Under the pieces are notes generated by a model. It was not told where the DNA came from and searched no databases. It was given only the letters and a program-made list of their open reading frames with translations. The position numbers and the translations under genes are program-made. Positions 1 to 52,837 of a DNA stretch of 52,837 bases are shown here, piece after piece. The stretch comes from an uncultured Planctomycetales bacterium (GTDB lineage: Bacteria > Planctomycetota > Phycisphaerae > UBA1845 > PWPN01): contig CAZQEN010000004.1 in NCBI GenBank assembly GCA_964591605.1, forward strand, positions 1 through 52,837, given 5' to 3'. How positions within the stretch are numbered: the first letter of the stretch is position 1; every line of letters starts with the position of its first letter.

Positions 1-1
1 G

Positions 2-958
2 TTCTGGTTCTATTCGCACCCGGCGGTGTACATCATGATCCTGCCGGCGATGGGCATCGTGTCGGACGTGCTGAGCGTTTTCGCCCGCAAGCCCATTTTC
101 GGCTACCGTCCGATGATCTACGCCATCGCGGCGATTGCCGGCCTGGGCTTCATCGTGTGGGGCCATCACATGTTCGTCTCGGGCATGAACCCGGCTCTGG
201 GCACCACCTTCACCCTCTCGACGATCATGATTGCCCTGCCGTCGGCGATCAAGACGTTCAACTGGCTGGGGACCCTCTGGGGCGGGAGTATCCGGTTCAC
301 CACGCCCATGCTCAACGCCCTGGGCTTCGTGTCGATGTTCGTGATCGGCGGGTTGTCGGGCATCTTCATGGCATCGACGCCGGTCGATCTCTTCATTCAC
401 GATACGTACTTCATCGTGGCCCACATTCACTACGTGCTGTTCGGCGGAAGCATTTTCGGCGCGTTCGCGGGGATCTATTACTGGTTCCCCAAGATGTTCG
501 GGCGGATGATGGACGAGACGTGGGGCAGGATTCACTTTTTCCTGACCTTCGTGACCTACAACTGCACCTTCTTTGCCATGCACATCCTGGGCATGGCGGG
601 GATGCCCCGGCGGTACGCGGGCTTCGGCAAGTACGCGTATCTCGATCACATGATCCCGGTGAACGAGTTCATCACGATCAGCGCGTTTCTGCTCGGGGCG
701 GTGCAGATCATCTTCGCGGTGAATTTCTTCTACTGCATGTTCAAGGGCCGCAAGGCGTCGCAGAATCCCTGGCAGGCCAACACCCTGGAGTGGCAGACGG
801 GCGATCCGGTGCCGGGGCACGGCAACTTTGAGTATACGCCGGTCGTTTATCGCGGGCCGTATGAGTACAGCCCGCCGGGAATCGAAGAGGACTATCTGCC
901 GCAGACGCGCAAACCGGTGGGTTCGTTCCCGGTGGCGCCGCAGCCGGTGACGGTGTAA
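2..958 (+). CDS. ctaD: cytochrome c oxidase subunit I, C-terminal 318 codons (5' end outside window)
   Basis: The frame is open from nt 2 (FWFYSHPAVYIMILPAMGIVSDV, the conserved helix-VI region). It continues through GHHMFVSGM and YFIVAHIHYVLFGG to a stop at 956-958. The ATG at 26 in the ORF track is internal. Confidence 0.95.
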   Translation, partial: FWFYSHPAVYIMILPAMGIVSDVLSVFARKPIFGYRPMIYAIAAIAGLGFIVWGHHMFVSGMNPALGTTFTLSTIMIALPSAIKTFNWLGTLWGGSIRFTTPMLNALGFVSMFVIGGLSGIFMASTPVDLFIHDTYFIVAHIHYVLFGGSIFGAFAGIYYWFPKMFGRMMDETWGRIHFFLTFVTYNCTFFAMHILGMAGMPRRYAGFGKYAYLDHMIPVNEFITISAFLLGAVQIIFAVNFFYCMFKGRKASQNPWQANTLEWQTGDPVPGHGNFEYTPVVYRGPYEYSPPGIEEDYLPQTRKPVGSFPVAPQPVTV

Positions 959-963
959 AGAGC

Positions 964-981
964 CGCGGGCTTCAGCCCGCG
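964..981. repeat. REP-like hairpin, family C (CGCGGGC-TTCA-GCCCGCG)
   Basis: Perfect 7-bp stem with a 4-nt loop just after the ctaD stop. The same core recurs at 14559-14572 and, inverted, at 14651-14663. Confidence 0.7.
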
Positions 982-1028
982 CGGTCGTGCGAATGAGGTG
1001 CACGCAACACCCGCGTGGTGCCCGCGAA

Positions 1029-1056
1029 GTGAGACGTGAGACGTGAGACGTGAGAC
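1029..1056. repeat. heptanucleotide microsatellite (GTGAGAC)x4
   Basis: Four perfect tandem copies read directly. They overlap the first possible start codon of ctaA. Confidence 0.95.
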
Positions 1057-2062
1057 GGAAAAACAGGATGATTGCTGCCTTTGGCGATACCGATTCGCGC
1101 AGGCGGTCGTGGTCGCGACGTTTCTGCTGATTGGTGTGGGCGGGAACGTGACCAGCAAGGGCGTCGGGATGTCCGTGCCGGACTGGCCGACGTCGTTCGG
1201 CTCGTTCAACCCGGCCGGCTGGACCCGCAACATGGATGGTGCGGTCTATGGCGTGCGCGATGAGCACTTTCACCGGCTCATGGGCGCCACCGTCGGTGTG
1301 CTGGTGATCATCCTCACCGGTTGGCTGCTGGCATTCCGGCTCGCGCCGTTCCTTCGTGAGAAAAAACTGGTGTTCAAAGAGCCGCGTGCGTGGGTGCGCC
1401 GGCTGGGCCTGGCCTCGCTGCTCGCGGTGATCGTGCAGGGGCTCATGGGGGGCTTCCGGGTGACGGAGATTTCGCTGGTGCTGGCGATCATCCACGGCTG
1501 TTTCGCCCAGGCGGTGTTCTGCCTGCTCATCGCGCTGGCGATGGCCCTGTCTCCCCACTGGCCCCGGGCGGGCGTGGTGAGCCCGGCGGGCTCGGCGGCG
1601 CTGGACCTCAACCGCCGCCTTCGCCTCTGGACGATGATGCTGACCGGGGCGGTTTACCTGCAGCTTGTGCTCGGTGCGATCTTCCGGCACACGGGGGTAG
1701 GGGTCATGGGCATCGTGCACGTGGGTGGGGCGCTGGTGGTGGGCAGCCTGCTCATCCAGGCGGCCAATTACAGCATGGGGCGGCCGGAGTCCGATCGGCT
1801 GAGCCGTCTGACCATCGGGCTCTTCCTGCTCTATGGCGTGCAGGTGGTGCTGGGCGTGGCGTCTTATCTCGCGGTGCTGTCGATGAACGGTCGAAATCCG
1901 GCCGGCGTGATTCAGACGTATGCCCCGACGCTGCACGTGGCGGTGGGGGCGGTGATCCTGGGTACGAGCTTCGCCCTGGCCCTGCGATCGGTTGCGGTGA
2001 CCGGCGGGAGGGCGAACTCCGCTTTTGATGTGCGCATGACGGAGGGGGAGGTGCTGGCATGA
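1043..2062 (+). CDS. ctaA: heme A synthase (COX15/CtaA family)
   Basis: Polytopic membrane ORF with VPDWPTSFG near the N-terminus and His-bearing helices (HRLMG, IIHGCFAQ, FRHTG, HVGGA, LHVAVGA). It lies between ctaD and ctaB. An in-frame TGA at 1037-1039 makes GTG 1043 the first usable start, so the start is uncertain. Confidence 0.8.
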   Translation: MRRETEKQDDCCLWRYRFAQAVVVATFLLIGVGGNVTSKGVGMSVPDWPTSFGSFNPAGWTRNMDGAVYGVRDEHFHRLMGATVGVLVIILTGWLLAFRLAPFLREKKLVFKEPRAWVRRLGLASLLAVIVQGLMGGFRVTEISLVLAIIHGCFAQAVFCLLIALAMALSPHWPRAGVVSPAGSAALDLNRRLRLWTMMLTGAVYLQLVLGAIFRHTGVGVMGIVHVGGALVVGSLLIQAANYSMGRPESDRLSRLTIGLFLLYGVQVVLGVASYLAVLSMNGRNPAGVIQTYAPTLHVAVGAVILGTSFALALRSVAVTGGRANSAFDVRMTEGEVLA

Positions 2063-2976
2063 ATACGGGGCCGCAAGCCAAGAGCCTGGCGATGCCCGCG
2101 GTGAACCGGTCGACGGTCCTGCGCGACTACTTCGAACTGACCAAGCCGCGGCTGGCGATGCTGGTTCTGGTGACGGCCGCGGTCGGTCTGTTCGTGGGAT
2201 ACCGCGAGCCGGTGGGGCCGGACTTTTTCATCGTGCTGGGGCACCTGGTGTTCGGGACGGGCCTGCTGGCCGGCGGTGCGATGGCGCTGAATCAGTATCT
2301 GGAGCGCGACACCGACGCGCTGATGCACCGGACGATGGTGCGGCCGCTGCCGTCGGGGCGGATCGCCCCGGCCGACGCCCTGGCCTTCGGGATTCTGCTC
2401 TCGGTCTGCGGACTGGCGTACCTGGGCCTGCTGGTGAACTGGCTGACCGGGCTGCTGGGCTTCCTGACGATCAGCAGCTACCTGTTTGCCTATACACCCC
2501 TTAAAACCCGCACTTCCCTCTGCACGATCGTGGGGGCGGTGCCGGGGGCGCTGCCGCCGATGATGGGGTATGCGGCCGCGACGGGGACGGTGGACGCCCG
2601 GGCGTGGGCCCTGTTTGCGATTCTGTTCATCTGGCAGATGCCGCATTTTCTGGCCATCGCCTGGCTCTATCGCGAAGACTACGCCCGAGGGCGGCAGCTC
2701 ATGCTGCCGGTGGTCGATCCCAGCGGCCATGCGACGGCCCGGCAGATGGTGATCTTCAGCCTCGCCCTGCTGCCGATCACGTTCGTGCCGAGCCTGGTGG
2801 GGCTGGCGGGCGGCATTTATTTCATCGCGGCGCTGCTGCTGGGGCTGGTGTTCCTGGCGTTTGGGATTCTGGTGGCGATCTGGAAGACCGAGTCGTCGGC
2901 CCGGCAGATGTTCATCGTGTCGGTGCTGTATCTGCCGCTGCTGCTGGGCGTGATGGTGGCGGATCGGCTGCCGTAG
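2059..2976 (+). CDS. ctaB: protoheme IX farnesyltransferase (heme O synthase)
   Basis: YFELTKPRL N-terminus, UbiA-type motif NQYLERDTDALMHRT...RPLPSGRI, and nine-TM-like hydrophobicity. It overlaps the ctaA stop by 4 nt. Confidence 0.93.
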   Translation: MNTGPQAKSLAMPAVNRSTVLRDYFELTKPRLAMLVLVTAAVGLFVGYREPVGPDFFIVLGHLVFGTGLLAGGAMALNQYLERDTDALMHRTMVRPLPSGRIAPADALAFGILLSVCGLAYLGLLVNWLTGLLGFLTISSYLFAYTPLKTRTSLCTIVGAVPGALPPMMGYAAATGTVDARAWALFAILFIWQMPHFLAIAWLYREDYARGRQLMLPVVDPSGHATARQMVIFSLALLPITFVPSLVGLAGGIYFIAALLLGLVFLAFGILVAIWKTESSARQMFIVSVLYLPLLLGVMVADRLP

Positions 2977-2980
2977 TGAC

Positions 2981-3249
2981 GTAGGGTGGGCTCTGCCCAC
3001 CCCTCCCAGTGGGGTAGGGTGGGCTTTGCCCACCATTCCCGGCCGCCACGGGGGGCGGCCGCTACAGCAGCAGGGTGGGCATTGCCCAACATGGCGACGC
3101 CGGAGGTTGGCGCGTAACAGGAATGGTGGGCGGGGACCGCCCTGCAAACGGTGGGCGGAGCCCACCCTACAAACGGTGGGCAGAGCCCACCCTACAAATG
3201 GTGGGCAGAGCCCACCCTACGGGTTGATGGTGGGCAGAGCCCACCCTAC
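2981..3249. repeat. REP family A array: 8 copies of GGTGGGC-N3/4-GCCCACC(CTAC)
   Basis: Copies lie at 2981-3001, 3014-3034, 3072-3090 (degenerate), 3125-3145 (degenerate), 3050-3070, 3075-3095, 3200-3220 and 3229-3249. The first three have GTAGG on the left and the last ones have CCTAC on the right, so the two groups face each other. Confidence 0.9.
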
Positions 3250-3260
3250 GGAGTGTGCTT

Positions 3261-3902
3261 ATGTCGGATATGGCCGTCATGGAGCAGGAGCTGACGGAAT
3301 CGCCGGGGAACCGGATGCCAGCGGAGAGCTACGTGCCGCCGGTGCCGGATCACAAGTTCGGCATGTGGCTGTTCCTGGCGAGCGAGGTGATGTTTTTCAC
3401 CGGCCTGCTGGGGACGTACCTGGTGCTGCGGCTCTCGGACCCGGCGGGGTTTGACCGGGAGGCGGCCAACCTGCACTGGGAGCCGGCGGCGATGAATACG
3501 CTCGTGCTGATCTTCAGCAGCCTCACGATGGCGCTGTCGATCCACTGGGCGCAGGTCGGCGATGCGGGCAAGACCAAGCTGTTCCTGATCATCACGATTC
3601 TGTGCGGTTTCGCGTTCATGGGGATCAAGGCGTATGAGTATGCGGGCAAGTTCAGCCACGGAATCTATCCGTCGACACACGTGTTCTACGCGTGCTACTT
3701 CGTGCTGACGGGAGTGCACGGGCTGCACGTGGTGGGCGGCGTGATTCCGCTCATCTGGGCGCTGGGCCGGGTGATGGTGGCCCGCGACGTGCGGATGCGG
3801 GCGGGCTTCCTCGAACTGCTGGGGCTGTACTGGCACTTTGTCGACCTGGTGTGGATCTTCCTGTTCCCGTTGTTCTATCTGCTGCACAGCGCTCCGCATT
3901 GA
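3261..3902 (+). CDS. ctaE: cytochrome c oxidase subunit III
   Basis: FGMWLFLASEVMFFTGLLGTY and YWHFVDLVWIFLFPLFYL motifs. ATG 3261 lies 7 nt after ACGGAG. GTG 3255, ATG 3270 and ATG 3279 are alternative starts. Confidence 0.93.
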   Translation: MSDMAVMEQELTESPGNRMPAESYVPPVPDHKFGMWLFLASEVMFFTGLLGTYLVLRLSDPAGFDREAANLHWEPAAMNTLVLIFSSLTMALSIHWAQVGDAGKTKLFLIITILCGFAFMGIKAYEYAGKFSHGIYPSTHVFYACYFVLTGVHGLHVVGGVIPLIWALGRVMVARDVRMRAGFLELLGLYWHFVDLVWIFLFPLFYLLHSAPH

Positions 3903-3998
3903 TGGGATGGCCTGCCGGAGACGTGCACGACGGGATCAGGTTTCGACCCCCGAATGGCGGCAGGCCCGCCATGGCGGACATCGAGCTGGAGAATAGTG

Positions 3999-4553
3999 AT
4001 GGAGAAGACGCAAACACACGGTGCACCCGAGGCGGTCGTGCATGCCGTCCCGCACGGGGGCGCTCACGATGCGGCCCACGGCCCGACGGTCAGCGTGTAC
4101 TACACGATTTTCGGGTGCCTGGCGGTGCTGACGTTTCTGACCGTGCTCGTGTCACGTCTCCACCTGCCGCCGGTGGCGGCGGTGGTGATGGCGTTTCTGA
4201 TCGCCATCAGCAAGGCCACGCTGGTGGTCGCGTTCTTCATGCACCTCAAGTACGACCCGAAGGTGCTGCGGATCATGTGCGTGGTGCCGGTCGTGCTGAC
4301 GATGATCGCCATGATGGCGCTGATGCCGGATATCGCGATGAGCGGCCCGCAGGCGGCCGGCCCGACCGACGTGGCCCGCCAGATCATCGCTGAGTATGAG
4401 GCGGGCGGAGGGGCCGGTCACGGCAGCCAGCACGCCGAGGGCGCGGAGGGGCACGAAGCGGCCGGGGGGGATGAGGCTGCGGCAGAGGGTGATGGCTCCT
4501 CCGGCGAGCAGCCCGCCGCCGAGGATGCCCAGGAGCAGCCAGCCTCGAACTGA
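3999..4553 (+). CDS. ctaF: cytochrome c oxidase subunit IV (prokaryotic COX4/CyoD-like small subunit) with Gly/Ala/Glu-rich tail
   Basis: The pattern HGPTVSVYYTIFGCLAVLTFLTV...ISKATLVVAFFMHLKYD, with three TM helices, is typical of this family. It sits directly after ctaE. ATG 3999 is preferred over the ORF-track start at 3954. Confidence 0.75.
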   Translation: MEKTQTHGAPEAVVHAVPHGGAHDAAHGPTVSVYYTIFGCLAVLTFLTVLVSRLHLPPVAAVVMAFLIAISKATLVVAFFMHLKYDPKVLRIMCVVPVVLTMIAMMALMPDIAMSGPQAAGPTDVARQIIAEYEAGGGAGHGSQHAEGAEGHEAAGGDEAAAEGDGSSGEQPAAEDAQEQPASN

Positions 4554-4603
4554 GACACGCCGGAGGCGCATTCTGGAGTGCGGCTGCGGCGGCTGTGAGC
4601 TCT

Positions 4604-4659
4604 CAGGAAGGCAGGAACGCAGGAAGCGGGATTCGTTTTCCTGCGTACCTGCGTTCCTT
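4604..4659 (+). terminator. octamer-repeat hairpin, putative 3' end of the cta transcript
   Basis: (CAGGAAGG)(CAGGAACG)(CAGGAAGC) is followed by the inverted TTTCCTGCG / TACCTGCG / TTCCTTATCG. ACGCAGGAA 4617-4625 pairs with TTCCTGCGT 4638-4646. A T-rich tail (TATCGTTGTTGTG) follows. Confidence 0.4.
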
Positions 4660-4806
4660 ATCGTTGTTGTGAATGCGGGGGGCGACGTTTCATAGGGCGA
4701 CGGGGCGCCATTCCGCAGCAATGGAAGCGCCCCCGAGCCAAAGCGGCGTCGCAGCCGCCGCACTCCAAAGGGCTTGCGCCCGAGCGCGTGATCCAGCCGG
4801 CCGTCC

Positions 4807-5727
4807 ATGGCACCAGCACCCATCGAGATCGAGTCTTTGTCGCACCGCTACCGCGAGCGGCTCGCCCTCGACAGCGTGTCGCTGGAGGTCCGGCCCGGCG
4901 AGGTGTTCGCCCTGCTCGGGCCCAACGGGGGCGGAAAGACGACGCTGTTTCGCATTCTGTGCACGTCGATGGCACCGTCGGCCGGCCGGGCGAGCATCTG
5001 CGGGCAGGATGTCGTGACGCAGGCCGACGCGGTGCGGCGGCTGATCGGGGTCGTGTTTCAGCACCCGAGCCTCGACGCGAAGCTGACAGTGCGCGAGAAC
5101 CTGATGCACCAGGGTCACCTCTACGGCCTGGCGGGGGCTGCTCTGCAGTCGCGCATCGATGAGATGCTGCAGCGGTTCGCCGTGGTGGACCGGGCCCGCG
5201 ACCGGGTCGATACGCTCTCGGGCGGGCTGGCCCGGCGGGTGGACCTGGCCAAGGGGTTGCTGCACCGCCCGCGCGTACTGCTGCTCGACGAGCCGAGCAC
5301 CGGCCTGGACCCGCAGGCCCGATGGAACGTGTGGCAGTATCTGGACCGGTGCCGCCGCGAGGACGGGCTGACCGTCCTGATGACGACGCACTTCATGGAC
5401 GAGGCCGACCGCTGCGACCGCGTGGGGATCATCGACGCGGGGCGGTTGGTCGCGGTGGGCACGCCGGAATCGCTGAAATCGGAGATTTCGGGCGACGTGC
5501 TGCACATCGAGGGCGACGATCCGGAGGCGTTGTGCGCGGGACTCAAGCAGCGGTTCGGCCTGGAGGCCCGGCTGGTCGACGGCCAGGTCCGCGTCGAGCG
5601 CCCGCGGGCCCACGAGTTCATCCCGCAGCTCGTGGAGGCGTTTCCCGAGAGAATCCGGTCCGTGTCTCTGAAAAAACCGACGCTCGAAGAGGTGTTCATC
5701 CATTGCACGGGGCACCGGTTCGAGTGA
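4807..5727 (+). CDS. ABC transporter ATP-binding protein (ABC-2/DrrA-NosF-like)
   Basis: Walker A GPNGGGKTT, signature LSGGLARR, Walker B LLLDEPSTGLD and H-loop TTHFMDEA. Confidence 0.93.
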   Translation: MAPAPIEIESLSHRYRERLALDSVSLEVRPGEVFALLGPNGGGKTTLFRILCTSMAPSAGRASICGQDVVTQADAVRRLIGVVFQHPSLDAKLTVRENLMHQGHLYGLAGAALQSRIDEMLQRFAVVDRARDRVDTLSGGLARRVDLAKGLLHRPRVLLLDEPSTGLDPQARWNVWQYLDRCRREDGLTVLMTTHFMDEADRCDRVGIIDAGRLVAVGTPESLKSEISGDVLHIEGDDPEALCAGLKQRFGLEARLVDGQVRVERPRAHEFIPQLVEAFPERIRSVSLKKPTLEEVFIHCTGHRFE

Positions 5728-5815
5728 ATTGCCGATTGTCGATTTCCAATTTCCGAATTCAGGGCGCATCGTCTTCACATTGGCAATCGACCATCGGAAT
5801 GTGGGAATTGAGACG

Positions 5816-6643
5816 ATGTCCGAGGCCATCATCCATCCTCAAGTCGCTCCATCGCCTGCCAGTGTGGGCCTGCTCTCGACGCTGACCCTCTGGCGGCGTG
5901 AGTTTGTGCGGTTCATCCGCCAGCGCAGCCGCGTGGCGGGGGCGCTGGGCTCGCCGGTGGTGTTCTGGGCACTCATCGGCCTGGGGTTGGGGACGAGTTT
6001 CAACCCGCCGGGCAGCACGGTGAGCGTGAGCTACCTCGAGTACTTCTTTCCGGGCACGCTCGTGCTCATTCTGCTGTTCACGTCGATCTTTTCGACCATC
6101 TCGCTGATCGAGGACCGCCGCGAGGGCTTTTTGCAGGCGGTTCTCGTTTCGCCGGCGCCGCGGTACAGCATCGCTCTGGGCAAGATCCTGGGCGGCACGA
6201 GCCTGGCGTGGCTGCAGGGGGTGCTGTTCCTGCTGCTGGCCCCGCTCAGCGGGATCCACCTGACGCCCGGCGCGGTCGCGGGGCTGGTGCTCATCACTTT
6301 TCTGGTGGCGTTCGGCCTGACCGGGCTGGGGTTCCTGATCGCCTGGCCGATGGAGAGCACCCAGGGCTTTCACGCCATCATGAACCTGTTTCTGATCCCG
6401 ATGTGGCTGCTGAGCGGGGCGTTGTTTCCTGCCGCCGGGGCGCCGGGGTGGCTACAATGGGTGATGCGGGCCAACCCCGTGACCTACGGCGTGGCGGCCG
6501 TCCGGGCGATGTTTTATGACGACGTTCGGGCCGTGACCGGCGGATCGCCGCCGACGCTGGCCGTCTCGATGACGGTGATCGTGCTATTCGGTATCCTGAC
6601 CCTGGCCGCCTCCGCCAAACTGACGGCCCGACAGCGAGGATGA
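5816..6643 (+). CDS. ABC-2 type transporter permease
   Basis: Six-TM hydrophobic ORF immediately after the ATPase. ATG 5816 is preferred; TTG 5729 is also possible. Confidence 0.8.
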   Translation: MSEAIIHPQVAPSPASVGLLSTLTLWRREFVRFIRQRSRVAGALGSPVVFWALIGLGLGTSFNPPGSTVSVSYLEYFFPGTLVLILLFTSIFSTISLIEDRREGFLQAVLVSPAPRYSIALGKILGGTSLAWLQGVLFLLLAPLSGIHLTPGAVAGLVLITFLVAFGLTGLGFLIAWPMESTQGFHAIMNLFLIPMWLLSGALFPAAGAPGWLQWVMRANPVTYGVAAVRAMFYDDVRAVTGGSPPTLAVSMTVIVLFGILTLAASAKLTARQRG

Positions 6644-6647
6644 CATC

Positions 6648-7388
6648 ATGACTCACGACCCTGATCCTGCACCTGCACCTCAGCCGCCGTCTGGACCAGC
6701 CGGCCCCGGCGCGAGTGTGCGACGATGGGGACCCCTGCTCGTGTTGCCGGTCTCCGTGCTGTTTGTGGCGTCGGCGTTTGCTCTGAAGTGGAGGGCCGAG
6801 CAGGCCCGGGAGCGGGCGGCGGCTGATGGGACGCAGATCAGCAGTTGCTGCGTCCACCACGGCGCGGAGCCGCAGACGATCTCGCGGGCGGTGCCGGATT
6901 TCTCGCTCACTGAGCGGAGCGGCCGGACGGTCGCCTTGAAGGATCTCGAAGGGAAGGTGTGGGTGGCGAACTTCATCTACACGACGTGCCCGGGGCCGTG
7001 CCCGATCATGACGTCGCGCCTGGCGGCGCTGGCGAAGGAGCTGCCGGTTCGCGACGATCTGATGTACGTCTCGTTCAGCGTCGACCCCGATCATGACACG
7101 CCGGAGGTGCTGGCGAAGTTCGCCGACCGGTACGGAGCGGACGCGAAGCGCTGGCTGTTTCTGACCGGTCCGCGCGAGGAGATTCACACCCTTTCGACCA
7201 CGGGTTTCCTGCTGGCCCTCAACCGCACGACGCAGCCCTCGGCCGACGGCCCGATCGTCCACAGCACGCGGTTCGTCCTCGTCGGCCGCGACGGGAGGAT
7301 TCACAGCTACTATGACGGGATCGACGCCAAGGCGGTGGCGCAGCTCAAGGCTGAGATCCTCAAACTCCTGGAAGACAAGCCCACGTGA
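6648..7388 (+). CDS. SCO1/SenC family copper chaperone (thioredoxin fold)
   Basis: N-terminal TM segment, CxxxC motif in FIYTTCPGPCPIM, FSVDPDHDTPEVL, and a conserved His in VHSTRFVLVGRDG. Confidence 0.9.
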   Translation: MTHDPDPAPAPQPPSGPAGPGASVRRWGPLLVLPVSVLFVASAFALKWRAEQARERAAADGTQISSCCVHHGAEPQTISRAVPDFSLTERSGRTVALKDLEGKVWVANFIYTTCPGPCPIMTSRLAALAKELPVRDDLMYVSFSVDPDHDTPEVLAKFADRYGADAKRWLFLTGPREEIHTLSTTGFLLALNRTTQPSADGPIVHSTRFVLVGRDGRIHSYYDGIDAKAVAQLKAEILKLLEDKPT

Positions 7389-7840
7389 TCGAGGTCTCCG
7401 ATCTTCCGACGGTCAACGCGAGTCTGAACGCGACGTCCGCGGTGCTGCTTGCGCTGGGGTACCGTTTCATCCGCCGGCGGCGGGTGCACGCCCACCGGGT
7501 CTGCATGCTGGCGGCATTCGGCGTGTCGATCGTGTTTCTGGCCTGCTACGTGACGTATCATGTGCTCCGGCGGCGGATGACCGGCGAGGCGCACACACTT
7601 TTCACCGGGACGGGCCTGGTACGGCCGATCTATTACACGATCCTCATCTCGCACCTCATCCTGGCGATGGCCGTCGTGCCGCTGGCCTTGACGACGCTGT
7701 ATTACGCCCTGCGGGCCCGGTTCGAGACGCACCGCCGGGTCGCCCGCTGGACGCTGCCGATCTGGCTGTACGTGTCGGTGACGGGAGTGGCGGTGTACCT
7801 GATGCTGTATCACCTCTATCCGGCATCGGCCGGGCCGTGA
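7385..7840 (+). CDS. DUF420 family membrane protein (oxidase-cluster associated)
   Basis: Four-TM ORF with LNATSAVLLALGYRFIRRRRVHAHRVCMLAAF, typical of DUF420 proteins found next to SCO1 and cta genes. Its GTG start overlaps the SCO1 stop (GTGA). Confidence 0.8.
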   Translation: MIEVSDLPTVNASLNATSAVLLALGYRFIRRRRVHAHRVCMLAAFGVSIVFLACYVTYHVLRRRMTGEAHTLFTGTGLVRPIYYTILISHLILAMAVVPLALTTLYYALRARFETHRRVARWTLPIWLYVSVTGVAVYLMLYHLYPASAGP

Positions 7841-7936
7841 GTGCGAAAGTGAGAAAGTGAGAAGGTGCGAAAGTGCGAAAGTGAGAAAGTGAGAAAGTGC
7901 GAAGGTGAGAAAGTGCGAAAGCGAGAAAGTGAGAAA
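7841..7936. repeat. octanucleotide microsatellite (GTGMGAAR)x12
   Basis: Twelve contiguous 8-mers begin 1 nt after the DUF420 stop. Confidence 0.95.
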
Positions 7937-7986
7937 GGAACATGCGACGTGAGACGTGAAATGTTCGTATTGCATCGATGTGCCGC

Positions 7987-8147
7987 TCTCACATCTCACA
8001 TCTCACATCGAACATCTCGCCTTTCACACCTCACCTTTCACACCTCACCTCTCACGTCTTGCCTCTCACGTCTCACCTCCCACATCTAACCTCTAACGTC
8101 TCACCTGTCACCTCTCGCGTCTCACATCGAACATCTGACATCACACG
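7987..8147. repeat. heptanucleotide microsatellite (TCTCACN)x23, reverse complement of the GTGAGAC family
   Basis: 161 nt with strict 7-nt periodicity, read directly (tctcaca tctcaca tctcaca tcgaaca ...). Confidence 0.95.
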
Positions 8148-8216
8148 TTCCCTTCTCACCTTCTCATTCTCTCGCTTTCTCACTTTCGCACTTTCTCACC
8201 TTCGCACCTTCCCACT
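8148..8216. repeat. inverted copy of the octamer array (YTTCKCAC)x~8
   Basis: 8183-8207 is the exact reverse complement of 7897-7921 (GTGCGAAGGTGAGAAAGTGCGAAAG), giving a perfect 25-bp inverted repeat. Confidence 0.95.
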
Positions 8217-8253
8217 GTCGCTGCCGTGGCATTGAGCCGCTTCGGCACGTATC

Positions 8254-9120
8254 ATGTGCGGCATGGAAGAGAGCTCGCTTCGACAATTGCTGGCGGCGGT
8301 GCGGGACGGGCGGACCTCCATCGATGAGGCCCTGCGCGGTCTGCGGCACATGCCCTTCGAGGACCTGGGCTTCGCGAAGGTGGACCACCACCGGGCGATT
8401 CGATGCGGATTTCCGGAGGTGATCTACTGTGAGGGCAAGCGCGTCGAACAGGTGGTGGCGATCGCCGAGCGCCGCGTGAAGGGGGGCGGGAACCTGCTGG
8501 CGACGCGAGCCTCGCCGCAGGTCGGGCGGGCCCTCATCAAGCGCCTGCCCAGGGCGCGCTACAACGAACTGGCACGGACGGTCACGCTGCGCCAGCAGGC
8601 GGCGGGGCCGTCCGAGGGCTTCGTGGGCATCGTCTGCGCAGGCACGTCGGACCTGCCCATCGCCGAGGAGGCGCGTGAGACGTGCGAGATCATGGACCAG
8701 CCGACGCGGCAGTTCTATGACGTGGGCGTGGCGGGTATCCACCGCCTGCTGGCCCAGTCGGGCGAGCTGATGCAGGCGCGGTGCCTGGTGGTGTGCGCCG
8801 GGATGGAAGGGGCGCTGCCCAGCGTGGTGGGGGGGCTGGTGGCCTGCCCGGTCATCGCGGTGCCGACCAGCATCGGCTACGGGGCGAACCTGGGCGGGAT
8901 CGCCGCGCTGCTCACCATGCTCAACACCTGCGCGAGCGGGGTGGCCGTCGTGAACATCGACAATGGTTTCGGCGCCGGGTACATGGCGGCCCTCATCTGC
9001 CGGGCCGGGAGCGCCAGCGGACCGGCCGTCACTGCTCCGCACACGGCGGCGCGAAACAGATCATCACGAAAACAAGAAAGCAGGAAAACACGAAAAACGT
9101 CCGCTCATTCGGCGAAGTAG
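8254..9120 (+). CDS. larB: nickel-pincer cofactor biosynthesis protein LarB (PurE-like AIR carboxylase family)
   Basis: DLGFAKVDHHRAIRCGFPEVIYCEGK N-domain and GIVCAGTSDLPIAEEA...VVCAGMEGALPSVVGGL...VIAVPTSIGYG PurE-like core. The last ~35 codons run through an octamer repeat and are probably not conserved. Confidence 0.85.
   Translation: MCGMEESSLRQLLAAVRDGRTSIDEALRGLRHMPFEDLGFAKVDHHRAIRCGFPEVIYCEGKRVEQVVAIAERRVKGGGNLLATRASPQVGRALIKRLPRARYNELARTVTLRQQAAGPSEGFVGIVCAGTSDLPIAEEARETCEIMDQPTRQFYDVGVAGIHRLLAQSGELMQARCLVVCAGMEGALPSVVGGLVACPVIAVPTSIGYGANLGGIAALLTMLNTCASGVAVVNIDNGFGAGYMAALICRAGSASGPAVTAPHTAARNRSSRKQESRKTRKTSAHSAK
9065..9096. repeat. octanucleotide microsatellite (CAMGAAAR)x4
   Basis: cacgaaaa caagaaag caggaaaa cacgaaaa. 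It lies inside the 3' tail of the larB ORF, between the convergent larB and gmhA. Confidence 0.9.
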
Positions 9121-9668
9121 CGTTCGACCGCTTCGCAAATGAGGTGGTAGGCGATCTGATGCACTTCCTGGATGCGGTCGCTGCTGTCGTGATCGACGGT
9201 GAGGCAGAAGTCGCAGAGCGGTTTGAGCTTGCCGCCGGTGCGGCCGGTGAAGCCGACGACGATGGCTTCGAGCGAGCGGGCGACGTGGACGGCCTCGATG
9301 ACGTTCGATGAGTTGCCCGAGGTGGACAGGGCCCAGAGGATATCGCCAGCCCCGACCAGGGCTTCGACCTGGCGGGTGAAAATGTGGTTGAAGCCATAAT
9401 CATTGCCGACCGACAGCAGCGTCGAGGTGTCGGTGGTCAGGGCGATGGCGGGCAGGGCCTTGCGCTCCTTGCGGAAGCGTCCGACCAGTTCGGCGGCGAT
9501 ATGCTGGGCATCCGCCGCGCTGCCACCGTTGCCCAGCAGATAGACCCTTCCGTCGGATTCGATCGCGTGAATGATGGCGTTGCTGATGGCGCGGATCGTC
9601 TCGAGCCGGGCGCGGAGCCCCTCGACCAGCCGAAGATGCTCATCGAGCGTCTCGTTCATGCCCTTCAT
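9105..9668 (-). CDS. gmhA: D-sedoheptulose 7-phosphate isomerase (SIS domain)
   Basis: LLGNGGSAADAQHIAAELVGRF...ALTTDTS...STSGNSSNV...QEVHQIAYHLICE. Confidence 0.92.
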   Translation of the reverse strand: MKGMNETLDEHLRLVEGLRARLETIRAISNAIIHAIESDGRVYLLGNGGSAADAQHIAAELVGRFRKERKALPAIALTTDTSTLLSVGNDYGFNHIFTRQVEALVGAGDILWALSTSGNSSNVIEAVHVARSLEAIVVGFTGRTGGKLKPLCDFCLTVDHDSSDRIQEVHQIAYHLICEAVERYFAE

Positions 9669-11215
9669 CGGGACCCTCCCTGTCCGCCGTGGGTGGGATT
9701 CGCCGCATGTCGCGATTCCGCCGCGGCGGAGCGGATGCGTTCGACGATGCGGCTCGTGCTGATCCCCTCGACGAGCGGCAGGAGCACGACGCGGCCGCCA
9801 TGGCCCTCAACGAACTCGCGCCCGACCACGCCCTTGTCGGCCCAGTCCTGCCCCTTGACCAGCACGTCGGGGGCGAGGGCCTCGATGATGCCGGCCGGGG
9901 TGGGCTCATCGAAGAGCACGACATAATCGACGCACTGCAGGGCGGCGATCACCTCGGCCCGCTGCTCCTGCGGCACGATGGGGCGGTCGGGCCCTTTGCC
10001 CTGCGCGCGGACCGATGCATCGGAGTTGAGCCCGACGACCAGAACGTTGCCCAGACGGCGGCAGCTTTCGAGGAAGCGGACGTGCCCGGCGTGCAGCAGA
10101 TCGTAGCAGCCGTTGGTGAAGACGATGGATTCGCCGCGGCTGCGGCGAAGGGCCAGTTCGGAGAGGAGCTCCTGGCGGCCCCGGATCTTTCCGGTGGCCG
10201 AGCCGCTGGCGAGCCGCAGATCGGCGATCACCTCGCCGCGGGTGATCGGCACGCACCCGAACTTCTCGACTTCGAGGCCGCCGGCGATGTTCGTGAGGCG
10301 AGCGGCCTCCTCCCACGAGGCCCCGGCCACCCGCGCCGCGATGAGCATCGCGAGCACGGCGTCGCCGGCGCCGGTGTTGTCATAGACGAGGCGCGCCCGC
10401 GTGGGGACGTGGATGGCGGGCTCTCCGCGGATGGCGAGCAGGCAGCCCTCCTTGTCGAGCGTGACCAGCAGGCCGCCGAGATCGTACTGGTCGAGGAGTT
10501 CCCCGACGCTGGCCTGGATCGCAGGAAGTGAATCGTCGCGGCAGCCGGCGGCCAGGCAGAATTCGGCGCGATTCGGAGTGAGGATGGTCGCGCCGCGGTA
10601 TCGGTTGTAGTCGGTGAGCCGGGCCGGATCGACGAAGACGGGTTTGTCGGCGGCGCGGGCGGCGGCGATCACGCGCTGGCAGAGTGAGTCGGTGAGCAGG
10701 CCCTTGGCGTAGTCCTCCAGAGCGACGGCCGCCACGTCGCGCACGGCCGCCACCACGGAGTCGGCAAAGCGCGAGGCGTCAGCCTCGGAAAGCGGGCGTG
10801 TGACCTCCTCGTCGACGCGCATGAGCTGCTGGCGGTGGCGGTGCTGGGCGAGGCCGACCATCCGGGTCTTGGTGGTGGTGGGCCGGCCGGAGACGGAGAC
10901 GACGCCGCGCGTGTTGATCCGCTGCGATTCGAGCTGGGCCCGCACGCGGTGTCCGGCGTCGTCGAGCCCGACCACGCCGCAGCAGACCACGTCGACGCCG
11001 AGCTCACGCAGATTGGCCGCGACACTGCCTGCCCCGCCGACGCGGTCCTCCTCGCGCTGCTTGCGCAGGACGACGACCGGGGCTTCGGGGCTGATCCGCT
11101 CGGCATCGCCGTAGACGTAGCGGTCGAGGATCAGATCGCCCACCAGCAGCACGCGCTGCCGCCCGAACGACTCCACCAGTTTGATCAGACGCGAGACCAA
11201 AGAAACCTCGTTCAA
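9665..11215 (-). CDS. hldE: bifunctional D-beta-D-heptose 7-phosphate kinase / heptose 1-phosphate adenylyltransferase
   Basis: N-terminal PfkB-type kinase (VLLVGDLILDRYVYGD...ISPEAPVVV, NTGAGDA) plus a C-terminal cytidylyltransferase (VFTNGCYDLLHAGHVRFLE). Its stop overlaps the gmhA start. Confidence 0.93.
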   Translation of the reverse strand: MNEVSLVSRLIKLVESFGRQRVLLVGDLILDRYVYGDAERISPEAPVVVLRKQREEDRVGGAGSVAANLRELGVDVVCCGVVGLDDAGHRVRAQLESQRINTRGVVSVSGRPTTTKTRMVGLAQHRHRQQLMRVDEEVTRPLSEADASRFADSVVAAVRDVAAVALEDYAKGLLTDSLCQRVIAAARAADKPVFVDPARLTDYNRYRGATILTPNRAEFCLAAGCRDDSLPAIQASVGELLDQYDLGGLLVTLDKEGCLLAIRGEPAIHVPTRARLVYDNTGAGDAVLAMLIAARVAGASWEEAARLTNIAGGLEVEKFGCVPITRGEVIADLRLASGSATGKIRGRQELLSELALRRSRGESIVFTNGCYDLLHAGHVRFLESCRRLGNVLVVGLNSDASVRAQGKGPDRPIVPQEQRAEVIAALQCVDYVVLFDEPTPAGIIEALAPDVLVKGQDWADKGVVGREFVEGHGGRVVLLPLVEGISTSRIVERIRSAAAESRHAANPTHGGQGGSR

Positions 11216-11268
11216 TCGCTGGTAACACCAATCGTAGAGGGGCTTCTGTCAGCAGTCAATTCAGCCGT

Positions 11269-11523
11269 ATGGAGGCATTGGGCGTTGCGGTATCATGTGC
11301 CGCAATGTATTGCCGGAAGTGCCACTATGATCTGAGAGGACAGACCGAGCTCCGTTGTCCGGAGTGCGGAACGGGATTTGATCCAGCTCAGTCCGAGACA
11401 TACTTGAAGAAGCTGCCTCGGCAGGCGGGGCCAGTAGAAAGAGTGGCCGGCGTTGTGTTCGTCGCGATCATCCTGGGCTCTCTGATCGCCGTACATCTCA
11501 CAGCACAGATGAGTGGGCATTGA
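11269..11523 (+). CDS. small zinc-ribbon protein with C-terminal TM helix
   Basis: YCRKCHYDLRGQTELRCPECG followed by the hydrophobic VAGVVFVAIILGSLIAV. The same C-x2-C-GYDLRG-x5/6-CPECG motif occurs in ORF 21524-21949. The start may instead be ATG 11305. G+C is visibly lower. Confidence 0.5.
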   Translation: MEALGVAVSCAAMYCRKCHYDLRGQTELRCPECGTGFDPAQSETYLKKLPRQAGPVERVAGVVFVAIILGSLIAVHLTAQMSGH

Positions 11524-11978
11524 GAATTCTTCGGCCACAACAGGGCGCGTTTCGTTATGCGGCCGATCCGGTGTGTGTGACTGCCTGCCTGCTTTACGTC
11601 GCGAACCGGTTGATTGTTCGGCATCACGACGTTGGCGGTTTCTTCACCAACTACTTTAACGATCTGTTGCTGATTCCGCTCTTTCTACCGCCTGCGCTCT
11701 GGATCGATCGGTTCCTGAGGTTTCGTCCGGATGATCGGCCGCCAACGCTGGCTGAGATTGGCCTGCACTGGGTGATCTGGTCCATCCTCTTCGAACTGGT
11801 TGCGCCGCGGCTGTGGTTTCTCAGGACCTACAGCGACGGCTGGGATGTCGTTGCCTATGCTGTCGGCGGGGCCGTTGCGGTTCTGATATGGCGGATGAGG
11901 GCCTCCAGGCGGGGTGCTATCCCTGATGTTCGGGCAGGCGCACTATCAGAGTCGCTGATGCGTCCATCAGAATTCTGA
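11520..11978 (+). CDS. hypothetical membrane protein
   Basis: Four hydrophobic segments (CLLYVANRLIV, LLLIPLFLPPALW, LHWVIWSILFELVAP, VVAYAVGGAVAVLIW). The TTG start overlaps the previous stop; no family was recognised. Confidence 0.45.
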   Translation: MRILRPQQGAFRYAADPVCVTACLLYVANRLIVRHHDVGGFFTNYFNDLLLIPLFLPPALWIDRFLRFRPDDRPPTLAEIGLHWVIWSILFELVAPRLWFLRTYSDGWDVVAYAVGGAVAVLIWRMRASRRGAIPDVRAGALSESLMRPSEF

Positions 11979-11987
11979 GAATCGGCC

Positions 11988-12015
11988 TTGACTCTGGCCA
12001 GAACCGATGTATACT
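11988..12015 (+). promoter_or_regulatory. sigma70-like promoter TTGACT-16 nt-TATACT
   Basis: -35 at 11988-11993 and -10 at 12010-12015, both near consensus. It lies 10 nt after the stop of the upstream gene. Confidence 0.4.
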
Positions 12016-12021
12016 TCATCA

Positions 12022-12322
12022 CGCGTTGCAGGGCCTTTGTCCTGTCGCGGACCCTTGGCAATCACCTGCGAATGAGTGTTTGGCGTGTTTTCGGAGCTGG
12101 TGTGATGCTGCGCGCCTGCAGTAAAGACTGGATTAACCGACACCTACGACGCTGGTCCGGCGGGGCGTACGCGCTGATATCCCCGGCTGTCGCGGGGTCT
12201 TGGGCCTATCTGCGGCCCTGCGGACGAAGTATGGACTGGATGGAGTGCTGCGGTCCTCCGTGATCGTTCTCGCTGCTTTTTGACGCGAGAGCCCCGGAGG
12301 CAGCGGCCTTCGGGGTTTTTTT
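12022..12322 (+). ncRNA. candidate ~300-nt orphan transcript (sRNA or small-protein mRNA), family unknown
   Basis: Bounded by the promoter above and a strong intrinsic terminator. It contains only one unconvincing 62-codon ORF (ATG 12075, no SD). No tmRNA, RNase P, SRP or riboswitch signature was recognised. Confidence 0.3.
12292..12322 (+). terminator. rho-independent terminator
   Basis: CCCCGGAGGC-AGCG-GCCTTCGGGG forms a 10-bp stem (one G-U pair) followed by TTTTTTT at 12316-12322. Confidence 0.8.
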
Positions 12323-12330
12323 GTTGGCCG

Positions 12331-12410
12331 ATGGAGCCCGACGCGCGAGCGAGGGGTTCGCGCGGTGGGCTGCGATTGCCTGAACCCCTCGCTTGCGCTT
12401 CGGGCTCCAT
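12331..12410. repeat. 29-bp imperfect inverted repeat (ATGGAGCCCGACGCGCGAGCGAGGGGTTC / GAACCCCTCGCTTGCGCTTCGGGCTCCAT)
   Basis: Arms at 12331-12359 and 12382-12410 with 2 mismatches and a 22-nt loop. Confidence 0.85.
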
Positions 12411-12583
12411 TCGCACGGGCGAAGGCGCGCGGGTGATCGAGTGGCTTGTCAGGAGATGCATTGATCGGGGAGGTTGCCCCGTTTCAAGGTGAGGGTGCCG
12501 CTGGCGGCGCGCCGCACGCCCCAGGGTTGGTGCGCGCGTGTTCCGTGAACAGCATCGAAGAGGCACCGAATGGAGGTAAAGGC

Positions 12584-12656
12584 TCCAGGGTAGCTCAGAG
12601 GATAGAGCACACGGCTGATAACCGTGAAGTCGCTGGTTCGATTCCAGCCCCAACGC
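12584..12656 (+). tRNA. tRNA-Ile(GAU)-like sequence with non-complementary acceptor arms (possible pseudo-tRNA or recombination scar)
   Basis: The D arm (GCTC-AGAGGATA-GAGC), the anticodon arm (CACGG-CTGATAA-CCGTG) and the T arm (GCTGG-TTCGATT-CCAGC) are all canonical. The 5' TCCAGGG and 3' CCCAACG arms pair at only 3 G-C positions plus one wobble. Confidence 0.45.
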
Positions 12657-12964
12657 AACTCCGCTCAAAACGGAGACAGTGGGGCGGCAGGAGGTGTGAT
12701 GGTCGAGGAGGCTCGCCGCGCGGACGCGTGCCCGGATGATCCGGGTGTCGTGCGTGCGGCAACATCGAAGTGGCTTTGCATCGGGAGGATCCCGACGCTC
12801 TGCCTGCGTGAAGAAGCGCCGCGAGCACGTGGGGGGCGTGGCCGGCGCGGACGCACGCAGCCAGGTCGTCTGAATCTCGATCCGTCGCCAAGATGGGGCC
12901 GAATCGCCCGTCAGCCTTCTGTCGCCGCTTTGAAATGACCGCGGGCCGACTCCCGCGTGACGAT

Positions 12965-13037
12965 AGACGCCCATGATCCAACGGTGGCGAACCGGGCTCC
13001 AAACCCGGTTGGGTGGGTTCGATCCCCACGGCGTCTG
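12965..13037 (+). tRNA. tRNA-Trp(CCA), D-arm aberrant
   Basis: The acceptor AGACGCC/GGCGTCT is perfect. The anticodon arm is CCGGG-CTCCAAA-CCCGG and the T arm is GTGGG-TTCGATC-CCCAC. The D region CATGATCCAACGGTGGCGA keeps the AACGGT loop but has C at position 8 and a poorly paired stem. No CCA is encoded. Confidence 0.55.
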
Positions 13038-13055
13038 ATGTGCGGATGTGTTGTT

Positions 13056-13325
13056 GAAGGTTTGCAGGGTGGGCTCTGCCCACCACGGGAGGTGGTGGAT
13101 CATGCGGCACGTGGAGCGCTCTCGATCGGGAGGTGGGCGAAGCCCACCCTACGCAGGTGGTACGGTGTGTAGGGTGGGCTCTGCCCACCACGGGAGGTGG
13201 TGGATCATGCGATACGTGAAGCCCTCCCGATCGGGAGGTGGGCGAAGCCCACCCTACGCAGACTCTCGACCGTGAGGTGGGCGAAGCCCACCCTACGCGG
13301 ACTCTCGACCGTGAGGTGGGCGAAG
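13056..13325. repeat. REP family A array organised as nested tandem duplications
   Basis: Six REPs at 13056-74, 13122-42, 13160-79, 13227-47, 13266-86 and 13305-25. A 105-bp unit containing an inverted REP pair is present twice, followed by a 39-bp unit repeated in tandem. The array ends 10 nt before the SPFH gene RBS. Confidence 0.9.
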
Positions 13326-13356
13326 CCCACCCTCCGTAGACTGAAGGAGGTGAGCC

Positions 13357-14502
13357 TTGATGTTTCGGACTGTGCGTGTGAACAAGCATCAGAAGGCGCT
13401 GTGGTTCCAGAACGGCGACTTCAAGCGGCTGCTCGAGCCGGGGCGGCGCTTCGTCTGGACCGGCCCGCTGGGGCTGCTGCGCTGCCGGATCGAGCGCGTC
13501 AACGTGCTCGAAACGCGGTTCCAGCACCCGCTGCTCGACGTGCTCGTGCAGGATGCGGATGTGAAGGCGGCTCTGCGCATCGTGAACCTGACCGACACCG
13601 AGCGGGCGCTGGTCTGGAAGGACGGCCGGCTCGCGTACATCCTCGGCCCCGGTCGCCACGCCTTCTGGCGTGAGCCGTACGAGCTCGCGGTCGAGGTGTT
13701 CAACGTCGAGCAGCTCCGCTTCGCGCATCCGCGCAGCGATGTCGTGGTGGCACACCCGGAGGCCAACAAGTGGCTCAAGGGCGTGCTCATCAATGAGCAC
13801 GAGGAGGTGCTGCTCATGGTGGACGGCAAGGTGGTCGAGACCCTGAAGGCCGGGCGGCACCTGTTCTGGCAGGGCGCCGGGCGGATCGAGTTCAAGGCCA
13901 TCGACAAGCGCGAGCAGCTCGCCGACGTCGCCGGTCAGGAGATCATGACCGCCGACAAGGTGACGCTGCGGGTGAACCTGCTCGTGAGCTACGTCGTGAC
14001 GCATGCGATCCAGGCCGTCATGGCGGTGAGCGACTATGCGCAGGCCCTCTACCGGGAGGCGCAGCTCGTGCTGCGGGCGGCCGTCGGCACCCGCACGCTC
14101 GATGCCCTGCTTGGCGACAAGGAGAGCGTCGGCGGCGAGGTGCGCGAGACGCTGGCGAAGCGGGCAAGCCAGTTCGGTATGGAAGTTCGTAGCGTCGGCC
14201 TGAAGGACATTGTCCTGCCCGGCGATATGAAGGCGATTCTGAACCAGGTGATCACGGCCGAGAAGGAGGCTCAGGCCAACCTGATCAAGCGGCGTGAGGA
14301 GACGGCCGCCGCCCGGAGCCAGGCGAACACCGCCCGACTCCTGGCCGAGAACCCGGCCCTGGCCCGGATGAAGGAGCTCGAAATCCTGCAGGAGATCCTC
14401 GCAGGCACGAAGGCGACCTTCGTGTTCGGCGCCGGCAACGTCGCCGAGCAGATCCGCGGCCTGATCGCCCGCGACACCGACAACCCCAACGTCTCCAACT
14501 GA
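13357..14502 (+). CDS. SPFH/band-7 (slipin family) protein
   Basis: The C-terminal half carries DKVTLRVNLLVSYVV...FGMEVRSVGLKDIVLPGDMKAILNQVITAEKEAQANLIKRREETAAARS, typical of SPFH domains. AGGAGG lies 8 nt upstream of the ATG. Confidence 0.9.
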   Translation: MMFRTVRVNKHQKALWFQNGDFKRLLEPGRRFVWTGPLGLLRCRIERVNVLETRFQHPLLDVLVQDADVKAALRIVNLTDTERALVWKDGRLAYILGPGRHAFWREPYELAVEVFNVEQLRFAHPRSDVVVAHPEANKWLKGVLINEHEEVLLMVDGKVVETLKAGRHLFWQGAGRIEFKAIDKREQLADVAGQEIMTADKVTLRVNLLVSYVVTHAIQAVMAVSDYAQALYREAQLVLRAAVGTRTLDALLGDKESVGGEVRETLAKRASQFGMEVRSVGLKDIVLPGDMKAILNQVITAEKEAQANLIKRREETAAARSQANTARLLAENPALARMKELEILQEILAGTKATFVFGAGNVAEQIRGLIARDTDNPNVSN

Positions 14503-14504
14503 CC

Positions 14505-14541
14505 GGGCGCCCAGCCGTCGATCTCACGGTGGGCGCCCTTT
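14505..14541 (+). terminator. possible weak terminator (GGGCGCCC-18 nt-GGGCGCCC-TTT)
   Basis: Two copies of the self-complementary octamer can pair and are followed by only 3 T. It lies 3 nt after the SPFH stop. Confidence 0.25.
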
Positions 14542-14558
14542 CCCTGCGCAAAGAGCTA

Positions 14559-14663
14559 CGGGCTTCAGCCCGCGCAGCTGTCCGAATAAGGCGAATGCAT
14601 CCGAGGCTTTGGATCTGTCAACGAGGGGTTCAGTGTGCCCCGATGACCGCGCGGGCTGAAGCC
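14559..14663. repeat. two REP family C copies in inverted orientation
   Basis: CGGGCTTCAGCCCG at 14559-14572 and GCGGGCTGAAGCC at 14651-14663, between the convergent SPFH and tdk genes. Confidence 0.7.
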
Positions 14664-14673
14664 ACGCAGCTCA

Positions 14674-15237
14674 TTATCTTCGCAGCTCCGCTGGAGGTGC
14701 CTGGAAGCATCGGGCGCAGCGGGCGGTGTAGGATTCGGGGCCGCCGATCATGGTCTGGCCGGCGACGGGGGCGAGGCGCTGCGTGAATTCGGCCTCGGCG
14801 CCGCATTCGCAGCGGCCCTTGGTGTAGACGACCTCGTCGGCGATTTCGCGGAGCTGCGGGATCGGGCCGAAGGGTTCGCCCCAGGAATCGCGGTCGAGGC
14901 CGGCGACGACGACCTGGCGGCCCTGTGCGGCCAGTGCCTGGCAGACGTCGAGGAGATCGGGCCCGAAAAACTGGCCCTCGTCGATGACGACGAGTCGCGC
15001 AGCGCCCACCCGCTCGAGGATCTGGCTGGCCGACGCGACCGGCGTGGCTTCCCAGTGACGGCCACCGTGCGAAAACAACTCGCCACCCGTATATCGGACG
15101 TCCGAGGCATGCTTGAACGCTCGGGCGGGAATGCCTTCGCGGGCGGCCTGATCGAGCCGGTCGAGCAGCCGCTCGGTCTTCCCGCTGAACATGCAGCCGC
15201 AGATCAACTCAATGCCGCCCGTCCGTGAATCGGCCAT
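14674..15237 (-). CDS. tdk: thymidine kinase
   Basis: GCMFSGKTERLL P-loop, VVIDEGQFF, and C-terminal Zn-binding cysteines (CECG...CARCF). Confidence 0.93.
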   Translation of the reverse strand: MADSRTGGIELICGCMFSGKTERLLDRLDQAAREGIPARAFKHASDVRYTGGELFSHGGRHWEATPVASASQILERVGAARLVVIDEGQFFGPDLLDVCQALAAQGRQVVVAGLDRDSWGEPFGPIPQLREIADEVVYTKGRCECGAEAEFTQRLAPVAGQTMIGGPESYTARCARCFQAPPAELRR

Positions 15238-15503
15238 AACGCATGCCTCCTGATCTGCCCATCATCCTGCGGCCTTGCGGCTTTGGCAACGAGGAGTCGC
15301 CCTCCGGCAGGGCAGGCATGTGATGGCTTCGACACCACCTCCCATTCGATACACGCGTTACAGACGGAACTCCATGACAAGCTTCGATGCGGGGCTGACT
15401 TACGACAGGAGCGTCGTCGGCCGGCCGCGGGCCGCGGGCTCGGCGCGGCCGTTGTCACGTCAGACCACCGGACGATGGGCGTCCGCCTGGGAGCGATAGA
15501 GAG

Positions 15504-16010
15504 ATGAATGTCGGAAACGTGACACCCTACCTGGCGGGACAGCTCGCCCCCGCCCTGCGGTCGGAACCGGCGGACGCCGGCGCCGCAACCGCCGGACAGG
15601 CGGCCTCCGGTGCGGCAGCCACCCAGCAGACGACCGTCGCCAGCCTGAACAGCCTGTCGATCAGCGCCAGCAGTGAATCGCTCGTCGCGACGATCGGCGG
15701 AGCGCTCTCGAACAATGACCTGCTTGGAGCGCTGCTGCTCCTGCTTACCCTCGAGTACCTGAAGAGCAGCGATCCAAAGGAAAAACAGGATCTCCTGTCC
15801 CTCCTGGGCATGCTGCTGCAGCAGTCTGACAGCGGCGGCGGTTCAGGGGGGAACCTGCATTATGCGTCCTCGTCCCTGTCGATCGAGAGCACCAGCCTGC
15901 AGGTGGTCTCGAGCAGCACCGGCCTGGCGGCGTATTCGGGTGCGGACCCGACGCCGGCCAAGGCGCCCGGTGTCGATGCGGGTTCGGCGGGCCTGGACGT
16001 GGTGGCGTAG
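15504..16010 (+). CDS. hypothetical Ala/Ser/Leu-rich protein
   Basis: Strong G/C preference at third codon positions over the whole ORF. No recognisable domain and a weak RBS. Confidence 0.5.
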   Translation: MNVGNVTPYLAGQLAPALRSEPADAGAATAGQAASGAAATQQTTVASLNSLSISASSESLVATIGGALSNNDLLGALLLLLTLEYLKSSDPKEKQDLLSLLGMLLQQSDSGGGSGGNLHYASSSLSIESTSLQVVSSSTGLAAYSGADPTPAKAPGVDAGSAGLDVVA

Positions 16011-16018
16011 CCTTCGGC

Positions 16019-16468
16019 TCAGCGGTTTTTGGCTCTTCCCGGACGCAGGCCCTTGCCTCGGGCCGGACGCAACTCCTCCAGATACTTGGACCACTCTTCC
16101 GGCGTCAGATCCGCCTTCTTGCTCCCCTCCTGCGCTTTGGTCAGGACGTCGATGAAGCGGCCGATCTCCTGGGGCTGGAGTTTGCCGTCCTGGTTGCGGT
16201 CCACCACGCGGAACAGACCTTGTCCCGGCTGGCGGGCCTGTCCTTCGGTGGAGTCGGCGGCCGCGGGCCGCGAGCTGGGGCCGGCCAAAGCGCCCCGCCG
16301 TGCCGCCCGGCCCGCTTCAGCGCGACGGCCGGCCCGGCCGGCGCCTTTCACCTGCGACGAGCCGTCGCTGGCGGATTGATCGGCTGCGAGGGACGGCCGG
16401 TCACCCGCGACCAGCAGGACGATGCTGAATAAACCGACCAGCAATCCGGAGGCGATCCACGTTTTCAT
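16019..16468 (-). CDS. secreted EF-hand calcium-binding protein
   Basis: Signal peptide MKTWIASGLLVGLFSIVLLVAG and EF-hand loop DRNQDGKLQPQE. GGGAGA lies 6 nt upstream of ATG 16468; the ORF-track start at 16519 is less likely. Confidence 0.65.
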   Translation of the reverse strand: MKTWIASGLLVGLFSIVLLVAGDRPSLAADQSASDGSSQVKGAGRAGRRAEAGRAARRGALAGPSSRPAAADSTEGQARQPGQGLFRVVDRNQDGKLQPQEIGRFIDVLTKAQEGSKKADLTPEEWSKYLEELRPARGKGLRPGRAKNR

Positions 16469-16599
16469 ATGGGTTTCTCCCGTCAGTGAAAAGAGTTCGA
16501 TTTTCCCGGCTACGGACATAGGAATTCATGGAGGGAAAACGTTGGCCCGGCGCCTTTATTTCACTACAGGTCATCCGGTCGCAGGGTCCGGGCACCGGT

Positions 16600-17550
16600 T
16601 CAGGCGTGCAGGAGTTCTTCAACGTGGAGTTCGACGCTGTCGGCCAGGGCGGCGAGGTTGTAGCCGCCTTCGAGGAAACTGACCAGCCGCCCCTGGCAGT
16701 GCTTCCTGGCCACATCGAGGGCTGCCCGGGTCATCCAGCCGAACATGGGGGTGGTGAGCTGGATGTGGGCGATCGGGTCAGCGCGGTGGGCGTCGAAGCC
16801 CGTGGAGACGAGCAGAAACTCCGGCGCGAAACGGTGAAGGGCGGGGAGGATCTTCTCCTCGAAGGCGCGGCGGTAATCGTCGTCATCGCTTGCGGCGAGC
16901 ATGGGCACGTTGAGTGTGGCGCCCTCGCCGGCTCCGACCCCGCGCTCGCACTCGTAGCCCGTGCCGGGATACATCGTGGCCGGATTCTCGTGGATGCTGC
17001 AGAAGAACACGTCGGGATCGGCCTCGAAGTGATGCTGCGTCGCGTTGCCGTGGTGCACGTCCCAGTCGAGGATGGCGAGGCGTTTGAGGCCGTGCCGCTT
17101 TCGGAGGTGTTCGGCCGCGATGGCGATGTTGTTGAAGAAGCAGAAGCCCATGGCGTGCTTGCGCTCAGCATGGTGCCCTGGAGGCCGCACCGCGCCGAAG
17201 GCGTTGTGGTGCTCCCCGCTCATGACCGCGTCGACCGCGGCAATGGCCCCGCCGGCGGCGATGCGTGCGGTATCGAAGCTGACCGGGCAGATGGGGCAGT
17301 CGCCCGTGTCGAGGTAGGAGTCGCCCCGCTCGCAGGCGCGGCGGAACCGCTCGATATAGACGCCCGTATGAACCCACTCGACACAGGCCAGATCGATCGG
17401 TTCCGGTTCGATCCAGTCGATCAGGGCGCCCAGGCCGTTCTTGTGAAGGCGGTGATGGATTGTCCGGAGGCGGTCGGGCCGTTCAGGATGGCCGGGCGGA
17501 ACCTCGTGGGCGAGGCATCTGTACGAGTAGACGACGGCCGTGGAGCCCAT
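16600..17550 (-). CDS. histone deacetylase-family Zn-dependent deacetylase (AcuC/acetylpolyamine amidohydrolase-like)
   Basis: HPERPDRL, RPPGHHA, DWDVHHGNATQ and GFDAHRADP motifs. Confidence 0.92.
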   Translation of the reverse strand: MGSTAVVYSYRCLAHEVPPGHPERPDRLRTIHHRLHKNGLGALIDWIEPEPIDLACVEWVHTGVYIERFRRACERGDSYLDTGDCPICPVSFDTARIAAGGAIAAVDAVMSGEHHNAFGAVRPPGHHAERKHAMGFCFFNNIAIAAEHLRKRHGLKRLAILDWDVHHGNATQHHFEADPDVFFCSIHENPATMYPGTGYECERGVGAGEGATLNVPMLAASDDDDYRRAFEEKILPALHRFAPEFLLVSTGFDAHRADPIAHIQLTTPMFGWMTRAALDVARKHCQGRLVSFLEGGYNLAALADSVELHVEELLHA

Positions 17551-17632
17551 GGGCGGGATTATAGCGTTTTACGCGCGTTTCGCCCCGTCCCGGTGGGGGG
17601 ATGCGCACTCCAGGCGGCGGGGCCTGTGCTTT

Positions 17633-18613
17633 TCAATCGATGGCGCTGGCGGCTGCTTCCTGGGCGGGTGAGACGCGACGCAGGTGATAGCGGGTCCAGA
17701 GCGCCAGGGTGGCGCCGGTGGTGAGCACCAGACCGCCCACCCACTGGGTCACGGAGAACCGCTCATGCAGAAAGAACGCCGAGCCCAGAATGGTCACGAA
17801 CGGCGAAAGCAGCAGCGTGATCGATGAGACTGCCACGCCCAGCCGCTGGAGCGCGACGTAATACATTCCGTGGGCGGCGGCGATGCCGATGTACGCCGAG
17901 GCGATGAGCAGGACGAGTACGCCCGGGCTCAGGCGCAGGACCGAACGCGGCTCGCCGAGCGGGGCGAGCAGGATCAGGCCGATGCTCGTGTAGTTGCCGA
18001 TGACGCCGAAGACGATCAGGGGATGCAGGCTGCGCATCGTGAAGCGGACGGTCACGTCGTAAAGGCCCCAGAACAGGCTGCATATCAGGACGATGGCAAG
18101 GCCGGCCGCACTGATCGCCAGCTCGTTGCTGCCGACGGTCTGCGGGAGCTCCGGCTTGCCGATGACGGCCATCAGCACGAAGCCGAGCACCGCCAGCCCC
18201 GCAGCCAGCCAGAAGCGCGCGCTGCGGGCCAGTACGCGCTCGTCGCGGAAGATCAGCAGGGCCAGGACGATGCTCCAGATCGTGGAGAGCCGCAGCAGAA
18301 ACGACATGACGCCGGGCTGCATGTAGTAGGGGGCGATGGCAAACAGCGTCTGGCCAATCACGTTTACCACCGCCGGAAGCAGCGCCCACCACCAGAACGA
18401 ACCCAGCCGCACGCCATTCCGCGCGGCGGCGATCAGCAGGGGGATGTAGACGACCGTCGAGATGGGATAGCGCACGAGATTGGTGGTGAAGCCGTCGGGA
18501 ATGTAGTCCGTCAGGTACCGGAGCATGATCGGCGGAACGCCCCAGCAGACAATCGAGCCCAGAAGGCAGATCACCGCGACGATGTCCTGACCGGAGCGAC
18601 GCATGTTCTTCAC
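17633..18613 (-). CDS. DMT superfamily (EamA-like) transporter
   Basis: Ten predicted TM helices arranged as two EamA-type halves. Confidence 0.85.
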   Translation of the reverse strand: MKNMRRSGQDIVAVICLLGSIVCWGVPPIMLRYLTDYIPDGFTTNLVRYPISTVVYIPLLIAAARNGVRLGSFWWWALLPAVVNVIGQTLFAIAPYYMQPGVMSFLLRLSTIWSIVLALLIFRDERVLARSARFWLAAGLAVLGFVLMAVIGKPELPQTVGSNELAISAAGLAIVLICSLFWGLYDVTVRFTMRSLHPLIVFGVIGNYTSIGLILLAPLGEPRSVLRLSPGVLVLLIASAYIGIAAAHGMYYVALQRLGVAVSSITLLLSPFVTILGSAFFLHERFSVTQWVGGLVLTTGATLALWTRYHLRRVSPAQEAAASAID

Positions 18614-18718
18614 GCTCTTGGCACGCGCAGAGCGGGGAGAATACCGGCGCAGAGGCCGGTGGGGAAGTGCCCGCCGGCATCGTCGGATTCGGTCAGAGCG
18701 GGCCGTATAATCCGTGCC

Positions 18719-19471
18719 ATGTCAGACGCCATCATCGAGATCGCCGAGCGGCTGCGGGGTGCGAAGAGGGCCGTCGCCTTCACGGGTGCGGGCATCAGCA
18801 CCGAGAGCGGTATTCCGGACTTCCGCAGTCCCGGCGGCGTGTGGACGCGCTATCGCACCGTTTACTACGACGAGTTCATGAGCAGCGCGGCTGCCCGTGC
18901 TGAATACTGGCGCATGAAGCGCGAACTCTACACCCAGTGCCGGGAGGTGAAGCCTAACGCCGGGCACGTTGCGCTGGCCCGGCTCGAGACGGCGGGACGG
19001 ATGCGAGCCGTCATCACGCAGAATATCGACGGCCTGCATCAGGACGCGGGAAGCCGCAGCGTGCTCGAACTGCACGGGACCGGGCGCTTCGTCGAGTGCG
19101 TGACCTGCCGGAAGCGCTGGCCGGCGGAGGTCATCTTCGAGCGGGCGGACCTCGCCGACCAGGTTCCCACCTGTGCCGAATGCGGCGGATACCTCAAGCC
19201 GGCGACGGTGATGTTCGGCCAGATGCTGCCCGCCGACGTGCTTCAGGCCGCGGACCGCGTCTCGCGCGAGGCCGACGTCTTTCTGGCCATCGGCTCGTCG
19301 CTGGTGGTCGAGCCGGCGGCGTCGCTCCCGCGCTTCGCCCAGGCGTGCGGGGCGTGGCTGGTCATCATCAACCGCGACCCGACGCCGCTGGATCCGATCG
19401 CCGACCGCATCGTGCGCGGCTCGATCGGCGAAGCACTGGCGGCGATCGAGACGGCGGCGGCTCGATCGTGA
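18719..19471 (+). CDS. cobB: NAD-dependent protein deacylase (Sir2/CobB)
   Basis: FTGAGISTESGIPDFRSPGG, ITQNIDGLH, LHG, Zn ribbon CVTC...CAECG, and GSSLVV. The upstream part of ORF 17870-19471 is antisense to the EamA gene. Confidence 0.92.
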   Translation: MSDAIIEIAERLRGAKRAVAFTGAGISTESGIPDFRSPGGVWTRYRTVYYDEFMSSAAARAEYWRMKRELYTQCREVKPNAGHVALARLETAGRMRAVITQNIDGLHQDAGSRSVLELHGTGRFVECVTCRKRWPAEVIFERADLADQVPTCAECGGYLKPATVMFGQMLPADVLQAADRVSREADVFLAIGSSLVVEPAASLPRFAQACGAWLVIINRDPTPLDPIADRIVRGSIGEALAAIETAAARS

Positions 19472-19494
19472 CCTTGCTTTCACCGCTCGACCTG

Positions 19495-20514
19495 TCAAGC
19501 CGACAGGCGTGCGGACAGCTCCAGCCGTTTCACACCGCGGATGACCGTGAGCGTGACCGCGCCATCAGGCGGATACCGCGTCAGCAGGCGGTGCAGATCG
19601 TCGATGCCGCTGACGATGCGGTCGTTCATGCTGACGATGATGTCGCCGACCTGAACGCCGGCCCTTGCGGCTGCGCCCTTGGAGTCGAGGCTCATGACCT
19701 GCACGCCGCGATCGTTCAGGAGATCGAGGTGCCGGGCGAGCCGCCGCTGGATGGGTACGACGGCCGCACCGATGCCGAGTTGCGGCCGCGTGACCTTGCC
19801 GTGCGAGATGAGCTCGCCCACGACCCATCTGGCCGTCTGGGCGGGGACGGCGAAGCCGAGGCCCTGGGCCATGGCAATGATGGCGGTGTTGATGCCCACC
19901 ACGCGGCCGCGCGAATCGACGAGTGGCCCCCCTGAGTTGCCGGGGTTGAGCGGTGCCGTGTGCTGAATGATGCTCTCGATGAGCCGGCCCTCCTGACTGC
20001 GCATGGCGCGGCCCAGGGCGCTGATCACGCCCGTCGAGACGGTTGACTGGAAGCCCAGCGGGTTGCCTACCGCGATGACGAGCTGTCCGACGCGCAGGGC
20101 GTCTGAATCGCCGAGCTGGGCATAGGGCAGCTCGCGGGCGTTGAGGTGGAGGAGCGCCAGATCGGTCGCCGGATCGTCGCCGATGAGTTCGGCGTCGAGT
20201 CGGTCGCCTTCCTGCGTCATCGCGACGAGCCTGGGGCTGCCGTGGGCGACGTGGCTGTTGGTCAGGGCGTAGCCGTCGGGCGCGATGAGGAAGGCCGACC
20301 CGATCCCGCCCTGCGTCCCGCCGGTGCGCATCACGCCCACGACGGCCGGCCCGACCGCTTCGACCACGCGAATCACCGCCTGGGAGTAGGCATCAAGCAC
20401 GTCCGCGTCGGTGAGCGGCGTCGCTGGCGTCGCCGCGGGTGGAGGGGTGGGTCCAGGCTCACCGGCCGACCCGGACACCAACTGCAAAAGGCGTGTCGTG
20501 TCTCCCGTTCGCAT
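19495..20514 (-). CDS. HtrA/DegP-family serine protease with one PDZ domain
   Basis: Catalytic triad contexts LTNSHV, DLALLH and GNSGGPLV; PDZ signature GVQVMSLDSKGAAARAGVQVGDII. ATG 20514 is preceded by GAGGAG. Confidence 0.9.
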   Translation of the reverse strand: MRTGDTTRLLQLVSGSAGEPGPTPPPAATPATPLTDADVLDAYSQAVIRVVEAVGPAVVGVMRTGGTQGGIGSAFLIAPDGYALTNSHVAHGSPRLVAMTQEGDRLDAELIGDDPATDLALLHLNARELPYAQLGDSDALRVGQLVIAVGNPLGFQSTVSTGVISALGRAMRSQEGRLIESIIQHTAPLNPGNSGGPLVDSRGRVVGINTAIIAMAQGLGFAVPAQTARWVVGELISHGKVTRPQLGIGAAVVPIQRRLARHLDLLNDRGVQVMSLDSKGAAARAGVQVGDIIVSMNDRIVSGIDDLHRLLTRYPPDGAVTLTVIRGVKRLELSARLSA

Positions 20515-20744
20515 AGGGCACTCCTCGTTCTGCCGGAGGATCGTAGACGGCCTTGGTTTAGCCGGCCAATCGCGAGGTGCTGGATGCCTTCTTTCACGGG
20601 AGCCCGGTGCAGATCTTGCCGGGAAAGCCGTCACAGGCCTTTGAGCACCTGTGATCCGAATCGTGGTTCCCGCCCACAGCCGTCGCCGTGTCAGAGTGTG
20701 AGCTTGCGCGCCTTCTTCAGCACCAAGGGTGCTGTGTCCTCCAG

Positions 20745-21538
20745 CCCAGGGTTGTCCGACGTAGTCGGGCAACCCTGGGTCCTGGTGGCGGCGTTACCTC
20801 GACCCCAACGGGGTTGTGTCGTTCGTGGCCTGTCAAGTCTCCGTCTTTCAACACGGAGGACCTGCGCCTTGGCGTGCACCCGCTCAATTTGGCGCCAAAC
20901 ACGAGGGGTCTCATAATCGATAGGGCTTCCAGAACCACCATAAGACGTACATGGGAGTCAACACCATGCCCCAATCACTCTCTGCCGTCTACATTCATCT
21001 TGTGTTTTCGACGAAGGAACGCCGGCCGTTCCTTCGGGATCAGACAAAACGGGCAGAGCTTCACTCCTACCTCGGCGCGGTCAGCAAAGAACTCGATTGT
21101 CCCCCGATCCGGGTAGGTGGTGTCGAGGATCATGTGCATGTCCTCGCCCGCTTTGGACGAACGATCACGCAGGCAGACTGGGTGAAGGAACTGAAGCGCG
21201 TCTCGAGCATATGGATGAAGGAACAGGGCCCGCCATACGCGGATTTCCAGTGGCAGGGCGGCTACGCGGACTTCTCGGTCAGCCGGTCAAACCAGCGCCA
21301 GGTTGTCGATTACATCGATGCACAGGAGCAGCATCATCGGAAGATGACCTTCCAGGACGAACTGCGCGAGTTGCTTCGCAGGCACGAGATTGAGTTCGAC
21401 GAACGATATCTCTGGGATTGAGAGGTACCCGCTGGGACGCAACCCCGTTGGGGTTGTGAAGATCCGGGCAAACGCGAACCCAGGGTAGGTCGCCTGCGGC
21501 GACCAACCCTGGGCTGTGGGGCGTTACGCCTTCGGCGT
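20745..21538 (+). mobile_element. Y1 (HUH) transposase unit with flanking hairpins (IS200/IS605- or RayT/REPtron-like)
   Basis: The left flank has a hairpin CCCAGGGTTG...CAACCCTGGG (20745-20779) and ACCCCAACGGGGT (20802-20814). The right flank has AACCCCGTTGGGGTT (21440-21454), hairpin CCCAGGGTAGGTCGC...GCGACCAACCCTGGG (21478-21512) and TACGCC-TTC-GGCGTA (21524-21538). No terminal inverted repeats or target duplication were identified. Confidence 0.6.
20966..21421 (+). CDS. IS200/REP-associated tyrosine (Y1/HUH) transposase family protein
   Basis: MPQSLSAVYIHLVFSTKERRPFL N-terminus, HUH motif HVHVL, and a C-terminal QGGYADFSVS...HHRK region. GGGAG lies 8 nt upstream of ATG 20966. Confidence 0.8.
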   Translation: MPQSLSAVYIHLVFSTKERRPFLRDQTKRAELHSYLGAVSKELDCPPIRVGGVEDHVHVLARFGRTITQADWVKELKRVSSIWMKEQGPPYADFQWQGGYADFSVSRSNQRQVVDYIDAQEQHHRKMTFQDELRELLRRHEIEFDERYLWD

Positions 21539-21949
21539 AGATACGTCTCGCGGGTTCACCGGGCGCGGTTCTCCGCATTCCGGACAGACATCGCCCGATC
21601 CGCGCAGGTCGTATCCACACCATACGCACAGACCCTGCCCTTGCCTTTTGTACGCGCGTTTCAGCGATACCCTGCGAATCATGTGTATGATGGCCCAGCC
21701 TGGGGCGGCCCAGAATAAGAGGCAGATGCAGATTCCGACCGGTTTGACCGACCATGTCAGATTCGTGGGCATCGTGGCTGAATCATTCTTGCCGGCAGGG
21801 TTTATTCCCTCCAACCAGGCTACGGGGAGACCTCGATAGGCGATGCCGACCGGGATCGGATCGTCTATCCCGTATCGCGAGGAGAAGACCGTAACCCCAG
21901 CAGCGAATAGCAGTTGAAGGAGGTATGCGGATCTTCGCGGCCAAGGCAT
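21524..21949 (-). CDS. membrane protein with C-terminal zinc ribbon
   Basis: Two hydrophobic segments, then CVWCGYDLRGSGDVCPECG. It is a paralogue by motif of 11269-11523. Confidence 0.55.
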   Translation of the reverse strand: MPWPRRSAYLLQLLFAAGVTVFSSRYGIDDPIPVGIAYRGLPVAWLEGINPAGKNDSATMPTNLTWSVKPVGICICLLFWAAPGWAIIHMIRRVSLKRAYKRQGQGLCVWCGYDLRGSGDVCPECGEPRPVNPRDVSTPKA

Positions 21950-21952
21950 GGC

Positions 21953-22801
21953 TCAGCCCTTGATCCGCCCGCGCAGCCATTCGACGCTGCGTTTGATGGC
22001 GGTGGGCGTGCCGACGCATTCGATGGAGAAGACGCCGTCCCAGCCGGCGCGGTTCAGGAGCCTGATGCACTCGGTGATGTTGTCGGCGTTGACGCCTTCT
22101 CCGATTGCGACCTCGCTGGTGCCGATCCCCGTTTCCTCGCCCCGCATGGCGGCCGCGAGTTCTTTGCTCACGTCCTTGCAGTGCACGTGCGAGATCTTGT
22201 CGGCGAAGCGTTTGCAGTAGGCCACCGGGTCCTGGCCGGCGATGAACGTGTTGCCGGTGTCGAAGTTCATGCGCAGGTGCGGCGAATCGAACCAGCTCAG
22301 CATGCGCTCCATCGTGTCGGGGTCGGTGGTGTAGGGCCCGTGCGGCTCGATGTCGATGATGATGTCGTAATCGACGGCCCACTCGAGGATCTGGCGGTAG
22401 TTCTGCCGGGTCATCGCCAGCACTTCCTCGTCGCTGTAGCCCTCGGGCTTCTTCGCCCCGTCGGTCGTATCGACGCGCGGGCAGCCGATGGCCGCCGCGA
22501 ACTGGATCGCCTTCTGCGCGTAACGCACGCCGTGCGTCGCCCCGAGCGGACCGGTGATGGGGTAGGCCGCGTCGATCTGCGAGATCTGGAGGCCGTTGGC
22601 GTCGAGGTACTTCTTGAGGCGGATCGGGTTGCTGTCGAGCGAGACGGTGGGGGCGTAGCCCAGCCCCTGCACGAAGTCCTGCCCGTCGATCACGCCGAAC
22701 TCGATGTACTCGAGCCCGTGGGCCTTCGCCGATGCCACTGCATCGGCCATGTTTCCGCCCAGCGTCCGCCAGTTGTCGGTGTGCATGCCGAGGTCAATCA
22801 T
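21953..22801 (-). CDS. sugar phosphate isomerase/epimerase (xylose isomerase-like TIM barrel)
   Basis: The family pattern HGLEYIEFG...IIIDIEPHGPYT...FDTGNTFIAG...HVHCKD is present throughout. Confidence 0.88.
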   Translation of the reverse strand: MIDLGMHTDNWRTLGGNMADAVASAKAHGLEYIEFGVIDGQDFVQGLGYAPTVSLDSNPIRLKKYLDANGLQISQIDAAYPITGPLGATHGVRYAQKAIQFAAAIGCPRVDTTDGAKKPEGYSDEEVLAMTRQNYRQILEWAVDYDIIIDIEPHGPYTTDPDTMERMLSWFDSPHLRMNFDTGNTFIAGQDPVAYCKRFADKISHVHCKDVSKELAAAMRGEETGIGTSEVAIGEGVNADNITECIRLLNRAGWDGVFSIECVGTPTAIKRSVEWLRGRIKG

Positions 22802-23160
22802 GATGACACGCCTTTCGACTGAGACTGCAGTTGAGAGATCAGGAGGTTCAGAACGTGATGATGGATCTCGGCAGGTAAAGAAGCCAATCTTCGCTGGAGC
22901 AATGGCCCACTGATCGTGCCGAGCTTGAGAAGGCGGAAGCTGGAGGAGCGCTTCAGGCCGGTATGGCTGAAGGCGGGGTGCCGCTGGCTGAGCAGGAACT
23001 CATCGGCCGGATTCGGTGCCGGCTGCGAACTCACGAACATGACGAGGTAGTCAGAGTACGAATCGCTGCGGGCGAGCACAAGCACCGGGCGGAACTTGCT
23101 TCTCCCGTCGTCAGCGAACGGGAACCGGCCGATGACGATGTCGCCCGCTGAGAACCTCAT
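22798..23160 (-). CDS. type II toxin, PemK/MazF-like
   Basis: The N-terminus GDIVIGRFPFADDGRSKFRPVLVL is typical of the PemK fold. It overlaps the upstream small ORF by 4 nt. Confidence 0.75.
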   Translation of the reverse strand: MRFSAGDIVIGRFPFADDGRSKFRPVLVLARSDSYSDYLVMFVSSQPAPNPADEFLLSQRHPAFSHTGLKRSSSFRLLKLGTISGPLLQRRLASLPAEIHHHVLNLLISQLQSQSKGVSS

Positions 23161-23384
23161 GACTCGCTCTCTGCATCCTCCTGCGTGTAAACGTCTTCCT
23201 GGGGATCCCAGAGGAAAGCCCAGCCGGGATCATGTCTGAGGAGCGCCAGAGTAGCAGCGCACTCGGGAGAGACATCCTCCGAAAGAATGATCACCTCAAC
23301 AGGATGGTCCTTCTTGACCGGTACGTCTCTGAGCGCCAGTTCGCCGTCCTGCTCCGGTATCACATGTCTCTTGATCGCCTGCAT
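23157..23384 (-). CDS. putative antitoxin
   Basis: 75-codon acidic-tailed ORF translationally coupled (ATGA) to the PemK-like gene. A TATAAT on the minus strand at 23412-23417 lies upstream. No family was recognised. Confidence 0.55.
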   Translation of the reverse strand: MQAIKRHVIPEQDGELALRDVPVKKDHPVEVIILSEDVSPECAATLALLRHDPGWAFLWDPQEDVYTQEDAESES

Positions 23385-23489
23385 CGCAGCGCCCTCGGGA
23401 CCCACAGCCGTATTATAGCGTCGTGTCTATCGCGCTCCGAGAGGCCCACGGACATCACGGAGCCACACCCACCCGGAACTCGCTCCCAT

Positions 23490-24821
23490 TCATTTGTCCA
23501 GCGGCTGAATCCGGATGTCCCGGAAGCGCACTTCCATCGCCGGGCCGGCGTGGATCTGCAGGGCGATCACGCCGCGGGCGGGCTGCAGGCCGGGCTCCTT
23601 TTCCTCGTATTCGACGGTGGTCAGGCCGTTGAGCGTGATGGTGATTTTCGGGCCGACCGCCCGGACGGTCATCTCGTTCCAGCCGTCGAGGACGGCCACC
23701 TTCTCGCCCCTGTCCTTCCAGCCGTTGGCCAGGACCCTGCGTTTGCCTCCCTCTTCGTAGAGGCTTCCGTACCAGCCCTCGGCCGCGTCCGCCTGATAGC
23801 CCTTGACGACGAACTCGTCGAACGCCCGGCTTCGGAACTGGACGCCGCTGTTGCCGTTTCGCAGCCGGACGGAGAACTTCAGGAAGAAGTCCCCGTACTC
23901 CCCGCGGGCGATCAGGAACTGGTTGTGCTTGAGGTCGCCTTTCTGCGCGGTGCGTCCGACGATCGTCCCATCCTCGACCGACCAGTGCTTTTCCGGCAGC
24001 CAGCCGTCGAGGTTTGCGCCGTTAAAGAGCAGCTTGAAGCCGGCCCGCTCCTCACCCCGGGTCAGGACGTTATGCGGCGTATCGGGGAGCCCCCGGCCGG
24101 CCCAGCGGACGCCGTTGTGGAGCAGCGTGATGAAGCGCTCATCGCCCTGTGACTTCTCGTCATGCCCGAACGTGACCGCAAAGACCCGGCCCTGCCCTTC
24201 GGAGCGGATCCAGACCTGCGGATCCGGCCCTTCGCGAGGTTTGCCGTCCGGTCCGGGCAGGACATGCGACGTGCGGGCGAGGACTTCGGCCGTCCGGTCG
24301 CGCTTGTCGACGTAGTACGCCTCATCGGTGATCTCGAAGCGGTTGCCGACGCCCAGCATCGTCGCATGAGTCGCATCCAGGACGCTGACCGGGAACGCGC
24401 CGAACCTGTCGTGGCCCGGCGCGAAACCACCGACCAATGGCGTCCATTCCGACCAGTTCTGGTAGCTCCAGAGCGCACAATGCATCGCCACCAGGCCTTT
24501 CCCGTTGCGGACGAACGCGAGAATTGCCTGCTGAAGGGCTTCGGGGACTTCGGTCTGCTCGCAGTTGTTGAACAGGAGCACGTCGGCACCGGCGAGACGG
24601 GCGATGTCCAGATCGAGGATGCTGGGGACCACCTCGACCTTCATTTCGCCCCGCTGCGTCAGCCGGTCGGCCAGGATGGCGGGCAGGGTCTTGTAGTCGT
24701 GGTACTCGCCGCCGGTGATCATGAGCACCTGCAGAGGTTTCGATTCTGCACCAAACGCCACGGCCGCCAGGACCAGGGGCAACGACAGGCAGAGCGTGCG
24801 GACAAGGGAGGGCAGCGACAT
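23490..24821 (-). CDS. secreted ThuA-like domain fused to a DUF1080 (3-keto-disaccharide hydrolase-like) domain
   Basis: Signal peptide MSLPSLVRTLCLSLPLVLAAVAFG. ThuA pattern VLMITGGEYHDY...VLLFNNCE...GLVAMHCA. DUF1080 pattern LFNGANLDGW...NSGVQFRS...GYQAD...IALQIHAG. Confidence 0.85.
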   Translation of the reverse strand: MSLPSLVRTLCLSLPLVLAAVAFGAESKPLQVLMITGGEYHDYKTLPAILADRLTQRGEMKVEVVPSILDLDIARLAGADVLLFNNCEQTEVPEALQQAILAFVRNGKGLVAMHCALWSYQNWSEWTPLVGGFAPGHDRFGAFPVSVLDATHATMLGVGNRFEITDEAYYVDKRDRTAEVLARTSHVLPGPDGKPREGPDPQVWIRSEGQGRVFAVTFGHDEKSQGDERFITLLHNGVRWAGRGLPDTPHNVLTRGEERAGFKLLFNGANLDGWLPEKHWSVEDGTIVGRTAQKGDLKHNQFLIARGEYGDFFLKFSVRLRNGNSGVQFRSRAFDEFVVKGYQADAAEGWYGSLYEEGGKRRVLANGWKDRGEKVAVLDGWNEMTVRAVGPKITITLNGLTTVEYEEKEPGLQPARGVIALQIHAGPAMEVRFRDIRIQPLDK

Positions 24822-25190
24822 GGGAACTCCGCAGCACAGGATCAGTTGGTGTGAACCGGTCCCTTTGTAACGGACGAGCGCCACAGCCGCAAGCGACCGG
24901 CCGGCGCCGGGTCTTCATGGTCTGCGTTCGTGGTCGAAACACCAGCATTGTGGTGAGAAATGAGAAACTGGGAAGGCCTAAAGGTGGAAAGATGAGCAAA
25001 GAGAGGCCGATGCAGTCGCCCTTCAATCGAATGTATGCCACACGCCGGCTAGGAACAAGGACACGGATGGGCTTGCCTGCCCTTTCGACGGCGTACGAGA
25101 GGGAGCTGATGGCACACTCCCGCCGATCCTGCCCAAACTGGCAGCAGACCTCCGGGTCGTCGGAACCAGGCGCAAAACCGCCAGTCGGAC

Positions 25191-25541
25191 CTAAGTCATG
25201 ATCCAGACTGCCCTTTTGACTGGGAGGGACAGTTCGGGACTCCCCGGCATGACGAATGCTTGGACATAGACGGAATTCTGTAAACTCAAAGGTCTGAAAA
25301 AATATTCCTCAATACGCTGGTAGAACCTAAGTTTTTGGAGTAAACTTACTTGACGACAGAGGTTGAAATGCTTATAGCTTAACTTTGTAGACGCGGGGAC
25401 GGCCCTTCGCGCCAGCCGGAGCAACTCGGGTCGATCTGCGACGTACAAGAAGTGGGCCCGAAGTTTCTCAGCGATCGAGGGTCTGATCCGTGCACGGAGC
25501 CGTACCCGGTCCAGGAAAAGCGATGGGCGGGATTTCGTCAT
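25191..25541 (-). CDS. hypothetical protein (doubtful; competes with a plus-strand transcript model)
   Basis: 116-codon ORF starting at ATG 25541. It has atypically low G+C and lacks the third-position bias of its neighbours. No domain was recognised. Confidence 0.3.
   Translation of the reverse strand: MTKSRPSLFLDRVRLRARIRPSIAEKLRAHFLYVADRPELLRLARRAVPASTKLSYKHFNLCRQVSLLQKLRFYQRIEEYFFRPLSLQNSVYVQAFVMPGSPELSLPVKRAVWIMT
25350..25378 (+). promoter_or_regulatory. sigma70-like promoter TTGACG-17 nt-TATAGC
   Basis: -35 at 25350-25355 and -10 at 25373-25378, inside an AT-rich patch. Confidence 0.3.
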
Positions 25542-25617
25542 CCCGCCTGACAATTGCCATTCCCTTTCGCCCGCGCTCTCCGCGACTCTAACCTCCCCTA
25601 AGCGCGGGCGTTTTTTT
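25385..25617 (+). ncRNA. candidate ~230-nt orphan transcript, family unknown
   Basis: Lies between the promoter-like element and a plus-strand-only terminator. It contains a strong internal hairpin, GGCGGGAT-TTCGTC-ATCCCGCC (25527-25548). Confidence 0.25.
25569..25617 (+). terminator. rho-independent terminator (plus strand only)
   Basis: GCCCGCGCT (25569-77) pairs with AGCGCGGGC (25601-09), followed by G and TTTTTTT (25611-17). The 23-nt loop is large. On the minus strand no T tract follows the stem. Confidence 0.5.
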
Positions 25618-25697
25618 GCGCCGACTTTCCCCGTAGCCCAGGGTCCTGCCGTGGGCGTACCCGGACGACGCGTGCAATCCACCCGGCGGAATCGATC

Positions 25698-26486
25698 TCA
25701 GTCCAGAGTGAAGAACGTTCGTGCGCTGGATGTGCTGAGCTCTGCCATTTCCTCGAAGGTCATCCCGCGGAGCATGGCGGCGAACCGCACGGTGTGGACC
25801 ACGTTGCGCGGCTCGTTCGGACGCATTTTGCGGACGGGCTCGGGCGAGAGGTAGGGCGAGTCGGTCTCGAACATCAATTGCTCGAGCGGCGTCTCGACGA
25901 GGGCCTGCTGCGGGCCGGCGGCGTTCTTGAACGTGATGAGACCGGTGAAGGAGGTGCGCCAGCCGTGCCCGCGGATCTCGACGGCCTCCTGGGCGCTGCC
26001 GCTGAAACAGTGAAATACGACGCGCCGACCGCTGAAACCGTGCTTATCGAGCAGCCGGATCACGTCCGCCTGTGCCTCGCGGCAATGAATGACCACCGGC
26101 AGCGACGTGGCGGCCGCCATCTCGAGTTGTTTCTCGAACACCCGCTGCTGCGCGTCGCGCGGACTGAAGTCGTAGTGATAGTCGAGCCCCATTTCGCCCG
26201 CGGCCAGGACGCCCTCCCGGCGCCAGAGGTCGCGCAGGCGGGCGAGTTCCGCTTCATTCGTGCGTCCGGCCTCGTGGGGATGAATGCCGCAGGCCACGTG
26301 AACGCCAGGTTCGTCCGCGCGGAGCTGCAGGGCGGTTTCGGCTTCGTCGGCCCGGCACGCGACGGTGATCATCCGCGAGACGTTCGCTTCGTGCGCGGCC
26401 TGCACCACTCGGCGGGCATGCGGATACAGCTCCCCGGAGGTCAGGTGGCAGTGCGTATCGATGAGTTCGATCGGCATGGGTTTCAC
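25698..26486 (-). CDS. tatD: TatD family metal-dependent hydrolase
   Basis: LIDTHCHL N-terminus and the conserved His/Asp/Glu pattern (GIHPHEA, GEMGLDYHY, VVIHCREA, FHCFSG, ETDSPYL). Confidence 0.9.
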   Translation of the reverse strand: MKPMPIELIDTHCHLTSGELYPHARRVVQAAHEANVSRMITVACRADEAETALQLRADEPGVHVACGIHPHEAGRTNEAELARLRDLWRREGVLAAGEMGLDYHYDFSPRDAQQRVFEKQLEMAAATSLPVVIHCREAQADVIRLLDKHGFSGRRVVFHCFSGSAQEAVEIRGHGWRTSFTGLITFKNAAGPQQALVETPLEQLMFETDSPYLSPEPVRKMRPNEPRNVVHTVRFAAMLRGMTFEEMAELSTSSARTFFTLD

Positions 26487-26896
26487 GCGGGGATGAAGGC
26501 ATCGATGAAGTGTTCGATTTCGCGCGTCTGATCGGGCAGCACGGTGATGGCGATGATGTCGAACCGGTACATGCGCTCTTCGGAATGCGTGTGTCTCAGG
26601 AAGTACTCGGCCGCCCGCGCCAAATGCTGCTGCTTGATCAGGTTGACGGCATCCTGCGGGTCGGCGTGCTCGCGGCCGGTGCGGGTCTTGACCTCGACGA
26701 AGACGATGATGTCGCCGTCGAGGGCCACCAGGTCGATCTCTCCGGCGGGGCAGCGGTAGTTCCGGGTGACAATGCGATACCTGCGCGCCTTGAGGAAGCG
26801 TTCGGCCTGGCGTTCGCCGGCCCGTCCGAGTCCTGCCCGGTCATCCATGGCGATCACCCGCCGTACGTGCCCAAAAGCGAAGGCCCCCGGTGTCAT
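26483..26896 (-). CDS. yraN: YraN family (UPF0102) endonuclease-like protein
   Basis: GERQAERFLKARRYRIVTRNYRCPAGEIDLVALDGDIIVFVEVKTR. The alternative start is ATG 26848. Confidence 0.85.
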   Translation of the reverse strand: MTPGAFAFGHVRRVIAMDDRAGLGRAGERQAERFLKARRYRIVTRNYRCPAGEIDLVALDGDIIVFVEVKTRTGREHADPQDAVNLIKQQHLARAAEYFLRHTHSEERMYRFDIIAITVLPDQTREIEHFIDAFIPA

Positions 26897-26915
26897 CCGA
26901 GGGCCTCAAACATAT

Positions 26916-26935
26916 CCCGGGTGGGTGCACCCGGG
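26916..26935 (-). terminator. perfect hairpin CCCGGGTG-GGTG-CACCCGGG downstream of rplS
   Basis: 8-bp stem. On the minus strand it is followed by ATATGTTTG, a weak U tract. It lies between rplS and yraN. Confidence 0.3.
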
Positions 26936-27012
26936 CAATGTGCGACGGGCGAGCGGCGGGAGCAATCCGGCGATCCGAGGGCGCCAGGCCCGCGGGTGGC
27001 CCGCCTGAAGGA

Positions 27013-27435
27013 TCAGGCGCCGGCGCCCACGGGCTCGGGCGCCTTGGCGGCCGATTCGGCATTCTTGCCGGCGGTGGTCTTCTTTTTGTCGCGGATGCGG
27101 CGGGACTTGCCGACGCGCTCGCGCAGGTAGTACAGCTTGGCCCGCCGGACGTGGCCGCCGCGGACCACCTCGACGCCGGCGATCTTGGGCGAGTGGAGCG
27201 GGAAGATCCGCTCCACGCCCTCGTTGTTGACGATCCGACGGACGGTGAAGCTCTCACCCATGCCCTTGCCGCGCCGCGCGATCACGACACCGGTGTATGC
27301 CTGGATGCGCTCTTTGTCGCCCTCGACGATCCGCACGTTCACGGTGACGGTGTCGCCAATCTGGAACTTGGGCGTCTGCGGTTTCCTGGTCGAGTCTTCG
27401 ACGATCTGAATCAATCGGTTGATCATGGCACTCAC
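27013..27435 (-). CDS. rplS: 50S ribosomal protein L19
   Basis: [33 protein letters not shown]...FTVRRI...[11 protein letters not shown]. Confidence 0.96.
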
Positions 27436-27454
27436 TCCTTCGCGCGGGCGTTTA

Positions 27455-28168
27455 TCACTTGTCCGTCGTCAATTGTCCGTTGTCCGTTGCCGTTTCCAGC
27501 AGGTCCGGGCGTTTCTCGCGCGTGCGGACGAGCGCTTCGTCGCGCCGCCACCGGGCGATGCGTCCGTGATCACCCGAGAGCAACACCTCGGGAACCTGCA
27601 GCCCGCGGAACTCCCGGGGCCTCGTGTATTGCGGGTACTCGAGCAGACCCGACGTAAAAGACTCGTCCCGGGCCGACCCTTCATCTCCCAGGGCTCCGGG
27701 GAGCAGACGCACCACGGCGTCGACGAGCACCATGGCCGCCGCCTCGCCGCCCGAGAGCACATAATCACCGATCGAGATCTCGCGGGGAGCCAGGCCCACG
27801 CGGACGCGCTCGTCAAATCCCTCGTAGTGGCCGCAGATGATCAACAGCCGCGGAAGACCGGCAAGTTCCTGCACCAGTTTCTGCGTGAGTTTCTCGCCCT
27901 GGGGGGTCAGGAGAATTCGCGTGGCGGGGCGGGAGTCCCGGGCCTCGATCTGTTCGACCGCGTCGAAGAGCGGCCCGCACATGAGGACCATGCCCGGTCC
28001 GCCGCCGAACGGGCGGTCATCGACGCTGCGGTGACGGTCGGTCGCGTAGTCGCGGATGTTCGCGCAGTGGACGGACACCACCCCGCTCGACCGGGCTCGG
28101 CCGATGATGCTGGTGGAAAAAAACGGCTCCACCGCTTCCGGGAAGAGTGTCAACACGTCGATCCGCAC
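27455..28168 (-). CDS. trmD: tRNA (guanine37-N1)-methyltransferase
   Basis: [11 protein letters not shown] start, [12 protein letters not shown], and YEGFDERV...[12 protein letters not shown]. Confidence 0.96.
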
Positions 28169-28189
28169 AATGAATCATCCGCTGCACGA

Positions 28190-28453
28190 TTAGACTTTGC
28201 TCGCTTGGGCTCCAATTCCCTGCTGACGCAGCAGGCTCTGAACGGTATCAGTGGGCTGAGCGCCCTGGCTGAGCCAGTACTCGATGCGATCCTTCTTGAG
28301 ACTGACGCGCAACTCAGCCTTCTTGTTGGCCGGGTCGTAGAGGCCGAGCTCCTCGATGACGCGTCCGTCGCGGGTCGCCCGCTGGTCGACCGCGGCCAGG
28401 CGGTAAGAGGGCATGTGCCGACGGCCAGTCCGTTTCAAACGAATTCGTACCAT
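28190..28453 (-). CDS. rpsP: 30S ribosomal protein S16
   Basis: MVRIRLKRTGRRHMPSYRLAAVDQRATRDGRVIEELGLYDP. Confidence 0.96.
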   Translation of the reverse strand: MVRIRLKRTGRRHMPSYRLAAVDQRATRDGRVIEELGLYDPANKKAELRVSLKKDRIEYWLSQGAQPTDTVQSLLRQQGIGAQASKV

Positions 28454-28548
28454 TCACCTGCTCCACAAAACACGGAAACGCCGGGACAAACTGCCCAACC
28501 CTCCGGTCATGTTCCGGAAAAGATGCCTTCCTGACTATAGAACGGCTC

Positions 28549-28577
28549 ATTGTACCGCAGCCTGCCCCGATGAGCAA
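28549..28577 (-). promoter_or_regulatory. possible rpsP operon promoter TTGCTC-17 nt-TACAAT (minus strand)
   Basis: -10 = complement of 28549-28554 and -35 = complement of 28572-28577, about 95 nt upstream of the rpsP start. Confidence 0.3.
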
Positions 28578-29202
28578 ACCTGCAGATCCGTTCCAGCGCG
28601 TCTGCAGTCTGATCTTCGAGAGATGGAGGGCCGTAAGATATAAAGCTTTTATTAACAAATGCTTATGTGCTGACCTGGCTCTGAGCCGCCTGAGCCATCT
28701 CCCACCGAGCGGATGGGGGAACACCTGTGGGAGCATCGGTGGGTCCCGGTTTCCCGCATCCCCCGGTGAGAACGCCAGGTGCGACGTCGCCGTGACGTCT
28801 GGAACAAGCCCCATTTCCGCGGGGTTTCTGCAAGAAGCGGCGCCCTACGGGGCACGGCCGGGTGACGGGTCGCCGCAACGCTTCTGCGGTCCGAGGCGGT
28901 CACGACGCATGGCTGGTCGCGGGCCGCGGGATCGTTCGGGGCGGGATTCAGAGACACTGAACATGCCCACCCCCCATGCGAGAAAGAAAAACGGCCATTA
29001 CAGGGGAATAAAGCTGGTCAAAGCACCGGCCTGGAGGTAACATGCATCGCAGTCCGGCCGCCGCACGGCCGCACAGATCAGATCGCGAGTCGTTCGGCAG
29101 TGGGTTCCTGTTCAGCACCCTGAGGCATTGCCCGGGAGGACTCCCAGCGCGACAGTCCTTCTCCTGACCCTTGGGGCATCACCTGCGCGAGAGGAAAGAA
29201 CG

Positions 29203-32184
29203 ATGAGCTTTCACTCTACTCTGACTCTGACGGGTATTCTCTGCGCCGCGGAGGCGACGGCCCTGGCACAGGTCGGCGTTCGCAGCCTGGTGACTGTCGG
29301 CGACGCCGGAGTGGAGCGGATCATTCAGCGCGAGACCTTCGACCGGAAGAGTGATCCGAATCCGCCTCCCATCACCCCCCTGGCCCCGCCGCAGGTGCTC
29401 TGGTACTACGATGATGTAGCCGCGGTGCCTTCGTCGGTGGCCTTCAGCCGGGCGCCCGACAACGCGTGGGTCGCCGAGGATCTCAACTTCCAGCGCCTGC
29501 TGCGTTTTCCGATCCCGGGGCCCAACATCCCCCTGGAGACCATCTCCGCCCCGGCGGGCAGCGAAGTGGCCGCCGACGCCGCCCACGACGCCGACCTGGC
29601 GGTGCTGGTGATCGAAACCACCAGCGTCACGATCAGGGCCTACAACTCACTCAGCGCGACGCCGCTGTGGACGTACAACGTGCCCTCGCCCTACGTGGAC
29701 ATCACCCCGGAGTCGATGCGCATCTCCCGCGACGGGGCCATCGTGTGCTGTGCGGTGAAGAATCCCGGCCCGCCCGAGGCGGCGAGGCTCTTCATCCTGA
29801 ACGCCCAGACCGGCGCGCTGCTGCGCTACTGGGATTACCCGGGACGCATCGAGGGCGTCGACGTCAGCGACGACGGCTCACTGTGCCTGGCGACGCAGGG
29901 GGCCAACGGCCGGCTGATCGACACCGCGACCGCCACCGAGATTTTCACCGGGAGCGTGACGGGGGTGGGTGGTTACGGGAAGATCTCGGGCAACGGGCAG
30001 GTCATCGTTCTCGGAGGCTTCAACCTGCGGGTCTATGCGAAAAGCGGCCTCACCTACACGCAGCGGATCAACTTCTCCGCTTCCAATCAATTCTTCTCAG
30101 CAGTGGGCGTCTCGCGCGAAGGCTCGACGGTCGCCACGATGAGCGTCAACTACACCAACTACCTCGAGACGACCACGCGCATCTTCGACGTCGGCAGCCA
30201 GGCGTCGCTGGGGCAGTACTCCACCGCCGGCACGGGGGGCTACCAGGACGCGCCCAGTGCGGCCGCGGTCTCAGACGACGGGTCGGTAGCAGCGGTGGCT
30301 TCGTGGGGCACGCAGAACAACGCCCATCCTGAAGTGATGGTCTTCAATCGCAGCGTGAATCTGATTGCCAGCCTCGACACCAGCGGGTCGGTCTTTGCCC
30401 TCGATCTGACCGGCGACGGCGGGTATCTCCTGGCCGGAAACTTTGCCCAGCATGCCAACACGCTGGGCAACGGCGGGAGGGTCACGTGTTATCACGTCCG
30501 TGAGCCGGTCGTGCCGAAGATCCTCCGCGTCGACCACGAAGCGCCGCCCGGCGGCGACGGCACATCGTGGGCCGCCGCGTATCAGTCGCTGCACGCGGCC
30601 CTGGCGGCCGCACTGTCGGGCGATGAAGTGTGGGTGGCCGAAGGAACCTATCGTCCGGCCGGCCCGGGCGGAGACCGCAATGCGGCGTTCGCGCTGCCGA
30701 CCCGCGTCCAACTCTACGGCGGCTTCAAGGGCGTCACGCCGGCCCCGCCCGGTTTGCCCACTGGCGAGACGCAGCGCTCGCAGCGCAATCCCTCGCCCGA
30801 CACCAACGGCACCGTGCTCAGCGGCGACCTGAACGGCAACGACGGCCCCAGCTTCGCCAATAACGCCGAGAACAGCTACCGGGTCATCACGGCCGTCATG
30901 ACCAGCGCGCCCACCGTCATCGACGGTTTCACGATTTCGGGGGCCAACTCCAACTCCGGCAGCTATCCGACCTACAACGGCGGCGGCCTTTATACGAGTC
31001 AGGCCGTCCTCACCGTCTCGAACTGCCGGTTTCTCAATAACGTCGCGAGATACGGCGGGGGGATGTACAACGATCGCGGCGGGCCCACCGTCATGGACTG
31101 CGTCTTCCGCGGCAATCGCGCGACGACGGCGGGCGGCGGCATCTACGACTATCGCAGCAGCAACGGCCTGAAGCTCAGCGGCTGCCTCTTCGAGTCCAAC
31201 CTGGCCGACAACTACGGCGCGGGTCTCTACAACGACGGCAGCGTCACCACCGCCATACCCGCCGTCGTCGACCGCTGCACGTTCCTGGACAATGACTCCG
31301 GATACTGGGGTGGCGGCATATACAACTGGGTCACCAGCCCCACGATCACCAACTGCCGCTTCCTGGGCAACGGCGCCTCCAACGCCGGCGGCGCGATGTA
31401 CAACGAAGGGACGACCGTGACCCCCGCCCGCGGCGCCGATCCGACGATTGTCAACTGCGCCTTCAGCGGCAACACGACCGGCGGCGCCGGCGGGGCCATG
31501 CGCACCTGGATCGGCAGCCCGGTGATCATCAACTCCACATTCGGCGGCAACACCGCCAGCCTGACCGGCGGCGGCATGGAAGTCGGCTATCTGGGCAACG
31601 CCAGCGTCACCAACTCCATCTTCCGCGAGAACACCGATGCCGGCGGCCAGGACGAGTCGGCGCAGATCCACTTGAACGGCGGCGCCCTCGCGCTGAGCTA
31701 CAGCAGCGTGCAGAGTCTCAGCACCTACGGCGGCGTCGGCAACACCGCGGCCAGCCCGCATCTCGCCGACCTCGACGGGCCCGACAACGTCGCGGGCACG
31801 CTCGATGACGATCTGCGTCTGCGTTATCCCTCGCCGGCGATCGACACGGGCAACAACGCGGCCGTTCCCGGGACCGTCAGCACCGACCTGGACGGCAAGC
31901 CCCGCAAGCAGGACGGTAACGCCGACGCGCTGGTCGTGGTCGATATGGGCGCGTATGAATACGAGTTCCACATCCCGGCCGATTTCAACGGCGACCGCGA
32001 CGTGGACGCCGAAGATCTGGACGCCCTGCACGACTGCCGCTCCGGCCCGGCCGTCCCGCTCGCCCCCGCCTGCACCGACAAGGACCTCGACGGCGACGGC
32101 GACAGCGATCTCGACGACTTTGGCGTCCTCCAGCGCTGCTACACCGGCCCGGGAGCAGTCGGCAACCCTGCCTGCGCTGGCTGA
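29203..32184 (+). CDS. secreted 993-aa protein: N-terminal propeller-like region, parallel beta-helix (PMP/GGxGxY repeats), choice-of-anchor-Q-like region, C-terminal Cys-containing dockerin-like module
   Basis: GAGGAAAG RBS and signal peptide MSFHSTLTLTGILCAAEATALAQ. Repeated NCxFxxNxAxxGGGxYN turns occupy 30990-31640. The region DLDGKPRKQDG...VDMGAYEY follows, then paired DxDxDxD loops at 31978-32181. Confidence 0.85.
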   Translation: MSFHSTLTLTGILCAAEATALAQVGVRSLVTVGDAGVERIIQRETFDRKSDPNPPPITPLAPPQVLWYYDDVAAVPSSVAFSRAPDNAWVAEDLNFQRLLRFPIPGPNIPLETISAPAGSEVAADAAHDADLAVLVIETTSVTIRAYNSLSATPLWTYNVPSPYVDITPESMRISRDGAIVCCAVKNPGPPEAARLFILNAQTGALLRYWDYPGRIEGVDVSDDGSLCLATQGANGRLIDTATATEIFTGSVTGVGGYGKISGNGQVIVLGGFNLRVYAKSGLTYTQRINFSASNQFFSAVGVSREGSTVATMSVNYTNYLETTTRIFDVGSQASLGQYSTAGTGGYQDAPSAAAVSDDGSVAAVASWGTQNNAHPEVMVFNRSVNLIASLDTSGSVFALDLTGDGGYLLAGNFAQHANTLGNGGRVTCYHVREPVVPKILRVDHEAPPGGDGTSWAAAYQSLHAALAAALSGDEVWVAEGTYRPAGPGGDRNAAFALPTRVQLYGGFKGVTPAPPGLPTGETQRSQRNPSPDTNGTVLSGDLNGNDGPSFANNAENSYRVITAVMTSAPTVIDGFTISGANSNSGSYPTYNGGGLYTSQAVLTVSNCRFLNNVARYGGGMYNDRGGPTVMDCVFRGNRATTAGGGIYDYRSSNGLKLSGCLFESNLADNYGAGLYNDGSVTTAIPAVVDRCTFLDNDSGYWGGGIYNWVTSPTITNCRFLGNGASNAGGAMYNEGTTVTPARGADPTIVNCAFSGNTTGGAGGAMRTWIGSPVIINSTFGGNTASLTGGGMEVGYLGNASVTNSIFRENTDAGGQDESAQIHLNGGALALSYSSVQSLSTYGGVGNTAASPHLADLDGPDNVAGTLDDDLRLRYPSPAIDTGNNAAVPGTVSTDLDGKPRKQDGNADALVVVDMGAYEYEFHIPADFNGDRDVDAEDLDALHDCRSGPAVPLAPACTDKDLDGDGDSDLDDFGVLQRCYTGPGAVGNPACAG

Positions 32185-32460
32185 AGGGGGGTGTATAAAG
32201 TCGCCGGGCTCTCCATTCTGAGACCATCGGCACGCGATCCCTTTGTGCGGATGCCGGCCGGCAGCACGGGCGGGGGTGAATCCGCGTTTTGCCTTCGTCG
32301 TCAAGCCCCCGGGATACCATCGATGACCGAGTGCAAATGGAGGGTAAAGATACTTCCGTAGGGATGCTCCCATCTCATTCCAGAAGACGTGTGGAGGGGA
32401 TCGGAAGCCATGTTCAAGGTTCCGGTGCCCGTCATCGGTGCCCCACTCGGCGTATCGGGC

Positions 32461-32612
32461 ACCCACCCCGCGCTGCGCGGCGGGGTGGGTCACCCCCGCC
32501 ACAGGCGAGACCCCTGTGGCACACCCACCGGCGGGACGCCGGTTCCACACCTGCCCCACCGGCGGGACGCCGGTGCCACACTTGCCACACCGGCCACCGG
32601 CGGGAGCCGGTG
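32461..32612. repeat. hairpin cluster including REP family B (ACCGGCG-GGA-CGCCGGT) in 31-bp tandem units
   Basis: Stems at 32461-32490 (11 bp), 32498-32520 (8 bp), 32527-32543, 32558-32574 and 32595-32612 (degenerate). The cluster lies between convergent genes. Confidence 0.85.
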
Positions 32613-32683
32613 CAACACCGCTCCATGGGCGGGATGCTTTTCACACAAGGGCGGAGATGGTGGGCTCCTGGGACGAGGCGGAA

Positions 32684-33130
32684 TCAGGATCTGCCTTCGA
32701 GGGCACGGAGAATCGCTTCGTTTTCGAGCGGCTGCGCGCCCGCGCGCTGGAGGGCGTCGATGGCCTGGTCGGGCTCGTCGCAGCGGAGCACCATGACTGC
32801 CCGCCGGCCCTTCTCGAGCGTGAAGGCGTAGAGGTAGTCGAGGTTGATCCGCGACGCCTCGAACTCGGTCAGGATATCGGCGAGACGGCCGGTACGGTCG
32901 GTGGTTTCGATGACGATTACTTCGCTCACGTTGGCGGCATAGCCGGAGTTTTCGAGGACGGTCTGGGCCCGCTGCCAGTCGCGGACGATGAGGCGGAGGA
33001 TCCCGAACTGCCTGGTGTCGGCGATCGAGAGGGTGAGGATGTTGATGCCTGCTTCGGCCAGGGCGCGACAGGGGCCGACCAGCCGGCCGGGCTTGTTCTC
33101 CATGAACAGAGAAATCTGGTGCACTTTCAT
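32684..33130 (-). CDS. ACT domain-containing protein (tandem ACT)
   Basis: MKVHQISLFMENKPGRLVGPCRALAEAGINI... plus a second ACT-like half VIVIETTDRTGRLADILTEF. It overlaps the upstream gene by 4 nt. Confidence 0.85.
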   Translation of the reverse strand: MKVHQISLFMENKPGRLVGPCRALAEAGINILTLSIADTRQFGILRLIVRDWQRAQTVLENSGYAANVSEVIVIETTDRTGRLADILTEFEASRINLDYLYAFTLEKGRRAVMVLRCDEPDQAIDALQRAGAQPLENEAILRALEGRS

Positions 33131-35019
33131 GTGATGTTCCTCCTGTCGATGACGCGCCGGGCCTTGCCCTCGCTGCGCTGGAGACTGCGCGGCTCCACGA
33201 GCGTGACTTCGACGCGCAGGTTGATGGTGCGTTCGATGGACTGGGCGAGGTGGGTTCGAAATGCTTCCATTGAGCCGATGGTGTCGCTGAGAACGGCCGA
33301 GGTGACCTCCACCTGCACCTCGATGCGGTCGAGGCCCTTTTCGCGGGTCAGGATGATCTGGTAGTGGGGCAGTGTGCCTTCCACCGCCAGCAGGGCGGTC
33401 TCGATCTGCGACGGGAAGACGTTGACGCCGCGGATGATGAACATGTCGTCAGTGCGTCGGGCGATGCGCTGGATGCGTCGGATGGACCGGCCGCACGGGC
33501 AGGGCTCGGTGATGATGCGCGTCACGTCATGCGTGCGATAGCGCAGCATGGGCATGGCGTGCTTGCTGAGCGTGGTGATGACGAGCTCGCCCTCCCGCCC
33601 GTCGGGCACGGGCTCATCCCCGGCGGGATCGATCACCTCTATTAGAAAGTGGTCTTCGAAGATGTGCAGGCCGGCCTGGCAGGGGCACTCGATGCCGACG
33701 CCGGGGCCGATGATCTCGGAGAGGCCGTAGATGTCGTAGGCCCGGATGCCGCTGTCGGCTTCGATGTGCTCGCGCATGGCCTGCGTCCAGGGCTCGGCGC
33801 CGAAGATGCCCGCCCGCAGCGGCAGGTCGTGCATGTCGATGCCGAGTTCGGCGGCCCGGTCGAGCAGGTGCAGGAAGTAGCTCGGGGTGCAACAGATGGC
33901 GGTGACGCCGAAATCCTTGAGCAGCATGAGCTGTCGGTCGGTGTTGCCGCCGGAGGCGGGCACGACGGTGGCGCCCAGTGCCTCAGCGCCGTAATGGGCG
34001 CCCAGGCCGCCGGTGAAGAGGCCGTAGCCGTAGGCGTTCTGCAGAATGTCGCCCGCGTGCAGGCCGCAGGCCGCGAAGCTGCGCATCATCACGCTCGACC
34101 AGACGTCGAGATCGTGCTGGGTGTAGGCGACGACGATCGGCTTGCCGGTGGTGCCGCTGGAGGCGTGCAGGCGGACGATCTCGCTCATCGGGCGGGCGAA
34201 GAGGCCGAAGGGGTAGGTGCTGCGCAGGTCGGCCTTGTCGGTGAAGGGCAGGCGGCGGATGTCGTCAAGCGAACGGAGATCGGCCGGGTCGATCCCGCGG
34301 TCCTGCATACGCTGCCGGTACAGGCCCACTGAGCGGTATGCCCGCTGTGTGACATCCCGCAGACGTTGAAGCTGGAGCCCGCGGAGGTGTTCGAGCGGCA
34401 TGAAGTCGGGTGCACTGACGGGATGCGGCGGGCCCGGAGGCGAAGTGGCAGATCTTCGCGATTTGAGGAGTGTTGGCGAGGTGGCGGGCTTGAGGGCGAT
34501 ATCCGCGTCGTGCGACACGCCTGCCGATGGGGGCGCCTGGCTGGCGTGCTCTTTGAGCATCCGCTCGCGCACCTGCCGGAATACGGCCAGGTTGCTCTCA
34601 TGGGAGCGCTCGGGCAGGTTCGATTCGAGGGCGGCGAGCCAGCATTCCGTGGGGATGGGGAGCTCCAGACTGAGGGCCGAGAGCAGAGCCACGTTCAGGC
34701 TCCGGGCCGACACGCCGACCGACTCGATATCCCGGGGTGCCAGGAGTCGGCCGCCGCTCCGCAGATGATGCCGGTTGCAGGCGATCTGGTCTTCGCTGAG
34801 CACGACGAGGTAGTCCGCTTCGCCGGCCGGGACCATTGGGCTGAGCACGGCGGATCCGAAGCGCACGTCGCTGTAGACCGACCCTCCGCGCTGACTCATG
34901 CCGTGGATTTCACTCTTACGGGCGTCGAGGCCCGCCCGCAGCGCGGCCTCGGCGAGGATGTCTGACGCCTTGATCACGCCCTGTCCGCCGAGTCCTGCGA
35001 TGATGACGTTGGTGATCAT
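33127..35019 (-). CDS. fusion ORF: indolepyruvate/2-oxoacid:ferredoxin oxidoreductase beta subunit (IorB-like, ~165 aa) + linker + phenylacetate-CoA ligase (PaaK-like, ~425 aa)
   Basis: N-terminus IIAGLGGQGVIKASDILAEAALRAGLDARKSEIHGMSQRGGSV. From M207 (ATG 34401): LQLQRLRDVTQRAYRSVGLYRQRM...LPFTDKADLRSTYPFG...LHASSGTTGKP. There is no stop codon between the two parts. Confidence 0.85.
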   Translation of the reverse strand: MITNVIIAGLGGQGVIKASDILAEAALRAGLDARKSEIHGMSQRGGSVYSDVRFGSAVLSPMVPAGEADYLVVLSEDQIACNRHHLRSGGRLLAPRDIESVGVSARSLNVALLSALSLELPIPTECWLAALESNLPERSHESNLAVFRQVRERMLKEHASQAPPSAGVSHDADIALKPATSPTLLKSRRSATSPPGPPHPVSAPDFMPLEHLRGLQLQRLRDVTQRAYRSVGLYRQRMQDRGIDPADLRSLDDIRRLPFTDKADLRSTYPFGLFARPMSEIVRLHASSGTTGKPIVVAYTQHDLDVWSSVMMRSFAACGLHAGDILQNAYGYGLFTGGLGAHYGAEALGATVVPASGGNTDRQLMLLKDFGVTAICCTPSYFLHLLDRAAELGIDMHDLPLRAGIFGAEPWTQAMREHIEADSGIRAYDIYGLSEIIGPGVGIECPCQAGLHIFEDHFLIEVIDPAGDEPVPDGREGELVITTLSKHAMPMLRYRTHDVTRIITEPCPCGRSIRRIQRIARRTDDMFIIRGVNVFPSQIETALLAVEGTLPHYQIILTREKGLDRIEVQVEVTSAVLSDTIGSMEAFRTHLAQSIERTINLRVEVTLVEPRSLQRSEGKARRVIDRRNIT

Positions 35020-35026
35020 GGTTTGG

Positions 35027-36724
35027 TCAGTTGTCCGTGGTCAGAGGTCGGTCGTTTTGACGTGACGGGTCCGCGTGGGAGGTGTTGCGGGCATGGTTGG
35101 CCGCCTCGTACTGTCGAATTCGGCTGGCGGCCAGCACGCACGGGCGCCGGCAGATGATGACGGCGGACTGCTGCGAATCCAGCAGCTCTCGAAGGAGGGT
35201 GCGGAGCCGATCGCGATGCTTGTCGGGGTCCACCACGTGTACCTGTGGGACGCCGACGGCCCGGGCGACCGCCTCGAAGGACAGCCGGGCGGTGGCGTGA
35301 TGGTCGAGCGTGCGGCCGGTGCCGGGATGCTCCTGGAGGCCCGTCATTGCGGTGGTGCCGTTGTCGAGGATGAGCAGCACGTGGCCGGTGGCGGGGGGGT
35401 TGTAGACCATCTCGACCAGGCCGGTCAGGCCGCTGTGAACGAATGTGCTGTCGCCGATGATGCTGACGACGCGCCGGGCCTGCTCGGGCGGAAGCGTGTG
35501 TCGCAGGCCCAGGCCCACGCCGATGCTGGCGCCCATGCAACTCTGCGTGTCCATGGCCTCGAAGGGCGGGAGGGCGGCGAGTGTGTAGCAGCCGATGTCG
35601 CCGGCGACGATGCAATCGAGTTCGCGGAGCACCTCGAAGACGCTGCGGTGCGGGCAGCCCGGGCAGAGCTGCGGCGGTTTGCCGGGCGACGGGCCGGTTT
35701 CGGGCGTGGTGTCGCCGGCCAGGATGTGACGCACGCGGGAGACGTTGAGCTCGCCGAAGCGGAACATGTCGGGTTTGCCCTCGACGGGGATGCCGGCCGT
35801 GCGGAGCTGCTCGACCAGATAGGGGTCGCCTTCTTCGATGACGATGCAGCGTGCGACGCCGGTCGCGAACCGGCGGATGGTCTCGAAGGGCAGCGGGTTT
35901 GTGAGGCCGAGCTTGAGCAGCGAGGCCTCGGGCGCGGCTTCGCGGGCGTGAAGGCTGGCGACGCCGCTGGTGATGATGCCCAGGTCGGGTCGGCCGGGGA
36001 AGATCTGCTTCATGGCGGCGAGAGCGTCGGGGATGGCGGCGGCCGCGGCCTGGGCGAGTGGAGCGGCTTCGATCCATCCGGCGATCTCGGCGAGTTTGAC
36101 GCGCAGTCGATGGTGAGCCGGGCGGGCGTGGGCGGGAATCATGACGCGGCCCGAGATGTCGCGGGTGAATGCGGCGGGCGGCGGGGGGGCGAGAGTTCCC
36201 GTGGGTCGGACGGGGGATTTGGAGTGGCACACGCGTGTGGTCATGCGCAGCATCACCGGAATCGACCAGCGCTGCGAAATCTCGAATGCCCGAAGCGTGT
36301 AGTCGTAGGCCTCCTGTGCGTCGGCCGGTTCGAGCATGGGCACGCCGGCCGCGAGGGCGATCCGCCGGTTGTCCTGCTCGTTCTGACTGGAGGCCATGCC
36401 GGGGTCGTCGGCGCTGACCAGGACGAGGGAGCCCTCGACGCCGGTGTAGGCGAGGGTGAAGAGGGGGTCGGCGGCCACGTTGACGCCGACGTGCTTCATC
36501 GTGATCAGGGCGCGGCCGCGGGCGTAGGCCACGCCCATGCCGACCTCGAGTGCGACTTTTTCATTGGGGCACCACTGGGCCCGGCCGCCGTGCGCGGAGA
36601 ACTGCTCGAGGATTTCCGTCGAGGGTGTGCCGGGGTAGCCGGTGCCGAGGGTGACGCCCGCCGCGCGGGCGGCCAGGGCGATCGCTTCATTCCCGCTGAG
36701 AAACTGAACGGTGCATGGGCTCAT
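35027..36724 (-). CDS. iorA: indolepyruvate ferredoxin oxidoreductase alpha subunit (TPP-dependent)
   Basis: FLSGNEAIALAARAAGV...GYPGTPSTEI, CPGCPHR, and TPP motif GDSTFVHSGLTGL. ATG 36724 is preferred over 36844. Confidence 0.9.
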   Translation of the reverse strand: MSPCTVQFLSGNEAIALAARAAGVTLGTGYPGTPSTEILEQFSAHGGRAQWCPNEKVALEVGMGVAYARGRALITMKHVGVNVAADPLFTLAYTGVEGSLVLVSADDPGMASSQNEQDNRRIALAAGVPMLEPADAQEAYDYTLRAFEISQRWSIPVMLRMTTRVCHSKSPVRPTGTLAPPPPAAFTRDISGRVMIPAHARPAHHRLRVKLAEIAGWIEAAPLAQAAAAAIPDALAAMKQIFPGRPDLGIITSGVASLHAREAAPEASLLKLGLTNPLPFETIRRFATGVARCIVIEEGDPYLVEQLRTAGIPVEGKPDMFRFGELNVSRVRHILAGDTTPETGPSPGKPPQLCPGCPHRSVFEVLRELDCIVAGDIGCYTLAALPPFEAMDTQSCMGASIGVGLGLRHTLPPEQARRVVSIIGDSTFVHSGLTGLVEMVYNPPATGHVLLILDNGTTAMTGLQEHPGTGRTLDHHATARLSFEAVARAVGVPQVHVVDPDKHRDRLRTLLRELLDSQQSAVIICRRPCVLAASRIRQYEAANHARNTSHADPSRQNDRPLTTDN

Positions 36725-37166
36725 CGGTTGCAGAACTCGAAGGTAGTAAGTCAAGGAGCCATTGGGGCGGCCGGATGGGCCGGCCGTTGGCGTCAGTGAT
36801 GGCGTGCTCGGTGTAGCCGCGGGCGACACCCGCGCCGTTTGCATCCTGCACGATCTCGACGTCGCACCGCAGGCGGGCCCGGCCGCTCATCGCGGCCGTC
36901 GTGGTCATCCGCAGGAGATCGTCATAGCGGGCGCGGCCCAGGTACTGTACGTGCGCCTCCACGAGGGGCAGGAGCACACCGTCGGACTCGAACTGCGTGT
37001 AGGGGCGGCCCAGGGATCGCAGGAACTCGGTCCGGCCGCACTCGAACCATTCGAGGGCGCGCGAGTTGTAGAAGGTGCCCATCTGGTCGGTTTCACTGTA
37101 GCGCACGCGGAACCGCACGACGCAAAGACCTGCCCTGGATGGTTCGTTCATCCGCGACACGCACAT
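36687..37166 (-). CDS. acyl-CoA thioesterase (4HBT/YbgC-like hotdog fold)
   Basis: FRVRYSETDQMGTFYNSRALEWFECGRTEFLRSLG...LPLVEAHVQYLGRARYDD. The start may be ATG 37151. Confidence 0.85.
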   Translation of the reverse strand: MCVSRMNEPSRAGLCVVRFRVRYSETDQMGTFYNSRALEWFECGRTEFLRSLGRPYTQFESDGVLLPLVEAHVQYLGRARYDDLLRMTTTAAMSGRARLRCDVEIVQDANGAGVARGYTEHAITDANGRPIRPPQWLLDLLPSSSATDEPMHRSVSQRE

Positions 37167-37410
37167 GAGTTTACCGGAAGCGGCGGTCTCTTCCCAGCCC
37201 GAGACGGCGGGAAAGGGCGCGGAGCGGCGACCAGCGGGTCACGGTCCCGCTGGGAAGGGACTGCGACCCCGGAGGGTCGGTAAAAACCGGTGTTGGGGCT
37301 CGGACATGGCCGGGTTGTGTTCAGCACGCCTTCGAATCAGACGAAAACGACGGGGCCGTGCGTCATAATGGTAAGCGGACATCGAAGCCGGCTCTTGTGG
37401 ATGGACGCCA

Positions 37411-37950
37411 GTGGACGATCGAGAGCAGACTCAACGGCTGCAACAGGGTGACCCGGAGGCACTGCGCGCGATCTATGTGCGGTACAAGGACCACCTGCTG
37501 ACGGTGGCAACCTGCCTGCTGCTGCATCGCGAGCCGGCCGAGGATGCGTTGCACGAGGTGTTCGTGACCCTGGCCGGTGAGGCTCGTCGCCTCCGTGTTC
37601 GCGGGAGTCTGAAGTCGTATCTCGCGGCGTGTGTGGCGAACCGGGCCCGGGATGAACTCCGCCGGCGGGCACGCAGGCCGGCCGGCGCGGACGGGCTCGA
37701 GCAGACGGCCAGCCCGGCTGCGGATCCGCTCAAGACGGCGATCGATGCCGAGGAGACTGCGCGTCTGGGGACAGCTTTGGCCGAGCTGCCGTTCGAGCAG
37801 CGCGAGGTCGTGGTGCTGCACCTCCAGGCGGAGATGACCTTCGTCGAGGTGGCGCAGCATCAGGGAGTCTCGATCAACACGGTACAAAGCCGTTACCGGT
37901 ACGGAATGGACAAACTGCGGTCGCTTTTGCAGGCAGGAGTACGCACATGA
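37411..37950 (+). CDS. ECF-type RNA polymerase sigma factor
   Basis: Region 2 (YKDHLLTVATCLLLHREPAEDALHEVFV) and region 4 HTH (LPFEQREVVVLHLQAEMTFVEVAQHQGVSINTVQSRYRYGMDKLR). GTG start. Confidence 0.9.
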   Translation: MDDREQTQRLQQGDPEALRAIYVRYKDHLLTVATCLLLHREPAEDALHEVFVTLAGEARRLRVRGSLKSYLAACVANRARDELRRRARRPAGADGLEQTASPAADPLKTAIDAEETARLGTALAELPFEQREVVVLHLQAEMTFVEVAQHQGVSINTVQSRYRYGMDKLRSLLQAGVRT

Positions 37951-39182
37951 AGCCCGCAGACAACATAGAGCGTGTCATCAGAGAATTGAGAGTACAAACA
38001 AGCGCCGAGCTCGATCAGCGCATCCTCTCGGACGCCTTGCGCGCCCTGGAGCATGGCGACGCGGGCGCGGCGGACTCGACCGCAAGGGGCGGACTTCGTC
38101 CTCTTTGCCGGTCATCCTGGAGACGCATCATGCAGAGCAACTGGATCAAGCCCCTCGCCGCTGCGGCGGCCATCGGGATCGTGGCGATATTGTTTGCTAC
38201 CCTGCACCGGTCGGCACAGCCCGCGTACGCCCTTGAGCAGACGATGCAGGCCAACCGCGGCCTGCGCTTTGTCCACATCCGTTTCGGGCCCGCGGGTGAG
38301 GTGGTGAGCGAGACGTGGGCGCAGATCGACGAGCAGGGACAGGTCGTTCGGCTCAAGATGGCCCTCAACCGGACGGAGGACGGCCCCAAGGTCGTGCTCT
38401 GGGAAGGTGACAAGGCGGAAGTGTGGTTCAAGGACAAGCGGATCGTCGGGGTGCACCGTGATTCGGAGACGATCACCACTTTCGCGAACATGCTGAGGGA
38501 GTTCGAACCCGTCAGAGTGATCGAAGAGCTGTATCGTGCGCAGGCTGAGGGGCGCGTCGCAGTCGAGACTTCGCTGCCGGTCAGACGGGGCGATCCGATC
38601 ACGTTGACGGCGACGACCGCTCAAAAACCCGGCCAGCAGACGGTCTATCTGATTGACGCGCAGACCAAGCTGCTGCAGCGTCGAGAGGTGTACGAGTGGG
38701 ACGGGAGGCAGCATCAGCAGACATCACGCTGGGATTATCTCGATTACAACCAGGAGCCGGCGGAGGAAGTTTTCACGCTCGGAGCGCCGGCCGACACCGT
38801 CCGAATCGACCATACCACGCAGTTGATCGGTCTGCCGAAGGGGACGCTGTCTGACGCACAGATCACGGTCCAACTGGCTCGGGAGTTTTTTGAGGCGTTG
38901 ATCGCCGGAGATCACGCCCGGGCCGGCCAGCTTCTGAGCGGATTGCCGGCCGAGCGGGTGCCCGAGATCCTCCAGAAGCTGGGCTGGGATATGAAGTTTC
39001 TGCGGATCGTTTCGATTGGCGAGCCCGTGCCGCAGCCGGTCGCCGGCGTGGGCGGGACGGAGGTCACCTGCCAGGTGGAGGTGGAGGTGAACGGGGTTCC
39101 CACGATCCGGACGTTTACGCCCGCCATTCGCGCGGTGTCATCGAGTCAGCCGGAGCGGTGGGCCATCCACGGCGGGACGTGA
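37947..39182 (+). CDS. putative anti-sigma factor / single-pass membrane protein with ~300-aa extracytoplasmic domain
   Basis: Coupled to the sigma gene by an ATGA overlap. It has a ~65-aa cytoplasmic part and the TM segment WIKPLAAAAAIGIVAILFATL. No domain was recognised in the C-terminal part. Confidence 0.6.
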   Translation: MKPADNIERVIRELRVQTSAELDQRILSDALRALEHGDAGAADSTARGGLRPLCRSSWRRIMQSNWIKPLAAAAAIGIVAILFATLHRSAQPAYALEQTMQANRGLRFVHIRFGPAGEVVSETWAQIDEQGQVVRLKMALNRTEDGPKVVLWEGDKAEVWFKDKRIVGVHRDSETITTFANMLREFEPVRVIEELYRAQAEGRVAVETSLPVRRGDPITLTATTAQKPGQQTVYLIDAQTKLLQRREVYEWDGRQHQQTSRWDYLDYNQEPAEEVFTLGAPADTVRIDHTTQLIGLPKGTLSDAQITVQLAREFFEALIAGDHARAGQLLSGLPAERVPEILQKLGWDMKFLRIVSIGEPVPQPVAGVGGTEVTCQVEVEVNGVPTIRTFTPAIRAVSSSQPERWAIHGGT

Positions 39183-39383
39183 ACGCCGTGCGCCTGTCCA
39201 GGCATGCAGAAAGCTGATGCAGGAGAGCAGGCCGCGGAATCAGGCGGCCTGCTCGCTGTTCCGGGGGCTCTGTGCGAGCCTTGCTGACACAGCGCGTGCG
39301 GCGGCGTAAACGGCCGCGTCGCATCGGCTACCATCTTTCGCGAGCCCTGCATGTGGACTTGGCTCTCTGGAGATGATTCAGCC

Positions 39384-39515
39384 ATGTGTGATGAGACCAC
39401 CACGCGACGAGCGGTATTGAAGGCGATCGGTCTGGGCGCGACGGGACTGGGGCTGCAGACTGCCGCCGCGGCCAAGGTCTTCATGGTCTGGGACTTCTTC
39501 TCCCGCAATCACTGA
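39384..39515 (+). pseudogene. 43-codon ORF consisting only of a twin-arginine signal peptide (probable decapitated oxidoreductase gene)
   Basis: MCDETTTRRAVLKAIGLGATGLGLQTAAAAKV, then 11 unrelated codons and TGA. The signal resembles that of the Gfo/Idh/MocA gene at 48333 ([25 protein letters not shown]). Confidence 0.4.
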
Positions 39516-39740
39516 GAGTGCATCCCAAAGCTCCGCAGCGCCCAACTCTGTGGCTGGTCGATGCGACGACCGTCCCGCTGGAGTCTTCGGCGGTTTCTCA
39601 CGCCGCAGGGATCTGGACAAGAACTGGTGTGCCGCCAGAGGATTCGCGGGTCGACTGCCAGGTGCTCTTCCTCAGCCTCCTCGCGCTCGCCCTCAAAGAA
39701 ACCAGGACCCCCGGCGTGTGGTATCATGACAGGGTGCGAC

Positions 39741-40703
39741 ATGGCGAGACCTCAATCTCTGAAGTTGTTGGCAACCGCAGAGAGGATCTCTATGGGCGGC
39801 CACTATTTCAAACCAATCCGGAACCGCGGATCGAGTAACAGGGCTCGACTTCAGTCAGACGTGAAGGAGTTGCTGACGCTTCTGTCTATCTGCGTCATCG
39901 AACCGTTTGTCCGCCTGACGGACAACAACGCCCTCGCCATTCCTCTGGACCTCACGACAGCTACCGATCCCGAAGACCCCATAGCGAATCCCGCTCATCC
40001 CGTTTGCGCAGCGTACGCCAGCAGCGACTACTGCCGGGAGTCCTGGCAATACCATCTGGCAGAGCTAGCCCGTCGGCCGCAGTCCCATTGGCACAGGTGT
40101 GATTACGATAGACTCTGCGCGATCGTACCCGTTGTCTACCGGAACAGATGCCTGGCGGCCGTCAAACTGGCCTGTCCGGCCTCGATGCCGGAGGGGGATT
40201 TCGAATCTCACGTGGAGCTTCTGGACAGCCTGGTCGAGGGCTTCGTGATGGCCCACAGGGATCTCCTCAGCCGAATGGCGCACGAGCGGGCCATCTCCGG
40301 GGCCGCTCGACCCTCTTCGCGCGACGATGACGGCACGCGTAACCAGCATCCCACTCATCCACAGGTTCTCCGGGCCATCGATTACATCAACAAGCACCTT
40401 TCGGATCCCAAGCTGACCGTTGGTGCCATCGCACGCGAGCTGGACATCGATTCTTCCTACCTCGGCAATCTCTTCGCTGATCAGATGGGTCAGCGAATGA
40501 GTTGGTTTATAGCCTCTCAGCGCGTCGAACTGGCCAAAGACTTGCTTGCCACCACCCATCGACAGGTCAAAGCGATTGCCCTCCAAACCGGCCATGCCAA
40601 CCCGAACTGGTTCTGCCATATCTTCCGTGTTCATACCGGTCTGACGCCCAACGGTTATCGACGGCAGTCCCGCCAGCAACCACGGATCTCCTCGGATTCC
40701 TGA
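39741..40703 (+). CDS. AraC family transcriptional regulator with Cys/His-rich PocR-like sensor domain
   Basis: C-terminal double HTH (LTVGAIARELDIDSSYLGNLFADQMG...VKAIALQTGHANPNWFCHIFRVHTGLTPNGYRR). The N-domain has HPVCAAYASSDYCRESW...HWHRCDYDRLCAIVPVVYRNRCLAAV. The start is uncertain: 39726, 39741 or 39792. Confidence 0.85.
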   Translation: MARPQSLKLLATAERISMGGHYFKPIRNRGSSNRARLQSDVKELLTLLSICVIEPFVRLTDNNALAIPLDLTTATDPEDPIANPAHPVCAAYASSDYCRESWQYHLAELARRPQSHWHRCDYDRLCAIVPVVYRNRCLAAVKLACPASMPEGDFESHVELLDSLVEGFVMAHRDLLSRMAHERAISGAARPSSRDDDGTRNQHPTHPQVLRAIDYINKHLSDPKLTVGAIARELDIDSSYLGNLFADQMGQRMSWFIASQRVELAKDLLATTHRQVKAIALQTGHANPNWFCHIFRVHTGLTPNGYRRQSRQQPRISSDS

Positions 40704-40905
40704 GAGAACGTCGGGCTGAACGGGCCACTCTTCCATAGCCACTTTTGTTCCGGGCCGCTCCATCGGCACGGCGGTCGCACAAACAGCGCAGGATTTCCGG
40801 AATCCGTATTGTGGTTCCTGAACCGATTTGTTTTCCGTGTGAAGTGGAGAGTGGAGAGATTAGGGTGAAGGGTGAAGTATGAAGTGCTGGTCAGGGATCG
40901 GAGGA
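40551..40905. repeat. direct repeat copy 1 (araC 3' end + downstream non-coding block)
   Basis: Aligns by eye, base for base, with 41918-42256. Most positions are identical, including a 27/27 run GGCACGGCGGTCGCACAAACAGCGCAG. Confidence 0.9.
40795..40824. promoter_or_regulatory. conserved palindromes TTCCGGAA and GGTTCCTGAACC (candidate operator), copy 1
   Basis: Located at 40795-40802 and 40813-40824, about 140 nt upstream of the PEP-CTERM gene. Both motifs are identical in copy 2. Confidence 0.4.
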
Positions 40906-40961
40906 GATGGTCTGTTCGAAGTCGGATGGGCCGAATCCGGTTCCGTCTTTAGGAGGGGCGC

Positions 40962-41645
40962 ATGATGAGAAGTCGGATGGGAAGAGTCGTCTTGGCGGCT
41001 CTGGCTGTCTGTGTCGCGCAGGGGGTCTCATTTGGACAGGCGTTTACGGAAACGTTCGACACCGGGATCCCGGCGTCATGGTCGATCGTGGATAACTTCC
41101 CCATCCCGGGGAGCCCGGCTCACAGTGCCGTGCCGTGGACGACCAATGTGCTGGAGGGCATGGGCAACTACACCGCAGGAAGCGGCCAGGCGGCTACCGG
41201 CAGTTCGTACAACCACTCCGGGCAGTATGACATTTCGCTGATCATGCCCGCGTTCACCATCTCCCCGGTACCGGGTGAGGACAACCTCCGCTACCGGGTC
41301 AACTATCAACGCGTGGACGCCTTCGAGGCGTTCGACACGAACATCAGCATCAACGGCGCACCCTGGGTGACGATGGTGCACGAGACTTCCAGCCTGGGTG
41401 CGTGGTACAGTGCCGGCCCGCCCAACGTGATGCGAGTGATCGATATGGGCTTCTTCGGGGCCATGCCAGGCGACCTGGTGCGTGTGGAGTTCCGCTACTA
41501 CAGTACCTACCTGCTGCCGATGGTACACAACGAGTACGTCCAGATCGACGACGTGAACTGGGTGCTGCCGGAGCCGGGAACTCTGGCCCTGCTGGGACTG
41601 GGCGGCTTGACTGCGATCCGGCGCCGGCGCGCGGTCGAGCATTGA
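40962..41645 (+). CDS. PEP-CTERM sorting domain protein with choice-of-anchor-J/MAM-like N-domain
   Basis: AGGAGG RBS and signal peptide MMRSRMGRVVLAALAVCVAQGVSFGQA. The motif FTETFDTGIPASWSIVDN is present. The C-terminus VLPEPGTLALLGLGGLTAIRRRR combines PEP, a TM helix and an Arg cluster. Confidence 0.88.
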   Translation: MMRSRMGRVVLAALAVCVAQGVSFGQAFTETFDTGIPASWSIVDNFPIPGSPAHSAVPWTTNVLEGMGNYTAGSGQAATGSSYNHSGQYDISLIMPAFTISPVPGEDNLRYRVNYQRVDAFEAFDTNISINGAPWVTMVHETSSLGAWYSAGPPNVMRVIDMGFFGAMPGDLVRVEFRYYSTYLLPMVHNEYVQIDDVNWVLPEPGTLALLGLGGLTAIRRRRAVEH

Positions 41646-41917
41646 AGGCACGTTCGCACTGTCGCGCTCGATCGACCACGTAGACGCGTCAGGCGGCGGC
41701 CGCTTTCTCTGGCAGAGGCCACTGAAAGATCTTAAATGAGTCGTTAACCACTTGTGTGCCCATGTGGCACCCTTCTTTGACGAAGACCGCGACGTGGAGG
41801 GTGATGATCTGATGACTTTCAGGCGCTGCGTTTCCGAATTCGCGAGGTGACGCTGGGCGGTCCTGCTCCGCTTACTTGGGCTCGCCCTCAACGGAACGAG
41901 GATTAGGGTTGTTCACA

Positions 41918-42070
41918 ACCACCCATCGACAGGTCCAAACGATTCCCCTCGAAAGGGGCCATGCCAACCCGAACCGGTTCCGCCACGTCTTCCGTGTTCA
42001 TACCAGTCTGACGCCCAACGGGTATCGACGGCGGTGCCGCCAGCAACCAAGGGTCTCCTCGGATCCCTGA
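41918..42070 (+). pseudogene. orphan 3' fragment of an araC-family gene (last ~50 codons)
   Basis: TTTHRQVQTIPLERGHANPNRFRHVFRVHTSLTPNGYRRRCRQQPRVSSDP aligns with the C-terminus of the regulator at 39741-40703. No upstream HTH or sensor domain is present. Confidence 0.75.
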
Positions 42071-42158
42071 GAGAACGGATCGAACGGGCCTCTCTTCCAT
42101 AGCCACTTGCGTTCCGGGCGATTCCGCTGGCACGGCGGTCGCACAAACAGCGCAGCAT

Positions 42159-42188
42159 TTCCGGAATCCATATTGCGGTTCCTGAACC
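42159..42188. promoter_or_regulatory. conserved palindromes TTCCGGAA and GGTTCCTGAACC (candidate operator), copy 2
   Basis: Located at 42159-42166 and 42177-42188, about 340 nt upstream of the giant gene start. Confidence 0.4.
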
Positions 42189-42523
42189 GGTTTGATTTCT
42201 GTTCGAGGCGGAGAATGGCAAGATTAGAGTGAAGTACTGGGTCGTAGCTAGGAGGAAATGATCCGTTTGCATCGGACGGGCGTCTCCATGAAAACGCCGG
42301 ATGATGCCAAGGCGGATGCGAAGAATCGTCTCAGTATGACAGCGCGTGCAACCGGACCCCGCCATGGGGCCGTTCGATCTGCGCGGAATGGGAGATCGGA
42401 CCATCGACGAGTTGGCCCGCGAAGACTGGCCGGCGGCGTGTTCGCGAGAGACTTCAGCGGAGGAGAGGCAAACCCCGCTTGACAATGCGCCGCATGCTGT
42501 CCGGCAGGGGCAGGAGAAGAATC

Positions 42524-45500
42524 ATGAGCCGTATTGCAGGACGCTGGCAGGGAACCTTGCTGGTCGCGCTGGGTGCGGTGGTCTTCGGGATCGTCGGCGA
42601 AGGCTGCACACCAGTGCAGCAGCAGAGCGCAGCCACGCTTGAGATGGCGGAGGAACGCAACGTCGGCATGGCGGCATGGCACGGATCACGGACGATCGAG
42701 TGCATGACCATTCCCGACCCGCAGTTGCGCGAGGAGTGCCTGCGGAACCGCGACGGGCTGTACTGGCAGTATTACTGGGCGATCTACCGCGGCGAGGCAT
42801 CGATCCCGGCCCTCGATGAGCCCCGCTGGCAGGCGGAGATGCAACGAATCCACTCCTCCTACGCCACAGGGGGCATTACCGCCGCACAGATCCGCGCGGA
42901 GCGGAAGAATTCCCGGGGCGTCCTGCTCGGTCCTTCCGGCATGATCTCGGTGGAGATCCCGATGCAATCGTCCGGCGGACCGGTCTTTTTCGCACAACCG
43001 GGTTCGCAGACAAAGCTCAATGTGGCTGGCTTCCCCATCCAGGTCTACAACGTCTCCGGTTTCATGGTCGCTCAGGTTGTGCCGGTGGGTCCCGATTGGG
43101 AGGTTACCGTCAACGACCTCAACCTGACGCTGCAGCACGTTTCTGGCGACATGCGGGCGATGACCACAGCGGCCCGCGACGCCGCGGGCAACGCGAGTAC
43201 GCCCGCCTCGGCGACCCTCTCGGTCGACCCGCTGAACACTGCACGGGTCAAGGGTACGCTCGATATCGTCTTGGCCTTGGGCAACCCCAACCGAGGCGAT
43301 CCGGTGTGGGTAGCCCGGCTGCCGATGACCGCTCCCAATCCCCCGGTCAACGCGATGACGTTCACCACCGGCGGTCTGTACGCCCCGGGCACAACGGTGT
43401 TCCCGACGCTCGCGTCTACCGCCAATGCCAACGCCGACTGCAACAACAACGGTATTCCCGACGGCCCGGAAATCGCCGGCGGCCAAGCCCAGGACTGCAA
43501 CCATAACGGTGTGCCGGACGACTGCGACATTGCCGCGCGCGCTGCTGACGACTGCAATGCCAACGGTGCGCCCGACGCCTGCGAGATCGCCAGCAGGACG
43601 CAGGGTGACACGAATGTCAACGGCCTGCTGGAGCCAGCGTGCGAATTCGTGGACTGCAACGGCGACGCCATCGATGACTTCCTGCAGCTTACCGCACTGG
43701 ACGTAGACCGCGACGGTTCTATCGACACCTGCGAGCAGGACTGCAACGGCAACGGCGTGTTCGATTACATCGATCTGAGTCTTGGCACATCGGCGGACTG
43801 CAACGTCAATCGTGTGCCCGATGAATGCGATGCGGGTACACAGCCGGCATTCGCTCCAGCGGTTAACTACGCAACTCCCTTAGCTGACAGCGCCCTGGTC
43901 CTGGGCGACTGGGACGGTGACGGCGATCTGGACGTGGCCAGCGCCAGCGATTCAGCCCCCCAGGTTGCGCCCCTGGTCAACGACGGCAATGGCGGATTCA
44001 CCCCGGCGCCCGTTGCTCCGCTCACGTCGGTCACCAATGGCATGGTTGCCGCCGCCTTGGACAACAACCCTTCGCCGGACCTGGCCGTCGTGAGCAGTTC
44101 CGCCGCCACGCTGACCGTGCTGCTCAACACCGGCGGCGGCACGTTCATCCCGCAGACGACCATCGCCCTGACCGTGGGGTCCGCACCTTACTCCGTCGCA
44201 GCGGGCGATCTGGATGGAGACCTCGACAACGATCTGGTAGTTGCCAACATCCAGGCCCATACGTTCTCGGTGCTGCTGAATCAGGGAAACGCGACGTTCG
44301 CGCCCCGGGTGGATTACACGAGCGGAGGACAGGGTCCGATCTCCGTCGCGTTGGGCGACATCGACGGCGACGGCCGTCTTGACGTGGTGCTGGCTAACCG
44401 CTTCTCGCGGACGATCGGCTTGCGGCTCAATGACGGCTATGGCCACTTTACCGCCCCGCCATTGGCGGTAGCGGTAACCGGAGATCCGATTTACGTCACG
44501 ACGGCCGACCTCGACGTTGCGGGCCGCCACGACATCATCGCCCTGTGTGATTCAACGGGGGAGGCAGTGATCTATCAACTGGACGGCACGACCCTGGTGT
44601 TGCGGGCGACCATCGAGTCAGGGTCGAGCTGCAATCCCAAATCCGCGGCCGCGGCCGACTTCAACAGGGACGGCGGGCTTGACGTGGCGCTAGCCTGCAA
44701 CGGCACGGCTTCACTTCGCCTAGCGGTGCGTGACGCCGCGGGTGCCTACCCCTCTCCGACATCATCTATCTCCGTGGATGCAGGCCCGGTATCGGTCCAG
44801 GCCGGCCGTCTCGACGCAGATACCGAAAGCGACTTGGCCGTCACCGCCGGTGCGGGTGTCTGCGTGCGGCTCGCTCGGCCGGTCACGGGCAGCAGCCCCG
44901 ACTGCAACAGCGACGGCGTGCCCGATGAGTGCCAGACCGCGGATATCGACATGGATGGGCGGCCGGATATCTGCGATAACTGCCCCGAGGCAGCCAACCC
45001 GGGCCAGGAAGACGGGGACCTCGACGTCGCAGGCGACCTGTGCGACAACTGCCCCGGGCGGGCCAACCCGGCCCTGGCCGCCGTGCTGGCCGACAGTCTC
45101 CGGCTGGTCGTGGCGGACTCCAGCTCCCTGCGTTTGTTCAATCCGAACGCCGCGCTGATCAGCTCGACGGCTCTGGCCGCTCGCAGCGACGTCGTCCGCC
45201 AGGGGGACCGGCTTATCAGACTGGATCGTGAATACGGCCTGATGTACGTGTACGACAGCAATGGCAACCAGATCGACGTGATCTCCTTCACCGGCCGCGG
45301 CGAGGTCGTCATGAACGGCGACCGCATCGTGCTGATCGACGATCTGGGCGTGCGTATCCTGGACCTCGACGGCAACGTTCTGTTGACGCTTCCCACGCCT
45401 GCACGGGCCCGCGTGCAGATTGACGCCAACGGCATCATTGTGGTGTGGGATGGGAGCCCTGGTCAGGTCGTTTTCCTGAACCGTGATGGCTTGTGGCAAG

Positions 45501-47878
45501 GTGAGCAGAACAGCTTTCGCCGGATTGCCGTTACTGCCGATGGCGATCGGATCGTGACTGTCACCGAGACAGAACCCGGCGTCTACCTGATCACTATCTT
45601 TGATCGAGGGTTCTTCACGGTCAAGATCGCGGAACGGATGGTCGACGGACAGGAGCCCCGGATCATCATCGACGGGGACCGGATCCTCATCATCGAGTAT
45701 TCCGACACGTGGATCCTCGATCGAGATGGCAACCCGATCAACGTCATCGTGGGCCACGGGCCCAAAGATGTAACCATCAACGGTGACCGCATCGTCATTA
45801 TCGAATACTTCGCCTACGGCTTTGCGGTACGCGTTTACGATCGCAACGGTTCTGCGATCGGCGGCAAGATCTATCAGTCGGATCTCCTCTTCACCATCAC
45901 CAAGGTCATCATCAACAGCGACCGGATCATCGTGGTACGCGCCGATGGGATTCGCCTGCATGACCGGGACGGCTACGAGGTGGGCGACCGGATTCCCGTT
46001 ACGGTTCAGGGACCCCGACAGCCCACGGTCCTCGTCGAGGGTGATCGGATCGTCGTGATCGACGATAACTCCATTCGCTTCTTCGATCGCAACGGGCAGA
46101 TGAAAGGTTCGCCTGTCGCGACCAACGGCACGGGGGAGGTCGTCGCGGCGGGCGATCGCTTCGTCGTCATCGACAATGCGGGCATCCGGATCTACGACCG
46201 CGACGGCAACTTCGTGTACTCAACCGGGACCACCGGCCGGCCGACGGTCGTCGTTGGCGGTAGCCGAATCGTTCTGATCGACGATTTCAGCGTCCGCATC
46301 CTGGACCACGACGGCAATCTGATCGGCCGCGAGATCTTCCCCGCCGGCCGGGCCAGCGTCAGCATTGTGGGTGACCGGATCATCATCAACGATTCGGAGA
46401 AAGTCCGGGTCTATAACCTTTCGGGCCAGGCCATCGGCGCGGCTGTCAAGACAAGGAATCGCTTTCAGGCCGATGCCGACGGGGACGGTGTCGGCGACGC
46501 CTGTGACAACCTGCCGGACGTCGCCAATCCGGATCAGGCCGACTCGGATGGCGACGGTCTGCCCGACGTCATCGACAACTGCCCACGCCACTTCAATCCG
46601 GACCAGTTTGACGGCGACGGGGATGGTGTGAGCGATGCCTGCGACGAATGCCCGGACACCATCATCGGCGCGCCGGTCCACGGTACTGGCTGTCCGTGGT
46701 TGGTGCCCGGTGATTTCGATCGCGACGGGGATGTGGACGGCAACGAAGTTCAGCTCTTTGCGAGCTGTGCCGCCGGACCTGCGATTCCCCTCCTGCAGAA
46801 CTGCGCTTTCGTGGATTTTGATCGCGACGGTGACGGCGATCTGAACGACTTTGGCCGTCTCCAGGTATGCTTCAGCGGCCAGGACCAGCCCGCCGATCCA
46901 GACTGCGACGCTGCGTTGACCGTCTCGCAGCTCAACATCACGTTCGACGGCCAGTACCACCCCGACACCGACTGGGGCATGGTGAAGGTGCCGTACGTCG
47001 GCTCCGCCGGGGTCCTGTACTTCAACCTGGCCGTCAACGGCGCCTGGCAGGTCCGAAACATGCCTGTGCTGAGCCCGCGCGGTGCTGGCGTCCGCCAGGC
47101 GGACCGCTTCTACTTTGACCTGGAGGTGCCGACCGGCACTGACGTGCCCTCGTTGTACTACGCTTGGGAGCTCACCCACGCCGTGCGGACGGAAATGCCC
47201 GCGGGCGCGACCTTCGCGATCATGGCCGACGAGTGCTCCTCCTATTCCAAGTCCAGCGGCACCCAGGGCCAGAACATGGACCTCCAGGATGCCGGCGGTG
47301 TGCTCGATGGACGCCAGGTCGTCGGCCAACCGGCCACCCAGACGGACTTCCCCAACCAGGAGTGCGGCGAGAACGAGTGCGTCCCTGCCGCGATCTCCAA
47401 CAGCATCCAGTGGCTGAACAAGAAGTACAACCTTGGGATTCCCCCCGAGGACACCACGATCGAGAAGATGAAGGAAGTGGCCAAGTGGGATAAGGAACTC
47501 GGCGGCTGCGACGACAACTGGCCGCAGAGGAAACAGGACTGGATGAAGAAGAAGGGGTACAAGGTCACGACCACTCCCGTGCCCCGGTTCAACATTGCCA
47601 GCGTTTATGAATCCATCAAGAAGGGCTGCGACGTGGAGGTTCAGATCAACCATCATTGCGCGGCCGTCACTGGCATTCAGAAGCTGGCTGCTGACGATCA
47701 GTATGACGACGACTGGGTACTCAAGCTCTCCTCCGACGACGGTAAGGGCGACGGGGGCAAAAAGGCGACGACCGACACCGTCGTTTATGATGGCGAGTTC
47801 CAGCGGTTCCACGGCGCTCCGTGGGTCGAAAACCATTCACCGGACATGATCGTCGTTGAATGCAAGGAGGACCAGTGA
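42524..47878 (+). CDS. 1784-aa multidomain surface/secreted protein
   Basis: AGGAGA lies 6 nt before ATG 42524, and the hydrophobic N-terminus is [17 protein letters not shown]. Domain order with approximate nt ranges: unknown N-terminal domain; DCNxNGxPDxC repeats (43435-43832); FG-GAP repeats such as [13 protein letters not shown] and [14 protein letters not shown] (43860-44880); TSP3 motifs DxDxDGxxDxCDNCP (44899-45070 and 46462-46660); 12 tandem ~40-aa repeats (45099-46452); dockerin-like module (46709-46906); Cys-His C-terminal domain (46907-47875). Confidence 0.9.
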
Positions 47879-48332
47879 CTTGCCGACCGGACACAAAGCC
47901 ACCGCTGAAGTCCTGAATCCCACGAGTCGGATGTGGCAGGATCCAGCATCAACTGACGGGCGACAAAAGTGAGAATGGGAGCGCCAAGCGTTGGCCCCAG
48001 GACCCGGGCAACTGCATAATTGTCGTCGCGGCGGAACAAAGCCAGCGAACGATTCTAACATATCGCATGTGAGGGATTGCAGACCAGGAGGGAGAGATCT
48101 GTGCGACACCGCCGTCTTGGCTGCCGGTGCTGGGTTCTCATTAGGAGTGCCCGGCCGCGGGACGGCGGTGCCGAAAATGCAGTATTGGGAGATCGGGAAC
48201 GAATTGAAGTTGGTGATTATGGTGCGTTTCCAACCAACCACCGGGATGCACTCTGACACTGACAGCATCCGCGAGCAACAGCTCGAGCACTCCGCCAAGT
48301 CGCTGCAAGGAGACGCTCAAGGAGACCGGTCC

Positions 48333-49535
48333 ATGGCTGTTGATTCCATCACGCGGCGTTCGCTGTTGCAGGCGATGGCTCTTGGCGCGGCCGGACTGGG
48401 GCTGCAGGCTGCCGCCGTGGCACAGGAGCCGGCGATTGAGGGGTTCGAGCCTTCCCAAACCGACCCCGATGCGTCGCGGGGCTGGAAACCGATTTCGGAC
48501 CGCCGGCTCCGCGTCGGCCTGGCGGGTTACGGCGTGTGTAAGTTCGGGACGGCGTTCAGCTTTCAGCATCATCCGAACGTCGAGGTAGCGGCGGTGACGG
48601 ATCTGGATCCGGAGCGTTGCGCGACGATGGCGAAGGTGGCGCGGTGCGAGAAGACGTATGCGTCGGTCGAGGGAATGCTCAAGGATGATCGGATCGAGGC
48701 GGTGTTTCTGGCCACTGATGCCCCCAGCCATGCGCGGCTCGCGATCGCGGCGCTCGATCGCGGCAAGCACGTGGCGTCGGCGGTGCCGGCCGTGTGGGGG
48801 TCGCTCGAGGATGCGGATGCACTGTTCGAGGCGGTGAGACGCAGTGGGCGGACGTACATGATGTTCGAGACCTCGTGTTTTCATGAGGATCTTTACGCCA
48901 TGCACGAGATCTATGCGGCGGGTGGCTTCGGGAAGCTGGTGTACTCGGAGGGCGAATACTATCACTACACGGAAACGCCGATTGACTCCTTCAGAGGCTG
49001 GCGCGTGGGCTCGCCGCCGCAGTGGTACCCGACGCATGCGACCGCGTATTACGTGGGCGTGACCGGCGGGAGCTTCACCGAGGTCTCGTGCATGGGCATG
49101 CCGAGCCTCAGGCCGTTCCTGAAGCCCGAAAACAACCGTTACAAGAACCCATTCGGCACGGAGATTGCGCTGCTTCGCACGAGCGAAGGCGGCATGGCCC
49201 GGATGGTGATCAGCAAGGATACGCCCGGCCACGGGGGCGAGATGGGGCGCATCCGCGGACAGAAGGGCAGCTTCTACGGCAAATACGAAGGGCTCGAGAA
49301 GAACCTGCCGCCCACGCGTCGGCCGCCGCTGCCGCCGGGTGTACAGGCGGGGGGTCATGGTGGCTCACACGGCCCCCTCATGGCCGAGTTCGTCGCCGCG
49401 ATTCTGGAAAGCCGCCGGCCGCGGGTGGATGTCGTCGCGGCGCTGAACATGACGGTGGCCGGGATCGTCGCGCATCAGTCGGCGCTCAAGGATGGCGAGT
49501 TGCTGAAGATCCCGCAGTATGCGTGGCCGGGGTGA
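48333..49535 (+). CDS. Tat-exported Gfo/Idh/MocA family oxidoreductase
   Basis: AAGGAG RBS, Tat signal [27 protein letters not shown], and Rossmann N-domain RVGLAGYGVCKFGTAF...VAAVTDLD...IEAVFLATDAPSHARLAIAALDRGKHV. Confidence 0.9.
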   Translation: MAVDSITRRSLLQAMALGAAGLGLQAAAVAQEPAIEGFEPSQTDPDASRGWKPISDRRLRVGLAGYGVCKFGTAFSFQHHPNVEVAAVTDLDPERCATMAKVARCEKTYASVEGMLKDDRIEAVFLATDAPSHARLAIAALDRGKHVASAVPAVWGSLEDADALFEAVRRSGRTYMMFETSCFHEDLYAMHEIYAAGGFGKLVYSEGEYYHYTETPIDSFRGWRVGSPPQWYPTHATAYYVGVTGGSFTEVSCMGMPSLRPFLKPENNRYKNPFGTEIALLRTSEGGMARMVISKDTPGHGGEMGRIRGQKGSFYGKYEGLEKNLPPTRRPPLPPGVQAGGHGGSHGPLMAEFVAAILESRRPRVDVVAALNMTVAGIVAHQSALKDGELLKIPQYAWPG

Positions 49536-49971
49536 CCTTATCACCACGGAGACCTGGTGCGGGCGTTGCCCACAACCGGATTTGAGTTCTGGAATCTGAG
49601 ATTTGAGATGATGTCGTCCCAGGAATCTGCGCAGGGCGATAAGAAATCAAACGTTTGTGGCACGGAGGGCACGGAGAATACGGTAAAGAGGTGTGAATTA
49701 CAGGGTGGAGCCGGAGCACAGACGGCTCGATGCGTGATCGATGGGCGCTGCCCGAATCGCCAGTCCCTGTGTTGCTGGAATGGAGGAGTTCGTTGAAATC
49801 GGGCGCTCTGATATGTATGCTGAAACTGCTGTCTCGCACCTGATCTCGTGCGGCGGGTGAACACGTCGTGTGCTCATTTGATGGTTGGGACACGCCGTGC
49901 GAGGCGGATTGCGGGTGAGGGGAGAGGCCAGCGCAGCATCTTTGAGAATCTCCTTAGACTGGTGGTGGCGC

Positions 49972-50601
49972 ATGCACACGCTGGCTCTGTTCTTTGCGGT
50001 TTCACTGGTCTCGACGGCAACGCCGGGCCCGGCCGTGCTTTATGTGAGCTCACAGGGCATGGGCGGCGGGATGCGTTCGGCGATTCCGGCCAGTCTCGGC
50101 ATTCTGTCGGCGGACGCTTTCTATATTCTGCTGTCGATCACCGGTTTGACCACGGTGCTGGTGACATCCTACGAGCTGTTCACGATCATCCGATGGGCGG
50201 GGGCCCTTTATCTGGTCTACCTGGGACTGCGTCTGCTGTGGGCGGGATTGGGGCCGACGCCCGCCGGCCCTTCGCCGCGCGGGATCGCCTCTTCACCGGT
50301 GCGGGCACTGACCGGCGGCTTCACGCTGCACGCCGCAAACCCCAAGGCGCTCCTGTACTTCGGGTCGCTCGTACCTCAGTTCGTGGATCCGGAGAAAACG
50401 CTGTGGCTGCAGCTCCTGTCGCTGGCGGTCGTTCATCTCATGACGGCGAGCGGCGTCCTGCTGGCGTACAGCATGCTCTCGGCCAGATTCCGCCGTTCAG
50501 CACCGTGCGTTCGCGTCCGACGTGCGGTCCACGCCGCGACGGGCTCGTTTCTGGTGGGCGCCGGCGTCAGTCTGGCCTTCGCCCGAAGAGGTACGCAGTA
50601 G
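49972..50601 (+). CDS. LysE/RhtB family amino-acid exporter
   Basis: MHTLALFFAVSLVSTATPGPAVLYV N-terminus (the PGP motif) and six TM segments. The ORF-track start at 49885 is unlikely. Confidence 0.85.
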   Translation: MHTLALFFAVSLVSTATPGPAVLYVSSQGMGGGMRSAIPASLGILSADAFYILLSITGLTTVLVTSYELFTIIRWAGALYLVYLGLRLLWAGLGPTPAGPSPRGIASSPVRALTGGFTLHAANPKALLYFGSLVPQFVDPEKTLWLQLLSLAVVHLMTASGVLLAYSMLSARFRRSAPCVRVRRAVHAATGSFLVGAGVSLAFARRGTQ

Positions 50602-50638
50602 TCGGGTTTTGCAGATCTGCGGACTGCCGGATCATTGG

Positions 50639-51331
50639 TCAGTCGTCCGGACTCTGCGGCCGAATCGCTGCCGCATCGGTGAGCGGGATATCCAGCAGGG
50701 GGTACCGGCGCCAGCCGGGAGCGTCGAAGTGCCACCACTCGGTGTCGAGCACGCGGAAGCCCCGGCGATGCATCGCGCGGATCAGTCGATCCCGGTTGGC
50801 GCGGGCCGCGGCTGACCCTCCGCGGTAATCGCGGTGGGCACGCTCGCTGAACTCGTCGTAGGCCGATGGCATTTGCAGTTCGCGTCCTGCGGCGTCCACG
50901 AGCGTGACGTCGACGGCCGCTCCGCGGTTGTGCCGTGAGCCGTTGGCGGGATTGGCGACGTAGCGCTCGTCGGGCATCACCTCCCACATCAGCTTCTGCA
51001 CCGAGAGCGGGCGGTAGCCGTCGTAGACCTTGAGGCCCAGACCCTCGCGTGCGAGGTCGTCCTGAACACGGGCCAGGCGTCGGGCCACGCTCTCGCGCAG
51101 CAGGCAGCGGGCCGCGGGATACAGCGTGCGATGCATGAAGTTGTTTTCGGTCGCGTAACGGATATCCACCCGAAGGCGGGGCTCGATGCTCGTCACATCC
51201 ACGAGAGGTTCGTCCGGGCGGACCGCCAGCTCCTCGAGGACGGCGCAGCCGGCGAGGGTCCACAGACTGGCCGGCAGAAACAAGATGCATGCTTCGGCAA
51301 AGCGGCTTGCTGGTTGCAGGGGTGTGTGCAT
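50639..51331 (-). CDS. ddpX: D-alanyl-D-alanine dipeptidase (peptidase M15D, VanX/DdpX-like) with lipoprotein signal
   Basis: RVDIRYATENNFMHRTLY, YDGYRPLSVQ, SRHNRGAAVDVTL, and EWWHFD. The N-terminus MHTPLQPASRFAEACILFLPASLWTLAGC carries an LAGC lipobox. The ORF-track extension to 52093 is antisense to the next gene. Confidence 0.9.
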   Translation of the reverse strand: MHTPLQPASRFAEACILFLPASLWTLAGCAVLEELAVRPDEPLVDVTSIEPRLRVDIRYATENNFMHRTLYPAARCLLRESVARRLARVQDDLAREGLGLKVYDGYRPLSVQKLMWEVMPDERYVANPANGSRHNRGAAVDVTLVDAAGRELQMPSAYDEFSERAHRDYRGGSAAARANRDRLIRAMHRRGFRVLDTEWWHFDAPGWRRYPLLDIPLTDAAAIRPQSPDD

Positions 51332-51633
51332 TCGGATATCTCCGCTCGGGCGGCCATATCGTCTGTCATTCTGGAGATGGCAGGTCGAGGAGCATTGTAG
51401 AAAAGATTGTGAACGATGCCGCATTTGGTGGGCTGGCGGCGATGGCAGATTCACGGGCGGGGTCAGCAGGCGTTTCTCATCGGGCGGCGCTCCGGTAGAG
51501 TGGATGGACGCGCAAGGAGCATTGCGCTTCCCCGAACTGCCGCCGCTGGTGATCCGGGCAGGGCTGATGCCGCGCGAGCCGAGACGTCGCAGGTCGTGAG
51601 GCGATGGTGAATCGGTACGCTGGCAGAAAACGC

Positions 51634-52458
51634 ATGAGGGACTCGGCCGTGACAACACTCTCACCGACCGTTCTGGAGAAACTGGCCCAGTACGACAGCT
51701 GCACCATCTGCAACGTGATTGAACTGTGCAACCACCGCCCCCGGAATGCCGGCTATCTGAGTGCGGGCATCCGCGCCGTTTACCCGGAGCTTCCGCCGAT
51801 GGTGGGCTACGCGGTGACAGCGGTGTTTCGGTCATCCACGGCGATTGGCCCCGGCGAGCGTACCTGCAGTCTGCTGGAGCAGATCGAGTCGTGGCAGAAG
51901 GTCCCGGCGCCGAGGGTGCTGGTGATTCAGGATCTGGACGATCCGCCTGATGGAGCGGTGTATGGCGAGATCGTGGCTTCGACGGCCAGGGCGTTCGGTT
52001 GCGTCGGCCTGGTGACCAACGGTTACGCCCGGGACATCCAGCAGGTGCGTTCGCTGGGGTTTCCCTGTTTTGCCACGGGTGTTTCTGTTTCACACAGTTA
52101 CTGCCGCATCGTCTCGGTAAATGTTCCGGTCAGCGTGGGGGGAAATCTGATCTCGCCCGGCGATCTGCTGCACGGCGACGCGAACGGCGTGACGACGATA
52201 CCGCTCGATCTGGCCGAGCGCGTGGCGGCAGCGTGTCCTGAACTGGTGGAGATTGAGAACATTCTGATCCACGCAGCGAGGGAGCCGGGCCTCACCCAGG
52301 CGCGATACGGAGAGGTGATGAAGGTGTTCCTGGAGCGACATAACGCTCTCGCCCGGGCGCTCAGCGCTCAGGCCACGCACGACGGCCTCGCCGAGAGGGG
52401 CGCTCCTGACGGGAAGGCCAGGCCTTCCGAGGGAGCGGATGCCCGGTTGGGCGTCTGA
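51634..52458 (+). CDS. RraA family protein (RNase E inhibitor / HMG-CHA aldolase-like fold)
   Basis: VLVIQDLDDPPDGAVYGEIVASTARAFGCVGLVTNGYARDIQQVRSLGFPCFATGVS...GDLLHGDANGV. ATG 51604 is an alternative start. Confidence 0.8.
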   Translation: MRDSAVTTLSPTVLEKLAQYDSCTICNVIELCNHRPRNAGYLSAGIRAVYPELPPMVGYAVTAVFRSSTAIGPGERTCSLLEQIESWQKVPAPRVLVIQDLDDPPDGAVYGEIVASTARAFGCVGLVTNGYARDIQQVRSLGFPCFATGVSVSHSYCRIVSVNVPVSVGGNLISPGDLLHGDANGVTTIPLDLAERVAAACPELVEIENILIHAAREPGLTQARYGEVMKVFLERHNALARALSAQATHDGLAERGAPDGKARPSEGADARLGV

Positions 52459-52837
52459 ACGGTCGAAAACGCAACTTGTCCGGCGGTAGCATCGGGCGAA
52501 TTGAGCGAGATTCGGCAGATCGTATCAGGTTGTGGCCGATCCCACTTGGTGGAGGTCGGAAGCAGCCTGAATAATCTGCGGATCGGTGGCGTCGCCGGCC
52601 AATGCCGTCGCCCGGCAAGATGGAGGCGATATGGACCGTTCTGCCGCTCGACAGGGAGCGCTGGCTGCTGCGGCCGCACCTGTCAAACAAGAGCTCACGC
52701 AGGAAGCCAGCTCCTGCGTGAGCTCGATTCGAATTGGCCGACGCTCCTCCGAATCTTGGAAGAGCGTTTCGACCTTGACAACACACTTACGGTGCCACGC
52801 CCGTCAACTGCAGGCAGTTGAGGAATGACGTGGGGTT

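Follow-up and report, generated by a model that had tools for sequence, protein, structure and literature searches.

A candidate AraC/XylS-type regulatory unit with a duplicated operator ahead of a PEP-CTERM gene and a giant adhesin-like gene

Does one local regulator control both of the structural genes that lie behind it at this locus? The window, that is, the whole 52.8-kb stretch of DNA that was analyzed, carries three same-strand genes, which ORF and domain calls assign to an AraC-type regulator (39792-40703), a PEP-CTERM protein (40962-41645) and a protein of 1784 aa (42524-47878), just as a first-pass annotation had claimed. The four sequence observations of that annotation all held after correction, with a longer repeat and shifted boundaries. 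Its label of a "self-contained module" did not, since the window encodes no exosortase. The trio is not conserved in the loci examined. We moderately favor a model in which the genes form a local transcriptional unit around an AraC/XylS-type activator, where a duplicated operator would place the PEP-CTERM gene and the giant gene under one regulator. The features are as follows.

39351-39515, forward strand: orphan Tat-signal ORF (54 codons, TRRAVLKAIGLGATGLGL motif, from the translation)
39642-39707, forward strand: segment before the regulator gene, present again just to the left of repeat copy B (blastn)
39792-40703, forward strand: AraC/XylS-family regulator, 303 aa (HTH_18, homologues, AF2, Foldseek)
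40540-40994, forward strand: direct repeat copy A (window self-comparison; matching gene order in locus L030)
40779-40829, forward strand: operator A (nhmmer model, family alignment)
40962-41645, forward strand: PEP-CTERM surface protein, 227 aa (PF07589, TIGR02595, NF038128)
41838-41902, forward strand: remnant of what lay upstream of a second copy of the regulator gene (matches 39642-39707)
41905-42339, forward strand: direct repeat copy B, a decayed second regulator unit (repeat alignment, lost invariant residues)
42143-42194, forward strand: operator B (nhmmer, E=8e-6)
42524-47878, forward strand: multidomain giant protein, 1784 aa (Pfam FG-GAP_3, TSP_3 and DUF5711; internal repeats)
46910-47875, forward strand: C-terminal 322-aa module of the giant protein (AF2, Foldseek, invariant columns)
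48333-49535, forward strand: intact Tat-signal Gfo/Idh/MocA oxidoreductase gene on the right flank (Pfam GFO_IDH_MocA, E=8e-15)

The regulator and its operator

The regulator is a true AraC/XylS-type protein, and its earlier identification as such is borne out by a match to HTH_18 (PF12833, E=6.3e-14, 52.5 bits against a cut-off of 33.6) and by structure. Its C-terminal part is a double helix-turn-helix DNA-binding domain that, in an AF2 model with a pLDDT of 82.9, superposes on AraC, MarA, SoxS and AdpA (Foldseek TM 0.77-0.94). The family alignment favors a start at 39792, giving a gene call of 303 aa, over one at 39741. We found 139 full-length homologues, and the sensor domain of the family has the invariant residues H69, C72, C81, H88, H99, C103 and C109. 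This N-terminal domain is GAF/PAS-like, with Foldseek matches to CodY/GAF and 3p01. The first-pass description of a PocR-like sensor holds for relatives, 20 of 38 of which match the PocR sensory domain PF10114 at E<=1 (best 2.6e-6), but the window protein itself stays at 15.1 bits (E=0.02), under the gathering cut-off of 23.9. Its sensor would be at most a distant relative of PocR, at the family level only. The pdu/cob regulator PocR likewise joins a sensor domain to a following AraC DNA-binding domain; however, its NCBIfam equivalog gives the window regulator 51 bits against a cut-off of 500, across the DNA-binding domain alone, and no propanediol or cobalamin genes lie nearby.

According to the family alignment, the operator consists of CAGCGCAG followed by two direct ATTTCTCGGAT-like half-sites 21 bp apart. 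Direct half-sites phased in this way are the classical arrangement of AraC-family sites (araI1/araI2). The half-sites of operator A, ATTTCCGGAAT and GGTTCCTGAAC, are likewise spaced by 21 bp, and the element lies 133 nt from the ATG at 40962, which is preceded by an AGGAGG Shine-Dalgarno sequence. Both half-sites of operator B (11 nt each) are identical to those of operator A, and the distance to the ATG of the giant gene is 330 nt. An nhmmer model built from 12 other loci, with the window sequences excluded, recovered both copies (A, E=2.5e-7; B, E=8e-6) and nothing else significant in the 52.8 kb, and a 21-nt core of the repeat occurs exactly twice in the window, compared with 0 expected in shuffles. 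The operator is found just downstream of the homologous regulator gene, on the same strand and 80-150 bp past its stop codon, in about 21 of 25 other Phycisphaerae/Planctomycetota loci. The non-coding block that the first-pass annotation had seen before both structural genes holds a cis-element conserved across the regulator subfamily, which provides comparative support for the regulator acting on both promoters.

Neither non-coding block of the repeat contains a recognizable sigma-70-type promoter. A sigma-54-like match, TGGCACG-N4-TCGCA, adjoins both window operators; as a sigma-54 promoter it was rejected, because at that offset 21 other sites show no conserved counterpart and its count in the window equals chance.

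The PEP-CTERM protein has a signal peptide, a choice-of-anchor J domain (NF038128, residues 28-199, 31.3 bits against a cut-off of 30) and the PEP-CTERM tail LPEPGTLALLGLGGLTAIRRRRAVEH, and the earlier PEP-CTERM call passes the curated cut-offs (PF07589, 22.5 bits against 20.7; TIGR02595, 23.6 bits against 16). An exosortase (EpsH/Xrt) is absent from the eight multi-TM ORFs of the window, as had been noted; one encoded elsewhere in the genome would process the protein. Across the family, the first gene past the operator usually encodes a PEP-CTERM protein and otherwise a large adhesin-like protein. In 25 regulator-selected loci, 19 of the 24 PEP-CTERM-like ORFs fall within the 4.3 kb that follow the regulator gene on the same strand, a zone that makes up 12.7% of the sequence (binomial P=2e-13). 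The remaining targets are large signal-peptide proteins with cadherin/Big_9 or cohesin/HYR domains.

A second copy of the operator region ahead of the giant gene

The direct repeat that precedes both structural genes had been described as about 350 bp long. The repeat is real, but its length is about 430-455 bp, with 85-88% identity and two indels (copy A, about 40540-40994; copy B, about 41905-42339). It comprises the araC 3' end, previously put at about 50 codons and now counted as the last 54 codons plus the stop codon, followed by all 258 nt of intergenic DNA and by 11 codons at the start of the PEP-CTERM gene. Along the repeat, the two copies are 87% identical over the araC 3' part and 84% over the first intergenic part, then 91% across the operator, 71% over the second intergenic part and 82% at the PEP-CTERM 5' end. 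The sequence that borders copy B on its left (41838-41902) also has a counterpart upstream of araC, at 39642-39707 (blastn, 73% over 66 nt, window-wide E=2e-6). In copy B, what is left of the araC 3' end is a pseudogene fragment (41909-42070) that has lost W273 and G283, both invariant in the family; the PEP-CTERM gene is reduced there to a 12-codon stub (42301-42339) with no Shine-Dalgarno sequence. Copy A shows the ancestral arrangement, and copy B is the decayed relic of a second regulator unit, with an internally deleted araC pseudogene, rather than a second promoter made for the purpose.

Is operator B still in use? Copy B may be a decaying duplication relic without a regulatory role, next to a giant gene that uses its own promoter within 42340-42523 or is independently regulated, the two being neighbors by an accident of rearrangement. 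The pseudogene debris just described fits this reading, as do the unusually long 330 nt between operator B and the ATG and the operator identity of 91%, which is statistically indistinguishable from that of neutral parts (84-87%; benchmark 87%). At about 13% divergence, moreover, the 22 half-site bases would stay unchanged by chance with a probability of about 0.05. It also fits that 30 other regulator-bearing loci (23 representative-genome loci and 7 assembly contigs) have no relative of the giant protein within 10 kb. However, both half-sites are perfectly kept, and the three mismatches between the operators fall at low-information positions (0.68, 0.12 and 0.68 bits, mean 1.13). Moreover, the family commonly has an operator ahead of a large adhesin-like gene (L017, L019, L023, L015 and L004), so an operator before a giant adhesin-like gene fits the pattern of targets, and duplicated operators before further target genes are present independently in L032 and L010. 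We therefore consider a functionless copy B rather unlikely, although it deserves serious weight, and retain the model of a shared regulator, in which one protein probably turns on both genes. An independent promoter could lie in the 184 nt of unique sequence before the giant gene (42340-42523).

Conserved synteny of the trio, one of the checks proposed with the first-pass annotation, was absent in the loci examined; only the regulator/PEP-CTERM pair recurs. In L030 an orthologous pair is followed by an unrelated 530-aa protein. The order of copy A (regulator, operator, PEP-CTERM orthologue) is also present there. In L033 the PEP-CTERM orthologue lies within an array of PEP-CTERM genes, with an operator between PEP-CTERM genes and no regulator gene directly upstream. 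The repeated block might serve recombination rather than simple co-regulation, with surface-protein genes shuffled behind a single promoter as in cassette exchange or antigenic variation. Downstream targets indeed vary between loci with related regulators, and the PEP-CTERM orthologue (identity of 81% in L030 and 85% in L033) is better conserved than the neighboring regulator (60%) while its context differs between these loci; the repeat also covers gene 5' and 3' ends, as expected if units recombine. Nevertheless, we regard such shuffling as highly improbable. There are two copies only, whose 12-15% divergence indicates no recent exchange, the ORF and repeat listings contain no recombinase gene and no inverted repeats, and silent cassettes are absent. 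An apparent structural variant between L029 and L030 proved to be an artefact of masked bases.

The giant protein and its C-terminal module

The ATG of the giant gene at 42524 is preceded at 8-9 nt by AGGAG. The protein begins with a hydrophobic signal or anchor, an orphan domain (aa 30-300) and Cys-rich DCNxNGxPD repeats (aa 300-440); no homologues were found for its N-terminal 300 aa. An FG-GAP/VCBS propeller (aa ~450-790) and TSP3 repeats (aa ~800-850) follow, then a second, DUF5711-like repeat propeller (aa ~860-1310), further TSP3 repeats (aa ~1310-1385), EF-hand-like loops and the C-terminal module. The FG-GAP and TSP3 modules named earlier both have Pfam matches (FG-GAP_3, PF13517, E=4.5e-32 in 6 stretches; TSP_3, PF02412, E=4.4e-11, 42.7 bits against a cut-off of 25). 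The dockerin-like modules were not detected: residues 296-450 and 1378-1470 match no dockerin family even at E<=1 and give sub-threshold EF-hand matches only.

The C-terminal 322-aa module folds in its AF2 model (pLDDT 94.4) into a β-sandwich followed by a papain-like fold, with C157, H249 and D276 as invariant columns in 35 sequences. The peptidase-like Cys-His end of the first-pass annotation is thereby recognized, by alignment, AF2 and Foldseek, as a papain-like Cys/His/Asp domain. In the full protein, the putative catalytic residues would be Cys1619, His1711 and Asp1738, with an FPNQE motif upstream. The top Foldseek matches are clan CA peptidases, namely staphopain (C47; 1y4h/1pxv), UfSP (C78; 5xda) and the pseudomurein endoisopeptidase Pei (C71; PeiR, 8z4h), at a probability of 1.0 but with marginal E-values (1.6e-3, TM 0.55 on the target staphopain). 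The module shares with this clan an invariant Cys at a helix N-terminus, a His at a β-strand start, an Asp and the upstream N/Q, here within FPNQE. It differs in its obligatory N-terminal β-sandwich and in having no sequence similarity to these enzymes. Membership by sequence in a named peptidase family (C47, C78, C71, C39 and others) was rejected, with no PDB sequence match at E<=10 and no Pfam or NCBIfam model match; the module belongs to an uncharacterized family of 1519 cluster representatives without a Pfam model. We suggest that the giant protein is a secreted or envelope-anchored, Ca-binding, adhesin-like scaffold, in which an FG-GAP propeller, TSP3 repeats and a second propeller would present a papain-like Cys/His/Asp hydrolase domain at the C-terminus.

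Origin of the locus and kinship with known systems

The low G+C of the locus, noted in the first pass, is confirmed at 39.5-42.5 kb (0.59-0.615, compared with about 0.65-0.68 in most of the window), though comparable dips occur at 7.5-8.5, 11-12.5, 20.5-22, 24.5-26 and 45-48.5 kb. Non-coding or pseudogenic DNA accounts for about 1.1 kb between 39.5 and 42.5 kb. The tetranucleotide comparison proposed earlier shows 39-47 kb to be the most atypical part of the window, with TUD correlations of 0.73-0.79 (mean 0.84, sd 0.04). The internal repeats of the giant gene contribute to this deviation. The GC3 of the three genes (regulator 0.69, PEP-CTERM gene 0.81, giant gene 0.80) matches that of neighboring genes on both sides (0.76-0.81). 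The decapitated Tat-signal ORF reported at the left edge is real, with coordinates corrected to 39351-39515. Over 39382-39477 it resembles the intact Tat-signal Gfo/Idh/MocA gene, whose start (48331-48426) is 78% identical, and the likeness stops with the signal-coding part. The ORF is a 5' fragment of a Gfo/Idh/MocA-type gene and marks where a rearrangement broke the sequence, at the module's left edge.

This fragment on the left, the related intact gene on the right, the lowest tetranucleotide correlation and G+C of the window, and a regulator GC3 of 0.69 against 0.76-0.92 elsewhere could together suggest that about 39478-48330 (8.85 kb) is a horizontally acquired, self-contained island that was inserted in or beside a Tat-signal oxidoreductase gene with all three genes. 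We find such an acquisition improbable. The ORF and repeat listings show no integrase, transposase, tRNA or terminal inverted repeats, and the flanking repeat is only 78% identical and limited to a signal peptide of the kind that paralogues commonly share. The PEP-CTERM and giant genes have the GC3 of flanking genes, while the compositional deviation is confounded by the repeats of the giant gene. Furthermore, the order of regulator, operator and PEP-CTERM gene is widespread and vertically typical of Phycisphaerae, and a module lacking an exosortase is not self-contained.

Local AraC/XylS activators of surface or adhesin genes (Rns/CfaD, ToxT, TIGR04094) are among the closest known parallels. 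Like them, the window regulator has a two-HTH AraC domain and an N-terminal ligand-type domain, and its gene adjoins a surface-protein gene that it presumably controls; TIGR04094 ("YSIRK-targeted surface antigen transcriptional regulator") matches it partially, over the DNA-binding domain (E=1.8e-11). However, it scores far under the cut-offs of all NCBIfam equivalogs. Its sensor is Cys/His-rich and GAF/PAS-like (PocR-like), whereas those of AraC, ToxT and Rns are cupin or jelly-roll domains; its type of target carries PEP-CTERM rather than YSIRK/LPXTG or pilus signals; and its operator differs, being specific to the Phycisphaerae regulator subfamily. The PrsK/PrsR/PrsT system of PEP-CTERM genes has a conserved upstream DNA motif with a sigma-54 promoter, and PrsR is an NtrC-type sigma-54 enhancer-binding response regulator that acts genome-wide and in Proteobacteria only (Haft et al. 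2006, PMC1569441). Both systems place a conserved cis-regulatory element before PEP-CTERM genes, in mostly single-gene units with long upstream regions, and in both a dedicated regulator is predictable from the distribution of the element (PMC1569441 for the Prs system). In contrast, the window regulator is AraC-type and encoded beside its target, and its motif is a 21-bp-phased direct repeat. Membership in a PrsK/PrsR sigma-54 regulon was rejected on the type of regulator, AraC rather than NtrC, and on the non-conserved, chance-level sigma-54-like match.

Overall, we provide a putative mechanism for this locus. The Cys/His-rich sensor domain would respond to a small molecule, metal or redox signal, and the regulator would bind as a dimer to the operator past its own stop codon and drive the adjacent gene for the choice-of-anchor J PEP-CTERM surface protein; we infer that it binds this motif and activates rather than represses. 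In this lineage, the PEP-CTERM gene was once followed by a second regulator unit. The regulator gene of that unit decayed, with an internal loss of about 830 bp, and its target gene shrank to the 12-codon stub, while its half-sites stayed intact and came to lie 330 bp upstream of the 1784-aa gene. Because these half-sites are intact ahead of the giant gene, the surviving regulator most likely controls both genes in trans, and we infer their co-regulation on well-motivated grounds.

The regulator, its downstream gene and the direct repeat

The region, part of a Phycisphaerae/Planctomycetota metagenome-assembled genome, carries three genes, all on the same strand:

39792-40703, + strand: AraC/XylS-type regulator, 303 aa (family alignment and independent gene call)
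40962-41645, + strand: PEP-CTERM protein, 227 aa (signal peptide, choice-of-anchor J domain and PEP-CTERM tail)
42524-47878, + strand: giant protein, 1784 aa (six FG-GAP-like repeats, TSP3 repeats and a second repeat propeller resembling DUF5711)

Overall, our analysis confirmed the genes and the repeat that the first-pass annotation had observed, but its interpretation only in part. The regulator gene is present, although not with the early start first assigned to it, as both the alignment and the gene call placed the start (MGGHYFK) 51 nt further downstream. All three family matches of the PEP-CTERM gene product exceeded the curated cut-offs, and an AGGAG lies 8-9 nt 5' of the giant gene's ATG at 42524.

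Within the N-terminal 170 aa of the regulator, H69, C72, C81, H88, H99, C103 and C109 are invariant and C120 is nearly so, a Cys/His pattern that makes a sensor with a metal or redox cofactor a reasonable guess. The description of this sensor as PocR-like holds for relatives, 20 of 38 family members having a Pfam PocR match (best 2.6e-6); the window protein itself reached 15.1 bits, short of the cut-off of 23.9 bits. The AlphaFold model of the regulator (pLDDT 82.9) comprises an α/β sensor and a canonical AraC DNA-binding domain, and Foldseek related the sensor to GAF-type domains (CodY, 3p01).

Copy A (~40540-40994) and copy B (~41905-42339) of the direct repeat share 85-88% identity where they align well, with two indels between them. 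The repeat unit runs from the last 54 codons and the stop of the regulator gene, through all 258 nt of the intergenic region, into the PEP-CTERM ORF, of which it includes the first 11 codons. Immediately to the left of copy B, 66 nt (41838-41902) match 39642-39707 upstream of the regulator gene (E=2e-6); copy B is therefore the remnant of a second complete regulator unit, whose regulator gene has lost about 830 bp. In the regulator 3' fragment of copy B the family-invariant W273 and G283 are replaced, and what survives of the PEP-CTERM start is a 12-codon stub (42301-42339), lacking the AGGAGG found ahead of the real gene.

A conserved element downstream of the regulator genes

The regulator subfamily is well populated (139 full-length hits, 43-67% identity), and our comparison drew on 23 loci of representative genomes plus seven additional contigs. 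Alignment of the DNA just 3' of the regulator genes yielded a common element, here called the operator, in which two direct ATTTCTCGGAT-like half-sites come after CAGCGCAG, with a start-to-start spacing of 21 bp; this is the geometry of classical AraC-family sites such as araI1/araI2. An nhmmer model built from 12 loci, with the window left out, was searched against 432 kb and recovered both window copies, operator A at 40779-40822 (E=2.5e-7) and operator B at 42143-42189 (E=8e-6), with no match better than E=0.26 in the remainder of the window. The model also found the element in nine further loci, none used in building it, always on the same strand and 40-250 nt (once about 1 kb) past the stop of the regulator gene. 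Extra operator copies precede additional target genes in two of the compared loci (L032 and L010), and in another (L033) a copy lies between PEP-CTERM genes.

Both half-sites are identical in operators A and B, and the three differences between the operators fall at low-information positions (0.68, 0.12 and 0.68 bits versus a mean of 1.13). With the adjoining pseudogene part as a neutral benchmark (87% identity), the chance of 22 unchanged half-site bases is ~0.05, which is suggestive, though not proof, of constraint on copy B.

In 25 loci selected by their regulator, 24 PEP-CTERM-like ORFs were counted, 19 of them in the same-strand zone of 4.3 kb that lies directly behind the regulator gene; this zone accounts for 12.7% of the strand-specific sequence (binomial P=2e-13). 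The first gene past the operator encodes a PEP-CTERM protein in 15 of the 23 assessable cases, the window counted, and a large protein with a signal peptide in the remainder; two of these large proteins have cadherin/Big_9 or cohesin/HYR domains, and the others are orphans of 700-2000 aa. An operator before a giant adhesin-like gene is typical of the family, and this supports operator B being functional.

Sigma-54 was considered and rejected as the main mechanism. A sigma-54-like -24/-12 match, TGGCACG-N4-TCGCA, lies immediately 5' of both operators (40764-40779 and 42128-42143), where TGGCACGGCGGTCGCA differs from TGGCACGNNNNTTGCA at one position and copy A at two, but 21 other operator sites show no conservation of the match at the corresponding offset, and its window-wide count is that of chance. 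Scanning of both repeat blocks revealed no sigma-70 promoter and only a chance level of terminators. The Rfam scan of 39200-42700 gave no match, so no riboswitch or leader is present there.

Gene neighbourhood and the giant protein

The trio had been proposed as a candidate self-contained surface module. We found no relatives of the giant protein within 10 kb of any regulator homologue, and a tblastn search of all regulator loci with the giant protein as query returned nothing beyond generic repeat matches of the TSP3 or EF-hand-like kind. The window has eight multi-TM ORFs, which are cytochrome oxidase subunits and transporters; none of them is an exosortase. Therefore, with the trio unconserved and the window without an exosortase, the idea of a self-contained module is unsupported. 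In the ENA copy of one locus (L030), a PEP-CTERM orthologue 81% identical to that of the window directly follows the operator and a regulator 60% identical, and the next gene encodes an unrelated 530-aa protein. In L033, the orthologue (85% identical) lies within a PEP-CTERM gene array, with the operator after it (compared spans: L030 2300-4135, L033 469-1215, window 39792-41645). The greater identity of the PEP-CTERM proteins than of the regulators, together with the missing regulator gene directly upstream of the L033 orthologue, suggests that target gene and regulator do not share one common history.

In the GTDB copy of the L030 locus (L029), a seeming 818-aa fusion of the PEP-CTERM gene and the next gene (5405-7858) proved to be an artefact of a masked N run in the PEP-CTERM tail; the gene is normal in the ENA copy (227 aa). 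Another compared locus, L026, has a REP-like intergenic repeat of 40-58 nt, CTGATAGGAAATTTGATTCCGCGNGGGGCGGCGGCGTGG followed by a G/C run, in four copies on a 7.6-kb contig (778-836, 3711-3769, 6670-6728 and 7563-7602; 86-100% identity) that are unrelated to the operator.

The giant protein is the only representative of its 50% identity cluster, and a homologue search with its N-terminal 300 aa detected none. The first-pass annotation named dockerin-like modules; a dockerin was not detected in the protein. Cys-rich 19-aa repeats, DCNxNGxPDxCD/E, occur at aa 300-440 and ~795 (window 43435-43830 and 44899-44934) in about seven copies with 57-nt spacing; they are without a Pfam model, and a neighbouring gene in one compared locus (L019) has the same repeat type.

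The C-terminal 322 aa of the giant protein (residues 1463-1784, window 46910-47875) matched 35 proteins at 28-45% identity, mostly standalone proteins of 320-550 aa with signal peptides, some of them annotated as Acidobacteriota or Gemmatimonadota; Pfam assigned no domain to the matched region in these 35. Their alignment contains an invariant Cys, His and Asp, corresponding to residues 1619, 1711 and 1738 of the giant protein, and a nearly invariant FPNQE upstream of these. The confident model of the module (pLDDT 94.4, pTM 0.92) places a β-sandwich ahead of an α+β domain; in the latter, a long helix starts at the Cys. The best Foldseek matches in the PDB were staphopain, the Ufm1-specific protease and pseudomurein endoisopeptidase, all papain-like cysteine hydrolases, with a probability of 1.0 but a marginal E-value of 1.6e-3 and a TM of 0.55; the module sequence matched nothing among PDB chains, Pfam and NCBIfam. 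Therefore, the 'Cys-His peptidase-like' label given to this domain holds at the fold level, where the model supports a putative papain-like hydrolase. A profile search recovered 1519 cluster representatives (E<=1e-3), 372 of them at E<=1e-30, in which the module stands alone, in 2-3 tandem copies or at the end of proteins of >1000 aa, long multidomain proteins included. The genomic context of three standalone homologues was heterogeneous and uninformative.

At the left edge of the region, the orphan Tat-signal ORF proved real (39351-39515). Over its 96 signal-coding nt it shares 78% identity with the start of the intact Gfo/Idh/MocA gene directly after the giant gene. This resemblance is consistent with an old insertion or rearrangement by which the 8.85-kb stretch came to lie between the starts of two related genes. 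The likeness could equally be that of paralogous signal peptides, and mobility genes are absent from the region. The reported atypical composition stands to the extent that G+C and tetranucleotide usage are mildly off, but the G+C and tetranucleotide signals, including the test for foreign origin, are confounded by non-coding DNA and the internal repeats of the giant gene, so that the tetranucleotide test does not decide the matter. Directly upstream of the orphan fragment (37411-39182) lie an ECF sigma factor gene (179 aa) and a 411-aa gene at 37947-39182, overlapping by 4 nt; the latter product has one TM segment and no Pfam match, and is probably the anti-sigma factor of the adjoining sigma factor. 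The left end of the window (26-7840) is a respiratory cluster with cytochrome c oxidase subunits I, III and IV, CtaA, a UbiA-type heme O synthase, an ABC-2 permease and a DUF420 protein.

Proposed regulation and its relation to known systems

We consider it fairly probable that the regulator is a local AraC-type activator whose operator, following duplication and decay of a second unit, precedes both the PEP-CTERM gene and the giant adhesin-like/papain-like gene. The duplicated regulator unit would have decayed while its conserved operator was left before the giant gene as well. There is precedent for AraC-type activators encoded beside genes for surface proteins or adhesins (Rns, ToxT, the TIGR04094 family), and because such regulators are common next to surface genes, current understanding is not overturned. 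PEP-CTERM proteins are abundant in environmental bacteria, and to our knowledge their regulation has been described for Proteobacteria only (PrsK/PrsR with sigma-54). A conserved cis-element before PEP-CTERM genes is likewise known for Proteobacteria only, where it is a sigma-54 promoter on which the NtrC-type PrsR acts (PMC1569441). Our full-text literature search for AraC-type regulators linked with PEP-CTERM genes returned no relevant paper.

More tentatively, and with a little under an even chance in our estimation, the window may exemplify an undescribed, lineage-wide control of the Phycisphaerae surface proteome by AraC regulators with PocR/GAF-like sensors acting on the CAGCGCAG/ATTTCTCGGAT operator. 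The Cys/His-rich sensor would possibly detect metal or redox state, and the operator stands before PEP-CTERM and giant adhesin-like genes. The regulon may grow by duplication of the regulator/operator unit and subsequent loss of the extra regulator, as in the window, where the duplication may have recruited a member of a large unannotated family of predicted papain-like hydrolases. Such a system, if true, would correspond in function to the PrsK/PrsR 'PEP-CTERM box' regulon of Proteobacteria.

The analysis yields a concrete and testable predicted operator/regulator pair outside Proteobacteria, in a different phylum, and an example of regulon expansion in which a regulator/operator unit is duplicated and the spare regulator decays. 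It also points to a large family, with about 1500 cluster representatives, of secreted β-sandwich plus papain-like proteins without a Pfam or NCBIfam model. For the surface biology of Planctomycetota, it provides a defined cis-element and a candidate sensor.

Follow-up and report, generated by a model that had tools for sequence, protein, structure and literature searches.

A decayed duplicate of an AraC regulator cassette, with a candidate promoter for a giant gene, in an uncultured Planctomycetales bacterium

Activators of the AraC/XylS family (AraC at araI1-I2, RhaS, and XylS among them) recognize direct repeats that recur every ~21 bp and lie beside or overlap a weak −35 element. In the protein family TIGR04094 ("YSIRK-targeted surface antigen transcriptional regulator"), an AraC-type gene lies beside the gene for a sorted surface protein. 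Promoters may also be copied in front of other genes. More than 4,000 families of such promoter reuse, or putative mobile promoters, are known, most of them pairs, and are recognized by stretches of 50 nt or more, at least 80% identical, in front of non-paralogous genes, with no known mobile element (PMC3575422). Pairs whose flanking coding sequences are paralogous were left out of the survey on purpose (Matus-Garcia, Nijveen and van Passel, NAR 2012; PMC3575422).

The locus examined here lies in a 52,837-nt stretch of DNA from an uncultured Planctomycetales bacterium (the window) and has the following features, all on the + strand.

39642-39707, +, segment 85 to 150 nt upstream of the araC start codon, homologous to 41838-41902
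39792-40703, +, intact AraC-family regulator gene, 303 aa (gene call P0001; Pfam HTH_18)
40551-40870, +, high-identity repeat, copy 1 (pairwise alignment, identity per segment)
40782-40837, +, promoter 1 operator block: ACA-GCGCAG (GCGCAG at 40786), two half-sites, T-rich third element
40861-40866, +, −10-like hexamer TAGGGT of promoter 1 (TAnnnT 74 to 77 nt from GCGCAG)
40889-40992, +, leader and ribosome-binding site with the opening ~10 codons of the PEP-CTERM gene, ~70% homologous to 42240-42331
40962-41645, +, gene for a 227-aa PEP-CTERM surface protein with a choice-of-anchor J domain (TIGR02595, NF038128, Pfam PEP-CTERM)
41838-41902, +, relic of the araC upstream region in copy 2, immediately 5′ of the araC 3′ fragment (blastn, local alignment)
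41918-42070, +, copy 2 araC 3′ fragment, 50 codons and stop, pseudogene (identity to copy 1, 136/153)
42146-42201, +, promoter 2 operator block, GCGCAG at 42150 (nhmmer, 33.2 bits, E 1e−8)
42225-42230, +, TAGAGT, the −10-like hexamer of promoter 2, at the copy 1 distance of 75 nt from GCGCAG
42240-42339, +, decayed leader and start of the former second cargo gene (alignment, frame translation)
42524-47878, +, giant gene, 1784 aa, presumed new cargo of promoter 2 (Pfam; termini read)

As in promoter reuse, two similar segments (58/61 positions in a core, 85.6% over 320 alignment columns) lie before unrelated genes. Unlike in promoter reuse, the block occupies positions −180 to −96 relative to the start codon in copy 1 and −378 to −294 in copy 2, not within the −150 to −50 interval of that definition; copy 2 is flanked by an araC fragment and a 12-codon cargo stub, a paralogous flank of the kind excluded there; and the copied promoter has a conserved orthologous counterpart in 17 other loci. 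Because the regulator stump and the gene stub are still visible, the locus points to duplication of a whole unit followed by deletions and not to movement of a bare promoter.

The likeness to AraC/XylS promoters (araBAD I1-I2, rhaBAD, and Pm of XylS) lies in the double helix-turn-helix (HTH) of the regulator, repeats with a period of ~20 to 21 bp just before, and overlapping, a poor −35 region, a recognizable −10 box, and a regulator gene that adjoins its target. However, the regulator of the window is distantly related to the characterized members, has a Cys/His-rich, weakly PocR-like N-terminal domain, and is encoded co-directionally with its target, not divergently, and an invariant GCGCAG box lies 5′ of the first repeat in the predicted operator. 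Similarity to TIGR04094 is confined to the HTH (44 bits versus a cut-off of 200), the phylum is a different one, and sorting here is of the PEP-CTERM/exosortase and not of the YSIRK/sortase type. As in regulator-target duplications in which one regulator has been lost, the redundant copy is pseudogenized and both cis-sites have the same sequence. In contrast to such cases, the second target is non-paralogous: the duplicated cargo is lost, and an unrelated giant gene follows the promoter.

The regulator and the extent of the duplication

The regulator matches Pfam HTH_18 over positions 1 to 80 of 80 (53 bits, cut-off 33.6, E 4.4e−14). It has the C-terminal double HTH that defines the AraC/XylS family and, on this architecture, is a member of that family. 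The Cys/His-rich N-terminal domain matches Pfam PocR (PF10114) weakly (15.1 bits, cut-off 23.9, E 0.02), and two regulator homologues, P0020 and P0049, carry a precomputed PF10114 match. The homologues number 95, at 40 to 67% identity, and are mostly about 295 to 330 aa long. NCBIfam equivalog matches are limited to the HTH and score far below cut-off (AraC, 69.6 versus 208; PocR, 51.8 versus 500), placing the regulator in no characterized subfamily (AraC, PocR, MelR, RhaS, or others).

We found a direct repeat of 40551-40870 at 41918-42234, with 85.6% identity over 320 alignment columns and two small indels (blastn, E 6e−104). Copy 1 consists of the last 50 codons and the stop codon of araC (40551-40703), followed by 167 nt of intergenic DNA. 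A preliminary description of this DNA had noticed the near-identity of the two segments at most positions, and both identical runs that it quoted are present in the two copies (GGCACGGCGGTCGCACAAACAGCGCAG at 40765-40791 and 42129-42155; ATTTCCGGAATCC at 40793-40805 and 42157-42169). Gene conversion between the copies could likewise yield long identical runs. The description had put the ends of the repeat at 40905 and 42256, whereas the high-identity block stops at 40870 and 42234, and it had limited the event to ~350 bp holding the araC 3′ end and the promoter.

The flanks of copy 2 argue for a larger event. Beyond 40870/42234, weaker homology (~70% identical, with indels) runs to 40992/42331, and the local alignment of this extension scores 60, versus 22.2 ± 3.7 for shuffled sequences (0/500 as high). 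On the 5′ side, a collinear segment (39642-39707 versus 41838-41902) adjoins copy 2 with 72.7% identity over 66 nt (blastn, E 0.001 to 0.002); its local alignment score of 57 compares with 21.9 ± 3.5, and 0/500 dinucleotide shuffles reach it. The duplicated unit can be traced leftward to 39642. Because remnants are found on both sides of copy 2, the whole cassette of araC, promoter, and gene start was evidently copied, with partial deletion afterwards; by these alignments the duplicated unit is ~1.35 kb (39642-40992), not ~350 bp. The offset between the copies is 2196 nt at the 41838-41902 piece and 1367 nt past the junction, which implies that about 829 bp were deleted from copy 2. The araC DNA absent from copy 2 amounts to about 840 bp, the equivalent of roughly 39708-40545.

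The repeat is not an assembly artefact. Two independent assemblies carry the structure: Logan contigs from the runs SRR15237815 (spanning both copies) and SRR15237799 match the window at 99.9% identity.

What remains of the second araC retains only HTH_18 positions 42 to 80 (22.9 bits, below cut-off). Compared with copy 1, it has 13 non-synonymous and 3 synonymous codon differences; at least 7 residues conserved or predominant among its AraC relatives are changed (K, A, T, W, C, G, and S), and both W and C of the NWFCH motif have become R. No gene is called at 41918-42070 in the independent contigs. The truncation, the loss of these residues, and the relaxed-constraint pattern agree with the earlier view of a pseudogene fragment that has accumulated non-synonymous changes and has neither an upstream HTH nor a sensor, the first HTH and the N-terminal domain being gone.

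A promoter-like block downstream of araC in relatives

In promoter 1, the GCGCAG box is followed by half-site 1 (TTTCCGGAATCC, 40794-40805), half-site 2 (GTTCCTGAACCG, 40814-40825), and a T-rich third element at about 40829-40837 (nhmmer, 34.7 bits, E 3e−9, using a profile built from 14 sites in good register, both window copies included). The half-sites are 12-mers at offsets 8 to 19 and 28 to 39 from GCGCAG, that is, direct repeats 20 bp apart. Promoter 2 has the half-sites of copy 1 letter for letter (42158-42169 and 42178-42189). As a whole it retains GCGCAG, both half-sites, the T-rich element, and the three defining bases (T, A, T) of the −10 box.

The order of CA-GCGCAG, two co-varying direct repeats 20 bp apart, and a T-rich element is conserved in ungapped and MAFFT alignments of the sites in relatives, and in 17 Planctomycetota loci the conserved block follows the gene for an AraC orthologue. 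The motif (nhmmer, E ≤ 0.01) is present in 14 of 16 Planctomycetota genome loci that encode AraC homologues 43 to 51% identical to the regulator and in 3 of 4 contigs with closer homologues (63 to 67% identical), the fourth reaching E 0.23. It is found on the strand of the AraC gene, a short distance past the stop codon, with the exception of locus L005, where it is about 1 kb further on. Loci of up to 21 kb have one motif each, and the window and L008 have two each; in L008 these form two complete promoters. TAnnnT occurs 74 to 77 nt from GCGCAG at 18 of 19 AraC-linked sites and at that offset in none of 119 control matches (unrelated sequences that match the motif's first 20 nt). The half-sites of relatives are mostly TCTCGGAT, and half-sites resemble each other more within a locus (8.06/12) than between loci (6.46/12; 0/20,000 permutations). 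These observations suggest that the cassette is conserved in a Planctomycetota lineage that includes Phycisphaerae-labelled metagenome-assembled genomes, with a predicted promoter 80 to 95 nt after araC.

With the −10-like hexamers as a guide, transcription from promoter 1 would start near 40873 and give an 89-nt leader before the ATG at 40962, and transcription from promoter 2 would start near 42237, about 287 nt upstream of the giant-gene ATG. The half-sites would then be centred at about −73 and −53, and the T-rich element would cover the −35 region. A scan of 39400-42700 found no sigma-70 consensus −35/−10 pair, which is consistent with an activator-dependent promoter. We infer that the conserved block of about 100 bp is an AraC-type activator-dependent promoter. 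Its putative binder is the adjacent AraC, as judged from adjacency in 17 loci and from clade-specific half-site variants, the latter confounded with phylogeny. Where transcription starts, which protein binds, and whether it activates or represses are predictions from DNA sequence.

Cargo genes and preservation of the second promoter

The protein encoded behind promoter 1 scores above cut-off with TIGR02595 PEP_CTERM (23.6 bits, cut-off 16) and NF038128 (31.3, cut-off 30), and its tail, which ends in VLPEPGTLALLGLGGLTAIRRRRAVEH, has the PEP motif, hydrophobic helix, and basic end of PEP-CTERM proteins. Small proteins with a PEP-CTERM-like tail are encoded in the equivalent position in L004, L007, L008, L013, L020, and L022. 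The Pfam PEP-CTERM match is above cut-off in L013 and L022 and below it in L007 and L020; L004 and L008 have no such match, and the tail was seen there by alignment only. Because the promoter in relatives precedes a gene for a secreted surface protein, usually a small PEP-CTERM protein, copy 1 is, on this comparison, the ancestral arrangement and the PEP-CTERM gene the ancestral cargo of promoter 1.

Behind promoter 2, ATGATG at 42301 opens a 12-codon remnant that matches MMRSRMGRVV of the PEP-CTERM gene, with homology to about 42331. The giant gene follows and is called at the same ATG in L018 and L019. Its product has an N-terminal hydrophobic segment, FG-GAP/VCBS repeats (FG-GAP_3, E 5e−32), and thrombospondin-type-3 repeats (TSP_3, E 5e−11), and shows no similarity to the PEP-CTERM protein in BLASTP (best E 1.7). 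Reading of both termini revealed no PEP-CTERM tail, which places the giant protein outside the PEP-CTERM/exosortase substrates. The distance from promoter to ATG is 294 nt for promoter 2 and 96 nt for promoter 1. Because the long leader of promoter 2 holds the decayed gene start and a 74-codon upstream open reading frame, the giant gene could use a promoter of its own (42340-42523) or read-through from the PEP-CTERM gene.

The preliminary description had argued that better conservation of the non-coding half reveals selection on the regulatory DNA, and had accepted that equal or lower non-coding identity would speak against it. Alignment by segment gave the reverse of the predicted order: the araC-derived part is 88.9% identical (136/153) and the non-coding part 83.2% (139/167; 84.8% without gap columns). 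Higher identity of the araC-derived part is what is expected when copy 1 alone is constrained. While that argument fails, its conclusion that regulatory DNA is preserved draws support from a 61-bp core and from the conserved columns. The core (40765-40825) is 95% identical (58/61), versus 76% (81/106) in the non-coding flanks (Fisher p = 0.002), and its three differences fall at the variable base after GCGCAG and in the spacer. Its similarity does not significantly exceed that of the araC-derived part (p = 0.2). The −10-like TAnnnT falls within the repeat in both copies. Among columns conserved in relatives, as defined from 15 orthologous promoters, the copies differ at 1 of 33, versus 16 of 78 other columns (permutation P = 0.00045; Fisher p = 0.02). 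Promoter 2 thus equals promoter 1 at 32/33 of these columns, the sole change being T to C at 40812.

The neutral flanks, ~24 to 27% different, imply about 13 to 15% change in each lineage; in the araC-derived part the difference is 11%. At rates estimated in this way, a neutral copy 2 would show at most one change in the 33 critical columns with a probability of 0.03 to 0.22. The statistics thus fit both constraint on the two promoters and constraint on promoter 1 alone with a lucky promoter 2. Taken with the unaltered half-sites, they suggest that promoter 2 may still fire.

Alternative explanations and a proposed history

One alternative is that copy 2 is a dead relic, its promoter intact owing to short time or gene conversion, and that the giant gene is served by its own promoter in 42340-42523 or by read-through. 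The 287-nt leader with its decayed gene remnants fits this explanation, as do the similar preservation of core and pseudogene fragment (p = 0.2) and the probability of keeping 32/33 critical columns under neutrality, 0.03 to 0.22, which is not decisive. We consider it unlikely, though a genuine contender, given that the other remnants of copy 2 have fallen to 70 to 76% identity, with deletions, while the 61-bp core stands at 95%, and that promoter 2 has unaltered half-sites and an intact TAnnnT. Between the PEP-CTERM gene and copy 2, a hairpin at 41756-41770 resembles a terminator and also counts against it, as weak evidence because such sites were no commoner than chance in the scan. A ~350-bp duplication with selection read from higher non-coding identity, as first described, accounts for a high-identity block that is indeed about 320 bp long and contains the quoted identical runs. 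It is very unlikely in this form, with non-coding identity (83.2%) below coding-derived identity (88.9%) and significant homology on both sides, including the araC upstream piece, that indicates a larger unit with an internal deletion; the segment identities and flanking homology refute it in its details.

The duplicated and preserved element might instead have been a sigma-54 promoter. The sigma-54 consensus is TGGCAC-N5-TTGC, and the identical 27-nt run holds GGCACG-N4-TCGCA (−24/−12), which has the GG-N10-GC spacing of that consensus and occurs in the 52.8-kb window at 40765 and 42129 only. This pattern is, however, absent from the closest relatives (L023, L020, and L022) and from every other locus, while the block downstream of it is conserved, and no enhancer-binding protein gene was recognized among the genes scanned around the cassette (37411-49535). 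AraC-family proteins are also not known to act as sigma-54 activators, which counts against this very improbable explanation. A structured RNA (5′ leader, riboswitch, small RNA, or araC terminator) would suit a block between two same-strand genes, the more so as the window half-sites are small palindromes (GGATT..AATCC and GGTTC..GAACC) and the palindrome at 42176-42189 scored as terminator-like. We regard it as extremely doubtful: the palindromes are missing in most relatives, where the half-sites are TCTCGGAT; RNAalifold found 0 consensus pairs in 17 sequences; terminator-like sites are as many as expected by chance; and direct repeats with TAnnnT at a fixed distance are a promoter-like form of conservation. 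Rfam 15 has no match at gathering threshold in the region, its sole match over the window being a tRNA at 12588-12651. Two same-strand copies within 1.4 kb could also be a miniature mobile element or a chimeric assembly. This is scarcely credible, given that further copies are absent from the window, that a search for terminal inverted repeats found none, that 14% divergence argues against a collapsed or chimeric repeat, and that two independent assemblies from other runs have the same structure at 99.9% identity.

We therefore favor, with a probability of about 0.6, cassette duplication and decay, with one AraC activating both promoters and the giant gene as the new cargo. The alignments show that the whole unit (araC upstream region, araC, promoter, and cargo start) has been copied to a place downstream of the PEP-CTERM gene, where copy 2 is its decayed duplicate. 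The duplication was probably tandem, with deletions afterwards. The second araC has lost about 840 bp and its 3′ stump drifts as a pseudogene, the second cargo gene has been whittled to a 12-codon stub, and the second promoter has been kept. The sole remaining AraC protein could then bind two identical operators as tandem subunits and activate both promoters, so that the giant FG-GAP/thrombospondin-repeat protein would be co-regulated with the PEP-CTERM protein. Such a history would have enlarged the regulon, through the copying of a regulator-promoter cassette and the loss of the spare regulator. The promoter capture by duplication proposed in the preliminary description thus survives as far as a promoter placed before the giant gene is concerned, and not as an event of ~350 bp only; its suggestion that orthologous loci be compared to find the ancestral copy leads to copy 1, the cargo there mostly having a PEP-CTERM-like tail. 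The giant gene was probably brought under an existing regulator by duplication.

More tentatively, the AraC gene and the ~100-bp promoter may possibly form an undescribed, lineage-wide expression cassette of Planctomycetota, in Phycisphaerae-like metagenome-assembled genomes, whose cargo has been swapped repeatedly between secreted or surface proteins unrelated to one another. In that case the window would catch this process under way: the cassette has been duplicated, the spare regulator is decaying, and the second promoter is left to drive a new gene. Regulator and promoter would be a reusable module for surface-protein expression and not the fixed control of a single gene. L008, with its two complete promoters, is compatible with this reading. 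The proteins encoded behind the conserved regulator and promoter are mostly unrelated to each other, and range from small PEP-CTERM proteins through 700-aa proteins to a >1,500-aa protein with HYR and cohesin domains.

Remains of a duplicated regulator-target unit

A direct repeat described earlier around the 3′ end of an araC gene is confirmed. A repeat search of the window paired 40542-40710 with 41909-42077 (88% identity) and 40718-40870 with 42082-42234 (85%), and a gapped local alignment merges these pieces into a single match of 320 columns (40551-40870 vs 41918-42234; 85.6% identity, two small indels, blastn E = 6e−104). No third copy was found within the 52.8-kb window by either blastn or an nhmmer profile. 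Logan contigs of two further sequencing runs, L018 (SRR15237799, window 40904-45750) and L019 (SRR15237815, window 39649-43039), are 99.9% identical to the window and rule out an assembly artefact as the source of the repeat. Because L019 covers window positions 39649-43039, both copies lie on one independent contig.

The copied 3′ end belongs to a gene for an AraC-family regulator (full-length match to Pfam HTH_18, E = 4e−14), whose start is placed at 39792 by homologues and by the existing gene call P0001 (303 aa). Copy 1 comprises the end of this gene and promoter 1, which precedes a PEP-CTERM gene (40962-41645); copy 2 precedes a giant gene (42524-47878). The duplication is not limited to the ~350 bp of the preliminary description, as homology goes further on both sides. 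Upstream, the segment 39642-39707, which is located 85-150 nt before the araC start codon, aligns with 41838-41902 at 73% identity (score 57 vs 21.9 ± 3.5 in 500 dinucleotide shuffles). Downstream, the segment 40889-40992, which spans the leader, ribosome-binding site, and first ~10 codons of the PEP-CTERM gene, aligns with 42240-42331 at about 70% identity with indels (score 60 vs 22.2 ± 3.7 in shuffles), and MMRSRMGRVV... of the copy 1 gene matches a 12-codon stub at 42301-42339.

In copy 2, the homologue of the araC upstream segment directly adjoins the araC 3′ fragment, and about 830-840 bp of araC are therefore missing there. Given homologous segments on both flanks, copy 2 is the debris of a complete unit that consisted of the araC upstream region, araC, the intergenic region, and the start of the downstream gene. 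The surviving pieces show that the cassette was duplicated, that a deletion later arose inside the second araC, and that the second copy of the cargo gene (the gene behind the AraC-linked promoter) was lost. We propose that the duplication was in tandem and about 2.2 kb long, a size suggested by the 2196-nt spacing between the copies at the left end, and that trimming would have followed. A deletion within the copied cargo gene would leave similarity between 41646-41837 and 42332-42523; no such match was among the blastn hits.

In the regions 40898-41095 and 42248-42482 (+), both leaders keep a strong Shine-Dalgarno sequence and an ATG (GGAGGAGATGG and AGGAGGAAATGA). These ATGs open upstream ORFs of 62 codons in copy 1 and 74 codons in copy 2, whose peptides are dissimilar; the latter ORF stops 42 nt before the ATG of the giant gene. 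The copy 1 leader also carries an internal repeat, GAAGTCGGATGGG, at 40918 and 40969.

A probable promoter block conserved downstream of AraC genes

Scanning GTDB genomes with the AraC protein yielded 16 Planctomycetota loci (43-51% identity), some of them labelled Phycisphaerae, and closer homologues (63-67% identity) were taken from metagenome contigs. Nearly all of these loci share the window's block, on the AraC-coding strand and a short way 3′ of the AraC stop codon (80-95 nt away among the closest relatives). The consensus of the block reads CA-GCGCAG-GA-TTTCTCGGAT-N8-TTTCTCGGAT-N~6-GATTTYC. In loci of up to 21 kb, an nhmmer profile found the block once per locus and always beside the AraC gene, with the exception of the window and of L008, a related MAG contig, each of which has two copies (169 bp apart in L008). 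The complete promoter copies of L008 (1859-1945 and 2028-2114) are located between the AraC gene and a PEP-CTERM-like gene; each has GCGCAG (at 1863 and 2032) and TAGCAT at +76, and their likeness to each other is limited to the motif.

In 18 of 19 sites, a TAnnnT hexamer follows GCGCAG at a distance of 74-77 nt; the nineteenth has CATAGT. The block also contains two 12-mers 20 bp apart, which are more alike within a locus than between loci (8.06/12 vs 6.46/12; 0 of 20,000 permutations). These half-sites are TTCCGGAA and TTCCTGAA in the window's promoter blocks and TTCCGGAATC / TTCCTGAA in its clade, while most other loci have TCTCGGAT twice. The repeats have their centres near −73 and −53, the −35 region is covered by a third element that is T-rich, and a −10 box is recognisable. 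A simple scan revealed no consensus sigma-70 −35/−10 pair at the block. AraC-type promoters with direct repeats are well known from textbooks. Given the fixed TAnnnT, the co-varying repeats, the lack of an RNA signal, and the lack of a −35/−10 pair, we infer that the block is built like an AraC/XylS-type activator-dependent promoter. Adjacency and the clade-specific half-sites make the neighbouring AraC protein its putative binder.

Other readings of the block fare less well. An RNA element or terminator is rejected, as there is no Rfam match in the block region and RNAalifold gives no consensus pairing. A sigma-54-like −24/−12 pattern, GGCACGGCGGTCGCA, does sit just upstream of the GCGCAG box at 40765-40779 and 42129-42143 (+), the only two such places in the window; however, a sigma-54 promoter is rejected because the pattern is absent from relatives. 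Purine-rich short repeats, GTGAAGTGGAGAGTGGAGAGATTAGGGTGAAGGGTGAAGTATGAAGTG, surround the copy 1 −10 box (40833-40885, +) and are only partly kept in copy 2.

A scan of metagenome contigs for CAGCGCAGNATNTCYSGRAT, a 20-nt pattern from the start of the motif, gave at least 120 matching stretches. The matches listed score at most 23 bits, vs at least 33 for true sites. None of those listed has an AraC homologue beside it, and 0 of 119 unrelated matches listed have TAnnnT at the right offset. The listed matches look like chance occurrences and serve as a negative control, uninformative on other regulon members.

Decay of the araC fragment and fate of the second promoter

The two parts of the repeat have diverged to different degrees. 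Identity between copies is 88.9% (136/153) in the araC-derived part (40551-40703) and 83.2% (139/167; 84.8% when gap columns are left out) in the non-coding part (40704-40870), which is the opposite of the better non-coding conservation asserted in the preliminary description. Non-coding flanks differ by 24-27%, corresponding to about 13-15% change per lineage; at that rate, the 89% identity of the araC-derived part is the value expected if only copy 1 is constrained. The fragment's status as a pseudogene, also proposed at the outset, holds on the sequence evidence. Copy 2 differs from copy 1 at 13 non-synonymous and 3 synonymous codons, retains only HTH_18 positions 42-80, and has replaced at least seven residues conserved or predominant among ten homologues, among them the W and the C of the NWFCH motif, both now R. 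Copy 1 departs from the ten homologues only twice, both times conservatively.

Codon position 1 of the AraC frame holds 11 of the 17 substitutions between 40551-40703 and 41918-42070. One antisense frame is free of stop codons. A hidden gene in another frame is rejected: the +1 frame has a stop codon, and no gene is called at the fragment in independent contigs. The +1 and antisense frames each show 9 synonymous and 9 non-synonymous differences. About half of the position-1 substitutions are AT to GC, and we attribute the excess to GC-biased drift of the pseudogene, which accounts for it only broadly.

Within the non-coding part, conservation is concentrated in a 61-bp core (40765-40825; 58/61 identical vs 81/106 in the flanks, P = 0.002). 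In a promoter alignment of 111 columns, with conservation scored on 15 relatives, the 17 columns that differ between copies have a mean information content of 0.26, vs 0.65 overall (permutation P = 0.00045). The copies differ at 1 of 33 conserved columns and at 16 of 78 others (Fisher P = 0.02), and promoter 2 (operator block 42146-42201 and −10-like hexamer 42225-42230) has kept GCGCAG, both half-sites, and the −10 box positions T, A, and T. This pattern shows selection on the promoter pair, a result that applies to the pair and not necessarily to copy 2 by itself. If copy 2 were neutral, the probability of at most one change in the 33 columns would be 0.03-0.22, depending on the rate used. 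For that reason, we estimate at about 0.6 the probability of a functional promoter 2 that drives the giant gene. The original proposal of retained regulatory DNA and promoter capture stands in outline, supported by the core and the spared conserved columns, but not in its identity argument or extent.

Cargo genes and proposed regulatory rewiring

The commonest cargo in relatives is a small secreted protein whose tail is PEP-CTERM-like (L004, L007, L008, L013, L020, and L022). The Pfam PEP-CTERM match exceeds its cut-off in L013 and L022 and falls short of it in L007 and L020; L004 and L008 have no match, and there only the alignment shows the tail. Because the window gene 40962-41645 is of the same type, copy 1 is, from this comparison with relatives, evidently the ancestral arrangement and copy 2 the derived one. 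Across relatives, cargo proteins are mostly non-homologous to one another; the cargo genes of three further loci are as follows.

Promoter cargo genes in three loci of relatives
L014, 11267-15853: >1,529 aa, HYR and cohesin domains
L002, 11228-13399: 723 aa, related to the L011 cargo
L011, 1448-3682: >745 aa, related to the L002 cargo

The giant gene encodes FG-GAP and thrombospondin-3 repeats without a PEP-CTERM tail, and no homologue of it was found in related loci. Because its product has no similarity to the PEP-CTERM protein, the giant gene did not arise by divergence of a PEP-CTERM gene copy. At 43435-44944 (+), repeats of 57-nt period encode DCNxNGxPD (dockerin- or thrombospondin-like calcium-binding motifs), alongside FG-GAP repeats of 150-nt period. 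A tblastn search with ten window proteins found only the AraC gene in common with L001-L017, and the data examined contain no orthologous pre-duplication locus. As the closest AraC homologue is only 67% identical, the duplication is not datable against relatives.

Since a single remaining regulator would act on two identical operators, the giant surface protein and the PEP-CTERM protein may be expressed together. Promoter capture and reuse are regarded as frequent ways in which bacterial regulation is rewired, and usually the end product alone is seen, as similar upstream DNA before unrelated genes. To our knowledge, few promoters have been mapped in Planctomycetota. Promoter reuse before unrelated genes has been described for >4,000 families (PMC3575422). 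In the window, intermediate debris survives (a regulator stump, its upstream piece, and a lost-cargo stub), so that the route, duplication of a whole regulator-target unit followed by deletions, is readable from sequence. A full-text literature search returned general promoter-reuse literature only, with no description of this AraC regulator or motif and no paper linking an AraC regulator of this kind to PEP-CTERM genes. Promoter reuse and AraC-type direct-repeat promoters are known already, and the new part is local: visible debris that documents the duplication route, and a conserved promoter/operator model for a planctomycetotal AraC subfamily that is uncharacterised and weakly PocR-like. 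The model is testable (a GCGCAG box, a pair of co-varying repeats with 20-bp spacing, and TAnnnT at +75) and ties the regulator to genes that encode surface proteins, PEP-CTERM proteins among them.

Immediately upstream of the cassette, an ECF-type sigma factor gene (37411-37950, +) overlaps by 4 nt a 411-aa ORF (37947-39182, +) that has no family match and may encode an anti-sigma factor; tblastn did not find this pair beside AraC homologues in L001-L017. Elsewhere in the window, Rfam detects a tRNA at 12588-12651 (+; 53.5 bits, model positions 5-66) that ARAGORN misses, and a tRNA-Trp at 12965-13037 (+), missed by Rfam, is the sole ARAGORN call.

Follow-up and report, generated by a model that had tools for sequence, protein, structure and literature searches.

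A candidate twelve-blade beta-propeller array, related to both NHL and bacterial WD40 repeats, in a giant planctomycete-like surface protein

Two described propeller repeats are closest to the array considered here. The bacterial WD40 repeats of the Npun_R6612 type (Nostoc punctiforme; PDB entry 2YMU and the WRAP designs 7BIE, 7BID and 7BIF) have four-stranded, near-identical blades of 41-42 aa, and are linked to cytoplasmic STAND NTPases; 2YMU itself comprises 14 blades in two 7-blade rings. The NHL repeats (PF01436), found for instance in TRIM71 and Thin, form six-bladed rings. Among extracellular bacterial propellers, lectins and hydrolases are frequent. As for large rings, PMC9218822 states that no experimental structure exists of a single chain forming a ring of 12 blades, or of any number above 10, and cites Ph1500 as an oligomeric 12-bladed ring built from six chains. 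Large single-ring propellers of 12, 13 and 14 blades have been predicted in the AlphaFold database (bioRxiv 10.64898/2026.05.19.725729).

The array was found in a stretch of 52,837 nucleotides (below, the window). It shares with the 2YMU-type repeats the four-stranded blade and the order of motifs: the SPDG a-b turn of the latter corresponds to GDR here, the Asp of the S-DD b-c turn to DD, and VKLWNRNGQLLQ lines up with VRIFDRDGNxIG. Indeed, 2YMU is the best PDB sequence match (region profile, E 8.5e-27). However, the units are shorter (36-37 aa), the blades are divergent, and the family is extracellular. The core xIxVxDxxNxRIQVFDxxGxxxxxFG is common to the array and the NHL repeats, which provide the best unit-level profile match and are represented among the region profile matches by 6D69 and 6FPT. 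Unlike the six-bladed NHL rings, there are 12 blades, these are shorter, and the curvature of the model appears to differ. If the array forms a single ring, it belongs to the same architectural class as the large rings predicted in the AlphaFold database, which turned up there among models whose TM to every reference propeller is <0.5 (bioRxiv 10.64898/2026.05.19.725729), likewise here; it would then differ from Ph1500 in being made of one chain instead of six. We consider it probable that the array is an extracellular propeller of 12 blades, perhaps closed into one unusually large ring, which belongs to a rare family with no model of its own and may serve as a binding platform.

The repeat array and its blades

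The array lies in a gene at 42524..47878 (all features are on the plus strand; the stop codon is counted in these coordinates). It encodes a giant secreted protein of 1784 aa starting from Met16 of the enclosing mechanical ORF (42479-47878, 1799 codons), as given by the ORF list and the translation. We constructed a unit HMM of 37 positions from the units of five homologous proteins, excluding the window sequence. It recovered 12 consecutive units at aa 875-1327, with 236 bits for the whole region, the maximum over 500 residue shuffles of the region being 8.5 bits. The units are in frame, measure 36-45 aa and span nt 45080-46450 (aa 868-1324). The repeats are thus genuine and far above chance, and the twelve tandem units reported within this protein in the preliminary description are all recovered in a row. 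All ten GDR, SDR or GSR codon triplets listed there are present, at the positions given below, and share the frame of the 1799-codon ORF. The outer boundaries proposed there, 45099 and 46452, are one base off this frame, although the units themselves hold.

Eight units are strong (per-unit E from 3e-8 to 1e-19). The remaining four, starting near 45099, 45203, 45425 and 45542, are weak, with E 0.005-0.12 in a single-sequence search. Blade 1 (45080..45172) is divergent and has no GDR; its unit HMM E is 0.005, and four strands are predicted by AlphaFold2 (AF2) at construct residues 4-34. Blade 2 (45188..45286, GDR at 45203), also divergent, is assigned by the triplet, a weak HMM match and the AF2 model, and blade 3 (45302..45394, GDR at 45317) by the HMM (E 3e-10) and AF2. 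Blade 4 (45407..45514) is divergent, with ANG replacing GDR. Its HMM match (E 0.12) is below significance when taken alone; the assignment is based on the four strands predicted by AF2 and on the register shared with the units of the homologues. Blades 1 and 4 correspond to the extra divergent units suspected earlier near 45099 and 45425: both are weak by HMM and four-stranded in the model. Blade 5 (45524..45640) retains GDR at 45542, is otherwise divergent with an insertion, and is assigned by the triplet, a weak HMM match and AF2. Both the HMM and AF2 recover blade 6 (45659..45751, GDR at 45674, E 4.5e-10), blade 7 (45764..45880, GDR at 45782, E 3e-10) and blade 8 (45902..45994, SDR at 45917, E 3e-8), the last two in the full and half models. 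The final four blades are assigned by the HMM: blade 9 (46025..46120, GDR at 46040, E 1e-19), which is nearest to the family consensus, blade 10 (46136..46228, GDR at 46151, E 1e-12), blade 11 (46244..46336, GSR at 46259, E 1e-11) and blade 12 (46355..46450, GDR at 46370, E 2.5e-12).

Each unit would form one complete blade. Strand a (xVxVx) would lead through the GDR turn to strand b (RIVVID), then through the DD turn to strand c (VRIFD), and finally through the DRDGN turn to strand d (xIGxxI). The three strand-like segments per unit suggested initially have to be replaced by four, which AF2 assigns even to the weak units. In the alignment with WD40, the a-b turn contains GDR, the c-d turn contains DRDGN, and DD coincides with the conserved b-c Asp; a structural, turn-forming role is therefore ascribed to these residues. 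The linker between strands d and a, which is variable, would lie on the face used by WD40 propellers for ligand binding.

Tandem Repeats Finder produced 0 rows, and since no repeat is present at the DNA level, the array seems to be old rather than recently amplified. No other ORF of the window contains the same repeat.

Relation to named repeat families

No Pfam match at E<=1 to NHL, WD40, YVTN, SBBP, Kelch, PQQ or LVIVD was observed in the region, and scanning of NCBIfam yielded nothing relevant. The earlier remark that the consensus is not recognised as a named family was thus essentially right, because none of these profiles, NHL, YVTN and SBBP included, provides a confident match. Profile comparisons do detect distant relatives. 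In hhalign unit-to-unit comparisons, the probability is 83% (P 1e-6) for NHL and 42% for WD40. In PDB, the region profile reaches E from 8.5e-27 to 3e-13 with 2YMU and the WRAP WD40 proteins, 2e-5 with the NHL domain of Thin (6D69) and 1e-4 with beta-TrCP; TRIM71 is matched as well. The profile also recovers bona fide NHL proteins. The distant NHL likeness noted initially is therefore supported. Judging from these profiles, the array is about equally close to NHL and to the bacterial WD40 repeats of 2YMU, on which the preliminary description was silent, and the blade family may be placed between the two.

The family consensus is xVxVxGDRIIVIDDxxVRIFDRDGNxIGxPIxTxG, in tandem units of 36-39 aa within a secreted protein. 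Scored with the family unit HMM, the window array reaches 366 bits with nine strong units; the corresponding scores of WD40 and NHL are 13 and 18 bits. This is a new blade family of known fold; by the database scans, GDRIVVID-type blades appear to have no model of their own in Pfam or NCBIfam. The only Pfam model exceeding its gathering score in the region is DUF5711 (PF18975), with 40.0 bits and E 3.7e-10 (29.7 bits on the whole protein; cut-off 26.3), and most family members scanned also score above the cut-off, at 30-87 bits. Together with the significant similarity of the region profile to WD40 and NHL proteins, this would favour the view that the array is merely a divergent member of NHL, WD40 or DUF5711 and that nothing unrecognised is present. 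We consider this very unlikely. Bona fide NHL proteins have 33-35 bits with DUF5711, and thus the match is a generic, non-specific blade signal, and membership in DUF5711 was rejected. Each matching stretch spans one or two blades and, as a rule, none of the stretches is significant by itself; the best one here covers profile positions 262-308 of 344, not nearly the full length. PF00400 has no match at E<=1 in the region or in the whole protein, whereas a WD40 control (P0028) has 557 bits; likewise, PF01436 has no match at E<=1, whereas the NHL controls P0027, P0085, P0087, P0096 and P0102 have 78-147 bits. The WD40 signature is absent: 465 residues contain one GH dipeptide, one WD dipeptide and three Trp, and the unit is 36-37 aa compared to approximately 42 aa in WD40. 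In contrast to the six-bladed NHL architecture there are 12 blades, and the pattern of TM-scores points, indirectly, away from six-blade rings. Finally, the unit HMM scores cleanly separate the family from both WD40 and NHL. Since DUF5711 does pass its gathering score here, databases may already label a part of the region; the sole mention of DUF5711 found in the papers searched is a single one, in an unrelated genomics study of Acinetobacter pittii.

An exhaustive search of 1.84e9 protein representatives places about 40 clusters in the family proper. It yielded 1841 matches at E<=1e-3, a number that cannot be used as the family size, since most top matches are WD40 or NHL proteins: among the best 153 matches, 38 belong to the family proper, 107 to WD40 and 8 to NHL. 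Word-indexed homologue searches had produced five relatives only, which is a sensitivity artefact, as the exhaustive search found many more. The members examined have signal peptides or N-terminal leaders, or else domains of surface proteins, and some of those scanned contain T9SS tails or PKD, Big, cadherin, SprB or HYR domains. The spacing of units is mostly 36-39 aa. The most common number of units is 12, observed in 10 of the 22 long members (11 if the undetected unit of the window protein is added). It is not obligatory, as there are members with 9, 10, 11, 13 and 16 units. The window array aligns in register with five homologues over all 12 units, and this blade-for-blade alignment with secreted homologues of about 630 aa suggests an ancient 12-blade module with a fixed register. 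The genomic neighbourhood of P0004 was uninformative.

As the fold is well known, the finding is mostly one of classification, and its interest is moderate, though it would be greater with a single ring. An HMM of the family would annotate approximately 40 clusters of large secreted proteins from Chloroflexota, T9SS substrates of the Bacteroidota type, and Planctomycetota. The roughly equal distance to NHL and bacterial WD40 could be useful in the debate on the origin of propeller lineages from single blades.

Fold and ring topology

The AF2 model of the whole region, obtained with an input alignment of six sequences, is all-beta with 48 strands (12 x 4), pLDDT 84.1 and pTM 0.73; for the C-terminal half of the region, pLDDT is 86.7 and pTM 0.78. 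All 50 of the 50 Foldseek matches listed from PDB are beta-propellers (probability 1.00, E down to 6e-15). The models and the structural matches thus agree on tandem four-stranded blades, as the initial assignment to beta-propeller blades had it, and the 12 units are predicted to be the blades of an extracellular propeller module. The beta-alpha-beta-beta barrel of 7TPU, a fold described beside a 12-bladed propeller in a 2026 preprint (bioRxiv 10.64898/2026.05.19.725729), was absent from the PDB profile searches, in which the limit was E<=1 for the profile of the full region and E<=10 for that of the half region.

The number of rings was gauged indirectly: TM-scores against structures of 6, 7, 8 and 9 blades were set beside the expectations of a crude toy geometric model. 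The 12 blades might form two tandem six-bladed propellers, similar to the YWTD pairs of LRP6, or a 5+7 combination. To our knowledge, nearly all arrays of 12-14 blades fold into two propellers, 2YMU being an example. Moreover, the top Foldseek matches by E-value are double-propeller chains, the C-terminal half is predicted confidently on its own, and a single-chain ring of more than 10 blades has no solved precedent (PMC9218822). Nevertheless, the TMq of the full model against LRP6, with its two 6-blade rings, is 0.24-0.26, whereas the toy model predicts approximately 0.6 for a query of two 6-blade rings and approximately 0.27 for a 12-blade ring. TMq is 0.29-0.31 when the target consists of two 7-blade rings, 0.35 for the 8-bladed BamB and 0.38 for the 9-bladed Cake9, the order of the last two being the reverse of that expected for two six-blade rings. 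With the half model, 7-bladed targets do not outscore 8-bladed ones, the best TMq being 0.54, to 8-bladed propellers, and no 6-bladed target occurs among the best 50 Foldseek matches. This pattern agrees with an idealised 12-blade ring and not with two 6-blade rings. We therefore regard a pair of propellers as doubtful, if far from negligible, and lean towards reading the AF2 models as one 12-blade ring. In its full form, a closed single-chain 12-bladed propeller made of a 37-residue blade bridging NHL and WD40, not modelled so far, with a wide central channel for binding or threading, is a realistic possibility, somewhat short of an even chance. An additional argument, in which velcro closure was to be read from how the DSSP assignments of the full model differ from those of the half model, was dropped as unsound, because every unit corresponds to a whole blade, from strand a to strand d. 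A single ring, if confirmed by experiment, would widen the range of sizes of propellers made of one chain; as far as the citation of Ph1500 goes, a ring of 12 blades is known experimentally only from this oligomer, and otherwise only from surveys of the AlphaFold database.

A lectin may be envisaged in two ways. The units could make up four beta-prism II (bulb-lectin) domains, with three units to a domain: 12 equals 4 x 3, and the period of approximately 36 aa and a motif resembling xxLVIYDxxGxxxW recall bulb-lectin subdomains (3A0C, E=1). This is hardly credible: every unit of the AF2 model has four confidently packed strands, the Foldseek matches listed are all propellers with no beta-prism, and the PDB profile search returns WD40 and NHL but not lectins; the 3A0C match is at the chance level, and membership in the bulb-type lectins was rejected. 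Alternatively, the propeller itself could be an enzyme or a lectin, as many extracellular bacterial propellers are, instead of a passive scaffold for proteins; its sugar-binding or catalytic sites would then lie in the central channel or one in each blade. Ca2+ or sugars might be bound by the conserved acidic residues (DD, DRDGN), and the weak, non-significant similarity to the bulb-type mannose lectin 3A0C points in the same direction. However, the conserved residues occupy structural turn positions of WD40, the Pfam scan yielded no match to the SGL, phytase-like, sialidase or lectin families, and the lectin match does not exceed chance, so that this possibility seems unlikely. From the fold and the domain context we infer a binding platform instead.

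Host protein and putative function

The window protein is a giant planctomycete-like surface protein with a beta-propeller stretch; an identical protein of 1784 aa is present in a public collection (P0007) and forms a singleton cluster at NCBI. Reading of the translation suggests a signal or lipoprotein leader of 28 aa (42524..42607). An FG-GAP/VCBS-type repeat region (approximately 43886..44878; Pfam FG-GAP_3, 110.7 bits in six stretches) is a putative second propeller-type module upstream of the 12-unit array. The array is indeed located between two sets of thrombospondin type-3 Ca-binding repeats, as described initially, both above the Pfam TSP_3 cut-off of 25 bits: 44900..45076 at the N-terminal side (43.1 bits, two stretches) and 46463..46663 at the C-terminal side (35.1 bits, the best stretch being aa 1331-1376). 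The propeller could then act as a rigid, non-catalytic platform for ligand binding or adhesion, held between the Ca-binding spacers. The giant protein around it would be secreted or lipid-anchored; it also bears the FG-GAP propeller and, at its C-terminus, a Cys/His domain.

The latter domain is a part of the same protein outside the repeat array. It has no Pfam match and no sequence match in PDB. The C-terminal domain of P0010 resembles it by eye; this candidate was rejected, BLASTP similarity being absent. The domain comprises 319 aa (46919..47875; aa 1481-1799 of the 1799-codon ORF) and represents an unannotated family with 24 homologues (E from 1e-75 to 2e-30), in which N146, C154, D238, E240, H246 and D273 are invariant.

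Twelve tandem units and their fold

The giant protein is the product of a very long ORF in the ORF list (42479-47878, plus strand), and the public protein collection contains its identical 1784-aa product from Met16 (nt 42524), P0007, as an NCBI singleton cluster. All ten GDR, SDR and GSR codon triplets of the preliminary description are present and in frame. A 37-position unit HMM was trained on the units of the homologous proteins P0001-P0005 alone, thus avoiding circularity, and then run over the window protein. It found 12 consecutive units at aa 875-1327, eight of them strong (per-unit E 3e-8 to 1e-19) and four weak (first, second, fourth and fifth). The repeat region scored 236 bits, versus a maximum of 8.5 bits among 500 residue shuffles. 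TSP_3 repeats were observed on either flank (43.1 and 35.1 bits, cut-off 25). The observation of twelve tandem units between two thrombospondin type-3 sets is confirmed. No DNA-level repeat was found in the array, and none of the other ORFs of the window contains the unit.

Two long antisense ORFs cross the repeat region, 44762-45961 (minus strand, 399 aa) and 46220-47836 (minus strand, 538 aa). They are most likely non-coding artefacts, because the G+C content is 63% and the plus-strand product has strong homology support.

The AlphaFold2 model of the full region, built from an in-register alignment of six sequences (mean pLDDT 84.1, pTM 0.73), is all-beta and contains 48 strands, that is, four per unit, the four weak units included, and not three as initially proposed. 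All listed Foldseek matches in PDB are beta-propellers (probability 1.00, E down to 6e-15), among them the SSU-processome double propellers, LRP6, IFT80, BamB and the designed Cake9. By these strands and matches, the units are predicted to be four-stranded propeller blades, in agreement with the earlier blade reading. The motifs were mapped to strands by aligning the region profile with the WD40 protein 2YMU. Strand a corresponds to xVxVx, followed by GDR in the a-b turn; strand b to RIVVID, followed by DD in the b-c turn at the position of the conserved WD40 aspartate; strand c to VRIFD, followed by DRDGN in the c-d turn; and strand d to xIGxxI. By analogy with the established WD40 geometry, the charged conserved motifs would sit in structural turns, and the variable d-a linker would lie on the canonical ligand-binding face.

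A blade family between NHL and WD40

No matches to the Pfam models WD40, NHL, YVTN, SBBP, Kelch, PQQ and LVIVD were observed at E<=1, and the NCBIfam scan yielded nothing relevant. The only Pfam model over its cut-off (26.3 bits) is DUF5711, with 40 bits for the region and 29.7 for the whole protein, each match spanning merely one or two blades. Membership in this family was rejected, as the genuine NHL proteins P0027, P0085 and P0087 (78-145 bits with PF01436) also score 33-35 bits on DUF5711. The match is thus a generic blade signal, and, since the model scores bona fide NHL proteins above its gathering threshold, DUF5711 labels on propeller proteins are unreliable evidence of family membership.

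Profile comparisons point to a distant yet genuine resemblance to both NHL and WD40. In PDB, the region profile matched 2YMU and the WRAP proteins derived from it (E 8.5e-27 to 3e-13), and also Thin in its NHL domain (2e-5), beta-TrCP (about 1e-4) and TRIM71. Unit-to-unit hhalign gave 83% probability (P 1e-6) with NHL units and 42% (P 4e-5) with WD40 units. The proposed distant likeness to NHL therefore stands; bacterial WD40, equally close, has to be added to it. Unlike WD40, the region holds just one GH, one WD and three tryptophans in 465 residues. As suggested in the preliminary description, no named family accommodates it, and we consider it a new blade family with a well-known fold.

Word-indexed searches found five relatives only, of roughly 630-750 aa; each begins with a leader, carries about 12 units and has a C-terminal domain of unrelated sequence. 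HMMER, run exhaustively over 1.84 billion representatives, produced 1841 matches at E<=1e-3 (333 at E<=1e-10, 38 at E<=1e-30). When the best 153 of these 1841 were sorted with three unit HMMs, 107 were assigned to WD40 (mostly STAND-type), 8 to NHL and 38 to the GDRIVVID-type family proper, which is thus rare, with about 40 clusters at 50% identity. Members occur in MAGs from Chloroflexota (Anaerolineae, Ardenticatenaceae, Promineifilaceae) and from Planctomycetota. Other members have T9SS sorting tails, and some scanned members combine the array with PKD, Big, cadherin-like, SprB, HYR and GEVED surface-protein domains.

One ring or two

Twelve units occur in ten long members, or eleven with the window protein (one unit below the detection threshold); long members with 9, 10, 11, 13 and 16 units also exist. 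Each blade of the window array aligns with its counterpart in the roughly 630-aa subfamily, and the module of 12 blades is therefore old. Nearly identical consecutive blades are found in P0010, P0013 (9 x 37 aa), P0014 (16 x 37 aa), P0016 and P0018. Unlike the old, diverged module of the window protein, these arrays are recent single-blade amplifications.

Twelve blades could close into one ring or into two rings of six. By query length, the TM-score of the full model is only 0.24-0.26 against LRP6 (two 6-blade rings) and 0.29-0.31 against chains of two 7-blade rings, rising to 0.35 with 8-bladed BamB and 0.38 with 9-bladed Cake9 (0.44 and 0.47 by target length). A separate, confident prediction of units 7-12 (pLDDT 86.7, pTM 0.78) reached by query length only 0.52-0.54 at best, with 8-bladed propellers, and at most 0.53 with seven-bladed ones; its best 50 Foldseek matches included no six-bladed propellers. 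In a toy model of idealised blade rings, a query of two 6-blade rings is expected to score about 0.60 against a target of two 6-blade rings and to fit 7-bladed rings better than 8-bladed and these better than 9-bladed ones, whereas for a 12-blade ring as query the expected score against this target is about 0.27 and the order is reversed. The observed pattern agrees with the toy 12-blade ring in every comparison. However, as this is a toy model and the alignment is shallow, we regard a single large ring of 12 blades in the real protein as a tentative reading, with chances somewhat below even. If true, it would be an unusual architecture: according to PMC9218822, the largest known propellers were 12-bladed rings made by oligomerisation (Ph1500), and a 2026 preprint reports single rings of 12-14 blades predicted in AFDB, which came from models whose TM to the reference propellers was <0.5 (10.64898/2026.05.19.725729).

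P0001, P0003, P0004, P0005 and P0009, of the roughly 630-aa subfamily, have a conserved cysteine just ahead of blade 1 (HTCxGF) and a second one directly past blade 12 (ICF or LCW). The pair is not universal, as P0006 and P0011 each lack one of the two. If these two cysteines formed a disulfide, it would tie blade 1 to blade 12, as would suit a single closed ring.

Domain context and neighbouring genes

The putative leader peptide of the giant protein ends in GC. The following region of roughly 300 aa (42524-43430, plus strand, aa 16-317) has no match at E<=5 in the Pfam scan. Between this N-terminal domain and the region of six FG-GAP_3 repeats (Pfam) lies a run of Cys-rich DCNxNGxPDxCD-type motifs (43430-43888, plus strand, aa 318-470). 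These motifs probably make up a repeat of Ca-binding or dockerin-like type that lacks a good model, the EF-hand_5 match being sub-threshold only (E 0.025). DFDRDGD motifs also occur in the protein.

The C-terminal domain of 319 aa (46919-47875, plus strand, aa 1481-1799) has no sequence match in Pfam or PDB. The domain has 24 homologues (E 1e-75 to 2e-30). Most of them are hypothetical proteins that stand alone and measure 320-550 aa, e.g. from Thermoanaerobaculia and Gemmatimonadaceae. Residues N146, C154 (within NECVPAAxSNS), D238, E240, H246 and D273 are invariant. Their order resembles the Cys-His-Asp order of papain-like hydrolases, and so the domain could represent an uncharacterised peptidase- or amidase-like family.

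Judging from this domain context, the giant protein most likely would be Ca-dependent and adhesin-like, with the propeller as its rigid platform for extracellular binding; the propeller may offer ligands or substrates to the C-terminal Cys/His domain. A minor alternative is that the propeller itself acts as a lectin or enzyme.

Directly upstream of the giant gene are genes for an AraC-type HTH regulator (39561-40703, plus strand; HTH_18, 52.5 bits) and for a small protein with a terminal PEP-CTERM sorting motif (40962-41645, plus strand; 22.5 bits, cut-off 20.7). This neighbourhood suggests an exosortase-related surface-protein locus.
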